This document shows, one piece after another, positions 1 to 64,000 of a stretch of DNA of 64,000 bases (the first letter of the stretch is position 1; each line of letters begins with the position of its first letter). The notes under the pieces were generated by a model, which was not told the DNA's origin, did no database searches, and saw only the letters and a list, made by a program, of their open reading frames with translations. Origin of the DNA: Thermoanaerobaculia bacterium (GTDB lineage Bacteria; Acidobacteriota; Thermoanaerobaculia; UBA5066; Gp7-AA6); assembly GCA_035506175.1 (NCBI GenBank), contig DATJPZ010000023.1:31687-95686 (forward strand), given 5' to 3'. Position numbers and translations under genes: made by a program.

Positions 1-525
1 GGCGTGCCGCTCTCGGTCGCCGGCGCGTCCTGGCCCGCTCTGTGGATCCAGCGCGCGCGGGAAACGCCCGCCGGCGCCGACGCCGTCGCGGGCGGCTGCC
101 TGTTTCGCGAAACGGTCGTCGAGCTCGACCCCGTGGCGGGCGTTCTCCGGCTGCACGACCCCGCGCACCTCGCCACGCCGGAAGGCTACTTCCGCGTCGT
201 CATCGACGACGACGGGGACCGGCCGGTCGCGATCGTCAGCCGCGGCAAGGCCGACCTTCGGCTGGCCGCCGGCAGCGACACCGGCGCGGCGGCGCTCGTC
301 GTGGCCGACGCCAGCGCGGCGCGCGTGGGCATCTCCGGGGGCGAGGCCCGCGGTTTCGCCTGGGGACCGGTGCGGCTACCGCCGCTGCCCGTCCGGACTG
401 CCGCGGCGGGATTCTTCCCCGACTGGGGCGACGACGGTCTGCTCGGTTATCCGCTGCTGCTGCGGTTTCACGTCTTCGTGAACATGCCGCAGCGCTGGAT
501 CTACCTCAAGCCCCTCGAGCGCTAG
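1..525 (+). CDS. C-terminal part of a retropepsin-like (clan AA) aspartyl-protease-domain protein; the 5-prime end lies upstream of the window
   Basis: The frame is open from base 1, with a stop at 523-525. The C-terminal ...DGLLGYPLLLRFHVFVNMPQRWIYLKP resembles the end of bacterial Asp_protease_2-type domains. GC3 bias is high. Confidence 0.45.
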   Translation, partial: GVPLSVAGASWPALWIQRARETPAGADAVAGGCLFRETVVELDPVAGVLRLHDPAHLATPEGYFRVVIDDDGDRPVAIVSRGKADLRLAAGSDTGAAALVVADASAARVGISGGEARGFAWGPVRLPPLPVRTAAAGFFPDWGDDGLLGYPLLLRFHVFVNMPQRWIYLKPLER

Positions 526-529
526 CGCG

Positions 530-679
530 CTATCGCGCGCTTTCCCGGGCGGGCGCCAGCGGAATCTCCGTTTCGCAGCGCCCGCAGAGCAGATCGGTCT
601 CGCCATCCAGCCAGCGCGTCTCGAGACGCAGCGCGGAGGCGCAGGTCGGACAGGTCAACACCATCGTGGTCGGCGGCAT
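530..679 (-). CDS. Small zinc-ribbon protein (MJ0042-like CxxC...CxxC finger)
   Basis: ATG at 679. The 49-aa product is MPPTTMVLTCPTCASALRLETRWLDGETDLLCGRCETEIPLAP... with two CxxC pairs. Codons end mostly in G/C. Confidence 0.4.
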   Translation of the reverse strand: MPPTTMVLTCPTCASALRLETRWLDGETDLLCGRCETEIPLAPARESAR

Positions 680-750
680 CTTGTCGGCCGTCCCCCTTCG
701 CGCCGCGGCGTCCCGCCGGAAAGGATCGAAAGGGACAACGTTGTCGTGCT

Positions 751-1083
751 TCACCGTCGTTCCTCCTGTCCGAAATGCCGCTCCGGTTCGGAGGCGGCGT
801 GGTCTTCGAGGGGGCGCGCGAGGGTCAGGCGCGCGGCACCGCCCCGGCTCGTGCGCCGGACGGCGGCGAGCGCCACCGAGATGACGAACAGGACGGCCCC
901 CGTCGTCAGCAGGCTGGCGAAGACGGCGCGCACCGGCCGGGGCGCTTCCGCGAGATCGCGACCCCCGGCGCCGACGACGACGCCGCCCAGAAAAATACAG
1001 AGCACGGCGACGAGCAGCAGGCTCCGCGGCCGGTCGTCCGCGCGGCGCGCGGACTGGGACCACACGAGCTTCATGGAGTGCAC
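751..1083 (-). CDS. Small membrane protein with two predicted TM helices; function unknown
   Basis: Two hydrophobic stretches are present, SLLLVAVLCIFLGGVVVGAG and AVFASLLTTGAVLFVISVALAAV. GC3 is high in this frame. The start could be ATG 1083 or ATG 1074. Confidence 0.4.
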   Translation of the reverse strand: MHSMKLVWSQSARRADDRPRSLLLVAVLCIFLGGVVVGAGGRDLAEAPRPVRAVFASLLTTGAVLFVISVALAAVRRTSRGGAARLTLARPLEDHAASEPERHFGQEERR

Positions 1084-1292
1084 CGGGGAGCGGGAAGAGC
1101 GGCGGGACGCGGCCCCCGCCGGATGGATGCGTTCGGAGCAAGGTCGAAATCCAATCGGCCCTCCGAAGCGTCCGGAGCCGGATTGGCGCGCGACGCGCCG
1201 CCTCCGTCCCCGTTTTCGACGTTCTCATTGTACCCGGCGCCCCGCACAGCGGCAACGGATTTATGCTTGCCGCGCCTTTCGGAAGGGAAGAC

Positions 1293-3557
1293 ATGAGACG
1301 AGGAACGATCCTGCTCGCGCTGTTCGTCTGCCTCGGCGCTTCGCCGGCGCCCGCGCCCGCCCCGCAACCTCCGCGAGGCTTCTACGCCGAGAACGTCGCC
1401 GAGGAGCAGAAAGTCGAGCACGCGTTTCGCGCCGTTCCCGACCCGGGCGTCGCGCGCGAGTCGATGAAGCGTCTCTCGGCGGCGCCGCACCACCTCGGAT
1501 CCGCCGAAGGGGCGCGCAACGCGGAGTGGATCCTGGCGCGGTTCAAGGAGTGGGGGCTCGACGCGCACATCGAGACCTTCGAGGTCCTCTTTCCGACGCC
1601 GCGCGAGCGCGTGCTCGAGATGGTCTCGCCGGTGAAATTCCGGGCGTCGCTCGCCGAGACGCCGTTGAAGGACGACCCGACGTCGGGACAGACGGCCCAG
1701 CAGCTGCCGACCTTCAACGCCTTCTCGGCCGACGGCGAGGCCACCGCCCCGCTCGTCTACGTCAACTACGGCAACCCCGACGACTACGAGGTCCTCGAGA
1801 AAAACGGCGTCGACGTGCGCGGCAAGATCGTCATCGCGCGCTACGGCGGCGGCTGGCGGGGCATCAAGGTCAAGGTCGCCGGCGAAAAGGGCGCGCTCGC
1901 CTGCATCATCTATTCCGATCCGCGCGACGACGGCTACTTCGAAGGCGCGGTCTACCCGAAGGGGCCCTTCCGTCCCGAGCAGGGCGTTCAGCGCGGCAGC
2001 GTGGCCGACATGCCGCTGTACTCGGGCGATCCGCTGACGCCGGGGGTCGGCGCCACGCACGACGCGAAGCGTCTCGACCGCCGGGACGCGAAGACGATCA
2101 CGAAGATCCCCGTCCTCCCGATTTCCTACGCCGACGCGAAACCCCTGCTCGCCGAGCTCGGCGGGCCCGTCGCGCCCGAGTCCTGGCGCGGCGCGCTGCC
2201 GATCACGTACCGGCTCGGCCCGGGACCGGCCACGGTGCACCTGAAAGCCGTCTTCGACTGGAACCTCGTGCCCGCTCGCGACGTCGTCGCGACGATCAAG
2301 GGCTCGGTCTGGCCGGACGAGTGGGTGATCCGCGGCAACCACCACGACGCCTGGGTCAACGGCGCGGAAGACCCGATCAGCGGGCTCGTCGCGCTGCTCG
2401 AGGAGGCCAGGGCTTACGGCGCGCTGCTCGAGAAGGGCTGGCACCCGAAGCGCACGATCGTGCTCTGCGCGTGGGACGGCGAGGAGGAGGGCCTCTTCGG
2501 TTCGACCGAGTGGGTCGAGACGCACGCCGACGAGCTCGCGTCCCGCGGCGTGGCCTACCTGAACAGCGACGGCAACGGCCGCGGCTTCCTGAACGTCGGC
2601 GGCTCGCCGGCCCTCGAGCCGGTGGTCGCGGGCGCAGCCGCCGAGGTGGAAGACCCCGAGAAGAAGATGTCGGTCCTCGCGCGGACGCGGCTCAAGAAGA
2701 TCGCCGACGCCGCCAGGCCCGAGGACCGCCGCGAGGCGCGCGAGCACGCCGGCCTCCAGCTCGAGGCCCTCGGCTCGGGCTCGGACTTCACGCCGTTTCT
2801 CCAGCACGCCGGAATCGCGTCGCTCAACCTCGGCTTCGCCGGCGAAGACCAGGGCGGCATCTACCACTCGATCTACGACGACTTCAGCTGGTACACGCGC
2901 TTCGGGGACACGGACTTCGTTTACGCCCGCGTCCTCGCGCAGACGGCCGGCACGATGACGCTGCGCCTGGCCAACGCGGACGTGCTGCCGCTCGACTTCA
3001 CGGCGGCGGCCAGCGCGATCGCCCGCTGGGTCAAGGAGGTCTCGGAGCTCGCCGACACGAAGCGCAAGGACACCGAGGAGAAGAACACGCAGATCGCGGA
3101 GAACCTGCCGTTTGCGGTGGCGGACCCGCGCAAGCCGTACGTCGCGCCGAAGAGCGAGGCTCCCGTGCCGTACTTCGACTTCTCCCCTCTGTACAACGCG
3201 TCGGACGCCCTGACCGCGGCGGCAGCGGCGTACGCCCGGGCGCTCGACGCGCAGTTCGAGCCCGGGGCGCCGAAGCTGTCGCCCGAACGCCTCGCGGCGC
3301 TGAACGCGGCGCTCCGCGGATTCGAGAAGAGCCTCACGCTCGAGGGCGGCCTGCCCGGCCGGCCGTGGTATCGCAATCTCGCCTACGCGCCCGGCGCTTA
3401 CACCGGCTACTCGGTCAAGACGCTGCCGGCCGTGCGCGAAGCGATCGAGCAGAAGCGCTGGAGCGAGGTCAACGGCGCCTCGGCGCAGACGGGCAAGGCG
3501 ATCCAGCAGGCGGCCGACCAGGTCAAGGCGGCGACGAAGCTGTTGTCGGGTTCCTAG
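1293..3557 (+). CDS. Secreted M28-family metallopeptidase of the glutamate carboxypeptidase II / transferrin-receptor-like type (PA domain + M28 + TfR-like dimerisation domain)
   Basis: ATG 1293 gives the signal-like MRRGTILLALFVCLGASPAPA. A PA-like segment reads NYGNPDDYEVLEKNGVDVRGKIVIARYGG. M28 motifs are RGNHHDAWVNGAEDPISG and WDGEEEGLFGSTEW. The C-terminal RPWYRNLAYAPGAYTGY looks like a TfR-like dimerisation region. Confidence 0.85.
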   Translation: MRRGTILLALFVCLGASPAPAPAPQPPRGFYAENVAEEQKVEHAFRAVPDPGVARESMKRLSAAPHHLGSAEGARNAEWILARFKEWGLDAHIETFEVLFPTPRERVLEMVSPVKFRASLAETPLKDDPTSGQTAQQLPTFNAFSADGEATAPLVYVNYGNPDDYEVLEKNGVDVRGKIVIARYGGGWRGIKVKVAGEKGALACIIYSDPRDDGYFEGAVYPKGPFRPEQGVQRGSVADMPLYSGDPLTPGVGATHDAKRLDRRDAKTITKIPVLPISYADAKPLLAELGGPVAPESWRGALPITYRLGPGPATVHLKAVFDWNLVPARDVVATIKGSVWPDEWVIRGNHHDAWVNGAEDPISGLVALLEEARAYGALLEKGWHPKRTIVLCAWDGEEEGLFGSTEWVETHADELASRGVAYLNSDGNGRGFLNVGGSPALEPVVAGAAAEVEDPEKKMSVLARTRLKKIADAARPEDRREAREHAGLQLEALGSGSDFTPFLQHAGIASLNLGFAGEDQGGIYHSIYDDFSWYTRFGDTDFVYARVLAQTAGTMTLRLANADVLPLDFTAAASAIARWVKEVSELADTKRKDTEEKNTQIAENLPFAVADPRKPYVAPKSEAPVPYFDFSPLYNASDALTAAAAAYARALDAQFEPGAPKLSPERLAALNAALRGFEKSLTLEGGLPGRPWYRNLAYAPGAYTGYSVKTLPAVREAIEQKRWSEVNGASAQTGKAIQQAADQVKAATKLLSGS

Positions 3558-3646
3558 AATGCCGCTCGCCGAGCGAGAGCGTTTCGCGCAGTCACCGAGC
3601 GAAACCACTCGCGCGGCGGGAGCCTGAGCGAAAGGGAGAGATCGGG

Positions 3647-3667
3647 CGGGCGGCGAACCGTCGCCCG
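3647..3667. terminator. Candidate bidirectional hairpin between convergent genes
   Basis: CGGGCGGCG-AAC-CGTCGCCCG forms a 9-bp stem (one G-U pair) with a 3-nt loop. It lies in the 156-nt gap between the stops at 3557 (+) and 3714 (-). There is no clear U-tract. Confidence 0.2.
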
Positions 3668-3713
3668 GGGGGCCCCGCCGGCGGCGCAGATCTCGAGCCA
3701 GTGAAGGCGACGG

Positions 3714-4220
3714 TTACGGCGCCACTCCCCCGCCTCTCATCCTTTCGTAAATCTCCTGGCTGTCGGACTTGCCGAGCGCGATCGCGCAGGTGCCGTCGCA
3801 CCGCGCGGTGACACGGCCGTCGGCGTCGTGGATCTCGGCGGCGGCGAAGACCAGGTTCAGGCCCGCGCGCACGAGGCGCGCCTCCGCGGCGATCCGGTCG
3901 CCGCGCGTCGGCCGGAAGAACGTCATGGAGAGGTTGACGGTCGCCGACCGCGTGTCCGGGCGGGTCAGCCAGCCCACGGTCCCGATGACGAGGTCGAACA
4001 GCCCGGCGAGCACGACGCCGTTGACCGCGTCCGTCCCGAGGCCGCCCCGGTGGACAGGCGTGACGGGGTCGATGACCGCCCGCACGCGGTCCACCCGGTC
4101 GAACTCGAGCCGCGCGCCGAAGTGCTTCATGGGCGGCGAGGCATTCCACATCTCGCCGAGGGCGCACAGGGACTCCAGCGTGGGGTAGGCGGGCGAAAAA
4201 GGCTGCCCTTCGAGGCTCAT
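3714..4220 (-). CDS. PaaI-family (hotdog-fold) acyl-CoA thioesterase
   Basis: The product is 168 aa. It contains ...NASPPMKHFGARLEFD...VHRGGLGTDAVNGVVLAGLFDLVIG...NLSMTFFRP..., which fits the PaaI/4HBT pattern. It lies 33 nt downstream of the kinase gene on the same strand. Confidence 0.7.
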   Translation of the reverse strand: MSLEGQPFSPAYPTLESLCALGEMWNASPPMKHFGARLEFDRVDRVRAVIDPVTPVHRGGLGTDAVNGVVLAGLFDLVIGTVGWLTRPDTRSATVNLSMTFFRPTRGDRIAAEARLVRAGLNLVFAAAEIHDADGRVTARCDGTCAIALGKSDSQEIYERMRGGGVAP

Positions 4221-4253
4221 CCGGTCAATGCGCCTCCGGGGTCAGACCCCCCT

Positions 4254-6857
4254 TCACTTCAGCCCCTCGACCACGAAGAGGTCCGAGAGCAGCCGCGTGA
4301 AACAGTAGGCGTAGCCCTTGCCGTCGGGGGTGACGAGCACGTTCGAGATCCGCTCGACGCCGGACGGGTCGGCGGGAATGAGATCCTTCCAGGTCTCGCG
4401 CTTGCCGTTGGCGACTTCGAGGCGCGTCACACGGGCCGGCACGTCGCCCCGTTTCCAGAGATAGAGAAACCGCCCGTCCGGCGAAAAGCGCAGCGGGAAC
4501 TCGCCGTCGGCGACGCCCGCGAATTCGCGCGGCGAGCCGCCGTCGACGGGGTAGATCGTGGCCTTGCGCTCGGGACCGATCGCGGCGACGGACTTCCCGT
4601 CCGGCGAGACCGCGAAGCCCGGCAGCGCCGCGACGATGCCCTCGGGCGAGATCGCCCGCGGCTTGTCGCCGTCGATCGACTGGACGTAGAGGCGGAGCCG
4701 GTGTCCCGGCTCGCTGCCCGCGAAGACGATCGTCTTGCTGTCGGGGAGCCAGGTCGCGGCCTGCTCGGGGCTGACCGAGCCCGTCGAGAGCTGCCGGCGG
4801 TCGCCCGTGCCGGTGGGCAGGAGGATGAAGGGCGAGTTGGGCGTGGGCAGCATCGACAGGGCCCACTTGCCGTCGGGGGATATCGCCATCGCGTTGCCCT
4901 CGCCGAGCCTCACGACCGGCGAACGGTCCGCCTTGCGGACGAAGACCGTGTAGTTGGCGCCGCCGGCCTCCCCCTCCTCGTCGAAGAGGAGCACGCCCGC
5001 GTCGGGCGTGAGGTCCGCGGCGAACGAGTAGTCGAGAAACGACATGTCGCGCTCGCGCGTGTCGCCCTGGAGCATCGCCAGGACGCCCACCCGCGGGCTC
5101 TCGCGCGTGAGCAGGACGTGGCCGCTGCGCGCCACGTCGTGGAGCTTCAACCCGCCGGGCACGCGCGTCACGACGCGGAGCTTGCCGGCGGGTGTGACGG
5201 CGTAGAGCGATCGGTTCGCGCCCGCCTCGGTCGCCGTGAACCAGACCTCCTCGCCGTTGGCCGACCACGCCAGGCCGCCCTCGCTCGCCCACTTCGACGT
5301 CAGCGTCGTCTTCTTGCCCGCCAGGTCGATCACGGCCACGGTGCCCGCGTCGTCGAGCGGGAAGGGATGGTCGAGGAACGCGATGCGGTCGGCCTTCGGC
5401 GACAGGCGCGCGTAGCTGACGTGGCCCGATGTCTCGTACAGGACCTTGCCCATCGGGAACTCGATCCGGGACTTCCCGCCGACGTCGCGCACGACCATCA
5501 GGTTCGACCCGTCCGGCGCCCAGTCGGCCTCCTGCACGCCTTCGGCGACGTCGCGCGGCGAGCCCCCGGTCAGCGCGGCGCGCGCGAGCGTGCCGGCGCA
5601 GACGCCCGGATGGTTCGACCGGCAGTCGATCGCGATCGCCATCTCGCCCGACGGCGAGATCGAGAGCAGGTTCGCGCTCGGGAGCTCCAGCGGGAGCGAG
5701 TCCGGGCTCGAGGGGTGCTTCAGGAAGAGCTTGAGCGGCGTTCCGTCCCAGGCCGCGCTGTAGACGATCGTCTGCCCGTCCGGCGCGAACCGCGCGGCGC
5801 GGATGGTTCCCGAGCCGAAGGTGATCTGCTGGTACGAGGGCGGCAGCGTCTTGACGAGGTTTTTCTGCAGGAGCATCCCGGCGCCGAGGGCGGCGAGGAC
5901 CGCGATCGCCGCGGCGAGCGGCCCGATCCGGCGCCGCGATTCCGCCGCCGGGACCGCCGCGGCGGCGCCGGAAATCTCCCCGGAGACCGCCGAAGCCGCC
6001 TCGGACAGGTGCTCGCGGACGCCGCGCACGTCGCGCGCGAGGTCGCGCGTCGAGGCGTAGCGCTCGTCCGGGTCCTTCTGCAGGCAGCGCTCGACGATCC
6101 AGCGAAACGGTGCCGGGACCTTCGCGTTGACCTGGACGACGGGAGCCGTGTCCTCCCGAATGATCGCCGTCAGCGTCTCGGCCGTCGTGCCGCGCTGGAA
6201 CGCGCGCTGGCCGGTCGCCATCTCGTAGTAGATCGAGCCCAGGGCGAACTGGTCGGAGCGGAAGTCGAGCGCCTTGCCGCTCGCCTGCTCGGGCGACATG
6301 TACCCGACGGTGCCGAGGACCGTTCCGGCCTGCGTCGCCTGCGCCGTCGGCAGGTTCGACGTGTCCTCGGGCTGCTCCTTCAGGAGCTTGGCGAGACCGA
6401 AGTCGAGGATCTTGACCGCGCCGTCCTTCGAGATCATCACGTTCTCGGGCTTCAGGTCGCGGTGGACGATGCCGGCCGCGTGGGCCTTGGCCAGGCCGTC
6501 GGCCATCTGGTACGCCAGATCGAGGAGCTTCTTCGTCGGCAGCGGGCCGCCGTGCAGCGTCTCGCGCAGCGTGCGGCCGTCGACGAACTCCATCGCGATG
6601 TAGACGGTCGGGCCGTCGACGCCGATGTCGTGAATCGTGACGATGTTCGGATGGTTCAGGGCCGAGGCCGCGCGCGCCTCCTGCTCGAAGCGCTTGCGCC
6701 GGTCGGTGTCGGCGGCGAACTCGGCGGCGAGCACCTTGATCGCGACCTCGCGGCCGAGCCGCGTGTCGCGCGCCCTATAAACCTCTCCCATCCCGCCCGC
6801 CCCGAGAGGCGAGAGAACCTCGAAGGGGCCCAGCTTCGTCCCGCTTGCGATCGTCAT
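4254..6857 (-). CDS. Transmembrane Hanks-type Ser/Thr protein kinase with a C-terminal TolB/PD40-like beta-propeller
   Basis: Kinase motifs are GAGGMGEVYRARD, AIKVL, HRDLKPENV, DFGLAK and YMSPEQ. One TM helix reads IGPLAAAIAVLAALGAGMLL. Repeated ...SPDG.../...APDG... blades follow. Confidence 0.9.
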   Translation of the reverse strand: MTIASGTKLGPFEVLSPLGAGGMGEVYRARDTRLGREVAIKVLAAEFAADTDRRKRFEQEARAASALNHPNIVTIHDIGVDGPTVYIAMEFVDGRTLRETLHGGPLPTKKLLDLAYQMADGLAKAHAAGIVHRDLKPENVMISKDGAVKILDFGLAKLLKEQPEDTSNLPTAQATQAGTVLGTVGYMSPEQASGKALDFRSDQFALGSIYYEMATGQRAFQRGTTAETLTAIIREDTAPVVQVNAKVPAPFRWIVERCLQKDPDERYASTRDLARDVRGVREHLSEAASAVSGEISGAAAAVPAAESRRRIGPLAAAIAVLAALGAGMLLQKNLVKTLPPSYQQITFGSGTIRAARFAPDGQTIVYSAAWDGTPLKLFLKHPSSPDSLPLELPSANLLSISPSGEMAIAIDCRSNHPGVCAGTLARAALTGGSPRDVAEGVQEADWAPDGSNLMVVRDVGGKSRIEFPMGKVLYETSGHVSYARLSPKADRIAFLDHPFPLDDAGTVAVIDLAGKKTTLTSKWASEGGLAWSANGEEVWFTATEAGANRSLYAVTPAGKLRVVTRVPGGLKLHDVARSGHVLLTRESPRVGVLAMLQGDTRERDMSFLDYSFAADLTPDAGVLLFDEEGEAGGANYTVFVRKADRSPVVRLGEGNAMAISPDGKWALSMLPTPNSPFILLPTGTGDRRQLSTGSVSPEQAATWLPDSKTIVFAGSEPGHRLRLYVQSIDGDKPRAISPEGIVAALPGFAVSPDGKSVAAIGPERKATIYPVDGGSPREFAGVADGEFPLRFSPDGRFLYLWKRGDVPARVTRLEVANGKRETWKDLIPADPSGVERISNVLVTPDGKGYAYCFTRLLSDLFVVEGLK

Positions 6858-6916
6858 TCCTGGAACCGCGAGGATTCTAACCGTAGAATCGCGCCACCTC
6901 GACCGGAAGGATTTCG

Positions 6917-8215
6917 ATGAGATTCAGAATTGCCGCGCTGCTCTTCTCTGTCGGCGCTTCGGCCGCGTTCGCGGCCGCGCCGCCGCCCCCCCCGCCCGTC
7001 GCCGTGAAGGCCGGCCGGCTGATCGACACGAAGTCGGGAACGGTCGTGCCCGGAGCGGTGATCCTCATCGAGAACGGCCGCGTCAAGGCGGTCGGCCCGT
7101 CGGTCGCGATCCCGGCCGGGGCGACGGTGATCGACCTCTCCGGGCTGACGGTCCTGCCCGGCCTCTTCGACTGTCACACGCACCTCGTCGGCGACTACGT
7201 CAACGACAAGGACCCCCTCTCGGACCTGAAAAAGAGCGCCGCCGACCGCGCCTTCGAGTCCGTTCCGAACGCCCGCGCCACGCTCGACGCCGGTTTCACG
7301 ACGGTGCGGGACGTCGGGACCTACCGCGCCTTCGTGGATGTCGCGCTGCGCGACGCCATCGCCCGGGGCGACTTTCCCGGTCCCCGGATGTTCGTCGCGG
7401 GCGCGTACCTGACGATCACGGGCGGCGGCGGCGCGATCACGGGCTTCGCGCCCGACGTCGCGCTCCCCTGGGACCTCCGCTTCGGCGTCGCCGACGGCGT
7501 CGACCAGGTGCGCCAGCGCGTGCGCGACATCGCCCAGCACGACGTGGACGTCATCAAGGTCCTGGCCACCGGCGCCTTCCTCACGCACGGCTCGAACCCG
7601 CACGCGATCGAGTACACGGGCGAGGAGATCCGCGCCGCCGTCGAGGAGGCGAGCCACAAGGGCCTGAAGGTCGCCGCGCACGCCCACTCGACGGAAGGCA
7701 TCAAGCTCGCCGTGAAGGCGGGCGTGGCGTCGATCGAGCACGGAACCTACCTCGACGACGAAGGCATCCGCCTGATGAAGGAGCACGGGACCTACCTCGT
7801 GGCCGACATCTACGACGCGGAGTGGATCCGACAGGGCGCGGCCGCGGGCTATCCCCAGGACTTCGCCGAAAAACAGCCCGAGGGCGACGAGCTCCAGCGC
7901 CAGGCGTTCCGGAAGGCCGTCGAGGCCGGGGTCAGGATCGCCTTCGGCACCGACGTCAGCAACTTCCCGCACGGCCTGAACGCCCGCCAGTTCGCCTGGC
8001 AGGTCAAGTACGGCCAGACGCCGATGCAGGCGATCCAGTCCGCGACGGTGGGCGCCTCGGACCTGGTCGGCCGCGGCAACGACGCCGGCTCGCTCGAGCC
8101 GGGGAAGCGGGCCGACCTCATCGCCGTCAAGGGTGATCCGCTCGCCGACGTCCGGGCCCTCGAGAGCGTGGCCTTCGTCATGAAGGACGGGAAAATCTAC
8201 AAGGACGCGCGCTGA
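6917..8215 (+). CDS. Secreted amidohydrolase-superfamily metal-dependent hydrolase
   Basis: The signal peptide is MRFRIAALLFSVGASAAFAAA. Motifs include LPGLFDCHTHL (HxH), KVAAHAHS, IEHGTYL and AFGTDV. Confidence 0.85.
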   Translation: MRFRIAALLFSVGASAAFAAAPPPPPPVAVKAGRLIDTKSGTVVPGAVILIENGRVKAVGPSVAIPAGATVIDLSGLTVLPGLFDCHTHLVGDYVNDKDPLSDLKKSAADRAFESVPNARATLDAGFTTVRDVGTYRAFVDVALRDAIARGDFPGPRMFVAGAYLTITGGGGAITGFAPDVALPWDLRFGVADGVDQVRQRVRDIAQHDVDVIKVLATGAFLTHGSNPHAIEYTGEEIRAAVEEASHKGLKVAAHAHSTEGIKLAVKAGVASIEHGTYLDDEGIRLMKEHGTYLVADIYDAEWIRQGAAAGYPQDFAEKQPEGDELQRQAFRKAVEAGVRIAFGTDVSNFPHGLNARQFAWQVKYGQTPMQAIQSATVGASDLVGRGNDAGSLEPGKRADLIAVKGDPLADVRALESVAFVMKDGKIYKDAR

Positions 8216-8267
8216 CGCCTGCTAGAGTGCGGGACCGGACGCGAGAGCGCGCCGCGGGGAGGTCGCC

Positions 8268-8540
8268 ATGCCGAAGTTCGTCATCGAGAGAGAGATCCCG
8301 GGGGCGGGCCAGCTCTCGGACGCCGAGATCCAGGCGGTGTCCCGCAAGTCCGTCGAAGTGCTGCGCGGACTCGGCCCCGAGATCCAGTGGCTTCACTCCT
8401 ACGTCACGGGCGACAAGGTGTACTGCGTCTACCTGAGCCCGGACGAGGAGACGCTCCAGGAGCACGCGAAGAAGGTCGGCATTCCGGCCAGCCGCATCTC
8501 CGCGGTGCGGCGGCTCATCGACCCGACCAGCGGCGAATAG
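8268..8540 (+). CDS. DUF4242-like small protein
   Basis: The 90-aa product MPKFVIEREIPGAGQLSDAEIQAVSRKSVEVL...WLHSYVTGDKVYCVY matches my memory of the DUF4242 family pattern. Confidence 0.6.
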   Translation: MPKFVIEREIPGAGQLSDAEIQAVSRKSVEVLRGLGPEIQWLHSYVTGDKVYCVYLSPDEETLQEHAKKVGIPASRISAVRRLIDPTSGE

Positions 8541-8549
8541 CCAGCCGGC

Positions 8550-11500
8550 TCAGGCGCCGCGCGGCGGCAGCGCGAGCGCGATCGCCTGGTCGACCGGCAT
8601 CGCCCAACCCTGCATCCAGGCGGCCGCGCCGTCCCCGTCGCTCAACCCGCGGCGCGCCGCCGCGAGGGCCGCTTCGAGCGCGACGCGCTCGCCGCGCGGC
8701 AGGGGCGTCCCCAGGGCCTGGCGCAGCGCCCCGGCGGCGCCGGCCAGACGCAGCGCGGCGTGCGGCTCGCCCTCGCTCGCCGCGCAGCCGGCGAAGCCCT
8801 CGAGCAGGCGCGCGATGCCGCGCTTGTGCCCGAGGTCGCGGAAGATGCCGAGGCTCTCGCCGTAGAGGGCGCGCGCCCGGGCAAAATCCGAGCGGTCGCG
8901 GGCGAGGTTGCCGAGGTCGGCCAGCGTGCCGGCGATGCCCCAGGGGTCGCCGATCTCGCGGAACTCGGCGAGGCTCTTCTCGCACAGGGCCTGCGCCGCG
9001 CCGGCGTCGCCCCGCTCGCGCGCCACCGCGCCCTGGTGGTCGAGCGCCCAGGCCGCTCCGGTCCGGTCGCCGAGCTCGCGAAAGATCGACAGGCTCTCCT
9101 CGTGAAACGCGTGGGCGCGGTCGAAGTCGCCCAGGGCGGTCGCGGCCATCGCCAGGTTGCTCAGCGAGCGCGCCACCGCCGCGCGGTCGCCGAGCTCCCT
9201 CCAGAGTCCGGCGTTCTCCTCGAAGAGCGCCGCGGCCGCCGCCGCTTCTCCGCGCTCGAGCGCCGTGACCGCGAGCGCGTTGCGCGACACCGCGATGCCC
9301 CAGGCGTCGCCCCGTTCCTGCTCGATCGCGAGCGCCTCCTCGAGCGCCGGCAGCGACGCCGCGGCATCGCCCTGCTCGGCGGCGAGGACGCCGGCGGCGA
9401 AGAGCGCCCGCGCGCGCGCCTTCGTCCGCGCCGACGCGTCGGGCAGCGCGAGGAGCTTGCGAAGCCGCTCGCGCCCCTCCGCGAGATGCTCCCGCATCTC
9501 CCAGCAGCGGAAGAGCGCCGCGCCCAGGCGCAGGCCCCAGTCCGCGTTGCCTTCGCGCGTCAGGTAGTCGAGGGCCGCCCGGAAGTTGTCGTGCTCGCTC
9601 TCGAAGCGCTCGAGAAACGCCGTGGGCCCCGTTTCGGGGCCCTCGGTCACCTGCTCTTCGGCCAGGACGAGGCAGTAGGCCGCGTGAGCCCGGCGCATCA
9701 GCGGTTCGTCGCCGCTCGCGACGAGCTGTTCGAGGGCGTACTCGCGGATCGTCTCGAGCATCGTGAAGCGCGGTTCGCCGCCCGAGCGCTCGGCGCGCTG
9801 GAGAAGGCTCCGGTCCACCATCGCTTCCATGCCGCCGAGCACGTCCATCCCGAGATCGTCCTTCGCGTTGCACACGGCTTCCGCGGCCTCGAGCGTGCAG
9901 CCGCCGGCGAAGACCGCGAGGCGCCGGAACAGCTTCTGCTCGGCGGGGTCGAGCAGCTCGTGGCTCCAGTCGATCGCGCCCCGCAGCGTCTGCTGCCGCG
10001 CCGGCAGGTCGCGCGCGCCGCCGGTCAGCAGCTGCAGCCGCTTCTCCAGGCGCACGCGGATCGCGGACGGCGGCAGCAGGCGAACGCGCGAGGCCGCGAG
10101 CTCGATCGCGAGGGGCAGGCCGTCCAGCCGCGCGCAGATCTCCGCGATCGTCGCCGCGTTCTCGGCCGTGACCGCAAAATCGGGGCGCACCGCGGCCGCC
10201 CGCTGCGCGAAGAGCGCGACGGCCTCGGAGGCGAGCGCCGCCTCGGGCGTCACCGCGGCGCGAGCGTCGGGCAGCCCGAGCGCCGGCACGGGGAACTCGT
10301 GCTCCCCGTAGACGTGGAGCGGCGAACGGCTCGTCACCAGGAGCTTCACGCCCGGACCCGCGGCGACGACGTCCGCCATCAGCGGCGCCGCCTCGATCAG
10401 GTGCTCGAACCCGTCGACGACGAGCAGCGTCGGCGTGCGGGCCGAACGGCGCAGGTGCTCCATCAGGCTCTCGGTCGGCGAGAGGCGGCCGCTCTCGCGG
10501 ACGCCGAGCGCGCGCCCCATCGCCATGGGGATCAGGCCGGCGTCGCCGACGGTGGTGAGGGAGAGGTAGTGAGCGCCTCCGGGGAAGCGGGTGGACGACG
10601 CCGCGGCGACCTCGAGCGCGAGGCGGCTCTTGCCGATGCCGCCGGGGCCGGTCAGCGTCAACAGGCGGACGTCCTCGCGCACGAGCAGCGCCCCGACCGC
10701 CGCGCGTTCCCGCTCGCGCCCGACGAATCGGGTGCGCGGCGCCGGCAGCTCGGAGGGCCGGCTTTCGCTCGGACCCGCCGGCGCCGGGGCGTCGACCACC
10801 CGCTCGCGCACGTTGGCGATGTCCCGAGCGAGGTCGCGGGTCGACTCGTACCGGCCCTCCGGGTCCTTGGCCAGGCAGCGCTCGACGATCCAGCACAGCG
10901 GCGCGGGGACGCGGGCGTCGAGCGAGCCGATCGGCGTCGGTTCCTCGCGGATGATCGCCGTCAGCGTCTCTGCCGAGGTCGCGGCCCGGAAGGGCCGCCG
11001 GCCCGTGACCATCTCGTAGAGAACCGATCCGAACGCGAACTGGTCGGAGCGAAAATCGACCGGCGCGCCGCTCGCCTGTTCCGGCGACATGTAAGCGATC
11101 GTGCCGAGGATGACCCCCGAGCCCGTCCTCGGTCCTCCCATCGTCGGCGCCGACGTGACGTCCTCGCGCTTCGCGAGGGCCAGCTTGGCCAGGCCGAAGT
11201 CGAGGATCTTCACGAAGCCGTCGCGGGACACCATCAGGTTCTCGGGCTTCAAGTCCCGGTGGACGATGCCGGCGGCGTGCGCCTTGGCGAGGCCCTCGGC
11301 GATCTGGAGCGCGACCTGGAGCACGCGGCGCGGCGGAAGCGGCCCCGAGGCGACCATCTGGCCCACCGTCTCGCCTTCGACGAGTTCCATCGCGATGTAG
11401 GACACCCCATCCTCGCTGCCGATCTCGTAGATCGTCACGATGTTCGGGTGGTTGAGGGCCGAAGCCGAGCGCGCCTCCTGCTCGAATCGCGCCAGCCGTT

Positions 11501-11654
11501 CGGTGTCCGCCGCGAAGCCGCGCGGCAGCACCTTCAGCGCGACCTCGCGGCCGAGCCGGGCATCCCGCGCCCGATAAACCTCCCCCATGCCTCCCGCGCC
11601 CAAAGGAGACAGCACCTCGTAGGGACCGAGCTTCGTGCCCGCCGGAAGGGTCAT
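8550..11654 (-). CDS. Cytoplasmic Ser/Thr kinase fused to a P-loop NTPase (STAND/AAA-like) and a long TPR array (PknK-like architecture)
   Basis: The kinase carries GAGGMGEVYRARD, HRDLKPENL and DFGLAK. Walker A is LTGPGGIGKSRLA and Walker B-like is TLLVVDGFEHL. The C-terminus has repeated ...A.AL..LG.....GD...A......ESL.IFRELGD... TPR-like units. No TM segment is present. Confidence 0.85.
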   Translation of the reverse strand: MTLPAGTKLGPYEVLSPLGAGGMGEVYRARDARLGREVALKVLPRGFAADTERLARFEQEARSASALNHPNIVTIYEIGSEDGVSYIAMELVEGETVGQMVASGPLPPRRVLQVALQIAEGLAKAHAAGIVHRDLKPENLMVSRDGFVKILDFGLAKLALAKREDVTSAPTMGGPRTGSGVILGTIAYMSPEQASGAPVDFRSDQFAFGSVLYEMVTGRRPFRAATSAETLTAIIREEPTPIGSLDARVPAPLCWIVERCLAKDPEGRYESTRDLARDIANVRERVVDAPAPAGPSESRPSELPAPRTRFVGRERERAAVGALLVREDVRLLTLTGPGGIGKSRLALEVAAASSTRFPGGAHYLSLTTVGDAGLIPMAMGRALGVRESGRLSPTESLMEHLRRSARTPTLLVVDGFEHLIEAAPLMADVVAAGPGVKLLVTSRSPLHVYGEHEFPVPALGLPDARAAVTPEAALASEAVALFAQRAAAVRPDFAVTAENAATIAEICARLDGLPLAIELAASRVRLLPPSAIRVRLEKRLQLLTGGARDLPARQQTLRGAIDWSHELLDPAEQKLFRRLAVFAGGCTLEAAEAVCNAKDDLGMDVLGGMEAMVDRSLLQRAERSGGEPRFTMLETIREYALEQLVASGDEPLMRRAHAAYCLVLAEEQVTEGPETGPTAFLERFESEHDNFRAALDYLTREGNADWGLRLGAALFRCWEMREHLAEGRERLRKLLALPDASARTKARARALFAAGVLAAEQGDAAASLPALEEALAIEQERGDAWGIAVSRNALAVTALERGEAAAAAALFEENAGLWRELGDRAAVARSLSNLAMAATALGDFDRAHAFHEESLSIFRELGDRTGAAWALDHQGAVARERGDAGAAQALCEKSLAEFREIGDPWGIAGTLADLGNLARDRSDFARARALYGESLGIFRDLGHKRGIARLLEGFAGCAASEGEPHAALRLAGAAGALRQALGTPLPRGERVALEAALAAARRGLSDGDGAAAWMQGWAMPVDQAIALALPPRGA

Positions 11655-11817
11655 GATCGCCCGCCGCGTGACGAAGCCTCGCGAGCTCGGGCGAGCGCCG
11701 GGGTAGCGCCGATCCCGGGCGAGTGAAGGCGGCGTGCGAGGGTCATGAGAGAGGACGGGATTCTATCGTCCGCGCTTGCGCCGCTGTGCGAAACTGGCCG
11801 CTCCTCAGGAGGTTCTC

Positions 11818-12324
11818 ATGGATCTGAAGTCGCTCCAGCGGCCCTTCAAGGACCGCTACCGCAGCGATCCCGCGAGCTCCCGGATCACGCTCCGGGCCGG
11901 CGGCGGCCGGACCGAGACGCCGCTGACGTGCTCGGTCGACATCGGCCGCGCGGTCTACGCGGCACAGGCGCACGCCGGCACCGGCGGCCCCGGCACGGGC
12001 GCGTGTTCCGGGGACCTGCTGCTCGGAGCGCTGGCCGCCTGCGCCCAGATCACCTGCCAGCTCGTCGCCGAGGCGCTCGGAATCGCCGCCGATCGCATCG
12101 CCGTCTCCGTCGAGGGAGATCTCGACCTGCGCGGCACTCTCGGCGTGTCCCGGGAGGTGCCCGTCGGGTTCGAAGACATCCGCATCCGCTTCGACATCAG
12201 CGCGCCCAACGCCACCGCCGAGCAGTTGAGGGTTCTGCGCGAGAAGACCGAGCAGTACTGCGTCGTGCTCCAGACGCTGACCCGGCCGCCCGCCATCCGC
12301 TCCGACTGGGGCCCGGCGGCGTGA
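11818..12324 (+). CDS. OsmC/Ohr-family peroxiredoxin-like protein
   Basis: AGGAGG at 11807-11812 sits 5 nt before ATG 11818. Two family-typical Cys contexts are present, GACSGDLLLGALAACAQIT and EQYCVVLQT. Confidence 0.8.
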   Translation: MDLKSLQRPFKDRYRSDPASSRITLRAGGGRTETPLTCSVDIGRAVYAAQAHAGTGGPGTGACSGDLLLGALAACAQITCQLVAEALGIAADRIAVSVEGDLDLRGTLGVSREVPVGFEDIRIRFDISAPNATAEQLRVLREKTEQYCVVLQTLTRPPAIRSDWGPAA

Positions 12325-12434
12325 CCGACCCGCCGGAATCGTCCTCCTTTTCTGGTCGCCCGTCCCGAAAATGTGAATTTTCGTCGCCAAACCGGCGGCA
12401 GACGCCGGCCGTCCGCGTATGTACGAAGCAGCCC

Positions 12435-13490
12435 ATGCGCCTGCTCCTCTCCTTCGTCCTGGCCGCCGCAGCCGCCGCCCCGGCCGCCCTCGCGCAGGAG
12501 CCCGCGGACCGGCGGGGGGCCGTGCAGGAGGAGGCGCTCGTCGAGCGCGTCGTCATTGACGCGCACGTCACGGGGCCGGACGGCTCGGCGATCCCGTCGC
12601 TGACGCCAGCGGACTTTCTCGTGAAGGTCGACGGGAAGCCCGTCCCGCTCGAGTCGGTCGACTGGCTTCCCGCCGGAACGCCCGAGGTCGACAAGGGGGC
12701 TCTCGAGGCGCTCGATCCGTCCGGCGCGGCGGCGGCGTCGCCGGACGTGGCGCCGGGCCGCGTCATCGTCCTCTTCTTCGAGACGGACCACGACCCCTCG
12801 CGCCTGCTCGGCCTGCTCCGCATGAACGCGCAGGCGCGGAAGTTCCTCGCGACCCTCGATCCCACCGACCGCGTCGCGGTCGTGTCCTACGACACGCACC
12901 TGAAGCTGCGCCAGGATTTCACGAGCGACCGCGCGAAGCTCGAGCGGGCCGTTCACGCGGCGATCCGCCGCAACGACGCCGCCGCTCCCGATCCCGAAAG
13001 CCAGCCGTCGCTCGCCAAACGCCTCGACCCGGAAGAGTCCCGCCGCTGCGCCACACCCGAGCGCGCCCTCGAGCTCGTCGCCCGGGCGCTCAAGGAAATT
13101 CCCGGGGGCAAGTCGATGCTCTTCTTCGGCTGGGGCCTCGGCACCGTCGGCGGCTTGAGCGGGCCCAACGCGAGCGAGCAGGCCGCCTGGGCGGACGCGA
13201 TGACGCGCATGGCGGAGGCTCGCGTCAACATCTTCACCCTCGACGTCACGGACGCCGATTACCACTCGCTCGAGGGCTCGATCGAACAGATCGCCGACCT
13301 GACGGGGGGCCGCTACGAGAAGACGCACCTCTTCCCGGATCTCGCGATGGAGCGCGTCAAACGCGCGATCTCCGGCCGCTACGTCCTCGTCTTCGTCAAG
13401 CCGAAGGGCCCGCGGGGCGAGCACACGATCGAGGTCGCCCTCGCCGGGCGCAAGGGCCGCGTCTACGCGCGGCAGTACTACCTCGACTGA
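12435..13490 (+). CDS. Secreted VWA-related protein (resembles the acidobacterial TIGR03436-type VWFA-related domain)
   Basis: ATG 12435 gives the signal MRLLLSFVLAAAAAAPAALAQ. Family-like segments follow: VVIDAHVTGPDGSAIPSLTPADFLVKVDGKPVP, RVIVLFFETD and DRVAVVSYDTHLKLRQDFTSD. Confidence 0.6.
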   Translation: MRLLLSFVLAAAAAAPAALAQEPADRRGAVQEEALVERVVIDAHVTGPDGSAIPSLTPADFLVKVDGKPVPLESVDWLPAGTPEVDKGALEALDPSGAAAASPDVAPGRVIVLFFETDHDPSRLLGLLRMNAQARKFLATLDPTDRVAVVSYDTHLKLRQDFTSDRAKLERAVHAAIRRNDAAAPDPESQPSLAKRLDPEESRRCATPERALELVARALKEIPGGKSMLFFGWGLGTVGGLSGPNASEQAAWADAMTRMAEARVNIFTLDVTDADYHSLEGSIEQIADLTGGRYEKTHLFPDLAMERVKRAISGRYVLVFVKPKGPRGEHTIEVALAGRKGRVYARQYYLD

Positions 13491-13493
13491 GGC

Positions 13494-14564
13494 CTAGCGC
13501 CGCAGCAGCTGCGCCCGATTCTCGCTCTCGGTCGCGAGGCCCTCGGTCTGGAGGAATGCCTTCGCGTTCGCGTCGTCCTTCAGGAACGCCTCCCAGAACG
13601 CGAGCGTGGCGGCGCGCACGTCCTTGAAGATCGCCACTTCGAGATCCGCCGAGACGGGCTTCTTCGGCGTGCTCGCGGGCAGCGGCGCCCCGGGTTCCGC
13701 GGAGACGCCGGTCAGGGTCAGGTGGCTCGCGCCCTGGATGAACACGGCGTACTTGTTGCCCGGCGCCGACAGCTGATACGAGTCCAGCCGCCACGACGCG
13801 TCCTGGTTCTTGATGCCGGGATCGCGCGTGCCGGTCACGACCATCAGCGGCCGCTCGACGGCGGTCCACGACTTCTCGGTCAGCCCCTGCTGGCCGCGCC
13901 CGGGCGGCGACAGCAGCAGGAACGCCCTGGGGATCGGATCGGCGAAGCTCTTCGCCCTGTCTTTCCTCGACACGTCGACGGTCGCCCCGGCGAGCAGCAT
14001 CGCCGCGAAGGCGCCGAAGGACTGCCCGCCCACGCCCACGCGCGTCTCGTCGAGCTTTCCCGCGAGCGCCGGGATCCTCGCTTCGACGGCGCCCGTTGCG
14101 GCGACGATGAACGCCAGATCCCGCACGCGGCTTTCCCACGTCTTCGGATCGGACACCCCGTCGCCCGCCGGCTCGCGCGCGCTCTCGGCGGCCGGATCCT
14201 TCGCGGCGGCCGCCGCGCCGTCGGCATGCGTCGGCGCGAGCACGACGAAGCCGTGCGTGGCCCAGAAACGGGCGAGCGCGTCGTAGGTCTTCGCCGCGCC
14301 GCCCGCGCCGTGCGAGAAGACGATCACGGGGAAGCGCCCGTCGCCGTCGGGGTACGTGACCCGCACCGGCACGTCGCGGTTGCGCGACGAATCGCGCAGG
14401 ATGACCTCGGCGTCCCGCACGACCGCGAGGCCGCTCTTGGCGAGCTCGGCGGCGGGCGGCGGCGCGGGCGGAGCCGGCGCGGGGGCCGGAGCGGGCTTGG
14501 ACGCGCACGCCGCGCCGGCGCCGACCGCGGCAACGAGGACCAGACGAGCGCCGAGCGTTCTCAT
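13494..14564 (-). CDS. Secreted alpha/beta hydrolase (PAF-acetylhydrolase / dienelactone-hydrolase-like)
   Basis: ATG 14564 overlaps the upstream stop (ATGA at 14561-14564). The signal or lipobox-like N-terminus is MRTLGARLVLVAAVGAGAAC. The nucleophile elbow is VGGQSFGAFAA. Another motif is FPVIVFSHGAGG. Confidence 0.75.
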   Translation of the reverse strand: MRTLGARLVLVAAVGAGAACASKPAPAPAPAPPAPPPAAELAKSGLAVVRDAEVILRDSSRNRDVPVRVTYPDGDGRFPVIVFSHGAGGAAKTYDALARFWATHGFVVLAPTHADGAAAAAKDPAAESAREPAGDGVSDPKTWESRVRDLAFIVAATGAVEARIPALAGKLDETRVGVGGQSFGAFAAMLLAGATVDVSRKDRAKSFADPIPRAFLLLSPPGRGQQGLTEKSWTAVERPLMVVTGTRDPGIKNQDASWRLDSYQLSAPGNKYAVFIQGASHLTLTGVSAEPGAPLPASTPKKPVSADLEVAIFKDVRAATLAFWEAFLKDDANAKAFLQTEGLATESENRAQLLRR

Positions 14565-17329
14565 GGCCTGTAGACGAGCGCAGCATATCCGCGGCCGGCC
14601 CGAATGTGGGGCTCGTCGCTGACGATCCATCCGCCCCCGGCGCGAAACGTGACGTTCCGGCCGAACTCCGGGGGAACGAGCCGGTCGAGCCGCACCTCCG
14701 CGCCGACGACGCGCACCGGATCGGGACGGAGACCGCTCCAGGCGCGCAGCCACTCGGCGTACAGCACGACGGGCACGCCCGCGCTCTCGACTTCCGCGCG
14801 ATACGTTTCCATCCGCCGACCGAACTGGACGTCGGCGGGAAGCGCGAGGCTTAACACTCTGTTCAGGTCGAGACCCGGCGGCAGAATCGCGTTCGGCGCG
14901 CCCCCGACGGACCAGAGGTCGAACGGCGACGGCGTGCCTCCCGTCTCGCCGTACCGCGCCGCCGCCGACAGCGTCGCCACGGGCAGGATCCCGAGGAGCC
15001 GCCCGCCGGCCGACCACTGGCTCCAGCCCGAGCCGCCCGTCTGCCCCAGCACTCCCGACGCCTCGGCGTCGACGCCGAAGCCCGACCGGCCGCGCGTGCG
15101 GCGAAACGCCGCTTTCACCGCGGCCATGCCGAGCCCTCGCGTGAACGCGCGGCCGTCGGCGAACGCCTCGACGCGCGTGCCTCCCCCGCCGGCCCTCGCC
15201 TCGATCCGGCCCCACACGAACGGCCGCGACCAGACGGCATCGGCGAAACCGCCCCACCGCTCCTCGTCGAACGCGGGCCTCGGCGCGAGCCCCTGATTGC
15301 CCGGCTTCTCGATCGCCGAGAAGAGCTGCGCGGACAGCGTCACCGGCAGGCCCCGATAGGCCGCCGCGGCGGTGCCGCCCCGCGGTCCGATGGCGTCCCC
15401 CATCGAGCCCGCGGCGAGGTAGTGCAGCCGCCCGAGCACGTCGCCGCCATCGACGCCGACCTGCACCGCGTTGCCCGACGGCGCGAAAACGAAGTCGAGG
15501 AGCGGCCGGATCGCCTGCGTTCGCCAGAGGTCGTACGAGCCCGGCGCCGACACGGCTCCCGACGCCCGGGGAGCCGCCTCGGCCGCCGCGCGCGTCGGCG
15601 CCGGGAACGCGTCGGCCGGCGCCGGCGCGGTGGCGTCGAGCGCGAGGCGCCGGATCGAGACGCCGCGCGCGCCAAAATCGAGGAAGAAGATCGCCCGCCC
15701 GTCCGGCGTCGGCGCCGGATCGAACGCGCCGCCGGTCACGCGCGTCAGCGCCACGGCCGGCGCGCCGCTGTCCGGCTCGGCCGACACGACCGTCCAGACC
15801 CCGCCGAGGGCCGCCGTCGCGTAGAGCCTCGACCCGTCGGGACTCCACGCCGGCGCCCCGACGGGCGCGCCGGCGAGCGCGACCTCCCGCGCGTCGCCTC
15901 CCTCGGCCGGCAGCGTGACGAGCCGCCACCGTCCCGCCGCGTGCAGCAGGGCCGCGATCCGCCGGCCGTCGGGAGACGCGCGGGGGTGGCTCCAGACGGG
16001 CCAGTCCTCCTCGACGGGAAGGCGCGCCGCGATCGAACGGCAGGAGCCCGTCGCGAGATCCACGCGGGCGAGCTCGGACCTTCCGAAGCGCGCCCGCGTC
16101 GCCACCGCCCACGCAGCGCTCGGCGAGGGATCGGCATCGCGCACGTCCTCGCCGCGCGTGACGCGCTCGACCGCGCTGCTCTCGTAGCGCCAGCGATACA
16201 GATCCCAGCGCAGCCGGCCTTCGGCGTCCGGCGCGCGGCGCGCGAAGAAGAGGGAGCGGCCGTCGGGCGAAAACCGCGGGTCCGCGGCCGAAAACCCGTC
16301 CGCGCGCGGCAGCGTCCAGCGCGCGTCGCCGCCTCCGGCGTCGGCCCCCCGGATCTCGAGGAAGCTCCGCCGCGGCGTGGGGTCCCGGCGGACGACGAGC
16401 CACGCGCCATCGGGCGACACGGCGAGGGCGGACGCGCCGCCGTCGAGCTTCTGCCGGAGCTCGCCCGGGGCGAGAACGGAATCGCGAAGGCGCGCGGCCG
16501 CGTCCCGCGCGCCCGCCGCCGTCTCGTCGCGAAAGCGCTCGTAGAGGTTCCCGGGCGCATCGCCGAACACGGCGCGGAACGCCGAGCCGAAGGAGCTCCC
16601 GCCGGCGAGGAGCTCCCAGAGCCGCGTCAGCGCCGGTGCGCCCGCGCGGCCGGCGAGCCATTCGAGATAGGCCGAGCCGACGAGATACGCGATCGACCCG
16701 CCGAGCCACGTGTCGGTCCCGTCGAGGGCGGCGTACTTCGGCAGCGCGTCTTCGAGACCGAGCTGTCGGAGCACCATCGCGCGGTACGCCGAGCCGGGCC
16801 GGCCCGTCCCCGTCAGCGCGCCCTCGACGAGCGTCGCATAGCCCTCGGTCACCCACCGCGGGCATTCGACGGCCAGCGGTCCGAACGGCGCGGGCGAAAC
16901 GCGCAGCGCCAGGGCGAGCAGGCCGCGGCCCGGCCGCGCCAGGTGCGCGACGTGAGCGGTCTCGTGCGTCGCGACGATCTCCATCCAGTCGCCGTACTCC
17001 CCGATCATCGATTCGGAATCGGGCGCCGAAGTCCAGAGGCGCACCTCCGGGCGGTCGAGGTACGGGATTGCCTCCCCGTTGGCGTCGGCCGCCGGGTCGG
17101 AGACGATCACCTCGACCCGCCGCGCGGGCGCGCTGCCGACGTAGGCGGTCACGCGCGCGTGAATCCCTTCGAGGGCCCCGGCCGCGCGCCGGGCCCAGGC
17201 CTCGAACGGCGCCGGGTAGTGGACGCGGAAGTGCTCGGTCTCGACCGTCCGCCAGTCGGCCGACGGCCCCTGCGCCCGCCCCGTGGCGGCGGACAGCAGC
17301 AACGCCCCGACGACGAGGACCCGCGGCAT
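14561..17329 (-). CDS. Large secreted fusion protein: N-terminal peptidase-MA-like domain (HExxH), central PD40/TolB-like repeats, Gly/aromatic-rich C-terminal region (possible Omp85-like beta-barrel)
   Basis: The signal peptide is MPRVLVVGALLLSAATGRAQG. The N-terminal domain has TEHFRVHYPAP and MEIVATHETAHVAH. Five or more ...SPDG... blades follow. The C-terminal 300 aa or so has an alternating hydrophobic/Gly pattern. Confidence 0.7.
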   Translation of the reverse strand: MPRVLVVGALLLSAATGRAQGPSADWRTVETEHFRVHYPAPFEAWARRAAGALEGIHARVTAYVGSAPARRVEVIVSDPAADANGEAIPYLDRPEVRLWTSAPDSESMIGEYGDWMEIVATHETAHVAHLARPGRGLLALALRVSPAPFGPLAVECPRWVTEGYATLVEGALTGTGRPGSAYRAMVLRQLGLEDALPKYAALDGTDTWLGGSIAYLVGSAYLEWLAGRAGAPALTRLWELLAGGSSFGSAFRAVFGDAPGNLYERFRDETAAGARDAAARLRDSVLAPGELRQKLDGGASALAVSPDGAWLVVRRDPTPRRSFLEIRGADAGGGDARWTLPRADGFSAADPRFSPDGRSLFFARRAPDAEGRLRWDLYRWRYESSAVERVTRGEDVRDADPSPSAAWAVATRARFGRSELARVDLATGSCRSIAARLPVEEDWPVWSHPRASPDGRRIAALLHAAGRWRLVTLPAEGGDAREVALAGAPVGAPAWSPDGSRLYATAALGGVWTVVSAEPDSGAPAVALTRVTGGAFDPAPTPDGRAIFFLDFGARGVSIRRLALDATAPAPADAFPAPTRAAAEAAPRASGAVSAPGSYDLWRTQAIRPLLDFVFAPSGNAVQVGVDGGDVLGRLHYLAAGSMGDAIGPRGGTAAAAYRGLPVTLSAQLFSAIEKPGNQGLAPRPAFDEERWGGFADAVWSRPFVWGRIEARAGGGGTRVEAFADGRAFTRGLGMAAVKAAFRRTRGRSGFGVDAEASGVLGQTGGSGWSQWSAGGRLLGILPVATLSAAARYGETGGTPSPFDLWSVGGAPNAILPPGLDLNRVLSLALPADVQFGRRMETYRAEVESAGVPVVLYAEWLRAWSGLRPDPVRVVGAEVRLDRLVPPEFGRNVTFRAGGGWIVSDEPHIRAGRGYAALVYRP

Positions 17330-17398
17330 CGGTTCGGGAGGCTATCAGCGCGAAACCTCCGGTCCGGGCCGGCGTCTCTCCTCGCGACAGGAGGACTC

Positions 17399-18199
17399 AT
17401 GAGACCGTCCGCCCTCACGCCGATCCTGCTCGCGACCCTGCTGCTCGCGCCCGCGACGCCCGCGCTCCTCGCCCAGACGCCCGCCGCGCCTCCGGCTCCG
17501 CCCGCGGCGCCCGAGGCCGCGCCGGAAGCGCCGGAGCCCCCGGAGCCCGCGACGCCGCCCGAGGCGCCCCGCGCCCGGCGGAAAAAGATCGTCGTGGCCT
17601 CTCCCGAGAAAGACATCGTCGTCGACGGCGACCGCGTCTTCATCTCGGGCGACGACGACGAGCTCGAGGACTTCGCGGACCTCGACGGCTTCGACGGCCA
17701 TCCCTTCGCGTTCCGCGAACACGGCCTCGCGGGCGGCGGCTTCATCGGCGTTGAGCCGGTCGAGATGACTCCGGACCTGCGGCAGCACTTCGGCGCTCCC
17801 AAGGACGCCGGCGTCTTCGTCGGCTCGGTCGAGGCCGGCGGTCCGGCCGCGAAGGCGGGCCTTCAGGTCGGCGACATCGTGACCCGCGTCGACGGCGACC
17901 GGATCGGCTCGACCCGCGCGCTGGTGCGCGCGATCCGCCACAAGAAGGGCGGCGAGACCGTCTCCGTCGAGATCCTCCGCAACCGCGCGGCGAAGAGCCT
18001 CACCGTCATCGTCGCGGAGCGGAAGGACCAGGAGGTGCGCGTCGGCGAGCTGCGCGACAAGCGCCGCGGCCGGGACTGGAACTGGGCCTGGAAGACCTTC
18101 GCGCCGCCGCAAGATCTCCCGCCCGACTTCGAGCAGCGGCTCGACGACATGGAGAAGAAGTTGAGGGAGCTCGAGGGCCGGCTGCCGAGCAGCCACTAG
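17399..18199 (+). CDS. Secreted PDZ-domain protein with a Pro/Ala/Glu-rich linker
   Basis: CAGGAGGA precedes ATG 17399. The signal peptide is MRPSALTPILLATLLLAPATPALLAQ. The PDZ core is GVFVGSVEAGGPAAKAGLQVGDIVTRVDGDRI. Confidence 0.8.
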   Translation: MRPSALTPILLATLLLAPATPALLAQTPAAPPAPPAAPEAAPEAPEPPEPATPPEAPRARRKKIVVASPEKDIVVDGDRVFISGDDDELEDFADLDGFDGHPFAFREHGLAGGGFIGVEPVEMTPDLRQHFGAPKDAGVFVGSVEAGGPAAKAGLQVGDIVTRVDGDRIGSTRALVRAIRHKKGGETVSVEILRNRAAKSLTVIVAERKDQEVRVGELRDKRRGRDWNWAWKTFAPPQDLPPDFEQRLDDMEKKLRELEGRLPSSH

Positions 18200-18218
18200 C
18201 CCGCGGGATCTGATAGAA

Positions 18219-18240
18219 CACCCCCAGCGACAGGGGGGTG
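18219..18240 (+). promoter_or_regulatory. Hairpin that pairs with the first candidate start codon of the permease gene
   Basis: CACCCCC (18219-18225) pairs with GGGGGTG (18234-18240) across an 8-nt loop. The GTG at 18238-18240 lies inside the 3-prime arm. Confidence 0.2.
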
Positions 18241-19614
18241 CGCGTGAGTCAGCAGCCGGGTTCCCACCCGCACGGGGCCGAGCTCGCCCGCGAGCTCGGC
18301 CTGTTCGACGCGATCAACCTCGTGATCGGCACGATCATCGGCTCGGGCATCTTCCTGGTGCCCTCGGAGATCGCCCGCGCCGTGTGGACGCCGGGCTGGA
18401 TGCTCGCCGTCTGGGTGATCGGGGGCGTCCTCACGATGCTCGGCGCGCTCTCGCTCGCCGAGCTCGGCGCCGCGATGCCGGAAGCGGGCGGCATCTACAG
18501 CTTCATCACGCGGGCCTTCGGACGGCTGCCGGGGTTCCTCTGCGGATGGATGCTCTTCACCGTCGCGACTTCCGGCTCGATCGCGACGCTCGCCGCGGCT
18601 TTCCCGATCTACCTCGGCGCGTTCGTGCCCTTGAACCCGACGACGTCCAAGGTCGCCGGCGTCGTCGCCGTCGCCGTGCTGACCTGGATCAACGCGATCG
18701 GCGTCAAGAACGGCGCGCGCGTCGGCAACGTCCTGACGGCGCTCAAGGTGGGCGGCCTGATCCTCATGGTCGCGGTGATCTTCATCCTTCCCGGGCCCAC
18801 GCAGTCGGCTTCCGCCGCGGCGGCCGCCGCCGCGCCGTCGCTGCCGGCGGGCACCGCGCCGATGACCGCGGTCGGCGTGGCCCTCGTCGCCGTGCTGTGG
18901 GCGTACGAGGGCTGGCACGACGTCAGCTTCGCGGCCGGCGAGATGCAAAACCCGCAGAAGAACTTCCCGCGGGCCGTCATCGGCGGCGTGGCGATCGTGA
19001 TCGGCCTGTACCTGCTCGCGAACCTCGCGTACCTGAAGATCCTCTCGCCCGCCGAAATCGCAGCGACCGACAAGGTCGCCCTCCTCGCGATGACCCGCGT
19101 CACCGGCGAGTGGGGCGGCAAGGTCCTGACGGCCGCGATCCTGTGCTCGATGCTCGGCGCGATGAACGCGCTGATCCTCGCCGGACCGCGCGCGTACTAC
19201 CAGATGGCCAGGGACAAGCTCTTCTTCGAGCGGGTCTCGCGCGTCCACCCGCGCTGGCGCACGCCGGTCGAGTCGCTCGTCTTCCAGGGTCTCTGGTCGA
19301 CGTTCCTCGTCCTCTTCATCGGCGGGTTCTCGCAGCTCTTCACGTACGTCATCTTCGGCGGCTGGATCTTCTACGCCCTGGCCGTGCTGTCGGTCGTCGT
19401 CCTGCGCCGCAAGGAACCCGGCCTCGTCCGGCCGTTCCGCGTGCCGGGATATCCGGTCGTCCCGATCCTGTTCGCGCTGACGGCCGGCGCGATCGTCGTC
19501 AACACGCTCATCCAGACGCCGCGCGAGTCGCTCCTCGGCCTCGCGTTCATCGCGCTGGGGATCCCCGTCTACTGGATCCAGAGCGCCGTTCGGCGGCGCG
19601 CGCGGGCCGGCTGA
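18238..19614 (+). CDS. APC-superfamily amino-acid permease
   Basis: The N-terminal LGLFDAINLVIGTIIGSGIFLVPSEIA is typical of the family. About 12 hydrophobic segments are present. The start is GTG 18238 or the in-frame GTG 18244. Confidence 0.85.
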   Translation: MRVSQQPGSHPHGAELARELGLFDAINLVIGTIIGSGIFLVPSEIARAVWTPGWMLAVWVIGGVLTMLGALSLAELGAAMPEAGGIYSFITRAFGRLPGFLCGWMLFTVATSGSIATLAAAFPIYLGAFVPLNPTTSKVAGVVAVAVLTWINAIGVKNGARVGNVLTALKVGGLILMVAVIFILPGPTQSASAAAAAAAPSLPAGTAPMTAVGVALVAVLWAYEGWHDVSFAAGEMQNPQKNFPRAVIGGVAIVIGLYLLANLAYLKILSPAEIAATDKVALLAMTRVTGEWGGKVLTAAILCSMLGAMNALILAGPRAYYQMARDKLFFERVSRVHPRWRTPVESLVFQGLWSTFLVLFIGGFSQLFTYVIFGGWIFYALAVLSVVVLRRKEPGLVRPFRVPGYPVVPILFALTAGAIVVNTLIQTPRESLLGLAFIALGIPVYWIQSAVRRRARAG

Positions 19615-19624
19615 GCCCGCGGCT

Positions 19625-20497
19625 TCAATCCTCGAGAGAGCCGAACTTTCCCGACTGGAAGTCGAGCATCGCCTGGCGGATCTCGCCTTCGGCGTTCATC
19701 ACGAACGGCCCGTAGGCGACCACCGGCTCCTCGATCGGCTCGCCCGCCAGGACCAGCAGGCGCGCCTCGCTCCGGGCTTCGACCGCGACGCGCTCGCCTT
19801 CGTTCGCGAAGAGGACGAAGTCGCCGACGCGGGCCGCCTCGCCCTGGATCGCGACCTCGCCCCGCATCACGAGGATCGCCAGGTTCTCGCGCGGCGGAAA
19901 GGAAAACTCCGCCTCTCCGCCCGCGTCGAGCGCGGCGTCGAACATCGAAACCGGCGTGAACGTCTTCGCGGGACCGCGAACGCCCCGGTACTCGCCCGCG
20001 ATCACGCGCACGCGGCCGCGCGGCAGAGCGACGATGCCCATCCGGTCGGCCGTGATGGCCTGGTAGCCGGGCGGATCCATCTTGTGGGCGCGCGGGAGGT
20101 TGACCCAGATCTGCGCCATGTGCATCGTGCCGCCGGCCCGGGCCCAGGACGCCTCGTGGTACTCGCGATGGAGGATGCCGGACGCCGCCGTCATCCACTG
20201 GACGTCGCCGGGTCCGATGACGCCGCCCCGGCCCGTGCTGTCGTGATGCGCGACGCTGCCCTGGAAGGCGAGCGTCACGGTCTCGAAACCGCGGTGCGGA
20301 TGAGGTCCCACGCCGCGCCGCTCGTTCTCGGTCGGCGGGTAGTCGTAGGGCTCGTGGTAGTCGAGCAGCAGAAAGGGGCTCAGGCGCTTCTCGGCGTCGG
20401 GAATCCGCGAGAAATAGCCCATGACCCGGAAGCCGTCGCCCACCCAGTGCGGGCGCGGCCCGGAGACGATGCGGTCGATCCGGCGGAGCGCGTTCAT
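19625..20497 (-). CDS. Pirin-family (bicupin) protein
   Basis: Motifs include HWVGDGFRV, FLLLDYH and GPHPHRGFETVTLAFQGSVAHHDS, followed by a second cupin half. Confidence 0.85.
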   Translation of the reverse strand: MNALRRIDRIVSGPRPHWVGDGFRVMGYFSRIPDAEKRLSPFLLLDYHEPYDYPPTENERRGVGPHPHRGFETVTLAFQGSVAHHDSTGRGGVIGPGDVQWMTAASGILHREYHEASWARAGGTMHMAQIWVNLPRAHKMDPPGYQAITADRMGIVALPRGRVRVIAGEYRGVRGPAKTFTPVSMFDAALDAGGEAEFSFPPRENLAILVMRGEVAIQGEAARVGDFVLFANEGERVAVEARSEARLLVLAGEPIEEPVVAYGPFVMNAEGEIRQAMLDFQSGKFGSLED

Positions 20498-20549
20498 CGA
20501 CCCGACATACGCCCGAAGCCGCGGCGAGGGTTCCCGAGCCCCCGCCGGC

Positions 20550-21887
20550 CTACCGCGCGCCCGCGGCCTCGAAGGACTCGAGGATGATCGCGAGCGCCTC
20601 TTCGACGTCGCTCTTCCCGACGGTCAACGCCGGCGCGACGCGGAAGACGTTGCCCTCGAGGCCGCTCTTGCCGACGAGGAGGCCCCGCTTCTTCGTCTCC
20701 TCGAACACGCGGCCGGTCAGCGCCTTCGCCGGCGTGCGGTCTCCCGCGGTCTCGTCCTCGACGAGCTCGATCGCCTGCATCAGGCCCATGCCCCGGACGT
20801 CGCCCACGTTCTTCGGATAGCGCCGCTTCAGCTCGTCGAAACCGCCGCGCAGGATCCTGCCCATCCGCTCGGCGTTGCCCGGCAGATCTTCTTCCTCGAT
20901 GATCCGGATCGTCGCGTTCGCCGCCGCGCAGGCGGCGGGGTTGCCGCCGAACGTCGAGATCGTCAGCGCTTTCAGCGACGCGGCGATCTCGGGTGTGGCG
21001 ATGCACGCGCCGAGCGGCAGGCCGTTGGCGATGCCCTTGGCCATCGTCATGATGTCCGGCGCGACGCCGTAGTGCTCGATCCCCCACATCGTGCCGCCCG
21101 TGCGGCCGAATCCCGTCTGGACCTCGTCGCAGATGAAGACGCCGCCGTACTTCTTGACGATCGCGACGGCGATCTCGAAGTACTCCGGGGGCGGCGTGAT
21201 GAACCCGCCCACGCCCTGGATCGTCTCGGCGAGAAACCCCGCGATCCGCCCCGTCGTCGTCGTGCGGATGAGCTCCTCGATGTCCTTCGCGCACGCGACG
21301 CCGCAGGACGGATACGTCAGCTTGAGCGGACACCGGTAGCAGTAGGGCGCCATCGCGTGCTTGACGGCGGCCACCGGCGTCGGGAGCGGGCGCCACGTGC
21401 CGACGGCCGTGAGCGACTGCGCGAGCATGGAGCGTCCCGAGTACCCGTGGCGGAGCGCCACGATCTCGGTGTTCCCCGTGTGGAGCTGCGCGAGCATGAC
21501 CGCGGTCTCGTCGGCCTCCGTGCCCGTCGCGGCGAGAAAGCTCTGCTGGAGCCGGCCGGGCGTGATCCGCGCGAGCGTCTCGGCGAGCTGGACGACCGGC
21601 ACGGACGGGTAGAGGCTCGACACGTGCGAGAGCCGCGAAATCTGGGCGACGACCGCGGCGTTGACGCGCTCGTCGGCGTGGCCGATCGAGACCGTCAGGA
21701 TGCCGCCGAAGAAGTCGAGGTACTCGTTGCCGTCGGCGTCCTTGATGCGCAATCCCTTGCCTTCGGTCAGGACGACCGGCTCCTGGTAGTACTGGATCGT
21801 CGCGGGCAGCAGATACTCCTTGTGCTTCTCGCGCGTCTGACGCGAGAGCGCGGAAGTCGGGGCCGGGGCCTTCGTCGTCGTGCTCAT
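20550..21887 (-). CDS. Class-III (omega) aminotransferase, beta-alanine/3-aminoisobutyrate:pyruvate type
   Basis: Motifs include FFGGILTVSIGH, FICDEVQTGFGRTG and DIMTMAKGIANGLPLGA (the PLP lysine). It is adjacent to mmsA on the same strand. Confidence 0.85.
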   Translation of the reverse strand: MSTTTKAPAPTSALSRQTREKHKEYLLPATIQYYQEPVVLTEGKGLRIKDADGNEYLDFFGGILTVSIGHADERVNAAVVAQISRLSHVSSLYPSVPVVQLAETLARITPGRLQQSFLAATGTEADETAVMLAQLHTGNTEIVALRHGYSGRSMLAQSLTAVGTWRPLPTPVAAVKHAMAPYCYRCPLKLTYPSCGVACAKDIEELIRTTTTGRIAGFLAETIQGVGGFITPPPEYFEIAVAIVKKYGGVFICDEVQTGFGRTGGTMWGIEHYGVAPDIMTMAKGIANGLPLGACIATPEIAASLKALTISTFGGNPAACAAANATIRIIEEEDLPGNAERMGRILRGGFDELKRRYPKNVGDVRGMGLMQAIELVEDETAGDRTPAKALTGRVFEETKKRGLLVGKSGLEGNVFRVAPALTVGKSDVEEALAIILESFEAAGAR

Positions 21888-21939
21888 GGGTTCTTTCTCC
21901 CGGCGGGAGAGGGCAGGGTGAGGGGCGCCCTCTCTCCGC

Positions 21940-23391
21940 TCAAAACCACCTCGAAATGACGACCTTCTTGTCCGTGTAGAACTCGTACGCGTCGCGGCCG
22001 TGCGCCTTCAGGTCGCCGAAAAAGCTGTCTTTGGCGCCGCCGAAGGGAAACTGCGCCATCGGCGCCGCGACGCCGATGTTCACGCCCACCATCGACGCGG
22101 TCGCGAGGCGCGCGTACTCGCGCGCGGCCTTGCCGCTCGAGGTGAAGATCGAGGTGGCGTTCGCGTTGGGGTGCGCCTGCATGACCGCGATCGCCTCCTC
22201 GAGGCTCTTCACGGGCGTGATCGAGGCGACCGGGCCGAAGATCTCTTCGCGGCCGATCGTCATCGAGGACGTGACGCCGTCGAAGAGCGTCGGGCCGAGG
22301 AAATAGCCCTCCGGCCGGCCGGCCACGGGATTCTTCCGGCCGTCGAGCACGAGCTTCGCCCCTTCGGCCACGCCCTTCTCGATGTAGCCGACCACGCGGT
22401 CGCGGTGCGCCGCGGAGATGACCGGGCCCATCGCGACGCCGGCCTCGGCGCCGTCGCCGACCTTGAGCGCTCGCGCCGCCGCCTCCAGCCGGTCCCGCGC
22501 CTCGGCATGCGCGGACCCGACCGGCAGGAGGACGCTGCCGGCGAGACACCGCTCGCCGGCGCAGCCGAAGAAGGACTCGGTGATGATCTCGGTCGTCCGC
22601 TCCATGTCGGCGTCCGGCATCACGACGATGAAATTCTTCGCGCCGCCGAGCGCCTGGACGCGCTTGCCGGCGTGCGTCCCGCGCTGGTAAACCGCCTTCG
22701 CCACCGCCGTCGAACCGACGAAAGACACGGCGCGGATGTCGGGATGGTCGCAGATCGCCTCGACGACCGAGCGGCCGCCGTGGACGAGGTTGACGACGCC
22801 CGGCGGCAGGTCGCACCGCTCGAGCAGCCGCGCCATCAGGGCCTGCGTCAGCGGCACCTGCTCGGACGGCTTGACGATGAACGTGTTGCCGGTGGCGACC
22901 GCGAACGGCAGGAACCAGAGCGGCACCATCGCGGGAAAGTTGAACGGGGCGATCGCCGCGCAGACGCCGAGCGGCTGGCGGATCACGTTGCAGTCGATGC
23001 CGGAGGCGATGTTCTCGAGCCCGTAGCCCATCATCAGCGAAGGCGTGCCGCACGCGACCTCGACGCACTCGATGCCGCGCCGCACGCTGCCGCGCGCCTC
23101 GTCGAGCGTCTTGCCGTGCTCGCGAGTGACCGTCGCCGCGAGCTCCTCGAAGTGCTCCTCGAGCAGCTGCCGGAACCGGAACAGGGCGCGCGCCCGAATG
23201 ACCGGCGGCGTGTCGCGCCACGCCGGGAACGCCCGCTTCGCGGCCGCGACCGCGGCGCCGAGATCCGCGGCCGTCGACAGCGGCGTCCGCGCGATCGTCT
23301 CCCCGGTCGAGGGGTTGTGGACGTCGAGGAACTCGGTCGCCGCCGAAGCGATCCAGCGGCCGGAAACGAAGTTTTGAAGCGCTTCTACCAG
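21940..23391 (-). CDS. mmsA: CoA-acylating methylmalonate-semialdehyde dehydrogenase; the start is assigned to CTG 23391 (see findings)
   Basis: Family motifs are IAPFNFPAMVPLW, FVGSTAVAK and FFGCAGERCLA (catalytic Cys). Manual translation upstream of the track start gives ...LVEALQNFVSGRWIASAATEFLDVHNPSTGETIARTPLS...AFPAWRDTPPVIRARALFRFRQLLEEHFEEL... in the same frame. That stretch contains no ATG, GTG or TTG. Confidence 0.85.
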   Translation of the reverse strand: MVEALQNFVSGRWIASAATEFLDVHNPSTGETIARTPLSTAADLGAAVAAAKRAFPAWRDTPPVIRARALFRFRQLLEEHFEELAATVTREHGKTLDEARGSVRRGIECVEVACGTPSLMMGYGLENIASGIDCNVIRQPLGVCAAIAPFNFPAMVPLWFLPFAVATGNTFIVKPSEQVPLTQALMARLLERCDLPPGVVNLVHGGRSVVEAICDHPDIRAVSFVGSTAVAKAVYQRGTHAGKRVQALGGAKNFIVVMPDADMERTTEIITESFFGCAGERCLAGSVLLPVGSAHAEARDRLEAAARALKVGDGAEAGVAMGPVISAAHRDRVVGYIEKGVAEGAKLVLDGRKNPVAGRPEGYFLGPTLFDGVTSSMTIGREEIFGPVASITPVKSLEEAIAVMQAHPNANATSIFTSSGKAAREYARLATASMVGVNIGVAAPMAQFPFGGAKDSFFGDLKAHGRDAYEFYTDKKVVISRWF

Positions 23392-23413
23392 AACCCCCTC
23401 CGGAGAGGGGATT

Positions 23414-23845
23414 CTACTCGTCGCAGTCCGGGCAGCCGAGGAAAGGAATCCGCTCCGCGGGCGTCGGGTGCGCGTCGCCGGCGATGCCGGCCCAGGCGCC
23501 GCCGTGCGCGTGCCAGAGGTAGCACTCGAGCTGGTAGGCCTCGTTGGCGTTCTCGGCCAGGATCCAGCCGAAGAGCACGTTGACGCGGCCCTCGCGGGCG
23601 TACTGGAGCAGGCGCTGGCGCAGGTCCACGTCGTCGCGGCCGACCCGCTCGCGGATCTCGCCGTCGGGGCCCACGCTCTTCAGAAAGAAGACGCCCGGCC
23701 GCCCGGGCGGCACCGAGCGCGCGACGTTGCCCTCGGTCAGACGGATCGCCGGCTGGACTCGGGTCGAAGGCGGGAGCCCGGGAAAGAGGGAAAGCTGCGC
23801 CGGATTGGGAGGTGCGTCGTGGCGCGCTCGCCCGGCAAGCCTCAT
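23414..23845 (-). CDS. Hypothetical protein with a GIY-YIG-like core and a C-terminal CPDC motif
   Basis: PGVFFLKSVGPDGEIRERVGRDDVDLRQRLLQY...FGWILAENANEAYQLECYLWHAHGG follows the GIY-(x10)-YIG...R...E spacing loosely. The gene ends 22 nt upstream of mmsA. Confidence 0.4.
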   Translation of the reverse strand: MRLAGRARHDAPPNPAQLSLFPGLPPSTRVQPAIRLTEGNVARSVPPGRPGVFFLKSVGPDGEIRERVGRDDVDLRQRLLQYAREGRVNVLFGWILAENANEAYQLECYLWHAHGGAWAGIAGDAHPTPAERIPFLGCPDCDE

Positions 23846-23909
23846 CGGGACATTAGTTTAGCGCGGAACGGGGCTCCTGAACAGGTCCCGGCCGCCGCTT
23901 GACCCCTCG

Positions 23910-23923
23910 CCTGCCGCGGCAGG
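23910..23923. promoter_or_regulatory. Perfect 14-bp palindrome CCTGCCGCGGCAGG in a divergent intergenic region
   Basis: The palindrome lies between the divergent starts at 23845 (-) and 23954 (+). A TTGACC hexamer sits at 23899-23904 just upstream. Confidence 0.15.
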
Positions 23924-23953
23924 AGACTCGGACTCGGCAGAAGGAGGGAGCCC

Positions 23954-24442
23954 ATGAGATTTCGATTCGCGGTCTCGGCCCTTGGCGCACTCGCGCTCGC
24001 CGCCACGCTCTCCGCGCAGACGAAGATTTCCGGCACCATCCAGTGCAAGCCCGGACCCGTCGCGCCCGTCGCCATCGGCGACAAGCCCGGCCACGCTTTC
24101 GCCGTCGTCCAGTCCGAATGCACCTGGACCAGGCCCATCGAAATCGCCGGCGTGCCGTCGAAGTCGGGCGTGGACACCGTCGTCACCGAGATGTCGGGCA
24201 ACAAGTCGAGCGACCGGGGGTATCACCTCGACACGATGGCCAACGGGGACAAGTTCACCGCGCGCTTCCAGGGCACGGGAACTTCGAAGGACGGCAAGCC
24301 GGTCAGCGCCAGCGGGACCTGGTCGTTCATCGAGGGCAGCGGCAAGGTCAAGGGGATCAAGGGCAAGGGAACGTACAAGGGAACGGCCAACGCCGACGGG
24401 ACGATGACCAACGAGATCGAGGGCGAGTACTCGCTCCCCTAG
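23954..24442 (+). CDS. Secreted hypothetical protein (beta-rich, Gly/Lys/Thr-rich)
   Basis: GAAGGAGGG precedes ATG 23954. The signal peptide is MRFRFAVSALGALALAATLSAQ. Confidence 0.6.
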   Translation: MRFRFAVSALGALALAATLSAQTKISGTIQCKPGPVAPVAIGDKPGHAFAVVQSECTWTRPIEIAGVPSKSGVDTVVTEMSGNKSSDRGYHLDTMANGDKFTARFQGTGTSKDGKPVSASGTWSFIEGSGKVKGIKGKGTYKGTANADGTMTNEIEGEYSLP

Positions 24443-24467
24443 GGGGACGGGGGCGGGCCGCCGGTGA

Positions 24468-24881
24468 CTACGAGGCCGCGCGTCCCGCCATCTTCTCGAT
24501 CTCGCTCCACTCGCGGTCCGAGACCGGCATGACGGAGAGCCGCGAGATCCGGACGAGCGGAAAGTCCTTGAAGAACGCCTTCGCCTTGATCTCGGCGAGC
24601 GTGACCGGGCGCGGGAGCTTCTTCACCGGAACGACGTCCACCGCATAGAGCTTGCCGTCGGGGTCCTTCGGATCCGGATACGCGTCGCCGGCCGCCTTCG
24701 CGATCGCGACGACGGCCTTCTCCTCGCCCGTGTGGTAGTAGAAGATCCGGTCGCCCTTCTTGACCGTGCGCAGGTTCTTCTGCGCCACCGGGTTCTTCAC
24801 GCCGGTCCAGCTCGTCTTGCCGTCTCGCGCGAGGTCGTCGTAAGCGTAGTGCGTCGGCTCCTCTTTGAACAGGAAGTTCAT
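24468..24881 (-). CDS. EVE (PUA-like, thymocyte nuclear protein 1-like) domain protein
   Basis: The product is 137 aa, reading MNFLFKEEPTHYAYDDLARDGKTSWTGVKNPVAQKNLRTVKKGDRIFYYHTGEEKAVVAIA...VPVKKLPRPVTLAEIKA. The start overlaps the upstream stop (ATGA at 24878-24881). Confidence 0.8.
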   Translation of the reverse strand: MNFLFKEEPTHYAYDDLARDGKTSWTGVKNPVAQKNLRTVKKGDRIFYYHTGEEKAVVAIAKAAGDAYPDPKDPDGKLYAVDVVPVKKLPRPVTLAEIKAKAFFKDFPLVRISRLSVMPVSDREWSEIEKMAGRAAS

Positions 24882-25099
24882 CGTTCCCCTCCGCTCGCCG
24901 GCGCGGCGGTCAGGTCGCGCGGGCGGGTCACCCGGGCGTCGGCGGGAATCGCCGTCGTCCCGACCGGGACCACTGTCTCGATCACGCCGCCCCGCACGAC
25001 GACCACGCCGGGGTCGATCCCCTTGCCGGCGGCGAAGGCGGAAATCGTCGGGAGCGCGGCGAGGGAAATCGACCCGAGCCGGCGAAGGAACCTGGTCAT
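24878..25099 (-). pseudogene. 73-codon ORF resembling only the signal peptide and first beta-strands of an amidohydrolase (fragment or micro-ORF)
   Basis: MTRFLRRLGSISLAALPTISAFAAGKGIDPGVVVVRGGVIETVVPVGTTAIPADARV... parallels the N-terminus of the 6917..8215 amidohydrolase (...AGRLID...VILIENGRVKAVGPSVAIPAGATVID...). It stops before the HxH motif. Confidence 0.35.
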
Positions 25100-25188
25100 G
25101 CCGGCGCGGGATTCTATATGCTTCGCCCTTCGCGGAACGGCCCGAGCCCTCGGTCCGCCGCGACGAAACAGTGGGACAGGAGGACACA

Positions 25189-25827
25189 ATGATTCGGAAG
25201 GCATCCCTTCTCGCGGTTTCCCTGCTCGTGGCGGGCGCCGTCGCGGTCTCGGCGCAGGATCACAGGCCGCTCTCGCCGGCCGGCACGGCGTCGACGATGG
25301 TCGGCGGCAAGTGGGGCGCGCCGGACAAGGACGGCGACCGGAAGTACACGCCCGGCAAGTGGATCGAGGTGACGTACAGCCGCCCGATGCTCCGCGGCCG
25401 CACGGACATCTTCGGCAAGGGCGCCGACTACGGCAAGACGGTCAACGGCGGCGCCCCGGTGTGGCGCGCCGGCGCGAACGCGACGACGAAGTTGAAGACC
25501 GAGGTCCCATTGACCTTCGCGGGCAAGAAGCTCGAGCCGGGCAGCTACGACGTCTTCGTCGAGCTCAAGGAAGCCGGCTGGACGCTCATCCTCTCGACCC
25601 AGCCGACGCAGGACAAGTACGACGCGAACGACAAGACGAAGATCTGGGGCTCCTACGGCTACGATCCGAAATTCGACGTCGTCCGCGTGCCGATGACGAT
25701 GAAGACGCTCTCGGCCTCGATCGACCAGTTCACGATCGCCTTCGCCGACATGACGGACGCCGGGGGCAAGCTCGTGCTCGCGTGGGACAAGACGGCGGCC
25801 ATGGCGCCGTTCACCCTGGCGCCGTAG
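25189..25827 (+). CDS. Secreted DUF2911-like protein
   Basis: AGGAGG lies 5 nt before ATG 25189. The signal peptide is MIRKASLLAVSLLVAGAVAVSAQ. Family-like segments include WRAGANATTKLKTEVPLTFAGKKLEPGSYDVFV and WTLILS. Confidence 0.7.
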   Translation: MIRKASLLAVSLLVAGAVAVSAQDHRPLSPAGTASTMVGGKWGAPDKDGDRKYTPGKWIEVTYSRPMLRGRTDIFGKGADYGKTVNGGAPVWRAGANATTKLKTEVPLTFAGKKLEPGSYDVFVELKEAGWTLILSTQPTQDKYDANDKTKIWGSYGYDPKFDVVRVPMTMKTLSASIDQFTIAFADMTDAGGKLVLAWDKTAAMAPFTLAP

Positions 25828-25898
25828 GGCGGTTCTTTTTGCCGGCTCGTTTCGGCATCGTCGGGGCGGCCCTCGCGGCCGCCCGCGCCGTACGGGGA

Positions 25899-27917
25899 GT
25901 GCGGGGAGGGGTCAGACCCCTCCCCTATGTTTTCGCCTTGCTCACCCTTCCCGCTCTCGCCGAGGAGCGCGCGATCCCGTTCTGGCCGGACGCGGTGCCG
26001 TCGGCGATCCATGCCGAGGTCAACGGCGTGGCGGCGCTCGAAACGGTGCGCGAGCTCGGCCGCTTCCACCGCGTGCAGGGCTCGCCCGGTTTCGTCGCGG
26101 CAGCCGAATTCATGAAGCAAAGGGCCGTGGCCGCGGGGCTGTCCGACGTCGCCATCGAGCGCTTCCCGGCCGACGGCAAGACGAAGTACGCGCACTTCCT
26201 GTCGCACGTGGGCTGGAACCCGGTCTCGGCGACGCTCGAGGAAGTCGCGCCGACGCCCCGGCTCATCGAGTCGTTCCCCGATCTGCCGGTGGCGCTGGCC
26301 GACTACAGCCAGGACGCGGACGTGACGACCGAGCTCGTCGACGTCGGGCAGGGCACCGCGGCGAAGGACTACGACGGCAAGGACGTCCGCGGCAGGATCG
26401 TGCTCGCCGACGGTCCGCTGCCGGCCGTGCATCGCCTCGCCTGCGAGGAGCGCGGCGCCGCGGGTTTCCTTTCCGACTTTCCCAACCAGGCCACGCCCTG
26501 GGCCGGCGACGACCGCGACCTGATCCGGTGGGGCCACCTGTCGCCCTACCAGCTCCAGAACCGCTTCGCGTTCATGATCTCGAAGCGCCAGGCGGCGGAC
26601 TTCCGCGCGCGCCTCGCCGCGGGCGGGAAGATCGTCCTCCGCGCGCAGGTCGCCGCGAAGATGGTCCCCGCGAGCTACGACGTCGTCGTCGCGACGATCC
26701 CGGGAACCGACCCGGCCGCCGGCGAAGTCGTCGTCACGGCGCACCTCTGCCACGAGTCCGCCGGGGCCAACGACAACGCCTCCGGCAGCGCCGCGATCCT
26801 CGAAGTGGGCCGCGCGCTCGCCGCGGCGATCCGGCGGCAGACGCTCCCGCGCCCCGCGCGCACGATCCGGTTCCTGTGGGTTCCCGAGATCACCGGCTCG
26901 CAGGCCTACCTCGCGAGCCACCCGGAGATCGCGGCGCGCCTCGTCGCCGGGGTCCACATGGACATGGTCGGGGGCCTGCTCGCGACCACGAAAGGCATCT
27001 TCCACGTCTCGCGCACCGCCGAGACGCTCCCCCACGTCGCCAACGTCGTCGCCGAGGCCTGGTTCGCCCAGGTCGTCGCCGCCTCGCAGCGCTACGCGGA
27101 GGGCGCGAACCCGACGGCTGACGGCGGAGGCGGCGGCGGACCCGCGGACCCCTGGGCCGGCTTCGTCTGGCCTCCCGGCTCGCGCGAGATGCTCCTCGGC
27201 GACGTTCGCGGGATCAACATGGGCAGCGACCACGAGGTCTTCCAGGCGGCCGGGTTTCGCGTGCCGATGGTCTACTTCCACGACTACCCCGACGTCACGA
27301 TCCACACGCAGAAAGACCAGCCGGAGAATCTCGACGCGACCAAGCTCGGCCGCGTCGCCTACATGGGCGCCGGGTTCGTGTACACGCTCGCCGCGCTGCC
27401 GGACGCCGAGGCGATGCGGCTCCTCGCCTCGACGCGCGCGGAGGTCGAAGCGCACATCGCGCTCTCGCGCGCCGCGAACGGGCCCGAAGCCGCGCTCGTC
27501 CAGCGCGAGGCGATCGCTTCCGGAATCGAGACGCTCGAATCCGTCGCCCGTCTCTGGCCATCCACGCGCGCCGCGGTCGCCGCGGACGTCACGCGCCTGC
27601 GCCGGGCCATGCCGCCCGAGCCCCCGCTCGCCGACCGCCGGATCCCGACGCGCAACCCGGGGATCGTCGGGCCGCTCAACGTCTACTACTACGACTACTT
27701 CGGCGACATCCCCGGCGCGGACTTCACCAGGACGGCGCTCGCGGCGCGCGAGGACGGCGACGTCCTCGCCTACGAGGCGCTCAACCTCGCCGACGGCAAG
27801 CGCTCGATCTCGGAGATCCGCGACGTCCTCGTCGGACGCTACGCGCCGGTCTCCCTGGAGGCGATCGCCGAGTACTTCGGCCTCCTCGCCAGGGCCGGGG
27901 TCGTGCGGCTGCGGTGA
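25899..27917 (+). CDS. M28-type aminopeptidase-like protein with a PA-like insert and a C-terminal winged-helix-like domain (COG4310/DUF4910-like architecture); the 5-prime end is uncertain
   Basis: Motifs include VVVTAHLCHESAGANDNASGSAAILEVGR, FLWVPEITGSQAY and GSDHEVF. The C-terminus reads YEALNLADGKRSISEIRDVLVGRYAPVSLEAIAEYFGLLARAGVV. Candidate in-frame starts are TTG 25839, GTG 25899 (giving the signal-like MRGGVRPLPYVFALLTLPALA) and TTG 25938. Confidence 0.7.
   Translation: MRGGVRPLPYVFALLTLPALAEERAIPFWPDAVPSAIHAEVNGVAALETVRELGRFHRVQGSPGFVAAAEFMKQRAVAAGLSDVAIERFPADGKTKYAHFLSHVGWNPVSATLEEVAPTPRLIESFPDLPVALADYSQDADVTTELVDVGQGTAAKDYDGKDVRGRIVLADGPLPAVHRLACEERGAAGFLSDFPNQATPWAGDDRDLIRWGHLSPYQLQNRFAFMISKRQAADFRARLAAGGKIVLRAQVAAKMVPASYDVVVATIPGTDPAAGEVVVTAHLCHESAGANDNASGSAAILEVGRALAAAIRRQTLPRPARTIRFLWVPEITGSQAYLASHPEIAARLVAGVHMDMVGGLLATTKGIFHVSRTAETLPHVANVVAEAWFAQVVAASQRYAEGANPTADGGGGGGPADPWAGFVWPPGSREMLLGDVRGINMGSDHEVFQAAGFRVPMVYFHDYPDVTIHTQKDQPENLDATKLGRVAYMGAGFVYTLAALPDAEAMRLLASTRAEVEAHIALSRAANGPEAALVQREAIASGIETLESVARLWPSTRAAVAADVTRLRRAMPPEPPLADRRIPTRNPGIVGPLNVYYYDYFGDIPGADFTRTALAAREDGDVLAYEALNLADGKRSISEIRDVLVGRYAPVSLEAIAEYFGLLARAGVVRLR
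25903..25925 (+). terminator. Strong GC hairpin GGGGAGGGG-TCAGA-CCCCTCCCC followed by TATGTTTTCG
   Basis: The 9-bp perfect stem lies 76 nt after the DUF2911 stop. It sits 2 nt after the candidate GTG 25899 start of the next gene, so its role (terminator versus 5-prime coding structure) is unresolved. Confidence 0.3.
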
Positions 27918-28945
27918 AAATCGCGCAGATCGCCTCGATCTGCTTCTCGATCCCGCCCCGGGCCCACGGGGGCACGGAAATCTCGATCGACCTGCTCACG
28001 CGCGGCCTCGTCGCCCGCGGACACACCGTGACCCTCTTCGCTTCCGGCGACTCCCGGACGACGGCCGCGCTCCACGCCGTCGTGCCGCGCGCGACGCAGG
28101 ATGATCCGGCGTCGACCTCCTACCTCGAGCGCGAGATGGACGTGCGCAACGCGGCCGAGGCCTACGCCCTCGCCGGCGAGTTCGACCTGCTCCACGCGCA
28201 CTGGCCGACGCCCGCCGCGTACTTCTCCACCGCGACCGACCGCCCGACCGTCCTGACGTACGCGTACATCGAGAAGGAACTGCACGACTACTACCGGACG
28301 CACTTCCCGGCGGTGCACCCGGTCTGCCTGACCGAAGCCCAGAACCGGATGCTCGGCGGCGGGCTGCCGGTCATCCCGTACGGGATCGACGTCGACGCCG
28401 TGCCGTTCTCGCCGCGTCCCGGCGAGTTTCTGGCGACCGTCGGGCGCCTCGTCCCGCACAAGGGAGCGGACCGGGCGATCGCGATCGCCGGGCGCGCCGG
28501 CCTACCGCTCGTCATCGTGGGCGACGTCACCCCGTACCTGGCCGACAGCGAGCCGTTCTACGAGACGCGGATCCGGCCGCGCGTCGACGGGCGCCGCGTG
28601 CGGCTCCTCCAGCGCCTTCCCAACCCGGAGGTGCTCGCGCTCCTTTCGCGCGCCCGCGCCTTCCTCTTCCCGATCTCGTGGGAGGAGCCTTTCGGGCTGG
28701 TCGTCGCCGAGGCCCTCGCCGCGGGAACCCCGGTGATCGCGACGCCGCGCGGCTCGCTTCCCGAGCTCGTCGCGCACGGGGTCACGGGCTTTCTCGGCGA
28801 AACCGACGAGGAGCTCGCCGGCTTCGTCGCGCGCGTCGGGGAGATCGACCGGGCCGCCTGCCGCCGCCGGGCCGAAGAGCGCTTTTCCGCGGCCCGGATG
28901 GTCTCGGACTACGAGGCGTTCTATAGGAAGATCCTCGGCCGATGA
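27914..28945 (+). CDS. GT4-family (GT-B fold) glycosyltransferase
   Basis: A GTGA overlap with the upstream stop lies at 27914-27917. The N-terminus is MKIAQIASICFSIPPRAHGGTEISIDLLTRGLVARGHTVTLFASG. The EX7E region is EEPFGLVVAEALAAGTPVIATPRGSLPELV. Confidence 0.85.
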   Translation: MKIAQIASICFSIPPRAHGGTEISIDLLTRGLVARGHTVTLFASGDSRTTAALHAVVPRATQDDPASTSYLEREMDVRNAAEAYALAGEFDLLHAHWPTPAAYFSTATDRPTVLTYAYIEKELHDYYRTHFPAVHPVCLTEAQNRMLGGGLPVIPYGIDVDAVPFSPRPGEFLATVGRLVPHKGADRAIAIAGRAGLPLVIVGDVTPYLADSEPFYETRIRPRVDGRRVRLLQRLPNPEVLALLSRARAFLFPISWEEPFGLVVAEALAAGTPVIATPRGSLPELVAHGVTGFLGETDEELAGFVARVGEIDRAACRRRAEERFSAARMVSDYEAFYRKILGR

Positions 28946-30093
28946 GCTTCGACTTTTCGCCGGCCGCGCTCGACCGCGAGTTCCCCGTGAGGCGGAGCTT
29001 TCTCTACTTCAACCACGCCGCCGTGGCGGCCCTGCCGCGCCGCGTGGCCGAGGCCATCGTCGCCCATGTCGAGAACGCCCGCGACCGCGGCGCCGCCGAC
29101 TGGCGGTCCTGGTTCGGAATGGTCGAGAGGGTGCGCGAGAAGGCGGGCCGCCTCGTCGGCGCCTCGGCGGCCGAGATGGCGTTCGTGCCGAACACCAGCT
29201 GGGGCCTGAACCTCGTCGCGCTCAACTTCCCGTGGACGGCGGGCGACAACGTCGTCACGACCGACGTCGAGTTCCCCTCGAACGCCTATCCGTGGCGCGC
29301 CCTCGCCGGTCGCGGCGTCGCCTGCCGCGTCGCGAAGAACCGCGACGGCCGGATCCTCGCCGAGGACGTCCTCGCGCTCGTCGACGCGCGCACGCGCGTG
29401 GTCGCGGTCTCCTGGGTCGCGTTTCACAACGGCGCGGTGACGCCGCTGGCAGAACTCGGCGCCGCCTGCCGCGAGCGCGGCGTGCTCCTCGTCGTCGACG
29501 GGATCCAGGGCCTCGGCGCTCTCCCGCTCGACGTCAAGGCGGCGCGCGTGGACGTCCTCTGCTCCGACGCCCACAAGTGGCTCTATGGGACCGAAGGCGG
29601 CGGCGTGATGTTCGTCGACGAGGACGCGAAGGACCGGGTGCCGGCCCGCGCGTTCGGGTGGTGGAACCTGAAGACCGAGGGCGATTACCTCGACTACCGC
29701 GAGCCGGTGCTCTACGCGGGAGCCCGCCGCTACGAGCCCGGCGCGCTGCCGACGGCGAACCTCGCCGGCCTCGGCGCCGCGCTCGACCTGCTCGCCGCCA
29801 TGGGCGCGGCGGAAATCCGGTCCCGTCTCGTCGCCAACGTCGAGGCTCTGCGGCGCGGCCTGCGCGAACGCGGCTGGACGATCGCCACGCCCGAACCGAT
29901 CGCCTCGGGGATCCTCGCGGCCCGGGCGCCTTCGGGAGACGCGCGGGCCTGGGCGAAGGCGCTCGAAACGCGCGGCGTCATCGTCGCACCGCGCGAGGGA
30001 TTCGTCCGCTTCTCGCCGCACGCCGGAAACGACGAAGGCGAGATCGCCCGCGCGCTCGCCGAGATCGACGCGATCGGGCGCCTCGAAGGCTAG
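28942..30093 (+). CDS. Class-V aminotransferase (cysteine desulfurase / SufS-like fold)
   Basis: An ATGA overlap lies at 28942-28945. Motifs include YFNHAAVAALP and VDVLCSDAHKWLYGTEGGGVMFV (the PLP lysine in DAHKW). Confidence 0.8.
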   Translation: MSFDFSPAALDREFPVRRSFLYFNHAAVAALPRRVAEAIVAHVENARDRGAADWRSWFGMVERVREKAGRLVGASAAEMAFVPNTSWGLNLVALNFPWTAGDNVVTTDVEFPSNAYPWRALAGRGVACRVAKNRDGRILAEDVLALVDARTRVVAVSWVAFHNGAVTPLAELGAACRERGVLLVVDGIQGLGALPLDVKAARVDVLCSDAHKWLYGTEGGGVMFVDEDAKDRVPARAFGWWNLKTEGDYLDYREPVLYAGARRYEPGALPTANLAGLGAALDLLAAMGAAEIRSRLVANVEALRRGLRERGWTIATPEPIASGILAARAPSGDARAWAKALETRGVIVAPREGFVRFSPHAGNDEGEIARALAEIDAIGRLEG

Positions 30094-32063
30094 CGGGGAG
30101 CGAGTTCCCGCGGCGCGGCCGGGGCCGGCGCGCGGGACACGCCTTCGCGGTCCTCCGTCACGGTCCGCACGAAGACGCTCCCGCCGTTCGTGCCGGCGAG
30201 CAGCGTGCCATCCGTCAGGTACCCGAGGCTGATGACGTTCGGATTCGTCAGACCCTGCGCCTCGGCGCTCCAGTGCGCGCCGCCGTCGGCGCTCACGGAG
30301 ACGCCCGCGCCCCCGCCGGCGGCGAGCTCGCCGCTGACGGCGCTCGCCCCGAGCCCGTAGACGACCCCGGAGACGCCGGACGCCGGCGCCCAGGACGTCC
30401 CGTCGGTGCTGACGAAGAGCCCGGCGTCGCCGCCCGCGATCACGGCGCCGGTGCCGGACACGCGCACCGCGCGGACGAGGCCGCTCGGGCCGCCGGAAAC
30501 CGGCGTCCAGTGAGCGCCGGCGTCGCCGCTGCGATACACGCCCGCGTCGGTCCCGGCCCACAGGACCGTCGTCGAGGCGTCGCCGCCGAGCGCCCACACC
30601 TGACGCGCCGACAAGTCCGCGGAGCCGGCCGACCACGACGTCCCGTCGGAGGACTGATAGAGGCCGGTCGACGTGCCCGCGAGCATCCCCTGCGACGTCC
30701 CGGGAAGAATGCCGAAGCACCGCGTGACGGTCGGGATCGCCGTCGCGGGGATCCCCGGCGTGGCGACCCAGTTGCTCGTCCCGCCGTCCGTGGACCGGAG
30801 AATGAGACCTCCCCCGCCGGCGTAGACGAGGCCCGGGGTCCGCGGATCGAAGAAGACCGCGATCGGATTGGATTGCAGCCCGTTGGCGACGCCCCCGTTG
30901 GCGAAGGGGGGCGACCAGGGGCCCACCGCGGTTCCGGGCTCGTAGACGAACGTCTGCGCCGTCGTCGCCACGATCGCCCGCTCGGGCGACGCCGGGTCCG
31001 GCGCGATGGCCGCCACGACCAGGAGCGGCAGCGCCGTCGTCAGGAACTCGCCGCCCCCGTCCCACCGCCCGAAACCGCCGGTGTCGAAGGGCAGCTGGCC
31101 GTAGGCGGCGTAGAGAGGAACCTGCCCTCCCGGAACCGAGATCCCGTTGACGTAGCTGCTGACGAACGGCATGCTGGCCCACGCGCCGTCCGTCGGGCCG
31201 CGGGCGACGATCCCCTCCTTCTGCGCGAGAAACGCCGTGCCGTCGGAGGCCACGGCGATCGAGACGACGTATGTCGAACCGATGGCGCCGGGATAGGGGT
31301 TCCAGGTCGCGCCGCTGTCGTCGGAACGGAACACGAAGGCATCCGCGGTACCGGCGTAGACGCGGGTCGGGCTCGTCGGGTCGACCGCCACGGCGCTGAC
31401 GTCGGTGACCGTGTTGCCGAGCACGTCGGCGAGGCCGTTGTTGCGCGCGGTCCAGGTCGTTCCGCCGTCGTCGCTGCGAAACACCCCGCTCTGGAGCGTG
31501 CCGAGGAAGATCGTGCGCGGGGAGGACGGGTTGACGGCGAGGGCCGCCGGCTGCGCGGTCGCCGTCGTCGCGTTCCCGACCGACGTCCAGGATCCGCCGC
31601 CGTTGGTGCTCTTCGCGACGATTCCCGAGGGCCCCGCCGCGTAGACGGTGTCGGGCGTCGACGGGTCGATCGCGATCGTCGTGATGTTCCCGGACGGAAG
31701 GCCGCTCGACGCCGCGGACCACGAGCCGCCGCCGTCGGTCGTCTTGAAGATGCCGGACGGCGTTCCGGCGTACACGACGCCCGGGTCGGCCGGCGAAACC
31801 GCCAGGCGGCCGACGCGCCGATCCGAGAGACCCGCGTTGGCGATGCGCCAGGTCTGCCCGGAGTCGGTGCTCGCGAAGACGCCGCCGACCTTGCTCCCCG
31901 CGTAGACGGTCGTCGGCAACGAGGGCGCCGCCGCGACGACGTCGACCGTCCCGCCGGGTGGACCGAGAGACGTCCAGGTCGCGCCGCCACGGGCGGAGGC
32001 CGGGCCCGCGGCGAGAATCGCGGTCCCGAGAACAGGAACGCCGAGGCGACGAAGAAGGCGCAT
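30090..32063 (-). CDS. Secreted BNR/Asp-box (Ycf48-like / sortilin-like) beta-propeller repeat protein
   Basis: ATG 32063 gives the signal MRLLRRLGVPVLGTAILAAGPASA. Asp-boxes are repeated: STDSGQTWR, TTDGGGSWS, STNGGGSWT, SDDGGTTWT, SDDSGATWN, STDGGTSNW, SGDAGAHWT and SADGGAHWS. Confidence 0.8.
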   Translation of the reverse strand: MRLLRRLGVPVLGTAILAAGPASARGGATWTSLGPPGGTVDVVAAAPSLPTTVYAGSKVGGVFASTDSGQTWRIANAGLSDRRVGRLAVSPADPGVVYAGTPSGIFKTTDGGGSWSAASSGLPSGNITTIAIDPSTPDTVYAAGPSGIVAKSTNGGGSWTSVGNATTATAQPAALAVNPSSPRTIFLGTLQSGVFRSDDGGTTWTARNNGLADVLGNTVTDVSAVAVDPTSPTRVYAGTADAFVFRSDDSGATWNPYPGAIGSTYVVSIAVASDGTAFLAQKEGIVARGPTDGAWASMPFVSSYVNGISVPGGQVPLYAAYGQLPFDTGGFGRWDGGGEFLTTALPLLVVAAIAPDPASPERAIVATTAQTFVYEPGTAVGPWSPPFANGGVANGLQSNPIAVFFDPRTPGLVYAGGGGLILRSTDGGTSNWVATPGIPATAIPTVTRCFGILPGTSQGMLAGTSTGLYQSSDGTSWSAGSADLSARQVWALGGDASTTVLWAGTDAGVYRSGDAGAHWTPVSGGPSGLVRAVRVSGTGAVIAGGDAGLFVSTDGTSWAPASGVSGVVYGLGASAVSGELAAGGGAGVSVSADGGAHWSAEAQGLTNPNVISLGYLTDGTLLAGTNGGSVFVRTVTEDREGVSRAPAPAAPRELAPR

Positions 32064-32243
32064 GGACTCGATCGAGCGGACAGCATATTCCGTGCCGGAG
32101 CCGAATGCGCGCCGCGTGCGGAACCGCGCGAGCCGAGGGTCCCGTCGCGGAGGAAAAGACGTCGCTTCCCTGTCTCCGGGGCGAGACACTTCGTCATCGC
32201 CCGAGTGCAACGGCCCGGCGCATCGCGCCGTTATCCTTGCAGG

Positions 32244-33932
32244 GTGCCCGACTTTTCGACGAGAACGAGGCGCGCGGCGGGAGCGGCGCTCGCGCTCGGG
32301 TTCGCCGCGGCGGCGCCGGCGCGGCCCCAGTCACCGACGCCGCCCGCCACGCCGCTGTCGCCGCCTTTCGTCGAAAAGGTCGAGGTCCGCGTCCGATCCA
32401 TCCTCGTCTTCGCGACCGGATCCGGCGGCAAACCCCTCGCCGCCCCGCTGACGAAGGCCGACGTGCGCGTGCTCGAGAACGGACGCCCGGCCGAGGTGCT
32501 CGACGTCGAGCCGGTCCGATCCGCCGGCGCCTCGCGCGCCGCCGCGGCACCGCCGGCGGCCGCGCCGGCCCCGGCCGGCGACGTGCCGAAGGGAACGCTC
32601 CAGTACCTCTACGTCGACACCGCGACGCTCAATCGGCGGTCGATCAAGCTCATCACGGACGCCGTCGGCGGCCATCTCGAAGGGATTCTCTCGATCGGCC
32701 CGCTCGAGATCGTGCTCGCGGACGCGGTGCCGACCGTCTTTCTTCCCGCCTCCTCCGACCCGGCCGCGATCCGGAAGGCGCTCGCCGATCTCGCGGCGAA
32801 CGTCGGCGGCAAGCAGCGCCTGCTCGACCTCCGCAAGGACGCGCTCGAGGAGATCCGCAACGCCGAGCTCTCGACGAAGAGTGCGGCGGCGAGCAACACG
32901 CGCGCGCACGTCCGCGCCGCGACCGAGCACGAAGTCGCGCTGCTCCGGATCTCGTTCGACCGGCTCGAGGCGTGGGCGGCCGCCCGCCCGGACGCGCGGC
33001 CCGGAATCCTGTACTACGCCAACGACGGCTTCGACATGGATCCGATCGAGACGTACCGCAACGCGCTCGGGTCCCACGACGAGGGACTGCGCAACGAAGT
33101 GCTGCAGCTCTCCACCGAGTACGGCGGCGAGATGTCGAAGCTCCTCGCGCGCGTCGAGGGCACGCTCGCCGGCAAGGGCCTGACGACGGTGCCGCTCGTC
33201 CTCGGCGGCACGACCGCGGAGTTCGCGTCGAGCGCCGCGAACATGGGTCTGCGCGGCGGCGCGGCGCTGCGCCAGGTCGTCGACTCGGCGCCGATCTTCT
33301 TCTACACCCGCCCCACCGAGCCGCTGGGCCTCGTGGCCGGCGCCACGGGCGGCGAAATCGTCTCGACCTCCAGCCGTTTCGGCGCGGTCCTCGACCGCAT
33401 CGGCGCCGCCTGGATCGTCACCTTCCGCGTCGGCGCCGTTCCGGACGGCCGGCCCCACCCGCTCGTGGTCGAGGCCGCCCGCGACGGCGTGGCGCTGCGG
33501 ACGACGCACTACCTCCTGACGGGAAGCCCGCGGAGCGCGTCGCTCGAGCGGGCGGTCCGGGTCCTCGAGGGCTCGGAGACGCCGTCGGACGTGCCGGTCC
33601 TCGCCACGCTCGCGCCGTCGGCAACCCCGTCGGGACCGCCCCGGAGCGGCATGCTCCGGATCGCGGCCAACTTCGCCTCCGTCCGGGACGTCCTCGGCCC
33701 CGAGGGCGCCGCGCTCCCGCTGCGCCTCGCGCTCGCCGTCGATCTCGGGGAGGGCCAGCCGTTCACGTCGGCGGAGGAGGTGGACTGGCGGCGGGACTCG
33801 GGCAGCGACTCGTGGCGCTACCAGGTGCCGCTGAACTGGCCGCCCGAGGCGCGCCGCGTGGCGGTGCTGGTCGAAGAGGTGTCGACGGGCCTGGCCGGCG
33901 CCGTGATCGTCGACGTCCCGGGCGCGCGCTGA
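32244..33932 (+). CDS. Secreted VWA-related protein, second TIGR03436-like paralogue with a long C-terminal extension
   Basis: GTG 32244 gives VPDFSTRTRRAAGAALALGFAAAAPA. The next segment, FVEKVEVRVRSILVFATGSGGKPLAAPLTKADVRVLENGRPAEVLDVEPV, parallels the N-terminus of the 12435..13490 product. Confidence 0.55.
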   Translation: MPDFSTRTRRAAGAALALGFAAAAPARPQSPTPPATPLSPPFVEKVEVRVRSILVFATGSGGKPLAAPLTKADVRVLENGRPAEVLDVEPVRSAGASRAAAAPPAAAPAPAGDVPKGTLQYLYVDTATLNRRSIKLITDAVGGHLEGILSIGPLEIVLADAVPTVFLPASSDPAAIRKALADLAANVGGKQRLLDLRKDALEEIRNAELSTKSAAASNTRAHVRAATEHEVALLRISFDRLEAWAAARPDARPGILYYANDGFDMDPIETYRNALGSHDEGLRNEVLQLSTEYGGEMSKLLARVEGTLAGKGLTTVPLVLGGTTAEFASSAANMGLRGGAALRQVVDSAPIFFYTRPTEPLGLVAGATGGEIVSTSSRFGAVLDRIGAAWIVTFRVGAVPDGRPHPLVVEAARDGVALRTTHYLLTGSPRSASLERAVRVLEGSETPSDVPVLATLAPSATPSGPPRSGMLRIAANFASVRDVLGPEGAALPLRLALAVDLGEGQPFTSAEEVDWRRDSGSDSWRYQVPLNWPPEARRVAVLVEEVSTGLAGAVIVDVPGAR

Positions 33933-33938
33933 CGCCGG

Positions 33939-34889
33939 CTAGGCCGGCGGATCCGGCACGGCGTCGATCGCGATGCCCGATTCGTCGGCGAGCGCCGCGC
34001 GGTTGCGGCCTCCGGTCTGGGCGCGCCTGAGCGCGTCGCCCGCCGCGCGGAGCAGCGCGCCCGCGTCCGCTTTCGCCTCACCGCCTTCCGAGGCAACCCC
34101 GAGCGAAAGGGTCAGCGGCAGCGGGCCCGCCGTCGTCAGCACCGGGCGCCTGGCGAAGGATTCGCGAATGCGCTCCGCGACCGTCAGCGCGCCGAGGCCG
34201 TCGGAGCCGGGCAGCACGATCAGGAATTCCTCCCCGCCGTAGCGCCCGACGGCGTCGTAGGGCCGGAGCGAGGAGTTGAGGCGCCGCGCCGTTTCCCGGA
34301 GCACCTCGTCGCCCACGGGCGGGCCGTGCGTCTCGTTGACGTGGCGGAACGCGTCGACGTCGGCGAGCACGACCGCGACGGAACCGCTCTTGCGGCGCGC
34401 CCGCTCGCGCTCCTTCTGGAGGAGGTCGAGGATCGCGGCGCGGTTCCAGGAGCCCGTCGTCGCGTCGCGGGTCGACTGGACGCGGAGCGCGTCCTGCGAG
34501 GCGCGCAGAGCCTGCTCGATCTCGACGATCCGTGCGCCCGTGCGCACGCGGGCCTTCATCTCGATCGGGTCGATCGGCGCGAAGAGGAAGTCGTCCGCGC
34601 CGGCGTTCAGGCCGTCGAGGAGGTCCTCGGCCTCGCGGCTCTCGGCGACGAGCAGCACGTAGGCCGACGGGAGCTCGGGCTGCAGCCGCAGCCGGCGGCA
34701 GACGTCGATGCCCGGCATCGCCTCCATCCGCCAGGCGAGCACGACGAGGGTCGGCTCGCGCTCGGCCTCGAGGCGGCGCCAGGCTTCGAGCCCGTTGCGC
34801 ACGGACACGACCGAGTGGCCCCACTTCCCGAGCCAGCTCTCGAGCAGACGGAGCCGGTCCGGATCGCTGTCGGCGACGAGGGCCCTCAT
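33939..34889 (-). CDS. REC-GGDEF diguanylate cyclase with a degenerate (pseudo-)receiver domain
   Basis: The active site is GGEEF (RYGGEEFLIVLPG), with an RxxD I-site (RPYD) five residues upstream. The receiver-like N-terminus MRALVADSDPD...TLVVLAWRMEAMPGID...ADDFLFAPID has Ala at both the phospho-acceptor Asp and the conserved Lys positions. Confidence 0.85.
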   Translation of the reverse strand: MRALVADSDPDRLRLLESWLGKWGHSVVSVRNGLEAWRRLEAEREPTLVVLAWRMEAMPGIDVCRRLRLQPELPSAYVLLVAESREAEDLLDGLNAGADDFLFAPIDPIEMKARVRTGARIVEIEQALRASQDALRVQSTRDATTGSWNRAAILDLLQKERERARRKSGSVAVVLADVDAFRHVNETHGPPVGDEVLRETARRLNSSLRPYDAVGRYGGEEFLIVLPGSDGLGALTVAERIRESFARRPVLTTAGPLPLTLSLGVASEGGEAKADAGALLRAAGDALRRAQTGGRNRAALADESGIAIDAVPDPPA

Positions 34890-34925
34890 GCGCCTCTTTC
34901 CTTCAAGCAGAGCTCGCCATTCATG

Positions 34926-35717
34926 CTAGCGCATCCGCCGCGGGAGCGCGTCGAAACCGACGAGCGCGACACCGAGGTCGCGGACTCGGCGCCGGATCGC
35001 GGGGTCGCAGAGGATCTCGCGCTCCCAGTCCCGTTCGTCGGCGTAGCGCGAGCCCCGCCGCAGTTCCTCGTCCACGCGGGCGGGATGGCACATCAGCTCC
35101 GTGACACCCGGGCCGAGGCCGTCGAGCAGACGCGCGAGCGTTTCGGCGGTGGCGCCCCCGGCGTAGAACCCGTCGAGGAACCGGTCCGGCGTGGCGACGC
35201 CGGCCGCCCGGAGCGCCTGCCGGGCCTGATCGCTCGCCGCGCGCGCCGGAAGGCCCCGCTCCCGGGCCACCGCCGCGAAGACCGGGGCGATCGCCGGGGC
35301 AAGCGCGGCGTGGTGATGCGAATCGAGGTGGGTCGGCGGCTTGCGCGCGAGCATCTGGAACACCTCGATCTGCGCCTCGAGCTCCAGGCGGATCTCGGAC
35401 TCGGGAATCCGGGCGGGCAGCTCTTCCGGCGACCGGCGAAAGCGGCCGCCGGGCGCGAGGACCGGAAGGCTCGCGGCGGGCGCGGCCGGAGGGCCGCCTC
35501 CCGTCACGGCGAAGTGGAGCCCGAGCCCGAGTCCCGGCGCCTTCTCCGAGGCCTCGCGGATGCCGCGCGCGGCCGACCTCTCGAGCACCAGGACCGTGGC
35601 CGAGGTGACGATGCCGCGGGCGTGGGCCTCGAGCACCCCGGCGTTGACCCCGGGCGTGCGCCCGTAGTCGTCCGCGTTGACGATGAGCTTCTTCACGACC
35701 TCGAGGCCATTCTGCAT
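34926..35717 (-). CDS. ChbG/HpnK (YdjC) family carbohydrate deacetylase
   Basis: ATG 35717 gives MQNGLEVVKKLIVNADDYGRTPGVNAGVLEAHARGIVTSATVLV. Later motifs are GLHF and HLDSHHH. Confidence 0.75.
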   Translation of the reverse strand: MQNGLEVVKKLIVNADDYGRTPGVNAGVLEAHARGIVTSATVLVLERSAARGIREASEKAPGLGLGLHFAVTGGGPPAAPAASLPVLAPGGRFRRSPEELPARIPESEIRLELEAQIEVFQMLARKPPTHLDSHHHAALAPAIAPVFAAVARERGLPARAASDQARQALRAAGVATPDRFLDGFYAGGATAETLARLLDGLGPGVTELMCHPARVDEELRRGSRYADERDWEREILCDPAIRRRVRDLGVALVGFDALPRRMR

Positions 35718-35758
35718 CAGGTCGCCTCGCGTCCCGGCCCGGAGATAATCCCTGGCCA

Positions 35759-36187
35759 ATGGCCACGCGAGGAGTCCGGGGAGCCACGACCGCCGACCGC
35801 AACGAGGCCGCGCACGTGGCCGAACGGTCGCTCGAACTGCTCCGCGCGCTCATCGCGCTCAACGGCATCGCGGCCGAGGACGTCGCCAGCGCGACCTTCA
35901 CCATGACGGAGGACCTCGACGCCGAGTTCCCGGCGTTGCCGGCGCGCTCGATCGAAGGTTGGGAGAGCGTGCCTCTGCTGTGCGCGCGAGAGGTCCCGGT
36001 GCCGGGTTCCCTCGGCCGCTGCATTCGTGTACTCCTCCACTGGAACACGGACCGGAAGCAGACCGAGGTGCGGCACGCGTTCCTGCGCGGCGCGCGCGAG
36101 CTCCGCCCGGAGTGGTCCGTACGCGTTCCCGGAGACGAGGACGACCCGGAGCCGGTGCGGCTTCCCGGCGCCGTTCGGCCACGGTGA
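35759..36187 (+). CDS. aroH: AroH-type monofunctional chorismate mutase
   Basis: The product reads MATRGVRGATTADRNEAAHVAERSLELLRALIALNGIAAEDVASATFTMTEDLDAEFPALPAR...WESVPLLCAREVPVPGSL, which fits the AroH family pattern. The stop overlaps the tyrA start. Confidence 0.8.
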   Translation: MATRGVRGATTADRNEAAHVAERSLELLRALIALNGIAAEDVASATFTMTEDLDAEFPALPARSIEGWESVPLLCAREVPVPGSLGRCIRVLLHWNTDRKQTEVRHAFLRGARELRPEWSVRVPGDEDDPEPVRLPGAVRPR

Positions 36188-36999
36188 GCCACACGGCGGT
36201 CGTCGGCCTCGGACTGATCGGCGGCTCCGCCGCGGTCGCCGCGGGAGCCCGCGGCTTCGACCGGGACGCCGGCGTTCGCGAGCGGGCGCGCCGCCGCGGC
36301 ATCGCCGTGGCCGACTCGCTCGCCGAAGCACTCGACGGCGCCGCGCTCGTCGTCGCGGCCGCGCGCACGGCCGAAACGCCGGCGCTCCTCGGCGAAGTCG
36401 CCGCGCTCGCTCCCGGCGCGGTCCTGACCGATTGCGCGTCGCTGAAGCGCCCGATCGCCGAAGCCGCCGCGGCGCTTCCGGAAGGCGCCCGCTTCGTCGC
36501 CGGCCATCCGATGGCGGGAGGACGCGGCCGCGGCGTCGAGGCCGCCGACCCGGCCATCTTCCGGGACCGACCCTGGATCCTCGTTCCCACCGCCCGCAGC
36601 GACGCGGCGTCGCTCGCCGCCGTCGAGGCCTTCGTCCGTTCGCTCGGGGGCCGCCCGTTCGTGCTCGACGCCGGGCGCCACGACCGCGCGATGACGTGGG
36701 TCAGCCATCTGCCCCTCGCGGTGTCATCGGCGCTCGCCCGCGCGGCCTCTTCGGGAAGCGGCGACGCGGCGGCGCTCGCCGGCCCCGGCCTTCGCGACAC
36801 GACGCGCCTGGCGTCGCAGCCCGAGGCGCTCGCGCTCGAGCTCGCCCTCGCGGACCCCGAAGCACTCGCGGGCGCGATCGACGCCGTCCGGAGCGCGCTC
36901 GGCGACCTCGCGTCGAGCCTGCGGGCGAGCGACCGGGACGCCGTCCGCCGGTTCTTCGCCGACGCCTCGGCCGCGCGCCGCGACCTCGAGGGCTCCTGA
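36184..36999 (+). CDS. tyrA: Prephenate dehydrogenase
   Basis: A GTGA overlap lies at 36184-36187. Motifs include VVGLGLIGGS (NAD-binding), TDCASLK, FVAGHPMAG and WVSHLP. Confidence 0.85.
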   Translation: MSHTAVVGLGLIGGSAAVAAGARGFDRDAGVRERARRRGIAVADSLAEALDGAALVVAAARTAETPALLGEVAALAPGAVLTDCASLKRPIAEAAAALPEGARFVAGHPMAGGRGRGVEAADPAIFRDRPWILVPTARSDAASLAAVEAFVRSLGGRPFVLDAGRHDRAMTWVSHLPLAVSSALARAASSGSGDAAALAGPGLRDTTRLASQPEALALELALADPEALAGAIDAVRSALGDLASSLRASDRDAVRRFFADASAARRDLEGS

Positions 37000-37012
37000 C
37001 CGCCGGCCGCCG

Positions 37013-38638
37013 TCAGGCGGCAGGAGCCTCGTCGCGAAGGCCGTGGCGCGCGACGACGAACGCGCTCGCGGCGACCCCGGCGACGAGGCCGACGACGACG
37101 AACCCGGCCAGGCGGACCCAGTCGGAGGTCTGTGCCGGCGCGAGGATCTTCGCCGCGGCGCCTGCCACGTCGAGGGCGGCGCCCGGGCGCCCCCGCGCGG
37201 ACTTGAGCGCGGACAACAGCGCCCAGAGGCCGACCGACGCCGCGAAGCCGAAGGCCGCCCACGCGGCGCCGGTCGCCAGCGCGCGAGCGCGCGAGACCGG
37301 CCGCGACACGACCGGCTCGAGCGCGTCGAGCGCCGGCTCGCGGCCGCCGAGCGGCGCGAAGCGCTGCAGGAGCACGAGCCCCGGAATGGAGGCGGCGGTG
37401 GCGCACAGGAAGAACGGCGTCCAGCCGATCGCGTCGGCCGTGAACCCCGCGATGGGACCGGTCACGATCCGCCCGACCGCGAAGATGCTCGAGAACAGGG
37501 CGTACTGGGTGGCCGAGAACTGTTTCTGCGTCATCCGGAGCAGCATCACGCCGAACGCCCCGGTCGCCATTCCCTGGCACAGGTTCTCGACGCCGATCGC
37601 CGCGAGCATCGTCAGGCGGTGCGACGGCGGCTGCAGGACCGCCCCGAGGACCCCGCCCGCGCACGGGCTGCCCGGCGTCAGGCGGTCGACCACGATGTAC
37701 CCGAGGAAGCCGACGGACTGGATGACGCCGAAGAGCCACAGGCTGCGCGTCAGGCCGATGCGGTCGGTGGTGACGCCGCCGAGGAACGCGCCGACGATCA
37801 GCGCGATCAGGCCGATCGTGGCCGTCCCGATGCCGACGTCCTCCGGCGAATAACACTTCTGGATCAGGAACGGCCGGGTCAGCGCGGTGGCGAGGTTCTC
37901 GCCGAACTTGTAGAGCACGAGAAAGCCGAGGATCGGCAGCGCGCCGGAACGGCGGAAGAGCTCGATCAGGGGGTCGAAGACGGCGCGGCGGAGCGACCGC
38001 GGCGGGAGAACCGCGGCTTCGGGCTCGGGCGACCACAGCACGACGAAGGCGAGCGGCACGAACATCAGGGCGAGGACGGTGAACACGGGGGGCCAGCCGA
38101 GCCTCTGACCCGTCGTGATCGTCAGCGCGCCCGCCACGAGGACGGCCGAGCGGGCGAGCGCGTTGCGCGCGCCCACCGCGAGTCCCTGTTCCGGCCGTTC
38201 GAGGACCTCCACGGCGTAAGCGTCGATGACGATGTCCTGCGACGCCGAGCCGAACGCGATCAGCAGCGCGATGACCGCGAGAACGCCGACGTCGGTCGTG
38301 TGGGCGAACCCCGCGAGGGCCAGGATCGACACCATCAGGAAGGCCTGGCACACCACGATCCACGAGCGCCGCCGGCCCATCCTGCCTAAGCGCGGCCCGT
38401 AACGGTCCATCAGCGGCGACCAGAGGAACTTGAAACTCCACGGCGCCTGGGCGAGCGAGAACAGCCCGACCGTCTTGATGTCCACGCCCCGGTAGGTCAG
38501 AAACGCCGGCAGCGCGATCCACACGAGGCCGAGCGGAAGGCCGGACGAGAAGGATTGCAGCGTGACCGCGCCGATCCGTCGAGAGGAAGCGGCGGCCTTG
38601 AGGCTCGCCCAGGTCCCCACCCTGCCGCTCGCTGCCAT
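37013..38638 (-). CDS. MFS transporter of the AmpG (muropeptide permease) family
   Basis: The N-terminal region reads LQSFSSGLPLGLVWIALPAFLTYRGVDIKTVGLFSLAQAPWSFKFLWSPLMDRY. About 12-14 TM segments are present. Confidence 0.7.
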   Translation of the reverse strand: MAASGRVGTWASLKAAASSRRIGAVTLQSFSSGLPLGLVWIALPAFLTYRGVDIKTVGLFSLAQAPWSFKFLWSPLMDRYGPRLGRMGRRRSWIVVCQAFLMVSILALAGFAHTTDVGVLAVIALLIAFGSASQDIVIDAYAVEVLERPEQGLAVGARNALARSAVLVAGALTITTGQRLGWPPVFTVLALMFVPLAFVVLWSPEPEAAVLPPRSLRRAVFDPLIELFRRSGALPILGFLVLYKFGENLATALTRPFLIQKCYSPEDVGIGTATIGLIALIVGAFLGGVTTDRIGLTRSLWLFGVIQSVGFLGYIVVDRLTPGSPCAGGVLGAVLQPPSHRLTMLAAIGVENLCQGMATGAFGVMLLRMTQKQFSATQYALFSSIFAVGRIVTGPIAGFTADAIGWTPFFLCATAASIPGLVLLQRFAPLGGREPALDALEPVVSRPVSRARALATGAAWAAFGFAASVGLWALLSALKSARGRPGAALDVAGAAAKILAPAQTSDWVRLAGFVVVGLVAGVAASAFVVARHGLRDEAPAA

Positions 38639-38666
38639 CGCGCTTCAGTGTACGATCCCGCGCGCC

Positions 38667-39971
38667 ATGACGACCATCTTTGCTGCCCCGGCGCTGGCCG
38701 CGCTCCTCGCGCTGCCCGCCGCGTCCGGCTCGCCTGCCCTGGCCCCGATCGACGCCCTCTACCCCGAGCTCGAGGCGTTCTACATCGACCTGCACCGCAC
38801 GCCGGAGCTCTCGACGCACGAGGAAAAGACTTCGGCCAAGCTCGCCGAGCGGCTGCGCCGCCTCGGCTACGAGGTGACCGACCACGTCGGGGGGTACGGA
38901 GTGGTCGGCGTGATGAAAAACGGCAAGGGCCCGACCGTCCTCGTCCGCGCCGACATGGACGCGCTTCCCGTCGAAGAGCAGACCGGACTGCCCTACGCGA
39001 GCAAGGTCAAGGTCGTGGACGATTCGGGCCACACCGTCCCGGTCATGCACGCCTGCGGCCACGACGTCCACATGACCTCGCTCGTCGGCGCCGCGGCGCT
39101 GCTCGCCAGGGCCAGGGCCCGGTGGCGCGGCACGCTGGTCCTGGTGGGCCAGCCCTCCGAGGAAGGCGGCCCGGGCTCGGTCGGCATGCTCCAGGACGGC
39201 TTTCTCGAGCGCTTCCCGAAGCCCGACTTCGCGCTCGCCCTCCACGATGACCCGAGGCTGCCCGCCGGCATGATCGGGTACACGCCGGGCTACGCGCTGG
39301 CCAACTCCGACGTCGTGGACATCACGGTCTACGGCCGCGGCGGCCACGGCTCGGCGCCCCAGTACACGGTCGATCCGATCGTGGTCGCCGCGCGCATGAT
39401 CCTCGCCTTCCAGACGATCGTCTCGCGCGAGAACGACCCGCTGGATCCCGCGGTCGTGACCGTCGGCATGATCCACGGCGGGACCAAGCGCAACATCATT
39501 CCCGACGAGGTGACGCTCGCGCTGACCGTGCGGAGCTACAAGGACGAGGTGCGCCGGAAGCTGCTCGCGGCGATCGAGCGGATCGCGAAGGCGGAGGCCG
39601 CGGCGGCCGGAGCGCCCCGGGAGCCCTCCGTGAAGATCGAGCTCGGATTCGGCGCGACCTACAACGATCCGGCCCTCACGAAGCGGATCGTCGGAGCGCT
39701 CGACCGGGCCTTCGGGACCGCCAACGTCGTCGAGCAGGCGCCGGTCATGGGAAGCGAGGACTTCGGCGAATTCGGCCGGGCGGCGCACGCCCCGTCCCTG
39801 ATGTTCCGCCTCGGCGCCGTCGCGCCGGCCCGGTTCGAGGCCGTCCACGGGGACGTGACCCAGCTGCCGAGCCTTCACTCGTCGCGATTCGCGCCGGATC
39901 CGGAGCCCACGTTGAAGACGGGCGCCGGGGCCCTGACGGTCGCCGTCCTCGAGATCCTCGGCCGGAAGTAG
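38667..39971 (+). CDS. Secreted M20D-family amidohydrolase (N-acyl-amino-acid / hippurate-hydrolase-like)
   Basis: ATG 38667 gives the signal MTTIFAAPALAALLALPAASGSPALA. Motifs include VRADMDALPVEE, MHACGHDVH, GQPSEEGG and YGRGGHGS. Confidence 0.85.
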   Translation: MTTIFAAPALAALLALPAASGSPALAPIDALYPELEAFYIDLHRTPELSTHEEKTSAKLAERLRRLGYEVTDHVGGYGVVGVMKNGKGPTVLVRADMDALPVEEQTGLPYASKVKVVDDSGHTVPVMHACGHDVHMTSLVGAAALLARARARWRGTLVLVGQPSEEGGPGSVGMLQDGFLERFPKPDFALALHDDPRLPAGMIGYTPGYALANSDVVDITVYGRGGHGSAPQYTVDPIVVAARMILAFQTIVSRENDPLDPAVVTVGMIHGGTKRNIIPDEVTLALTVRSYKDEVRRKLLAAIERIAKAEAAAAGAPREPSVKIELGFGATYNDPALTKRIVGALDRAFGTANVVEQAPVMGSEDFGEFGRAAHAPSLMFRLGAVAPARFEAVHGDVTQLPSLHSSRFAPDPEPTLKTGAGALTVAVLEILGRK

Positions 39972-40008
39972 GGGCGAAGGCTTCCCGCGGCCGGGTCTGC
40001 TTTAGGAT

Positions 40009-41964
40009 GTGCGCGTGGCATCCGCAAGGCCGGTCCGCTCCAAAGCCTCTCCGGCGTCCCGTCCGCGCCCCGAGACGCGCCGCTTCGCCGACGCCGCGGC
40101 CCTCTACGGAATTCCGCACTGGGGCAAGGGCTTCTTCCACGTCTCGGAAGACGGGGACCTCGTCGTGCGCCCCACGCGCGAACCGTCGCGCGGCGTCGTC
40201 CTGAAGCAGATCGTCGACGAGGTCGCCGTCCGCGGGATCTCGACGCCGATGGTGATCCGGTTCCCCCAGATCCTCATGGCCGCCGTGGCGAACCTGAACG
40301 ACGCGTTCGCGCGCGCGATCGACGAGTACGGCTACGGGAACGTCTTCCGCGGCGTGTTCCCGATCAAGGTCAACCAGAAGCGCGTCGTCGTCGACCACAT
40401 CGTCGAGGCGGGACGGCGCTACGGCTACGGCCTCGAGGCGGGCTCGAAGCCGGAGCTTCTCGCGGCGATCGCCGCCGACCTCGGCCCCGAATGCCTGATC
40501 ACCTGCAACGGCTACAAGGACGAGATCTTCGTCCGCATGGCGCTGAACGCCGTCCGGATGAAGAAGAAGGTGGTCCTCATCCTCGAGAAGGTGTCCGAGC
40601 TCGAGCGCATCCTCGACGTGGCGAAAGCCCGAGGCGTGCGGCCGCTGATCGGGATGCGGTCGAAGCTCTACGCGCGAGGCTCGGGCAAGTGGGCCAAGTC
40701 GGGCGGCGAGGCCGCCAAGTTCGGTCTGACGACGCCCGAGATGCTCGAGGCGGTCAAGATCCTCAAGTCCCGGAAGATGCTCGACTGCCTCGTCATGCTG
40801 CACTTCCACATCGGCTCGCAGATCACCGACATCCGCAAGATCAAGGAGGCGATCCGAGAGGCCGGCCGCGTATACGCGAAGCTGCGCGCGCTCGGCGTGC
40901 CGATCCAGTACCTGAACCTCGGCGGCGGCCTCGGCGTCGACTACGACGGCTCGAAGACGGCTTTCGACTCGTCGATGAACTACTCGGTGCAGGAGTACGC
41001 CAACGACGTCGTTTACACCGTCAAGCAGATCTGCGACGAGGAGAAGGTGCCGGCGCCGGTCCTCGTGACCGAGTCGGGCCGCGCGGTGACGGCTTACCAC
41101 TCCGTGTTCGTCACCAACGTCCTCGACGTCGCCGACCGCATCGAGCAGGGGCGGCGCGTGCGCGTCGCGCCTTCCGACCCGACCGTGCTCCAGGAGCTCG
41201 CCTCGGTCTACGAGAGCGTCAACGCCAAGACGCTGCGCGAGAGCTACCACGATGCGCTCCAGTACAAGGAGGAGCTCTTCACGCTCTTCAACCTCGGGCA
41301 CCTGTCGCTCGAGGACCGCTCCAAGGGCGAAATCCTGTTCTGGCAGATCTGCGAAAAGATCCATCGCGACCTGAAGAACCTGAAGGAGGTGCCCGAGGAG
41401 TTCGAGGACATGGAGACGATGCTCGCCGACAAGTACGTCCTGAACTTTTCGGTCTTCCAGTCTCTGCCCGACATCTGGGCCATCGACCAGCTCTTCCCCA
41501 TCCTGCCCATTCATCGCCTGAACGAGCGGCCGACCGAGTTCGGAACGCTCGCCGACATCACCTGCGACTCCGACGGCAAAATCGAGAAGTTCATCGACCT
41601 GCGCGACATCAAGGAAACGCTGCCGCTGCACGCCCTGAAGAACGGCGATCCCTACTACGTCGGCGTGTGCCTGATGGGCGCCTACCAGGACGTGCTCGGC
41701 GACCTGCACAATCTCTTCGGCGAGGTCAACGAGGTGCTCGTCACCGTCGACGAGGAGGGCCGGGCGCACGTCGCCGACGTCCTTCCGGGCGAGTCCTGCG
41801 AGCGCGTGCTCGGCTACATGAACTACGACCGCACCGAGATCCTCGACGCCATCGACCGCCAGCTGCGCCGCGCCGCCGGGCGGCCCCTCAAGAAAGACGA
41901 GGCGCGGGCGATCTACAAGGAATTCGAAGAGGTCTTCCCCCGGTACACGTACCTCGAGCGATGA
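40009..41964 (+). CDS. speA: Biosynthetic arginine decarboxylase
   Basis: Motifs include YGIPHWGKGFFHVSEDGDLVV, TPMVIRFPQIL, GVFPIKVNQ, GLEAGSKPEL, HFHIGSQ and LNLGGGLGVDY. The length is about 650 aa. Confidence 0.9.
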   Translation: MRVASARPVRSKASPASRPRPETRRFADAAALYGIPHWGKGFFHVSEDGDLVVRPTREPSRGVVLKQIVDEVAVRGISTPMVIRFPQILMAAVANLNDAFARAIDEYGYGNVFRGVFPIKVNQKRVVVDHIVEAGRRYGYGLEAGSKPELLAAIAADLGPECLITCNGYKDEIFVRMALNAVRMKKKVVLILEKVSELERILDVAKARGVRPLIGMRSKLYARGSGKWAKSGGEAAKFGLTTPEMLEAVKILKSRKMLDCLVMLHFHIGSQITDIRKIKEAIREAGRVYAKLRALGVPIQYLNLGGGLGVDYDGSKTAFDSSMNYSVQEYANDVVYTVKQICDEEKVPAPVLVTESGRAVTAYHSVFVTNVLDVADRIEQGRRVRVAPSDPTVLQELASVYESVNAKTLRESYHDALQYKEELFTLFNLGHLSLEDRSKGEILFWQICEKIHRDLKNLKEVPEEFEDMETMLADKYVLNFSVFQSLPDIWAIDQLFPILPIHRLNERPTEFGTLADITCDSDGKIEKFIDLRDIKETLPLHALKNGDPYYVGVCLMGAYQDVLGDLHNLFGEVNEVLVTVDEEGRAHVADVLPGESCERVLGYMNYDRTEILDAIDRQLRRAAGRPLKKDEARAIYKEFEEVFPRYTYLER

Positions 41965-43070
41965 GGCGTCGCGCGGCGGCCCTCGCGATCGGCCTGTTCG
42001 CGCTCTCGGGCATCGGACCGGCGGCTCCGGCGCAGCCGGCGCGGCTGGGGGATCGCGTGTGGCGCGTCGGCATCTTCGAGGCGCCGCCGTACACGATGCG
42101 CACCGCGGACGGCCAGTGGAAAGGCCTTCTCGTCGATCTCTGGGCCGAGGTCGCGAGCGAGCTCGGCCTGCAGTACCGTTTCGGGGAAGCGTCTCCCGAC
42201 ACGCTCCTCGACGACCTCGCCCACGACCGCCTCGACGTCGCCGTCGCCCCGTTCGCCGCGACGATCGATCGCGAACGCTCGGTCGATTTCTCCCACGCGT
42301 TCCGGATCCAGGAAATGGGGATCGCGGTCCGCAAGGGTGGCGACGAGGAGCGCTGGCTCCTCGTGGCGCGGGCGCTGACGACGCCGACGGCGATCCGCCT
42401 CTACACGGGGATCACCCTCCTCGTTTTTCTCGCCGGCACGGCGATCTGGCTGATCGAGCGCCGCCGCAATCCCCAGTTCTCGGGCAGCGCGTTTCAGGGA
42501 ATGGGCTCCGGGTTCTGGTGGTCGGGCGTGACGACCGTGGCGGTTGGCTACGGGGACAAAGTGCCGATCACCCTCTGGGGCCGCCTCGTCGCGCTGCTCT
42601 GGATGTTCGTCAGCCTGATCCTCGTCACCGCGTTCGCCGCTTTCGTGACGGCCAAGCTCGCCGTCGCCGAGTTCGGGCAGGTGCGCGGCCCCGCGAACCT
42701 GCACAACGCCGTCGTCGGGACGGTCGAGGGCGCGGCCGTCGGCGAATTCCTGCGGCGCGAGCGCATCCGCCACCGCATCTACCCCTCGATCCCCAGGGCG
42801 CTCCAGAGCCTGCGCTCGGGCGAAGTCGGCGCCGTCGCGTACGACGTCTGGATCCTCGAGTACTTCGTCCAGCGCGAGACACGGAGGGATCTCGAGGTCC
42901 TGCCCCAGACGTTCGACCAGCAGATCCTGGCGTTTCCTCTGCCCGACGGCAGCCCGCTGCGCGACCCGATCAACGGCGTCCTGCGCCGGTTCCTTCCGCA
43001 ACCGGGCTGGCGGGATCTCCAGGACAAGTACCTGTCGAGCGAGAGCACGGCGTTCGAGCCCAGGGAGTGA
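41961..43070 (+). CDS. GluR0-type ligand-gated K+ channel: a periplasmic-binding-protein (SBP family 3) fold split by an M1-P-M2 pore module
   Basis: An ATGA overlap with the speA stop lies at 41961-41964. The signal peptide is MRRRAAALAIGLFALSGIGPAAPA. The S1 lobe reads VGIFEAPPYTMRTADGQWKGLLVDLW. M1 is LYTGITLLVFLAGTAIWLIE. The selectivity-filter-like segment is WWSGVTTVAVGYGDKVP. M2 is LVALLWMFVSLILVTAFAAFVTA, and the S2 lobe follows. Confidence 0.75.
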   Translation: MRRRAAALAIGLFALSGIGPAAPAQPARLGDRVWRVGIFEAPPYTMRTADGQWKGLLVDLWAEVASELGLQYRFGEASPDTLLDDLAHDRLDVAVAPFAATIDRERSVDFSHAFRIQEMGIAVRKGGDEERWLLVARALTTPTAIRLYTGITLLVFLAGTAIWLIERRRNPQFSGSAFQGMGSGFWWSGVTTVAVGYGDKVPITLWGRLVALLWMFVSLILVTAFAAFVTAKLAVAEFGQVRGPANLHNAVVGTVEGAAVGEFLRRERIRHRIYPSIPRALQSLRSGEVGAVAYDVWILEYFVQRETRRDLEVLPQTFDQQILAFPLPDGSPLRDPINGVLRRFLPQPGWRDLQDKYLSSESTAFEPRE

Positions 43071-43086
43071 CGCGGCGGCGGCGGGC

Positions 43087-43300
<214 letters not shown>

Positions 43301-43370
43301 CAAGAAGACCATTTGGCCTCGGACTCGTGATCTGTCCGTCGGATCATGCAGTCGATGCCGATTCTCGAGA

Positions 43371-45311
43371 TCACTGACTCCCGAGCAGAAACTGCGTCAT
43401 GAAGAGAACGGTCGCGTAGAACTGGTAGTCGCGGTTCGACTTCTTGGCGAACCCGTGCCCTTCGTCCTTCGCCATCAGGTACCAGACGGGCGTGCCGACC
43501 TTGCGAATGCGCGCCACCATCTGCTCCGACTCGCTCCGAGGTACCCGCGGGTCGTTGTAGCCCTGGATCACGAACAGCGGCTTCTGGATCTTCTCGGCGT
43601 TGGTCATGGGCGCCGTCTTCTCGAGAAAGGCCCGCATCTTCGGGTCGCGCTCGTCGCCGTACTCGACGCGGCGCAGGTCGCGGCGGTAGCCCGACGTGTT
43701 CTCGAGGAAGGTGACGAGGTTCGACGGGCCGACGACGTCGACCGCGCCGCGAATCCGAGGGCTGTAGAGGTAGGCGACGGCGAGCGTCATGTGGCCGCCG
43801 TAGCTGCCCCCGCCGACCATCACGCGATCCGCGTCGAGGTCCGGGCGGGTGCCGATCCAGTCGAGGAGCGATCCGATGTCCTGGTACGCGCCCTCGCGCC
43901 GGAAGCCGTTGTCCGCCAGCAGGAACGACTTCCCGTAGCCGGAAGACCCGCGAACGTTCGGCAGCAGGATGGCCACGCCGAGCTCGTTAATCGCGTAGTT
44001 CCAGGCGCCGAGAAAGCGCGGCCGCGCCTGTCCTTCGGGGCCGCCGTGAATCTCGATCGACACCGGACGCTTGCCCGGGAACTTCGAGGCGTCCGGCCGG
44101 TACAGAAACCCCGTGATCTCGCGGCCGTCGAAGCTCTTCCAGGACACGAGCTCGGGCTCGGCGAAGGTATCCGGGTTCAGGCCGCCGAGCTCGCTGGTCG
44201 TCCAGCGCTCGACCTGACCGGTCTTCGGGTCGAAGGAATACGCGTCGGCGCTGGAACGGGCCGTCTCCATCGTGAAGCCGATCGCACCGCCGTCGCGGTG
44301 CCAGCGGATTCCCGAAACGACCGCGAGCGGCAGCTTCGGCCCGGGGAGCTCGCGCCGCGCCGCCACGTCCATCAGGTGGATCGCGGAATGCCCCATCTCG
44401 TTGGTCACGTAGGCGAGGGTCCTGCCGTCGGGCGAAAGATCCACGTCCTCCACGTCGGCGGAATCCGGCGTCAGGAACTCGAGCTTCCGCGACGCGAGGT
44501 CCATCCGCGCCAGGCGCTGAAACTCGGAGCCCTGGTCGGCGGTGACGAAGAGACTCTTCCCGTCCCGGGCGAATGAGGCGTTCTGGTACGAAATCCTGTC
44601 CTTGCCGCGCGGCGTCAGCGGGGTTTTCGCGCCGGTGGCGACGTCCACGAGCCACAGGTAGCTCTCGTTGATCGAGATTCCCTCGACGAGGAGCAGCGTC
44701 TTGTCGTCGGGAGACCAGTCGGCGACTTCCCAGCCTCCGCCCGGGAGATCGACGACCCGCCGATCGGTCTTCGGGTCGCGCGGGTTCTGGACGTAGACGT
44801 CCACGTCGTCGCCGGTCCGGCGCGTCGACCCGTACGCGATGAGGTCGCCGCCGTTGGACCAGCGCGCCCCGGTGTTGCGCGACCGCCCGTCCGTCAAAAG
44901 CGTCACCGTGCCGTCCCCGAAATCGTAGCGGTAGAGCTGGAAGAACTCGTTGCCGCCGACGTCCTTCGAGAAGATGAAAGAGTCTCCGGTCTTCGGGTCG
45001 AACTTCGCGCCGCTGACGCGGTCCGGGGAGAAGGTCATCTGCGTGCGGGCGCCTCCCGGCGACTTCACGAGGTGCGCCTGCGTGACGTTGGCGAAGCGCG
45101 TGCCGATCAACATCTCGCGGCGCGTCGGATGCCAGCTCGAGAAGCCGGCGGCCCGGAAGTCGGTGTATCGGCCGACCCGCTCGGCCAGCGCGGCCGGAAT
45201 CGGAGGAACGCCCTCGATGACGAGGCTCTCGGGCGGTTTCACGTCGCCGGTCTGGGCGAACACGGCGAGCGCGAACCCGTAGGCGCAAGCCGCCAGGATC
45301 CTGGTCTTCAC
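43371..45311 (-). CDS. Secreted S9-family serine peptidase (prolyl oligopeptidase / DPP-like) with an N-terminal PD40-type propeller
   Basis: AAGGAGG lies 6 nt before GTG 45311, giving VKTRILAACAYGFALAVFAQ. Propeller blades carry WSPDD and LSPDG. The catalytic region has GGSYGGHMT (GxSxGG), IQGYNDPRV and DEGHGF. Confidence 0.85.
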   Translation of the reverse strand: MKTRILAACAYGFALAVFAQTGDVKPPESLVIEGVPPIPAALAERVGRYTDFRAAGFSSWHPTRREMLIGTRFANVTQAHLVKSPGGARTQMTFSPDRVSGAKFDPKTGDSFIFSKDVGGNEFFQLYRYDFGDGTVTLLTDGRSRNTGARWSNGGDLIAYGSTRRTGDDVDVYVQNPRDPKTDRRVVDLPGGGWEVADWSPDDKTLLLVEGISINESYLWLVDVATGAKTPLTPRGKDRISYQNASFARDGKSLFVTADQGSEFQRLARMDLASRKLEFLTPDSADVEDVDLSPDGRTLAYVTNEMGHSAIHLMDVAARRELPGPKLPLAVVSGIRWHRDGGAIGFTMETARSSADAYSFDPKTGQVERWTTSELGGLNPDTFAEPELVSWKSFDGREITGFLYRPDASKFPGKRPVSIEIHGGPEGQARPRFLGAWNYAINELGVAILLPNVRGSSGYGKSFLLADNGFRREGAYQDIGSLLDWIGTRPDLDADRVMVGGGSYGGHMTLAVAYLYSPRIRGAVDVVGPSNLVTFLENTSGYRRDLRRVEYGDERDPKMRAFLEKTAPMTNAEKIQKPLFVIQGYNDPRVPRSESEQMVARIRKVGTPVWYLMAKDEGHGFAKKSNRDYQFYATVLFMTQFLLGSQ

Positions 45312-45457
45312 GCACGACCTCCTTGGCAGGGACAAACGTCTACGTCTCGGCTGCGCAGCGGCCCGTCGATGGTTTCACGAGGCCGGCCGATTCTTCGGGA
45401 GAGAACCGTCGAGCCCCGTTCCCTCTCTCCGGTAGGCCGCGCGGCGGCCCGCTCAAG

Positions 45458-46546
45458 TCAGGGACTCCAGTCGCCGATCGGATAGAGCGTCGGACCGACG
45501 GGTTCGCAGTCGGCCAGGTCGCCGCCGACGTGGAGCCACCCGGTTCGGTACCAGAGGACCACGTCGCCGTTGAGGCTCTCGTTGTTGAGCCAGGGCGCGA
45601 AGTTGACCGGGCAGTTGCCGAGCCCGTGGCCGTCGTCGAGCTCGTTGGCGTGGTACGCGAGAGCCCAGAGATCTCCCTCGGAAAAGCTGTCCGCCGGAAG
45701 GGCCGTCTCGGCGCCCGGCACGAGCCGATAGCCCCGCTTCGTCGAGGAATTCGCGACCGTCCACGAAATCCCCGGGTACGTGACGTTGCGCTCGGTCTCG
45801 TTCGTGAGGGTGACGATGCGGGGCTTCGGCCCGGGGCGCCCTCCCTGAGCGGGATCGGGCCCTTCGGTCACGAGATTCTGGCCGGCCGTGTCGACGTCGA
45901 AGTCGAGGCGCCAGTACGCGTGGTGCTTGTGCGTGCAGCTGATGCAGCTCGCACTGACCGCGGAGAACCCGAAGATCGGCTGGATCCGGCCGTCGAGATA
46001 GAACTTCCAGCGCATCGTGTAGCGGTACCAGCCGGCCTCGAACTCGGTCGTCAACACCAGCGGGTCCGCGTAGGACTCGATCGACACGCCGTTGAAGCAG
46101 TTGGGCTCGCCCGTCGAGCACAGGTCTGAGCCGCCGCCCGCGTCGCAGACGGTGATCGCCGGCTGATCCGGTGCGGCGTAGAGGTTCTGTGTCACGATGT
46201 TGTCGGCCAGAAAGTAGCTCTGCTGGTACTCCCAATCGCGGTAGCAGTTGCAGCCGCAGCTCGTCTGGAGATACTCGACGTTGAGCATCGGGATGTGGGC
46301 GCGCTTGAGGACCAGGTGACCGTTGTAGTACACGTCGCGGATCTCGAGGCCCGACCCGTTGGTGCCGCTGCTCTCGCACGGACGAAGCCAGGACAACTGC
46401 CACACCGGATTGTCCGGCGGCCAGCTCAGGGTCTGCGGCCCGTAGCAGACGTTTCCCGGGCACTGCGTGCAGCTCGCCTGCTGCGCCGCTTCGGCCCGCG
46501 TGGCCCCGAGCACCAGAAGCGCGGCGAGCAGAACGGCCCGCCTCAT
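45458..46546 (-). CDS. Secreted Cys-rich protein resembling the catalytic (C-terminal) domain of copper amine oxidases
   Basis: The signal peptide is MRRAVLLAALLVLGATRAEA. CTHKHHAYWRLDFDVDTAGQN fits the CuAO HxH...RLD.D.DG..N block. AGWYRYTMRWKFYLDGRIQ aligns to the TPQ region ..NY[DE]Y....F..DG.I. DVVLWYRTGWLHVGGD aligns to the D.V.W...G..H third-His block. An ATGA overlap with the upstream gene lies at 46543-46546. Confidence 0.55.
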   Translation of the reverse strand: MRRAVLLAALLVLGATRAEAAQQASCTQCPGNVCYGPQTLSWPPDNPVWQLSWLRPCESSGTNGSGLEIRDVYYNGHLVLKRAHIPMLNVEYLQTSCGCNCYRDWEYQQSYFLADNIVTQNLYAAPDQPAITVCDAGGGSDLCSTGEPNCFNGVSIESYADPLVLTTEFEAGWYRYTMRWKFYLDGRIQPIFGFSAVSASCISCTHKHHAYWRLDFDVDTAGQNLVTEGPDPAQGGRPGPKPRIVTLTNETERNVTYPGISWTVANSSTKRGYRLVPGAETALPADSFSEGDLWALAYHANELDDGHGLGNCPVNFAPWLNNESLNGDVVLWYRTGWLHVGGDLADCEPVGPTLYPIGDWSP

Positions 46547-47112
46547 CGCGCCGCCCCGGAGGAGCCGCCGGGCGCGAAGTCGTCGTAGGCGACCTTTTCC
46601 TTGACCAGGTCGACGACGACCTGCCGGATGGTGCCCGCCCGGTCGGAGGAAAGCAGGAACACGCGCAGGCACCGGCTACCCGGCCCGCACGGCATGCCCG
46701 TCGGTTCGGTCAGGATGAAGCCTCCTTCGAACACGACGCGGAAACGCTTGAAGAGGCGTGCGAACTCCGGGTCGTCCCGGACGACCTGAAACGCCTCGTC
46801 GATCTCGACCCGCGAGGGCGCCGGCTGGCCGGCGCCGAGAGTGCTCCGCCCGAGGGACGCGCCGTCGGCGGAGGAAATGATTTCGTAGGCCACGCCCTTG
46901 TTGTAGTCGAAGACGACCTGGACGCGCTGCGGCCGTTCGCCGGCCGGCGTCTTCACGGTCTCTTCCCATTCACGCAGGAGGCGGAGCGGCCGCGAGGTCG
47001 CCGTCACCTCGCTCGAACCGGCGGCCAAGCTCTGGCCGAACGCGGGCAGCGCCGCCGCCGAAAGGGCCAGCGCCCCGAGCAGCGGACCGATCCGGCGAAA
47101 CGGCTCGTTCAT
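46543..47112 (-). CDS. Secreted protein resembling a copper amine oxidase N2/N3-type domain
   Basis: ATG 47112 gives the signal MNEPFRRIGPLLGALALSAAALPAFGQ. EIDEAFQVVRDDPEFARLFKRF...RCLRVFLLSSDRAGTIRQVVVDLVKEKV follows the N3-domain pattern (E..a..iv..dp.f...l..r......R.......VDL....V). Confidence 0.4.
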   Translation of the reverse strand: MNEPFRRIGPLLGALALSAAALPAFGQSLAAGSSEVTATSRPLRLLREWEETVKTPAGERPQRVQVVFDYNKGVAYEIISSADGASLGRSTLGAGQPAPSRVEIDEAFQVVRDDPEFARLFKRFRVVFEGGFILTEPTGMPCGPGSRCLRVFLLSSDRAGTIRQVVVDLVKEKVAYDDFAPGGSSGAAR

Positions 47113-47158
47113 GGCTTCAGGGTTGGCCCATCCTAGCAAAGTCCCGAAGCCGCGGCCC

Positions 47159-48814
47159 TCAAGAGGTCTTCGCGGGCGCCGGCGTCGGCTTCGCCGGGGC
47201 ACCCGAGACCGCCGTCGGCTTCTCGTCCTTCGGCGGCTCCTTCGGCAGAGGCTTGCGCGGCAGCATGGCGTCGCGCGTGGCCGCGTCCCACGTGAAGCAC
47301 GCCATGACGACGGCCGCCTGCTGGAGGTCGGCCTTCACGAGGCGCTCGTAGAGATCCATGTTCGTGTGGTGCGTCCGCGTCTCGTACTCGATCTCGTCCT
47401 GGATGAACTGGAATCCCGGAAGGCCGACCTGATCGAACGACTCGTGGTCGGTGCCGCCGGTCGTGTTCATCGTGACGGCCGTCGCGCCGAGGTCGTGCAG
47501 GGGCTTGAGCCACGCCTCGAAGATCGGCACGACGGCGGCGTTCTCCTCGGCGTAGATGCCGCGGATCTTGCCCGTGCCGTTGTCGAGGTTGAAGTACGCG
47601 GCGAGCTTCGCGTGCTCGGGCTTGACCGTCAGCGGCCACTTCTCCTTGCGCCGGTACCAGGGGACGTCCTCTTCTTCCTTCGTCGGCTTCGGGCGCGACG
47701 CGAAGTGCTGATCGACGTAGGCGCGCGACCCGAAGAGTCCCTGCTCCTCCCCGGTCCAGAGGCCGATGCGGATCGTCCGCCGCGGGTGCGCGTCGAGAGC
47801 CTTCAGGATCCGCATGACCTCCATCGCGACGACCGAGCCCGCGCCGTTGTCGGTCGCCCCGGTGCCGCCCTGCCAGGAGTCGAGGTGCGCGCCGACCATG
47901 ACGACCTCGTCCTTCTTGTCGGTCCCCGGGATCTCGGCAATGGTGTTCCACTGCATCTGGTCTTCGTCGATGAACTGCACGCGGACGTCGAGCTCCAGCT
48001 GGACCTCGACCTTGCGGTCGACCAGGCGCGCGATCCGCCCGAAGTGCTCCGACTCCATCTCGAGCGACGGGATCGCCGTCTTCGGCTTCGACATCCGCCA
48101 CTCGCCGCCGCCCTGGACGCCGAACGTGCCGAAGTCGCCGCGGCCGAGGTCGATGATCGCGAGCGGTTTCTCCTCCTCGAAGAACGCGTCGGCCGCCTTG
48201 CGCAGCTCGAAGCGCTTGATGTACTCCTCGCGGTTGTAGCGCGGCGCCCGGCCGGCAGGCTGGTCGTACTGGACGACCTCGGCCAGCGACTTCTCGTCGT
48301 AGCGCGTCAGATCGGGCGTGTCGTGCGGCTTGACCTCGCGGACGTCGCCCCACAGCACGATCTTGCCGGCGACGGTTCCCTTGTACTTGTCGAGATCTTC
48401 TTTGGTCTTCGGATTCACGTGCACGACCGCGGCGTGCACCAGGCCGTTGGTCCCCGGCGTCCACGCCTGGGGCAACGCGAGCAGCTCCGCCTTGTCGGGC
48501 GCCGTCATGCGTACCGCGCAGGCTTCGTAGCGCCACCCGCGGCCGAACGGTCCCCACGACTCGAGATGGGCGTTGGCCAGACCCCACTCCGCGAGCTTCG
48601 ACTTCGTCCACTCGTTGGCTTCCTTCACCTGGGGCGAGCCGGTCAGGCGCGGACCGATCCGGTCCATCAGCTCCGAGGCCGTCTCCATGACCTTCGAGTG
48701 CCGGAATCCCTCCTCGCGGATCTTCGTGACCATGTCGAGGTCCACCCGCTCCTCCGCGGGCGCGGTCGCGACGAGCAGCCCGGTCAGACAGGCCGAGGCA
48801 ATCAGACGCTTCAG
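47159..48814 (-). CDS. Secreted M28-family aminopeptidase; the start is assigned to CTG 48814 (see findings)
   Basis: M28 motifs are VGAHLDSWQGGTGATDNGAGSVVAMEVMR, LWTGEEQGLFGSRAY and GGTDHESF. Manual translation upstream of the track start gives LKRLIASACLTGLLVATAPAEE (a signal peptide) in frame. AAGGAGG lies 6 nt before the CTG. Confidence 0.85.
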   Translation of the reverse strand: MKRLIASACLTGLLVATAPAEERVDLDMVTKIREEGFRHSKVMETASELMDRIGPRLTGSPQVKEANEWTKSKLAEWGLANAHLESWGPFGRGWRYEACAVRMTAPDKAELLALPQAWTPGTNGLVHAAVVHVNPKTKEDLDKYKGTVAGKIVLWGDVREVKPHDTPDLTRYDEKSLAEVVQYDQPAGRAPRYNREEYIKRFELRKAADAFFEEEKPLAIIDLGRGDFGTFGVQGGGEWRMSKPKTAIPSLEMESEHFGRIARLVDRKVEVQLELDVRVQFIDEDQMQWNTIAEIPGTDKKDEVVMVGAHLDSWQGGTGATDNGAGSVVAMEVMRILKALDAHPRRTIRIGLWTGEEQGLFGSRAYVDQHFASRPKPTKEEEDVPWYRRKEKWPLTVKPEHAKLAAYFNLDNGTGKIRGIYAEENAAVVPIFEAWLKPLHDLGATAVTMNTTGGTDHESFDQVGLPGFQFIQDEIEYETRTHHTNMDLYERLVKADLQQAAVVMACFTWDAATRDAMLPRKPLPKEPPKDEKPTAVSGAPAKPTPAPAKTS

Positions 48815-48892
48815 GGGACACCTCCTTGTGGGAACCGCGGCACGGTACCACCGGCCGTTTTACACGGTCAAACGGTCCGGGAACCGGGATGA

Positions 48893-51496
48893 TTACCGCA
48901 AGCCCTCCGCGACCAGTAGCTCCGACGAGTAGCGGTGGTGGGTGTAGAGGCAGATCCGGCCGTCGGCCGCGAAGAGCGTCGTTCCGATGCCTCCGCCGGC
49001 GGTCGGCGCCACCGGCGGGATCTCCTTCCAGAGGACGCGCTCTCCGCTCCACGGGTCCAGGCGGTAGAACCGCGCCACGACGACCCCTTTCCGAGGATCG
49101 ACTTCGTCGGCCCCGCGGACGTAGAGCCCTTTCCCGTCCGACGTCCATTGAATCGGCTCCTCGCCCCGCTGGAGGCCTCGAAGCGCCGCGAGCTCCCCGG
49201 CCGCGGTCGGGTAGAGCTGCCACCCCCGGCGCTCGTCCTCGGCGGCGATCCAACGCGCATCCGCCGACAACAACGGCCCGCGGGTCCCCTCGGGCACGAC
49301 GCGCCGGCGCTCGCCGCCGTCGAGGCCCTGCGCCCAGACCGACGGGCGGCGGCCCGCTTCGGCGCCGGCGAAGTAGATCGTCCGCCCGTCCGGCGAGAAC
49401 CCCAGCGGCCCCGGCGCCTCCAGCCCTTTCGTCGGCACGGCGACGGGCTGACCGGCCCCGGTCGGCACGAGGACGAGCCCGCTGTGCGCCGCGTCGAGCA
49501 CGACGAGACCGTTCGGCGAGCTCTGCCCGAGCACCCACTTCCCGTCGCGTGAAAGGACCGCGCCCGCGTACCCGCCGAGAGCGCCCAGGCGCTTGGCGGG
49601 CGAGCCTCCGGTCGTTCCGACGTAAGCCGACACCTCGTCGGCGACGCTGCCTTGAAAGGTGAGGACGTCCCCCGCGGGAGAGACATCCTCGAGGGTGCCG
49701 TCGAACAGGAGCCGGTCCGGCGCGCCGGGGGCGCTCAGGAAGATCTCGTCGCGCGCGGTGAGCAGACCGAGCAGGACGCGCCCGCTCGCCGAGACGTCGT
49801 AGAGCGTGTAGTTGCCGGGAAGAGCGGCGACCAGGCGATCCTCGCCGGCTACGGAAATCGCGCGAAGCTGGACAGTCCCTTCCGCGACCGGCAGGTAGAA
49901 GATCTCGCCGGTCGGCGCCCAGGCGTGTTCCCACCCCGAAACGCCGAGCGGCGTGACGCGTTGCTCGCGGTCCACGACGAACAGGTCCGTTCCCGCGTTC
50001 GTGTAGGCCACGCGGTCGCCCCGGGGAGAGACGCGCGGAAAGTTGATCCAGCGCGGGTGCTCCACGAGCTTCGTTCCCAGCGGGTACTCCAGACGGTAGC
50101 CGCCGTCGACGAAACGGACCGCGGCGAGCTCCTTCCCGTCGGGCGCCCAGTCGGCGTCGCTGACGTTCTCGAGAATCTCCCGGGGCGTCCCGCCGATGAG
50201 GGGCACCTCGGCGAGCGTTCCCAGGAGGAACTCGGCCGAGCGCTCGGCGAGGCCGTTTTCCGGCGACCGCAGCGTCGAGGCCCAGGGCGGCAGCAGCAGG
50301 ATCGCCATGAAGCCGTTGCGCGAGATCGAGAGGAGCTGGGCGGAGGGAAGATTCATGGACCGGCTTTCGGGATGATCGAGACGGACCTCGAAGAGCTCCG
50401 GTCGCCTGCCGTCCCATTGAGCCGAGTAAACGACCGACTCCTCGTTCGGCGTGAATCGCGCCGTCGTGATCCCCGCTCCCCGGGACGTCAGCGTGCGAAA
50501 CCGCGGCGGCGGCGGTGATCCCGAGCGCCCCACGCGCAGGCCGGCGAACAGGACGACGGCCAGGGCGGCGGCCGCTCCGAGCGCCAGGACGCCCGGAGAC
50601 CGCCACCGCGCCACGCCGGCGCCGCCGACAACGGACGCCTCGCCGAGATGGCGCGAGAGCGCCGAGAGATCGCGCGCGAGGTCGCGTGTCGACGCGTAGC
50701 GGTCGCCGGGGTCCTTCGCGAGACAGCGCTCGAGAATCCAGGAAAGCGGCGCGGGCGCCGCCGGATTGACCGTGGAGGCCGGCGCCGGCTCGGCGTGAAG
50801 GATCGCCGAGAGGGTGTCGACGTTCGTTTCGCCGGAGAAGGCGGCCTGGCCCGTCGCCATCTCGTAGAGCACGCTGCCGAAGGAGAACTGGTCCGACCGC
50901 GCGTCCGTCGGCTTGCCGGCGGCCTGCTCGGGCGACATGTAGCGGACGGTGCCTACCACGGACCCGGGTTCGGTATCGACGGTCGCAGTCGCGTCGCCCG
51001 GCGAAGCCCCGGCGGCATAGGCGCGCTTGGCGAGCCCGAAGTCGAGAATCTTGACGACGCCGTCGCGCGTGACCATGACGTTCTCGGGCTTGACGTCCCG
51101 GTGCACGATCCCGGCCTCGTGGGCCTGGGCGAGGCCGTCGGCCACGCGGCCGGCGATCTCGAGGGTCCGCTTCAGAGACAGCGGGCCCGATCGCAGCAGC
51201 TGCCGAAGCGTTCGGCCCTCGACGAGCTCCATCGCGATGTACGACACCGAGCCGGCCGTGCCCACGTCGAAGATCGTCACGATGTTCGGATGGTTCAGGG
51301 CCGAGGCCGCGCGGGCCTCGTGGTCGAAGCGGCGCAGCCGTCCCGGGTCCGCGGCGAAGCCCTCGGGCAGCAGCTTCAGCGCGACGTCGCGCCCGAGCCG
51401 CGTATCGCGCGCGCGATACACCTCGCCCATCCCGCCGGACCCGATGGGGGAAAGCACCTCGTAGGGCCCGAGCCTCGTTCCAGCCGCGAGCGTCAT
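48893..51496 (-). CDS. Transmembrane Hanks-type Ser/Thr kinase with a periplasmic TolB/PD40-like propeller (cassette 1)
   Basis: An ATGA overlap with the upstream FHA gene lies at 51493-51496. Kinase motifs are GSGGMGEVYRARD, HRDVKPENV and DFGLAK. The TM helix is GVLALGAAAALAVVLFAGL. Blades carry WAPDG, SPRGD and FSPDG. Confidence 0.9.
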   Translation of the reverse strand: MTLAAGTRLGPYEVLSPIGSGGMGEVYRARDTRLGRDVALKLLPEGFAADPGRLRRFDHEARAASALNHPNIVTIFDVGTAGSVSYIAMELVEGRTLRQLLRSGPLSLKRTLEIAGRVADGLAQAHEAGIVHRDVKPENVMVTRDGVVKILDFGLAKRAYAAGASPGDATATVDTEPGSVVGTVRYMSPEQAAGKPTDARSDQFSFGSVLYEMATGQAAFSGETNVDTLSAILHAEPAPASTVNPAAPAPLSWILERCLAKDPGDRYASTRDLARDLSALSRHLGEASVVGGAGVARWRSPGVLALGAAAALAVVLFAGLRVGRSGSPPPPRFRTLTSRGAGITTARFTPNEESVVYSAQWDGRRPELFEVRLDHPESRSMNLPSAQLLSISRNGFMAILLLPPWASTLRSPENGLAERSAEFLLGTLAEVPLIGGTPREILENVSDADWAPDGKELAAVRFVDGGYRLEYPLGTKLVEHPRWINFPRVSPRGDRVAYTNAGTDLFVVDREQRVTPLGVSGWEHAWAPTGEIFYLPVAEGTVQLRAISVAGEDRLVAALPGNYTLYDVSASGRVLLGLLTARDEIFLSAPGAPDRLLFDGTLEDVSPAGDVLTFQGSVADEVSAYVGTTGGSPAKRLGALGGYAGAVLSRDGKWVLGQSSPNGLVVLDAAHSGLVLVPTGAGQPVAVPTKGLEAPGPLGFSPDGRTIYFAGAEAGRRPSVWAQGLDGGERRRVVPEGTRGPLLSADARWIAAEDERRGWQLYPTAAGELAALRGLQRGEEPIQWTSDGKGLYVRGADEVDPRKGVVVARFYRLDPWSGERVLWKEIPPVAPTAGGGIGTTLFAADGRICLYTHHRYSSELLVAEGLR

Positions 51497-52170
51497 GACC
51501 GTTCGCGGCGCGCCGGCCTCGAATCGCTGGAGTGATGTGTCGTCTTCGTCGACGAACCCGCGGCGAACCGCCGGAACGTCAGCGGCACCGTCCCGATTCG
51601 GATCGCGTCCCCGTCTTCGAGGGGTACCTCGGCCCGCAGCCTCTTGCCCCGGTGGAACGTGCCGTTCTTGCTGCCCAGGTCCTCGAGCGTCGCCCGTCCG
51701 TCACGGACCACGATCCGCGCATGCCGGCGCGACACGCTGTGGACGTCGATCCAGACGACCGAGTCCTCGCCGCGCCCGAGCACGTTCTCTCCTTGGCCGA
51801 GCGCGATCTCGCGATCGCCCCAGACGAGCCTGAAGACCGAGCGGCGGACCGAACGCGGCGCGGCAGCCGCGGCCTCCCCCGAAAACGCGTACCCGAAGCC
51901 GTGCACCGTCCGAATCCAGCGCGGCCGTCCCGCGTCGTCGCCGATCGCGTCGCGCAGCTCGGTCATCACCCGCGCGAGGTTCCCGTCGGCGACGAAGAGA
52001 CCGGGCCACAGGAGCTCCTGGAGCTCTTCCTTCTTCACCGCGTTCGGGCGGCGCTCGACGAGGACCTCGAGCAGGCGCAGGGCCTTCGGCGACAGGGCGA
52101 CGGACCGCCCCTTCCGAGACAGCTCCCGGGTGCCCGCGTCGAAGACGCAATCGCCGAAACGAACCACCAC
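51493..52170 (-). CDS. Winged-helix (OmpR/PhoB-type) DNA-binding domain fused to an FHA domain (cassette 1 regulator)
   Basis: The wHTH reads LSPKALRLLEVLVERRPNAVKKEELQELLWPGLFVADGNLARVMTELRDAIGDD...IRTVHGFGYAF. The FHA domain reads VLGRGEDSVVWIDVHSVSRRHARIVV...LEDLGSKNGTF...DGDAIRIG. Confidence 0.85.
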   Translation of the reverse strand: MVVRFGDCVFDAGTRELSRKGRSVALSPKALRLLEVLVERRPNAVKKEELQELLWPGLFVADGNLARVMTELRDAIGDDAGRPRWIRTVHGFGYAFSGEAAAAAPRSVRRSVFRLVWGDREIALGQGENVLGRGEDSVVWIDVHSVSRRHARIVVRDGRATLEDLGSKNGTFHRGKRLRAEVPLEDGDAIRIGTVPLTFRRFAAGSSTKTTHHSSDSRPARRERS

Positions 52171-52406
52171 GCCGTGCTCCGCGGAAAGAGCGAAGACGAA
52201 GCGAAGGTCAAGCGAAGGACTTCGTCGCCGCTAGCCGCCAATTATCCCTCCAACGCGGAACGAACCCGCGCGAAAGGAGTTCAGGCATGCACGCGACCGC
52301 GGCCCGGACAAGAGCCTCCCGTCAACGGCGCCTCGATGCCGGCTTCTCCCCCTGGCGGCCCCCCTCCCTCGGCACCACAGCTCGGCCACGCGGCGAGGAG
52401 AACTCC

Positions 52407-52781
52407 ATGAACAGACTCTGGCTCCCTCTCATCGTCCTGCTCGCCGCCGCCCCCGCAGCATGCAAGGATTCGAACACGGTCACGGGTCCGCTCACGGTCA
52501 CCGTGACGCAGACGCCGACAGTGACGCCCACGCCTCTCGCCACCTTCACGGTGTCGGGCGTGGTGACGGCAGACGCCCCGATTTCCGGCATGTTGGTCTC
52601 CTGCAGCTGCCGCGAGGGCGCCCTCACGACGTCAAACGGAAGCTACACGATTCAGGGCGTGCCCCCGGGAACCTGGGACATCACGACCGCGTCGACCGAG
52701 CGCTATCGGCCTGCCCACGTCCAGGTCACGGTGCCGCCCGACGCGGCGCACGTCGACCTGCACCTGCGCCCGGCCTCTTGA
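52407..52781 (+). CDS. Small probable lipoprotein with a carboxypeptidase-regulatory-like (Ig-like) domain
   Basis: GAGGAG precedes ATG 52407. The N-terminus MNRLWLPLIVLLAAAPAAC is lipobox-like. The domain segment is FTVSGVVTADAPISGMLVSC...TTSNGSYTIQGVPPGTWDITT. Confidence 0.65.
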   Translation: MNRLWLPLIVLLAAAPAACKDSNTVTGPLTVTVTQTPTVTPTPLATFTVSGVVTADAPISGMLVSCSCREGALTTSNGSYTIQGVPPGTWDITTASTERYRPAHVQVTVPPDAAHVDLHLRPAS

Positions 52782-52824
52782 GAGCTTCGTCAACGAGCGC
52801 GGCAAGTCGCCGCGTCAGGAGGAC

Positions 52825-53712
52825 ATGATGACGATCGAGTCCACACATCCGCGCCGACTTTCCCGACTTCTCGGACACCTCCGGTCGAGGTCCGCCGTCG
52901 CTCTTCTGGTCTTTGGGACGGTGGCGCCCGTGCTCGCCCAGGCCTTCTCCCCCATCGACTACCCGGGCGCCTCGGCCACGTTCGCCTTCGGGAACAACGA
53001 CCTGGGCGACGTCGTCGGGCGCTGGGTGGACGCCGGCGGCGCCTCGCACGGTTTCCTGCTTCACCACGGCCATTTCACGACGATCGACGCGCCGGGATCG
53101 ACCTTCACGGCGCCGGCCGACGTGAACGACTTCGGCGCCGTCGTCGGCCGCTATCTCGACGCCGACGGCCTGGCCCACGGGTTCCGCTGGGAGGACGGCC
53201 GCTCGATGACCCTCGACTACCCCGGCGCCTCCGAAACGCAGCTGCGCGGCATCGACGATCTCGGCCGTATCACCGGCAACTTCTGGATGGAGGACGGCCA
53301 CGAGCACGGCTTCTACCGGGATCTCGCCGGCTTTCACCAGGTCGACTACCCGAACTCGGACTCGACCGACGTGTGGGACATGACGGTTCTCGGGTGGATG
53401 ATCGGCGACTGGAGCGACGTCGAGGGCAACGTCGACGGCTATCGCCTGAAGAACGGCGTCTTCACGACCCTCGACTACCCCGGCGTCCGCATCACGTCGC
53501 TGCGAGGCATCAACCTCCTGGGCGAGATCGTCGGCGTCTACGAGACGCCCGAGGGCGACGACCACGGCGTGCTCATCGCGGGAGGATCGACCATTTCCTT
53601 CGACTACCCGGGCGGTTTCAACACCTTCGGAAACAAGGTGAACAACCTCGGCCACGTCGTCGGGTTTTACGACGACTCGGACGGCGTCACGCACGGCTTC
53701 GTCTGGAAACGG
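52825..53712 (+). CDS. Secreted six-repeat protein, HAF-like (HGF-motif) extracellular repeat family, paralogue 1; the 3-prime end is unresolved because the formal ORF runs to 55329 without a stop
   Basis: CAGGAGGA precedes ATG 52825, and the signal peptide ends ...ALLVFGTVAPVLAQA. Six units of about 44 aa follow the pattern DYPG..T.A.GIND.G.IVG.Y.D..G..HGF....G.FT.L. Homology to the paralogues ends at ...THGFVWKR (53712). Confidence 0.6.
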
Positions 53713-53775
53713 CGCGCGGGCCACGCGCGTCCCGCGGCGGAATCGGATGGCCGTCGAGAGGCCGGGGCCGACTGG

Positions 53776-56736
53776 TCAGAACCTCACCCCGACGCTGAAG
53801 CGGAAGGTCCGCGGCGGTTGGTAAGCGGCCGGCGTGCCGAAGGAATCGCCGAGCTCGTAATTGACGCCGCGGACCGGCTTTTGGGTGAAGGGGTTGAAGG
53901 GCGCGAGTTTGTCCGAGTCGCCCGACGTCAGAACGGTCGTATCGACCGCGAGGACGCCGTGCTGGTTGAAAAGATTCAGGACCTGGGGCTGGAGGAAGAG
54001 CTCGACGGATTCGAAAACGCGCGCGGTCACGGTCAGCGCCAGATCGGTGCTGGAGATCGACGGCATCCGATAGGCGCCACGAGCCGAAAAGAAGTAGGGA
54101 GTCCCGTTCGGCATCGGACTCGCATAGCCGGGATTCACGACGTAAGGAGTCGGATCGATGATGCCCACGGACTCGTACGGCAGTCCCGATGCGTACGACT
54201 CGAGGATCGACCCGCCGATCTCGCCGAACGAAACGGGAACACTCCCGCCAAACCACGCCCGCACGCGGTTGCGTTGGTCGCCTGGCAGATACCCGGTCGG
54301 GTACGCCCAGCTCGCGCGCTGGTACTCCGGGTACTCGCCGACGTGATCCGGCGCTGCGGACACGTTGTCGTTTTCTCCGATGACGTTACCGGTCAGACGC
54401 GACCATGTGTAGCTGACGCCGGCGAAGGACTGCGGCGAGAAGCGATAGTCGATTCGCGTCTGGACGGCCTCGTAGCGCCTTCGGAGGACCGGCGAGTTGC
54501 CGAGGATCTGCACGTCGAGCGGACCATATTGGGGGCTATCCACCTGCCCCGTCGTCAGATCGATCCGGTCGTCGTAGAAGTTCTGATAGTTGCGATAGAG
54601 ATAGTCGGCCCGGGCCCAACCCTTCGTTCCGAGCGCGACGCCCACGCCGAACGAGTACTCGGTGGCGGTCGGGGAGACGAGGCCGTCGGTCGGCACGACG
54701 CGGTTGACGCCCTGGATTCGAGCGTAGGCCGGCGTCGTCTCGCTCCCGCCCGACTCGAACCACCCCTGCACGGTTGCGAGCGCCTGGGCCGTCGTCTGGA
54801 GCTGGTTCGTCGGGGCATTCGGGTCGCAGTTGATGCACGGTCCGGTGTAGTGCCAGTCGACGATCGACGTCTGCCCCGCCTCGGAGAAGAGCTGCACGAT
54901 GCCCTCGTGCAGCCCCGCGACGTATTTCGCGTACCCGGCGTCGATCAGAAGCGTCCCCTTGCCCAACGCGTCGAACTGCGCCGCCACGCGCGGGCTCCAG
55001 GTTCCCGTCACGGCCACGGACCGCCCCGCGCCGTTCTTCGCGTCGTTGGCGTCGTAGCGCACGCCGAGATTCAACGTGAGCCGGCCGCCGAGCTGCGCGC
55101 GATCGTTGAAGAAGACGGACTGCGTCACGAATCGATCGCCCTGCGACGCCTCGAGGATCGGCCTCCATTCGAGAACGGCCTGGAGGTCACCGCCGTTCGG
55201 CACCACGGGGAACATCTGATTGTCACGGACGATCGAATTGGAATAGAGCACGTAACCGCTCCCCGAGAATGCGTAGTTCGCGAGAAGCGTCTTCTCGAAC
55301 CACTCGTAACCGAGATGCAGCTCGTGTGACCCCAAAGTCTCCGAGGAAACGAGCCAGGACGCCTTCGCGAGCCACCCGGTGTTGCCGTAGTTCTCCGGAT
55401 AGCGTTCGGATCCTGCCGGGACGTTCAACGTGCCTCGATCGGTATCGACGCGCGTGCCGGGCACGAAGGCGGCGTCGGGCGAGCCACTGCCCTCGATTTC
55501 GAACCAGCGTTTCGAGAACTGCGCCTCGACGAAGAGCCGCTCCGACAGGATGCCGGTGTAGTTGGCCGTCAGGATCGAGTGCGGCGACTCGATCGTGTCG
55601 AGCGCGTCGAGGGCGCCCGCCGGAAGGTACTGGCTGTTGATCTCCGTCGGCCTCACGAGCGTGTACGCCGCGACGAGATTGTGCGACGGGGTCACGTTTC
55701 CCGTGAGCTTGCCCTCCGCGCGGCTCTCCTCGAACCGGTGCGTGTACGGAATGAAGAGCGAACCCTGGTCGCCCAGGTCGGCGTCTCCCGGGACGTAGAT
55801 CTCCGTCGAATTGCTGACGTCCTGCCGACGACCCGCCGCGAAGAACCAGATCCGGTCCTTCCAGATCGCTCCCCCGAGCGTCGCCTCGTAGCTCTCGTCG
55901 ACCTGGTCGAGGCGGGGATCGTCGCCCTGGGCTACCTCGAGAGGATTCAACGACCGCCACCCGTCGCTCGTGAAGCTCGTCCGGAAGCTCCCGTGGAACT
56001 GGTTGCCGCCCGAGCGGGTGATGACGTTGACGACGCCGCCCGTGAAGCGCCCGTACTCGGCGGAAATGCTGCCGGTCAGGACCGTGGTCTCCTGGATCGC
56101 GTCCTCGACGTACAGGCTCTGCGGCTGGCCGCGCAGGTTCTCGTTGACGACGGCGCCGTCGACCATGTAGAGACTCTCGAACGACTGGGCTCCGGAGATG
56201 ACGAGCGCCGGGCTCGCCGGGTTCGCGCTGCCGATGTTGCCGCTCGGGCCCGTGGCGTCGACACCGGGAGCCAGCAGCACCGTCGACCGCAACGACCGGT
56301 CGAGCGGCAGCTGGTCGACCAGCGACTGCTTGTACGTGGACGCGACCTGGGTCGTCTCGAGCGGCGTCCCGGCGATCGCGTCCGCGGAGACGGTGACGGA
56401 GGCCTCGACGGACTCTGGCCGCATCGCGACGTCGAGCCGGCCGCCGACCGCGGCGTTCAAGGTGATCGTCTTCTCGATTCCCTGCATCCCCGGCAGCGAG
56501 AACCGGATGACGTAGGCGCCGGGCGGAAGAAAAGGCAGGACGTATTCCCCCGCGGAAGTCGTGCGCGTCTCGCGGCGCCCTTGAAGGCTCGGCGACTCGG
56601 CGCTCACGACCACGGCGGCAAGCTCGGCGCCGCCTTCGATGGACACGCGCCCCGAAAGCGACGACAGGGGAATGCCCTGCGCCAGAACGATCTCCGAAAG
56701 GCACAGGCCCGCCAGACCGGCGAGCGTACGCCTCAC
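53776..56736 (-). CDS. Outer-membrane TonB-dependent-receptor-like protein with an N-terminal CarboxypepD_reg-like domain
   Basis: GTG 56736 overlaps the kinase stop (GTGA at 56733-56736). The signal peptide is VRRTLAGLAGLCLSEIVLAQG. The CarboxypepD_reg-like segment is GRVSIEGG...SAGEYVLPFLPPGAYVIRFSLPG. Plug-like segments are ISGAQSFESLYMVDGAVVNEN and ISAEYGRFTGGVVNVITRSGGNQFHG. The C-terminus RTFRFSVGVRF ends in an aromatic residue. Confidence 0.75.
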   Translation of the reverse strand: MRRTLAGLAGLCLSEIVLAQGIPLSSLSGRVSIEGGAELAAVVVSAESPSLQGRRETRTTSAGEYVLPFLPPGAYVIRFSLPGMQGIEKTITLNAAVGGRLDVAMRPESVEASVTVSADAIAGTPLETTQVASTYKQSLVDQLPLDRSLRSTVLLAPGVDATGPSGNIGSANPASPALVISGAQSFESLYMVDGAVVNENLRGQPQSLYVEDAIQETTVLTGSISAEYGRFTGGVVNVITRSGGNQFHGSFRTSFTSDGWRSLNPLEVAQGDDPRLDQVDESYEATLGGAIWKDRIWFFAAGRRQDVSNSTEIYVPGDADLGDQGSLFIPYTHRFEESRAEGKLTGNVTPSHNLVAAYTLVRPTEINSQYLPAGALDALDTIESPHSILTANYTGILSERLFVEAQFSKRWFEIEGSGSPDAAFVPGTRVDTDRGTLNVPAGSERYPENYGNTGWLAKASWLVSSETLGSHELHLGYEWFEKTLLANYAFSGSGYVLYSNSIVRDNQMFPVVPNGGDLQAVLEWRPILEASQGDRFVTQSVFFNDRAQLGGRLTLNLGVRYDANDAKNGAGRSVAVTGTWSPRVAAQFDALGKGTLLIDAGYAKYVAGLHEGIVQLFSEAGQTSIVDWHYTGPCINCDPNAPTNQLQTTAQALATVQGWFESGGSETTPAYARIQGVNRVVPTDGLVSPTATEYSFGVGVALGTKGWARADYLYRNYQNFYDDRIDLTTGQVDSPQYGPLDVQILGNSPVLRRRYEAVQTRIDYRFSPQSFAGVSYTWSRLTGNVIGENDNVSAAPDHVGEYPEYQRASWAYPTGYLPGDQRNRVRAWFGGSVPVSFGEIGGSILESYASGLPYESVGIIDPTPYVVNPGYASPMPNGTPYFFSARGAYRMPSISSTDLALTVTARVFESVELFLQPQVLNLFNQHGVLAVDTTVLTSGDSDKLAPFNPFTQKPVRGVNYELGDSFGTPAAYQPPRTFRFSVGVRF

Positions 56737-59312
56737 CGCAGCCCCTCGATCAGAAACAGCTCCGACGGGAACCGATAGCGCGTGTACACGATCGTCTTCT
56801 CGTCCGCCGAGATGCGAATCTGGCCCACGCCGCCGCCGGCCGCGGGGTCGAGCTGCGGGATCTCGCGAAAGAGCTCCCGGCGGCCGGTCCACGGGTCGAG
56901 CCGGTAGACGCGCGCCAGCGGAAGATCCAGGCCGACCGCGTCGTCGGCGCCGAGCACGAAGAGCGACCGGCTGTCGGAGGACCACTGGATGGGCTCCTCT
57001 CCCGGATGAAGGCCCGCGATGTCTTTCGCCGCTCCGCCGTCGAGCGGAAAGATCTGATAGCCGTGCCCGCCCGTCAGGGCGCTCGCGTATCGCCCATCCG
57101 GAGACATCTGCCCGCGAAACGTCCCTTCGGGAGTCGCCGCTTTGAGGCCGGTGCCGTCGACGTTGCGCACCCACAGCTGCCGGCCGCGCCCGTCGGCGTT
57201 CCCCATGGCGAAGAGGCGGGTTCCGTCGGCGAAGAAGTGATCGCAGGCCGGCGGATCGGTCCTGGGGAGTTTCCGCGACTCCCCGGGGCCGACCGGCACC
57301 AGCTCGCAGTCGCGCAGCACCCAGCCGCCGTCCGGCGTCACGTCCGTCGCCAGCCCGTCGCCGAGCCGCTTGGCGGGAGAACCGTCGGTCCCGCGCCGAT
57401 AGATGCCGCCGCGCGTCACCCCCTCCTGGAAGACGATGGCGTCGCCGTTCCCGGTCACGGCCACGACGTCCGCCTGATCGAACCAGGACAGGTTCCGAGG
57501 CCTCGACTCCCCCGCCTTCAGCGCGTAGACCTCGGAGTTCTCGGCCACCCGCGAGACGAGCACGCGGCCGTCCGGGGCGACGTCTTGCAGCACGAAATCG
57601 CCCGGAAGCGAGGCGAGAAGGCGTTCGCGGCCGGACAACGTGATCGCGCGAAGCTGCGTCACCGTGTCGTCGAAGACGCTGTACCAGATCTCCTTACCCG
57701 ACGGCGACCAGACGAGCTCGTTGATCTCCCGATCGAGCGAGCGTGGCTTCTCGGGCGGCCGCACCACCGTCAGCGTCGCGACGTCCCGGAACGCGATCCA
57801 GGCGCCGTCGGGCGAAACGTGAGGCCAGTTGATCCAGGGCTCGCATTCGTAAACGGTCGTCCCGATCGGGTATTCGAGGCGCTGCGTCCTGCCGGCGTCC
57901 CGGACCACGGCGAGCGACTTTCCGTCGGGAGACCAGTCGGCGAAGAGGACGCCTTCGAGGAGCTCGCGCGGAGCCCCGCCCGCGAGCGGCACCTGGGCGA
58001 GCGTGCCGAAGAGGTTTCGCGGATCGCGGACCGTCAGCCCCAGGTGCGGGTCTCGCAGCAGGAGCCCGAACGTGTGGCCGAGCAGAACCGCCAGATCCCC
58101 CTGGCGCGAGACGGACAGGATGTCCGCGCGGCCCAGACCGAGCGATCGGGACTCCGGGCTCCCGATGCGGGTCTCGAACAGGTCGAGCGGGGCTCCATCC
58201 CAGGAGGCGCCGTAGACGATCGTCTGGCCGTCCGGCGCGAAGCGCGCCGACCAGATGCCGCCGCGCCGGAACGTCAGCTGCTGGAACCGGAGCTCGAGCG
58301 GAGGCGCCGCTCGCCAGCGCGCCAGGGCCACGCCGAGCGCGACGAGCGCCGCGGCGCCGAGCCCGAGCACCGCCCCGGCTCGGATCCTCCGCTTTCCGAG
58401 CCTCGGCGCCAGATCGATTCCCGACAGCGACACCTCGGTCAGGTGCTGCCGCAGCAGGTTCAGGTCCTGCGCGAGGTCGCGCGTGGCCGCGTAGCGGTCC
58501 TTCGGGTCCTTGGCCATGCAGCGCTCGACGATCCACCGAACCGGCGCGGGAAGCTTCGGGTTGTGCGCCGCGATCGGCTCCGGGTCGTCGTGAAGAATCG
58601 CGGAAAGGCTGTCGACCGTGGTGTTGCGCTGGAACGCGGAGACGCCGGTCGCGAGCTCGTAGAGGACCGTCCCGAACGCGAACTGGTCGGAGCGGTAGTC
58701 GGCCGCCGAGCCCGCCGCCTGCTCCGGCGACATGTAACGCACCGTGCCGATCAGGACCCCGGGCTGCGTCGGCAGCGGAAGCGTCCCCTCCTCCGGCCCG
58801 GCGCCGCGCTCGAGCGGCGAGCGCGTCAGCTTGGCGAGGCCGAAGTCGAGGATCTTCACGATCCCGTCTTTCGTGACCATCACGTTGTCCGGCTTGAAGT
58901 CGCGGTGCACGATGCCGGCCTCGTGGGCGCGGGCGAGCCCCTCCGCCATCTGGACGGCGACGTCGAGGAACTTCCGAAGCGGCAAGCCGCCCGGACGCAG
59001 CATCTGCCGGAGCGTCTCGCCTTCGACGAGCTCCATCGCGATGTAGGAGCCGGATTCGGTCTGACCGATCTCGTAGACCGTCACGATGTTCGGGTGGCTC
59101 AGCGCCGAGACGGCGCGCGCCTCCTGCTCGAAGCGCTTCAGGCGATTCCGATCCTCCGAGAGCGACTCGGCGAGCACCTTGACGGCGACTTCGCGCTTCA
59201 GGCGCGGGTCGCGCGCGCGGTAGACCTCGCCCATGCCCCCGCTGCCCAACGGTCCGACGATCTCGTAAGGACCGAGCCGATCGCCGGGGCGGTGAGCGCC
59301 GAACGCGGTCAC
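56733..59312 (-). CDS. Transmembrane Hanks-type Ser/Thr kinase with a periplasmic TolB/PD40-like propeller (cassette 2)
   Basis: GTG 59312 overlaps the FHA gene stop (GTGA at 59309-59312). Kinase motifs are GSGGMGEVYRARD, HRDFKPDNV and DFGLAK. The TM helix is AVLGLGAAALVALGVALA. Blades carry FAPDG, WSPDG, VSPDG and MSPDG. Confidence 0.9.
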   Translation of the reverse strand: MTAFGAHRPGDRLGPYEIVGPLGSGGMGEVYRARDPRLKREVAVKVLAESLSEDRNRLKRFEQEARAVSALSHPNIVTVYEIGQTESGSYIAMELVEGETLRQMLRPGGLPLRKFLDVAVQMAEGLARAHEAGIVHRDFKPDNVMVTKDGIVKILDFGLAKLTRSPLERGAGPEEGTLPLPTQPGVLIGTVRYMSPEQAAGSAADYRSDQFAFGTVLYELATGVSAFQRNTTVDSLSAILHDDPEPIAAHNPKLPAPVRWIVERCMAKDPKDRYAATRDLAQDLNLLRQHLTEVSLSGIDLAPRLGKRRIRAGAVLGLGAAALVALGVALARWRAAPPLELRFQQLTFRRGGIWSARFAPDGQTIVYGASWDGAPLDLFETRIGSPESRSLGLGRADILSVSRQGDLAVLLGHTFGLLLRDPHLGLTVRDPRNLFGTLAQVPLAGGAPRELLEGVLFADWSPDGKSLAVVRDAGRTQRLEYPIGTTVYECEPWINWPHVSPDGAWIAFRDVATLTVVRPPEKPRSLDREINELVWSPSGKEIWYSVFDDTVTQLRAITLSGRERLLASLPGDFVLQDVAPDGRVLVSRVAENSEVYALKAGESRPRNLSWFDQADVVAVTGNGDAIVFQEGVTRGGIYRRGTDGSPAKRLGDGLATDVTPDGGWVLRDCELVPVGPGESRKLPRTDPPACDHFFADGTRLFAMGNADGRGRQLWVRNVDGTGLKAATPEGTFRGQMSPDGRYASALTGGHGYQIFPLDGGAAKDIAGLHPGEEPIQWSSDSRSLFVLGADDAVGLDLPLARVYRLDPWTGRRELFREIPQLDPAAGGGVGQIRISADEKTIVYTRYRFPSELFLIEGLR

Positions 59313-59950
59313 TGGCTGCGGGCGGTCTGCGTGGAGACGGCGGCGAAGCGGCGCAGGGTCAGGACGGCGGTCCCGATGCGGATTTCGTCGCCGTCGGCGA
59401 GCGGCACGGCGCTCTGCACCGACTCGCCGCGCACGAACGTCCCGTTCTTGCTGCCGAGATCCTCGATCGAGGCTTCGTCGCCGGAAATCACGATCTTCGC
59501 GTGGTGGCGCGAGACGCTGTACAGGTCGATCCACGCCACCGCTTCGCGGTCCCGTCCGAGGATGTTCTCGCCTTCCGACAGCGAGATCTCGCGCCCGTCC
59601 CAGAGGAGCCGGAAGACCGACGGCGTGCGCGGCTCGCCCGAATCGGGCCGCACCGGCGCCTGGAACGCGTAGCCGAACCGCTGCACGGTCCGGATGATCG
59701 TGGGACTCTTCGCGTCGTCGCCGAGCGCCTGGCGCAGGTCCGCGACGAGGTTGGCGAGGTTGGCGTCCGAAACGAACGTGTCGGGCCAGAGCGTCGCGTG
59801 CAGCGCCGACTTCGAGAGCGCCTTCGGCCGGGCCCGCACGAGCGTTTCGAGCAGCTGGAAGACCTTGGGCGGCACCGGAACGACACGCCCGCCGCGAACG
59901 AGCTCGCGCGACTCGGAATCGAGCACGCAATCTTCGAAACGCAGCCGCAT
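59309..59950 (-). CDS. Winged-helix (OmpR/PhoB-type) + FHA regulator (cassette 2)
   Basis: ATG 59950 gives MRLRFEDCVLDSESRELVRGG..., parallel to the cassette 1 N-terminus. The wHTH ends at IIRTVQRFGYAF. The FHA domain reads ILGRDREAVAWIDLYSVSRHHAKIVI...IEDLGSKNGTF...DGDEIRIG. The TTG at 59971 is a less likely start. Confidence 0.85.
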   Translation of the reverse strand: MRLRFEDCVLDSESRELVRGGRVVPVPPKVFQLLETLVRARPKALSKSALHATLWPDTFVSDANLANLVADLRQALGDDAKSPTIIRTVQRFGYAFQAPVRPDSGEPRTPSVFRLLWDGREISLSEGENILGRDREAVAWIDLYSVSRHHAKIVISGDEASIEDLGSKNGTFVRGESVQSAVPLADGDEIRIGTAVLTLRRFAAVSTQTARSQ

Positions 59951-60060
59951 TTCTGGAAGACCTCTCGACAAATCCTATCGCCGGATCACGAGGCTGTTCA
60001 CCCGCTATCGAAAAGGTAGAAGTTCGCTAGGGCGCTTCCCGACGCCTCCGCCGGTTCGCC

Positions 60061-60095
60061 CGCAACGGGTGGCTCAACGGTGGAAGACCGTTGCG
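60061..60095. promoter_or_regulatory. Candidate operator: direct repeat CAACGG(G)TGG x2 (12-nt register) nested in the inverted repeat CGCAACGG / CCGTTGCG
   Basis: The sequence is CGCAACGGGTGGCTCAACGGTGGAAGACCGTTGCG. It lies in the divergent region between the wHTH-FHA gene (start 59950) and HAF-like paralogue 2 (start 60144). Confidence 0.2.
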
Positions 60096-60143
60096 ACTTG
60101 CGTCCTGCCGCCGACGGATCTTCCGGGACCAAAGGAGGTCTCC

Positions 60144-61010
60144 ATGAAGACCACGCTTCGTCTCGCACCCCGCCGCCACCTGCCGATCGCCTTCGCCCTC
60201 GCCTCGACTCTCGCCTTCTCGGGGCTCGCCGCCGCCCAGAGCTACGTCTCGCTCGACTGCCCCGGCGCCGACTTCACGCAGCCCCACGGCATCAACGACC
60301 GCGGCGACATCGTCGGCAACTGCGACGGCGCCTCCCAGCAGGGATTCCTGCTCCACCACGGGGCGTGGACTCCCATCGTCGTTCCCGGCGCCCTGGCCAC
60401 CCGGGCGCTCGGCACCAACAACCGCGGCGACGTCGTCGGCCGCTTCGACGGAACCGACGGGACGAGCCACGGCTACCTCCTGCGCCACGGCGTCTTCACG
60501 ACGCTCGATCCCCCGGGCTCGACCTACACGGCGGCGCGCGACATCGACGACCTCGGACGGATCGCCGGCTTCTACGACGACGCCGACGGCAACGAGCACG
60601 GATTCCTCCTCGAGAACGGCGTCTACAAGACCCTCGACTACCCGGGGTCCCTCGCGACGGACGCCTACGGCAACGACGCCCTGCGGCGGGTCGTGGGCCT
60701 CTACTTCGACTCGGACGGCAACGCGCACGGCTTCCTCTGGAAGAACGGCGCGTGGTCGACGATCGACTACCCCGGCGCGCTGACGAGCGAGGCCAACGGC
60801 ATCAACATCCTCGGCCTGATCGTCGGCGCCTGGGACGACGCGTCCACGGAGCACGGCTTCGTCAAGCGCGGCGGGCACTGGGAGTCCTTCGACTACCCCG
60901 GCGCCGTGGCCACCACGCCCTTCGGGCTCAACACCCTCGGCGAGATCGTCGGCGGCTACCTCGGCGCCGACGGCAACATTCACGGCTTCCTGCGGACCTG
61001 CGGCAACTGA
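60144..61010 (+). CDS. Secreted six-repeat HAF-like (HGF-motif) protein, paralogue 2
   Basis: AAAGGAGG precedes ATG 60144. The signal peptide is ...IAFALASTLAFSGLAAAQ. Six repeats end in QGFLL, HGYLL, HGFLL, HGFLW, HGFVK and HGFLR. Confidence 0.75.
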   Translation: MKTTLRLAPRRHLPIAFALASTLAFSGLAAAQSYVSLDCPGADFTQPHGINDRGDIVGNCDGASQQGFLLHHGAWTPIVVPGALATRALGTNNRGDVVGRFDGTDGTSHGYLLRHGVFTTLDPPGSTYTAARDIDDLGRIAGFYDDADGNEHGFLLENGVYKTLDYPGSLATDAYGNDALRRVVGLYFDSDGNAHGFLWKNGAWSTIDYPGALTSEANGINILGLIVGAWDDASTEHGFVKRGGHWESFDYPGAVATTPFGLNTLGEIVGGYLGADGNIHGFLRTCGN

Positions 61011-61065
61011 ATTGATCGACCTTGCGGACGCCGACACGAAGAGCGGCCCGCTCAAAGGAGACGCC

Positions 61066-61944
61066 ATGAAATTCCCCGGTTCGAAGACCCGCCAGACTCT
61101 CGGCCTCGCCGCCGCTTGGCTTTTCGCGGCGGCGGCCGCCTTCGCCCAGACCTACACGACGCTCGACTATCCGGGCGGCTTCAACACGAACGCGTACTCG
61201 ATCAACGACATCGGCGACATCGTCGGACACTGGGACGACGCCGACGGCAACACGCACGGGTTTCTTCTGCGCCACGGCGAGTATTCGCCGATCGACGTCC
61301 CCGGCGCGCTCTTCACGGCGCCCCGCAGCATCAACAACCTCGGCGTCGTCGCGGGCCGCTACCTGGACGCCGGCGGCGTGCCCCGCGGCTTCGTCCTGAA
61401 GAACGGCGCCTTCACGACGATCGATTTTCCGGGAGCCGTCGACACGCGCGTCCGCTCGATCGACGACCTCGGGCGCCTGACGGGCAACTACCGGAAGGCC
61501 GACGGCGTGGAGCACGGCTTCCTGCGCGACGCGCGCGGCTTTCACACGATCGACTTCCCGGGATCTCTCACGACCGACGCGTGGCAGATCAACGACCTCG
61601 GCGTCATCGTCGGCGACTTCTCGGGAGCCGACGGCCTCGTCCACGGCTTCGTTCTGAAGAACGGCCGATTCAACCAGATCGATCAGCCCGGACCGACCGA
61701 GACGTCGACACGAGGGATCAACCTTCTCGGCACGATCGTCGGCATGTACGAGACGGAAGACGGCAGCGGGTTCGGGCTGATCGTGACGCCTCGGGGCATG
61801 CAGTCTTTCCAGGTGCCGGACGCGGCGGGGTTCAGCGAGGCCTACTCGATCAACCTGCTCGGCGTGATCGTCGGCGACTACGCCGACGCCGACGGGATGT
61901 TCCACGGCTTCGTGCGCACCCCCGGCCACGATCACGATCGCTGA
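61066..61944 (+). CDS. Secreted six-repeat HAF-like (HGF-motif) protein, paralogue 3
   Basis: AAAGGAG precedes ATG 61066. The signal peptide is ...LGLAAAWLFAAAAAFAQ. Repeats follow the pattern DYPGGFNTNAYSINDIGDIVGHWDDADGNTHGFLL... Confidence 0.75.
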   Translation: MKFPGSKTRQTLGLAAAWLFAAAAAFAQTYTTLDYPGGFNTNAYSINDIGDIVGHWDDADGNTHGFLLRHGEYSPIDVPGALFTAPRSINNLGVVAGRYLDAGGVPRGFVLKNGAFTTIDFPGAVDTRVRSIDDLGRLTGNYRKADGVEHGFLRDARGFHTIDFPGSLTTDAWQINDLGVIVGDFSGADGLVHGFVLKNGRFNQIDQPGPTETSTRGINLLGTIVGMYETEDGSGFGLIVTPRGMQSFQVPDAAGFSEAYSINLLGVIVGDYADADGMFHGFVRTPGHDHDR

Positions 61945-62111
61945 GGAGGGATTCGTCGGCCAGCAAATGACCATCGAAAACCTGGGGATTCGGGAGGACG
62001 GCGCGGCGGCGGATCGGCGATTCTCGGGACGATGAGTCTTCGAGGTCGACGCTCTCGCCGCCGCGCCGGCCACGGCGGCGCCTTCGCCGCCGCCCCTTCG
62101 GAACGGGATGC

Positions 62112-62125
62112 GCGCCCCGTGAACG
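62112..62125 (+). repeat. Copy 1 of the exact 14-nt direct repeat GCGCCCCGTGAACG
   Basis: An identical 14-mer recurs at 62249-62262, where it contains the GTG start of the BNR gene. Confidence 0.5.
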
Positions 62126-62248
62126 GTTTCGCGGCGACTTTCCGCCTTTTCGTCATGAGGAGTGCCGAATTGTCGCAATCCCCGGGATGGGACCACGGTC
62201 GAGCGGCGAGAACCGGGTGGCCCGACACGGCCGTTTGTCGGACAATAA

Positions 62249-62262
62249 GCGCCCCGTGAACG
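62249..62262 (+). repeat. Copy 2 of the exact 14-nt direct repeat GCGCCCCGTGAACG
   Basis: See copy 1. This copy spans the candidate start GTG 62256. Confidence 0.5.
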
Positions 62263-63413
62263 CGCGCACTCGCCGGCCTTCGCTCGTCGGCCTCGCTCTC
62301 CTCGCGTCGGCGTTCGCCGCCGCGCCGCAAGACGCGGGTCCCGGCTTCGTCCTCCAGGGTGAGGGCGGCCTCGTCACGGCGTTCGCCCTCGACCCGACCA
62401 CGCCTTCGACGATCTACGCGTCGACGGCGCGAGGCCTCTACAAGACGACCGACGCCGGCGCCTCCTGGCGGCGGCTCGGCGCCGGCCTGCAGCAGCACGC
62501 CCTTCTGGCGATCGCGGTCGATCCGTCCACGCCCTCGAACCTCTACGCGACGACCGACAAGGGCGGCGTCTACCGGAGCCGCGACGGCGGCGAACGGTGG
62601 CAGGAGGCCAACACGGGAATCGGCGCGCGGTATGTCGGCTCCATCGCCGTCGACCCGCATCGAGCCGGCGGCGTCTACGCCGGGGCGGAGGGCGGCCGCG
62701 TGTTTCGCAGCGACGACGGCGGCGGAAGCTGGCGGGAGCTCACGCCGCCGACAACGCACGTGGCCGTCACGGTGATCGTCGTCGACCCCCTGACCCCCGA
62801 CCGCCTCTACGCGGGGACCAACAGCGAGGGCGTGTTCTTCAGCGCCGATGGCGGCACGACGTGGGCGCGCCCGACCGGACGCCTGAGCCGCGGGACCGTG
62901 TGGAACCTGACGTTCGACCCATCCAACGGCGAGATGTTCGCCGGAACCCACGACGGTCTCTTCCGCAGCTCGGATCACGGCGTCACGTGGTCGCCCGCCA
63001 ACGGCGGGCTGCGCAGCTGGAACGTTCTCTCGATCGCGATGGATCCGTCGTCGCCGCAGACGATGTACGCGGGCACCGCGGCGGCGATCTACAAGTCGAC
63101 CGACCGCGGACGATCCTGGACGGAGCTCAAGAACGATCTCTACGTCACCGCGCTCGCGATCGACCCGCGGTCGACCTCGACGCTTTACGCGGCCACGCAC
63201 CTCGGGGTCATCAAGAGCGAGAACGCCGGCGCTGCCTGGAAGCCCCTCCGCATGGCCCCTTCGCTCGACGCCGCTGCCGCCGGATCGGGCGGGCACGAGT
63301 CGACCGCGACGTCGCACCTGCCCCGGATTCCGCAGAAGGCCGCGCCGCAGACCGCTCCTTCCCTGCGCACGCTGCCCGTCCAGACGCCACCGGCGGCAGC
63401 GCCCGCGCCCTGA
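62256..63413 (+). CDS. Secreted BNR/Asp-box (Ycf48-like) beta-propeller protein with a Pro/Ala-rich tail
   Basis: GTG 62256 gives VNARTRRPSLVGLALLASAFAAAPQ. Asp-boxes are TTDAGASWR, SRDGGERWQ, SDDGGGSWR, SADGGTTWA, SSDHGVTWS, STDRGRSWT and SENAGAAWK. Confidence 0.75.
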   Translation: MNARTRRPSLVGLALLASAFAAAPQDAGPGFVLQGEGGLVTAFALDPTTPSTIYASTARGLYKTTDAGASWRRLGAGLQQHALLAIAVDPSTPSNLYATTDKGGVYRSRDGGERWQEANTGIGARYVGSIAVDPHRAGGVYAGAEGGRVFRSDDGGGSWRELTPPTTHVAVTVIVVDPLTPDRLYAGTNSEGVFFSADGGTTWARPTGRLSRGTVWNLTFDPSNGEMFAGTHDGLFRSSDHGVTWSPANGGLRSWNVLSIAMDPSSPQTMYAGTAAAIYKSTDRGRSWTELKNDLYVTALAIDPRSTSTLYAATHLGVIKSENAGAAWKPLRMAPSLDAAAAGSGGHESTATSHLPRIPQKAAPQTAPSLRTLPVQTPPAAAPAP

Positions 63414-63513
63414 CCGCCGAACGATTTCCTCGGGCGGCGCCGACCGGGCAATTCACCGCCCCCCGGCGCCGTCGGCGACCTCGTGGGGGAGCACGACGGA
63501 AAGGCGTTCTCGC

Positions 63514-64000
63514 TCAGTCGACGAGAAACAGCGTCAGGGCGAACCGCGCCTCCGGCTCGATCCACTGCTCGTGGCAGCGGAAGCCGCCGCGCTCGACGAC
63601 GTCCACGATCTCGTCGGCGTGGTACTTGTACGAGCTCTCGGTCCAGATGGCCTCCCCCGCCGCGAACGGCACCTCGCAGTCGGCGCGCGGGATTCGGACG
63701 GTCTGCTCGCGCCGCGAAACCAGATGCATCTCGACGCGCCGGTGGCGGACATTCCAGACCGCCCGATGGTCGAACGCGCCGAGGTCGAAGTCAGCCAGCA
63801 GGTCGTTGTTGATCCGGGCGAGAAGGTTCTTGTTGAAGGCAGCCGTCACGCCGAGCGGGTCGTCGTAGGCGAGCAGGAGCTCGCTCTCCGACTTCACCAG
63901 GTCGGCGCCGAGAAGGAGCCCGTCGCCCGGACGCAGGGAGGCGCGGATCCGATCGAGGAACTCGCGCGCCGCGGGCGGATCGAAGTTGCCGATGTTCGAG
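63514..64000 (-). CDS. egtD: C-terminal part of an EgtD-like SAM-dependent histidine N-alpha-methyltransferase (Methyltransf_33); the 5-prime end lies beyond the window
   Basis: ...RPGDGLLLGADLVKSESELLLAYDDPLGVTAAFNKNLLARINNDLLADFDLGAFDHRAVWNVRHRRVEMHLVS...FAAGEAIWTESSYKY matches the EgtD family pattern. The frame stays open to base 64000. Confidence 0.6.
   Translation of the reverse strand, partial: SNIGNFDPPAAREFLDRIRASLRPGDGLLLGADLVKSESELLLAYDDPLGVTAAFNKNLLARINNDLLADFDLGAFDHRAVWNVRHRRVEMHLVSRREQTVRIPRADCEVPFAAGEAIWTESSYKYHADEIVDVVERGGFRCHEQWIEPEARFALTLFLVD

Follow-up and report, generated by a model that had tools for sequence, protein, structure and literature searches.

How does a TonB-dependent transporter-like protein of the outer membrane relate to the Ser/Thr kinase and the FHA transcription factor encoded directly upstream of it: as their receptor, as their regulated cargo or as an unrelated neighbor? 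This question is raised by a three-gene locus of a Thermoanaerobaculia bacterium (soil Acidobacteriota), which we analyzed within a window of 64,000 nt, the whole stretch of DNA under study (GCA_035506175.1, contig DATJPZ010000023.1, positions 31,687–95,686). The genes and their junctions are as follows:

59309–59950, minus strand: g1, a transcription factor of 213 aa (ORF and translation, Pfam, AF2)
59309–59312, minus strand: overlap GTGA of the g1 stop and g2 start (sequence read directly)
56733–59312, minus strand: g2, a bitopic Hanks-type Ser/Thr kinase of 859 aa (ORF, Pfam, motifs, transmembrane helix)
56733–56736, minus strand: overlap GTGA of the g2 stop and g3 start (sequence read directly)
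53776–56736, minus strand: g3, an Oar-subclass TonB-dependent transporter-like outer-membrane protein of 986 aa (Pfam, orthologs)

All three are uninterrupted minus-strand reading frames, in which GC3 (0.87–0.91) far exceeds GC2 (0.48–0.50), as is typical of real genes in a 70% GC genome. The junction sequences CAGTGACC and CGGTGAGG place GTG starts over TGA stops at 59309–59312 and 56733–56736, bearing out the two overlaps by which the initial annotation had joined the genes. We found neither an excess of intrinsic terminators nor a promoter-like site between g1, g2 and g3, which is weak evidence but compatible with co-transcription of the three genes.

The product of g1 combines a DNA-binding and a phosphothreonine-binding module:

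59663–59887, minus strand: N-terminal winged helix of the OmpR/PhoB type (aa 22–96; Pfam Trans_reg_C PF00486, 54.9 bits)
59372–59563, minus strand: C-terminal FHA domain (aa 130–193; Pfam PF00498, 62.5 bits)
59324–59335, minus strand: S-T-Q-T motif in the C-terminal disordered tail (aa 206–209), a candidate phospho-acceptor

The winged helix matches the DNA-binding domains of PcoR, CadC, SaeR and PhoP in the PDB by sequence, and the closest solved structure to the FHA domain is that of EmbR (2fez, E=1.7e-12). The phosphothreonine-binding residues G132 R133, S147, H150 and N169 occupy invariant columns of our regulator alignment (A1). AF2 models g1 as two folded domains (mean pLDDT 83), with residues 204–213 below a pLDDT of 50. 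Within this tail, T207 is invariant in the same alignment, and the pattern ST.[TS] recurs in the tails of at least 51 of 99 distinct regulator family members, which makes the S-T-x-T tail a plausible phospho-acceptor.

The kinase spans the inner membrane once:

58479–59267, minus strand: cytoplasmic kinase domain (aa 16–278; Pfam Pkinase, 159.5 bits)
58323–58379, minus strand: transmembrane helix (aa 312–330; Kyte–Doolittle maximum of 2.24 over 19 residues, the sole such segment)
56736–58322, minus strand: periplasmic ectodomain of tandem β-propellers (aa 331–859; AF2, Foldseek, weak Pfam matches)

Its catalytic motifs (GSGGMGEVY at residue 23, VAVKVL at 42, HRDFKPDN at 136 and DFGLAK at 156) belong to P-loop, VAVK, HRD and DFG segments that are nearly invariant across relatives (alignment A2). 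The AF2 model of the ectodomain is all-β (pLDDT 89.8, pTM 0.88), and its top Foldseek matches in the PDB are double-propeller proteins, namely 2ymu, tricorn protease (1k32), Aip1 (1nr0) and LRP6; Pfam returns weak PD40/Tricorn_N matches. On the strength of this model, the sensor is confidently predicted to be a tandem propeller.

The third product carries the following features:

56674–56736, minus strand: signal peptide (aa 1–21, MRRTLAGLAGLCLSEIVLAQG; hydrophobic N-terminus, Kyte–Doolittle 1.6, putative cleavage site)
56422–56661, minus strand: CarboxypepD_reg N-terminal extension (aa 26–105; Pfam PF13620, 52.8 bits)
56383–56409, minus strand: candidate TonB box VEASVTVSA between extension and plug (aa 110–118; found by eye)
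56035–56361, minus strand: plug domain (aa 126–234; Pfam PF07715, 27.6 bits, cutoff 23.9)
53779–56034, minus strand: β-barrel ending in ...FRFSVGVRF (aa 235–986; Pfam PF25183 OMP_b-brl_4, 87.7 bits)

The domain composition that the initial annotation had read from the letters is thus upheld for all three products: winged helix and FHA domain in g1; a Hanks kinase with the quoted motifs, one transmembrane helix and an extracytoplasmic propeller in g2; and signal peptide, CarboxypepD_reg domain, plug and barrel with the same terminal residues in g3. The plug and barrel, on which the assignment of g3 had been staked beforehand, were both detected by Pfam HMMs.

The domain architecture places g3 in the Oar subclass, a common type of TonB-dependent transporter that generically carries the CarboxypepD_reg extension and makes up 28% of all such transporters (PMC6434023). 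It shares with Oar of Myxococcus xanthus a signal peptide, the extension, a TonB-box-like motif in the same position directly after it, a plug and a large barrel (PMC6434023). The candidate TonB box is kept as VEESVTVSA and VEESVIVSG in two relatives (L144 and L145). Unlike Oar, g3 matches PF25183 rather than PF00593, and its gene is coupled to those of a kinase and a regulator; the transporters 3′ of the kinases in L008 and L011 also match PF00593 (TonB_dep_Rec_b-barrel). A Pfam search found no STN domain in g3, and no Ton genes were identified beside it. The initial annotation had likened the CarboxypepD_reg domain to the signaling extension of transducers, a comparison that does not hold: the extension is generic to the Oar subclass, is described as distinct from the STN signaling domain (PMC6434023) and is retained in g3 relatives with no kinase nearby. 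Most relatives at 35–47% identity have no nearby kinase, and the system therefore has no exclusive claim on this class of transporter.

Our survey covered 80 genome loci with 87 regulator genes, and all relatives stem from metagenome-assembled genomes of uncultured organisms. The g1 and g2 families each number more than 7,400 clusters in the database, most of them acidobacterial, with several copies per genome. A related kinase lies within 4 kb of the regulator in 62 of the 87 cases and in several gene orders, immediately downstream in 33 and in other orientations in 29 more. The 4-nt overlap of regulator and kinase recurs in P0005, P0014, P0057, P0125, P0127 and L144. The g1/g2 pair is the conserved core of the system. 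The link between kinase and FHA regulator drawn in the initial annotation is thereby strongly conserved, with EmbR as the best FHA match among solved structures, and g2 and g1 are very probably cognate partners.

The window holds a paralogous pair 7 kb from g1–g2–g3, which the initial annotation did not mention:

51493–52170, minus strand: g1b, a wHTH-FHA regulator of 225 aa, 54% identical to g1 (ORF, Pfam)
48893–51496, minus strand: g2b, a kinase-propeller protein of 867 aa, joined to g1b by an ATGA overlap (ORF, Pfam)

This pair has no transporter; g2b is followed by an M28 peptidase gene.

The complete triad recurs outside this genome, a recurrence on which the initial annotation had staked its proposal, and the transporter is missing from most pairs (about three quarters of those evaluable). 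Within one syntenic locus, the window, P0005, P0016 and L008 have it, whereas L081, L082, L083 and L001 do not. In unrelated loci (L004 and L007), stand-alone tricistronic operons consist of nothing but the three genes, and permuted orders, including regulator–transporter–kinase, occur in L044, L095, L088 and L066. The 4-nt overlap of kinase and transporter recurs in P0016, P0127, L144, L004 and L007, making six loci with the window. Of 13 g3-like genes in the genome loci, 8 directly abut a gene of the pair in the same orientation. Orthologs of g3 at 65–67% identity adjoin kinases, and all those at 62% identity or more whose flanks are readable adjoin a regulator or kinase gene. The transporter is therefore a facultative but frequent and non-random third partner, and part of the recurrence of the triad may reflect shared ancestry rather than independent events.

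Its presence follows the sensor. The transporter adjoins 8 of 9 kinases with a g2-type ectodomain, even where the regulator is of the other paralog type: in L095 the regulator is B-like, with 64% identity in the ectodomain and 65% in the transporter. L081 and L083, with kinase domains 76–77% identical to that of g2 and ectodomains 43–44% identical, have no transporter; P0125/L142 encodes a close g2-type kinase (68% ectodomain identity) and also has none. Direct contact and periplasmic sensing of the substrate would fit this co-inheritance of ectodomain type and transporter equally well.

Upstream of g1 lie a phased repeat and two divergent genes:

60004–60029, minus strand: triple direct repeat TAGC-N7-TACC-N7-TAGC with 11-bp phasing, 54–80 nt upstream of the g1 ATG
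60144–61010 and 61066–61944, plus strand: two secreted HAF-repeat proteins, divergent from g1 (NCBIfam TIGR02913)

The repeat is unique in the window, where 0 matches are expected by chance, and orthologous intergenic regions retain the block, with an exact copy in L144. We consider it a candidate binding site of the g1 winged helix; the absence of a second copy in the window counts against this proposal. A promoter scan returned nothing that reached its threshold. In L001, L008 and L083, this divergent position is likewise taken by HAF/BNR genes. Peptidases of families M28, S9 and M49 are encoded around the locus, as is an amino-acid permease.

These neighborhoods bear on whether g3 is itself the receptor. 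In the relay proposed by the initial annotation, substrate binding by g3 at the outer membrane would change its periplasmic face (extension and plug), which would contact the propellers and switch the kinase on, in a Ser/Thr-kinase counterpart of FecA/FecR/FecI. As in FecA/FecR/FecI, a TonB-dependent outer-membrane protein is co-encoded with an inner-membrane signaling protein and a transcription regulator; unlike that system, the operon has no STN domain, anti-sigma factor or ECF sigma factor, its inner-membrane component is a kinase and its transporter is dispensable for most pairs. The coupled reading frames in six loci, the operons of the three genes alone (L004 and L007), adjacency to nearly all g2-type ectodomains and a distribution that tracks ectodomain type better than kinase domain or regulator (L081, L083, L095) would all suit such contact. 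Set against them are the missing STN domain and an N-terminal extension that is generic to 28% of transporters, distinct from the signaling domain (PMC6434023) and kept by relatives that lack a neighboring kinase. Moreover, gene order varies, with a gap of 900 nt between transporter and kinase in L095, and most pairs have no adjacent transporter, including the window paralog, three syntenic orthologous loci and sister lineages (L005 versus L004/L007; L081 versus L008). The relay thus finds no support here, and we judge it unlikely. The adjacency might instead carry no functional meaning, if an abundant acidobacterial TonB-dependent gene had inserted behind the pair by chance and then been inherited. 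This would account for a transporter that is missing from about three quarters of evaluable pairs and comes and goes within one syntenic locus, and for g3-like genes whose density across the loci, 1.07 per 100 kb, is not obviously above the rough expectation for such genomes. It is quite improbable given that the adjacency recurs in non-syntenic loci, permuted orders and overlapping reading frames, that 8 of 13 g3-like genes abut the pair on the same strand and that close orthologs with readable flanks always adjoin it.

The transporter could also face the other way. Myxococcus Oar exports a protease instead of taking up a nutrient (PMC6434023), which counts against reading g3 as an importer, and the kinase and regulator might control secretion across the outer membrane of the HAF-repeat, BNR and Vgb_lyase-like proteins and peptidases encoded around the locus. 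Repeatedly, the genes divergent from the regulator encode secreted repeat or propeller proteins, and secreted peptidases come next on the same strand. However, the Oar architecture is very common, with most members presumed importers, and the secreted neighbors also occur in transporter-free loci (L081–L083); we judge export by g3 highly improbable.

The reading we prefer is a kinase-to-FHA-regulator switch resembling EmbR/PknH that controls a co-encoded transporter, and we give it roughly even chances as a whole. Like EmbR of Mycobacterium tuberculosis, g1 pairs an N-terminal OmpR-type winged helix with a C-terminal FHA domain, and its gene adjoins that of a bitopic Hanks kinase whose sensor is extracytoplasmic. 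Unlike EmbR, a SARP-type protein of 388 aa, g1 has no BTAD and only ~30 residues between its two domains; the sensor of g2, unlike that of PknH, is a tandem β-propeller, and the acidobacterial family is expanded in a diderm host whose operon can include an outer-membrane transporter. As in GarA/OdhI of Actinobacteria, a small FHA protein has a disordered tail with a conserved Thr-rich motif, which after phosphorylation could dock onto an FHA domain, either its own or that of a partner; in g1, unlike GarA/OdhI, the tail is C-terminal rather than N-terminal and the output is a DNA-binding domain rather than enzyme inhibition.

In Bacteroides polysaccharide utilization loci (PULs), a transporter with an N-terminal extension of the CarboxypepD_reg type is encoded beside an inner-membrane hybrid two-component regulator whose periplasmic β-propellers sense the imported substrate, and degradative enzymes lie in the neighborhood, as they do here. 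The g1–g2–g3 locus differs in having no SusD-like gene, in using a Ser/Thr kinase and a separate FHA regulator rather than a His kinase/receiver/AraC fusion and in its nearby enzymes, which are peptidases rather than glycoside hydrolases.

We infer that g2 and g1 would form a one-step signaling pair, in which the tandem propeller of the inner-membrane kinase binds a ligand in the periplasm. Activation would then place phosphothreonine on the kinase, on g1, where the disordered S-T-x-T tail is the candidate acceptor, or on both. Its recognition by the FHA domain may alter binding of the winged helix to the phased repeats upstream of its own operon. As co-transcribed, regulated cargo, g3 would probably move across the outer membrane the same substance that the propeller senses, and the peptidase-rich surroundings suggest peptides as the ligand. 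The logic would be that of a Bacteroides PUL, run by a Ser/Thr kinase and an FHA regulator in place of a hybrid two-component sensor. The kinase–regulator pair at its core represents a very large, uncharacterized signaling family.

The three minus-strand genes of the module have reading frames that are open throughout, and start/stop overlaps of the form GTGA join both g1 to g2 and g2 to g3:

59950 to 59309 (minus strand), g1, a regulator fusing a winged helix (wHTH) to an FHA domain
59312 to 56733 (minus strand), g2, a kinase with a propeller ectodomain
56736 to 53776 (minus strand), g3, an Oar-type transporter

GC content in these genes is 0.87–0.91 at the third codon position and 0.48–0.50 at the second, a pattern typical of real genes in a window of 70% GC. 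The initial annotation had described three overlapping genes and assigned domains to each product; the gene models hold, and a Pfam HMM check recovered all of the domain calls. A sigma-70 consensus scan of 53500–60200 found no promoter, and terminator-like sites in the same span occur at chance level, none of them convincing between g1, g2 and g3.

The g1 protein combines an OmpR/PhoB-type winged helix (Trans_reg_C, residues 22–96, 54.9 bits) with a C-terminal FHA domain (62.5 bits), whose phosphothreonine-binding residues G132, R133, S147, H150 and N169 are invariant in the family alignment. In sequence comparisons, the top PDB match and closest solved relative of this FHA domain is that of EmbR, a substrate of the kinase PknH. 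EmbR carries a BTAD domain between its wHTH and FHA domains, whereas g1 does not: Pfam gave no BTAD match at E ≤ 0.01, the spacing between the two domains is only ~30 residues and the AlphaFold2 model contains no helical domain there. The regulator family comprises more than 7,400 clusters below E = 1e-5, and its top matches are all two-domain proteins like g1, of ~213 amino acids. Members of the wHTH–FHA family share a conserved S-T-x-T motif in their disordered C-terminal tail (59324–59335, minus strand, in g1); T207 of g1 is invariant among close relatives, and the strict pattern ST.[TS] occurs in the tail of at least 51 of 99 distinct family members. We propose this tail as a candidate phospho-acceptor. 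It resembles the phospho-switch tails of GarA and OdhI but is placed at the other terminus.

The g2 kinase domain (Pkinase, 159.5 bits) retains the P-loop, the β3 lysine, HRD..N, DFG and an SPE motif replacing APE, and these catalytic motifs are nearly invariant across 36 homologs. One hydrophobic segment, a single transmembrane helix at residues 312–330, precedes a folded C-terminal domain of 529 amino acids. An AlphaFold2 model of this ectodomain, built from the alignment of the 36 homologs, is all-β (pLDDT 89.8, pTM 0.88), and its best structural matches are tandem two-propeller proteins, including tricorn protease, Aip1 and LRP6. The PD40 match of g2 is weak, and the faint Tricorn_N and PD40 matches in Pfam agree with the tandem-propeller model. 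The ectodomain family is as large as the regulator family (more than 7,400 clusters), and nearly all of its members are joined to a Pkinase domain, in proteins of ~865 amino acids. We rejected an anti-phage kinase system because the PADLOC matches of g2 (PD-T4-6, MADS and BREX PglW) are confined to residues 8–387, essentially the catalytic domain; neither g1 nor g3 had a PADLOC match.

Hanks kinases number four in all in the 64-kb window. One, at 4257–6857 (minus strand), has a propeller and a g2-like layout with no adjoining regulator gene, and another, at 8553–11654 (minus strand), is fused to AAA_16 and TPR domains. PD40 repeats are all that is recognised in a 922-amino-acid protein at 14564–17329 (minus strand), which may be a further sensor of the propeller type. 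A metagenome contig (L116, 1–15910) is an extreme local expansion of the kinase family, where 16 kb contain seven kinase genes, several of which encode propellers, together with a single g3-like transporter.

Scanning a single genome for each species gave 574 confirmed regulator matches, and neighbourhoods were surveyed for the best 80. These best 80 of the 574 loci fall almost entirely in Acidobacteriota (Thermoanaerobaculia and Vicinamibacteria), often with several per genome. Of their 87 regulator genes, 33 are followed immediately by a co-oriented gene for a related kinase; for another 29 of the 87, a related kinase lies no more than 4 kb away, upstream, divergent or convergent. That the linkage survives changes in gene order argues for a functional pair, and by this comparative evidence the conserved unit is the regulator and its kinase. 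The proposed step from kinase to FHA regulator is therefore well founded as a prediction, drawing on this linkage, the invariant FHA residues and the EmbR/PknH precedent. We class the pair as a variant of EmbR/PknH-type signalling, of which it would be a much simpler relative.

A second such pair lies ~7 kb from g1 and g2, where g1b (52170 to 51493), 54% identical to g1, overlaps g2b (51496 to 48893) by ATGA. The gene downstream of g2b encodes an M28 peptidase, not a transporter. Both g1 and g1b are arranged divergently with genes that encode secreted proteins of the HAF-repeat or CarboxypepD_reg kind. Across loci, divergence of the regulator gene from neighbours that encode secreted repeat proteins (Vgb_lyase, HAF-repeat, BNR/Sortilin) is the usual arrangement, and β-propeller proteins of the Vgb_lyase family recur beside pairs (L004, 7111–9874, minus strand; L083, 18666–20021, plus strand). 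The window also encodes many peptidases and an amino-acid permease; the peptidase-rich setting suggests peptides and amino acids as candidate ligands of the g2 ectodomain.

Upstream of g1 we found one candidate regulatory site:

60004–60029 (minus strand), TAGCgaacttcTACCttttcgaTAGC, a triple direct repeat TAGC-N7-TACC-N7-TAGC with 11-bp phasing, 54–80 nt upstream of g1

This repeat is unique in the window, with zero matches expected by chance, and sits in a block that is conserved across orthologous intergenic regions that have otherwise diverged. The only exact copy among the compared loci is at 1519–1544 of L144; within the window, no second triple repeat precedes g1b, the HAF-repeat genes or g3. 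It is followed by TGAACA-N17-TAGGAT, which reads as promoter-like and falls below the scan threshold. Phased direct repeats are the usual layout of OmpR/PhoB-type sites, and the arrangement therefore suggests that g1 may regulate its own expression at this candidate site.

The g3 protein begins with a signal-peptide-like segment, followed by a CarboxypepD_reg N-terminal extension (PF13620, 52.8 bits) and a Plug domain (PF07715, 27.6 bits against a cutoff of 23.9), and ends in ...FRFSVGVRF. Its barrel region matches PF25183 (OMP_b-brl_4, 87.7 bits) and not PF00593, the 22-stranded TonB_dep_Rec barrel; the kinase-adjacent transporters of L008 and L011 and the one beside P0127 also match PF00593. 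Plug and barrel are predicted from HMMs only, and the g3 sequence had no match among solved structures. VEASVTVSA is a candidate TonB box, conserved in orthologs. From these features, g3 is predicted to be built like TonB-dependent transporters of the Oar subclass, which accounts for 28% of 34,893 transporters surveyed and whose N-terminal extension is described as different from the STN domain that signalling transducers carry (PMC6434023). Oar itself is needed for secretion of a protease (PMC6434023).

Convergent with g3, and next after it, is a HAF-repeat gene that starts at 52825 (plus strand). Its first in-frame stop is at 55329, so that its reading frame continues across the 3′ half of g3 on the opposite strand. 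Two paralogs of this gene end ~10 codons past the last HGF repeat; here the stop has probably been lost, or there is a frameshift near 53730–53800.

Conservation of the triad (the pair plus the transporter) beyond this genome is borne out in part: it recurs in other loci, but the transporter is variable and missing from most pairs. Long-range synteny surrounds the pair (40009–48745 and 62187–63999 in the window; L081–L083, L001 and L008), with arginine decarboxylase, a glutamate-receptor-like ligand-gated channel, an S9 peptidase, a Cu-amine-oxidase-like protein and an M28 peptidase on one side, and BNR/HAF-repeat secreted proteins and the ergothioneine genes EgtD/EgtB on the other. The order in this syntenic locus is M49 peptidase, EgtB/EgtD, divergent secreted proteins, regulator, kinase, the transporter where there is one, M28 peptidase, a ~187-amino-acid protein, Cu-amine-oxidase-like protein and S9 peptidase. 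The window, P0005, P0016 and L008 have the transporter, whereas L001 and the P0014, P0033 and P0057 loci lack it (the P0005, P0016 and P0127 contigs were compared through gene tables). A transporter follows the kinase in 4 of 16 evaluable genome loci, as well as in L011. L004 and L007 each carry the three genes as an isolated operon with 4-nt overlaps and a convergent gene at its end; the order is permuted to regulator, transporter, kinase in L044 and L095, and L088 and L066 have regulator followed by transporter. Over 1.2 Mb of loci, 8 of 13 g3-like genes directly abut a gene of a pair on the same strand, and all g3 relatives with at least 62% identity and readable flanks adjoin a regulator or kinase. 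Such transporters are not dedicated to kinases at large: most relatives at 35–47% identity have no flanking kinase or regulator.

Presence of the transporter follows the type of ectodomain. Of nine kinases with an ectodomain sharing at least 54% identity with that of g2, eight have it:

With transporter: the window, P0124, P0127, P0129, P0130/L144, P0131/L145, P0132/L143 and L095
Without transporter: P0125/L142

L081 and L083 are 71–77% identical to g1 and the g2 kinase domain, yet only 43–44% identical in the ectodomain, and have no transporter. In L095 the regulator is nearer the g1b paralog, yet the ectodomain is 64% identical to that of g2 and the transporter 65% identical to g3. Because similarity of the regulator and kinase domain does not track that of the ectodomain, these mosaics suggest that ectodomains, together with the transporter, have been exchanged between paralogous pairs. 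On the ectodomain tree, transporter-linked kinases are dispersed rather than gathered in a single clade, with one clade enriched in them, and some have sisters without a transporter. The co-occurrence and mosaicism support a functional tie between periplasmic sensor and transporter, and fit physical contact and sensing of the transported substrate equally well. The transporter is a real partner of the pair, though an optional one.

We favour, by analogy, an arrangement like that of a Bacteroides polysaccharide utilization locus (PUL), in which the pair would control the transporter and sense the transporter's substrate. SusC/SusD-type loci have a SusD-like lipoprotein gene by the transporter, whereas none lies beside g3 and no SusD family member appears in any neighbourhood listing of the compared loci. 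The initial annotation had gone further and read the module as an outer-membrane-to-kinase relay; its kinase-to-regulator step stands as a well-founded prediction, but the relay is not the best-supported reading and we consider it improbable. FecA-type transducers carry an STN domain (PF07660), which Pfam found neither in g3 nor in its L004, L008 and L011 orthologs. FecA-type signalling also has an adjacent FecR-like anti-sigma gene and an ECF sigma gene, whereas the operon and its immediate neighbours have neither and encode only wHTH–FHA, kinase, HAF-repeat and CarboxypepD_reg proteins. The CarboxypepD_reg domain, whose position had been likened to that of a signalling extension, is generic to the Oar subclass, is not an STN domain and is retained in g3 relatives with no kinase nearby; its position therefore gives no sign of a signalling role. 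The relay in its specific form, in which the N-terminal extension and plug of the transporter would touch the tandem-propeller ectodomain and report substrate occupancy, with the kinase switching the wHTH–FHA factor through phosphothreonine, is unlikely. If true, it would be a third kind of cell-surface signalling, widespread in Acidobacteriota, and an outer-membrane-to-DNA relay made entirely of eukaryote-like phospho-signalling parts.

Searches of open-access literature on the wHTH–FHA architecture, kinase/TonB coupling and Acidobacteria turned up no account of the pair or triad. Acidobacteriota rank with the most abundant bacteria of soil and, to our knowledge, almost nothing is known of their nutrient sensing. 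The triad lets one ask whether a kinase can replace sigma/anti-sigma pairs in outer-membrane-linked regulation, and the recurrent coupling to Oar-class transporters offers a handle on the cargo of very numerous acidobacterial outer-membrane proteins. With a short regulator, a predicted DNA site and a conserved threonine tail, the pair is tractable in vitro. Its two partners each number more than 7,400 sequence clusters, and a genome carries several copies of it; it would be a major module of transcription control that works like a two-component system, but through phosphothreonine.
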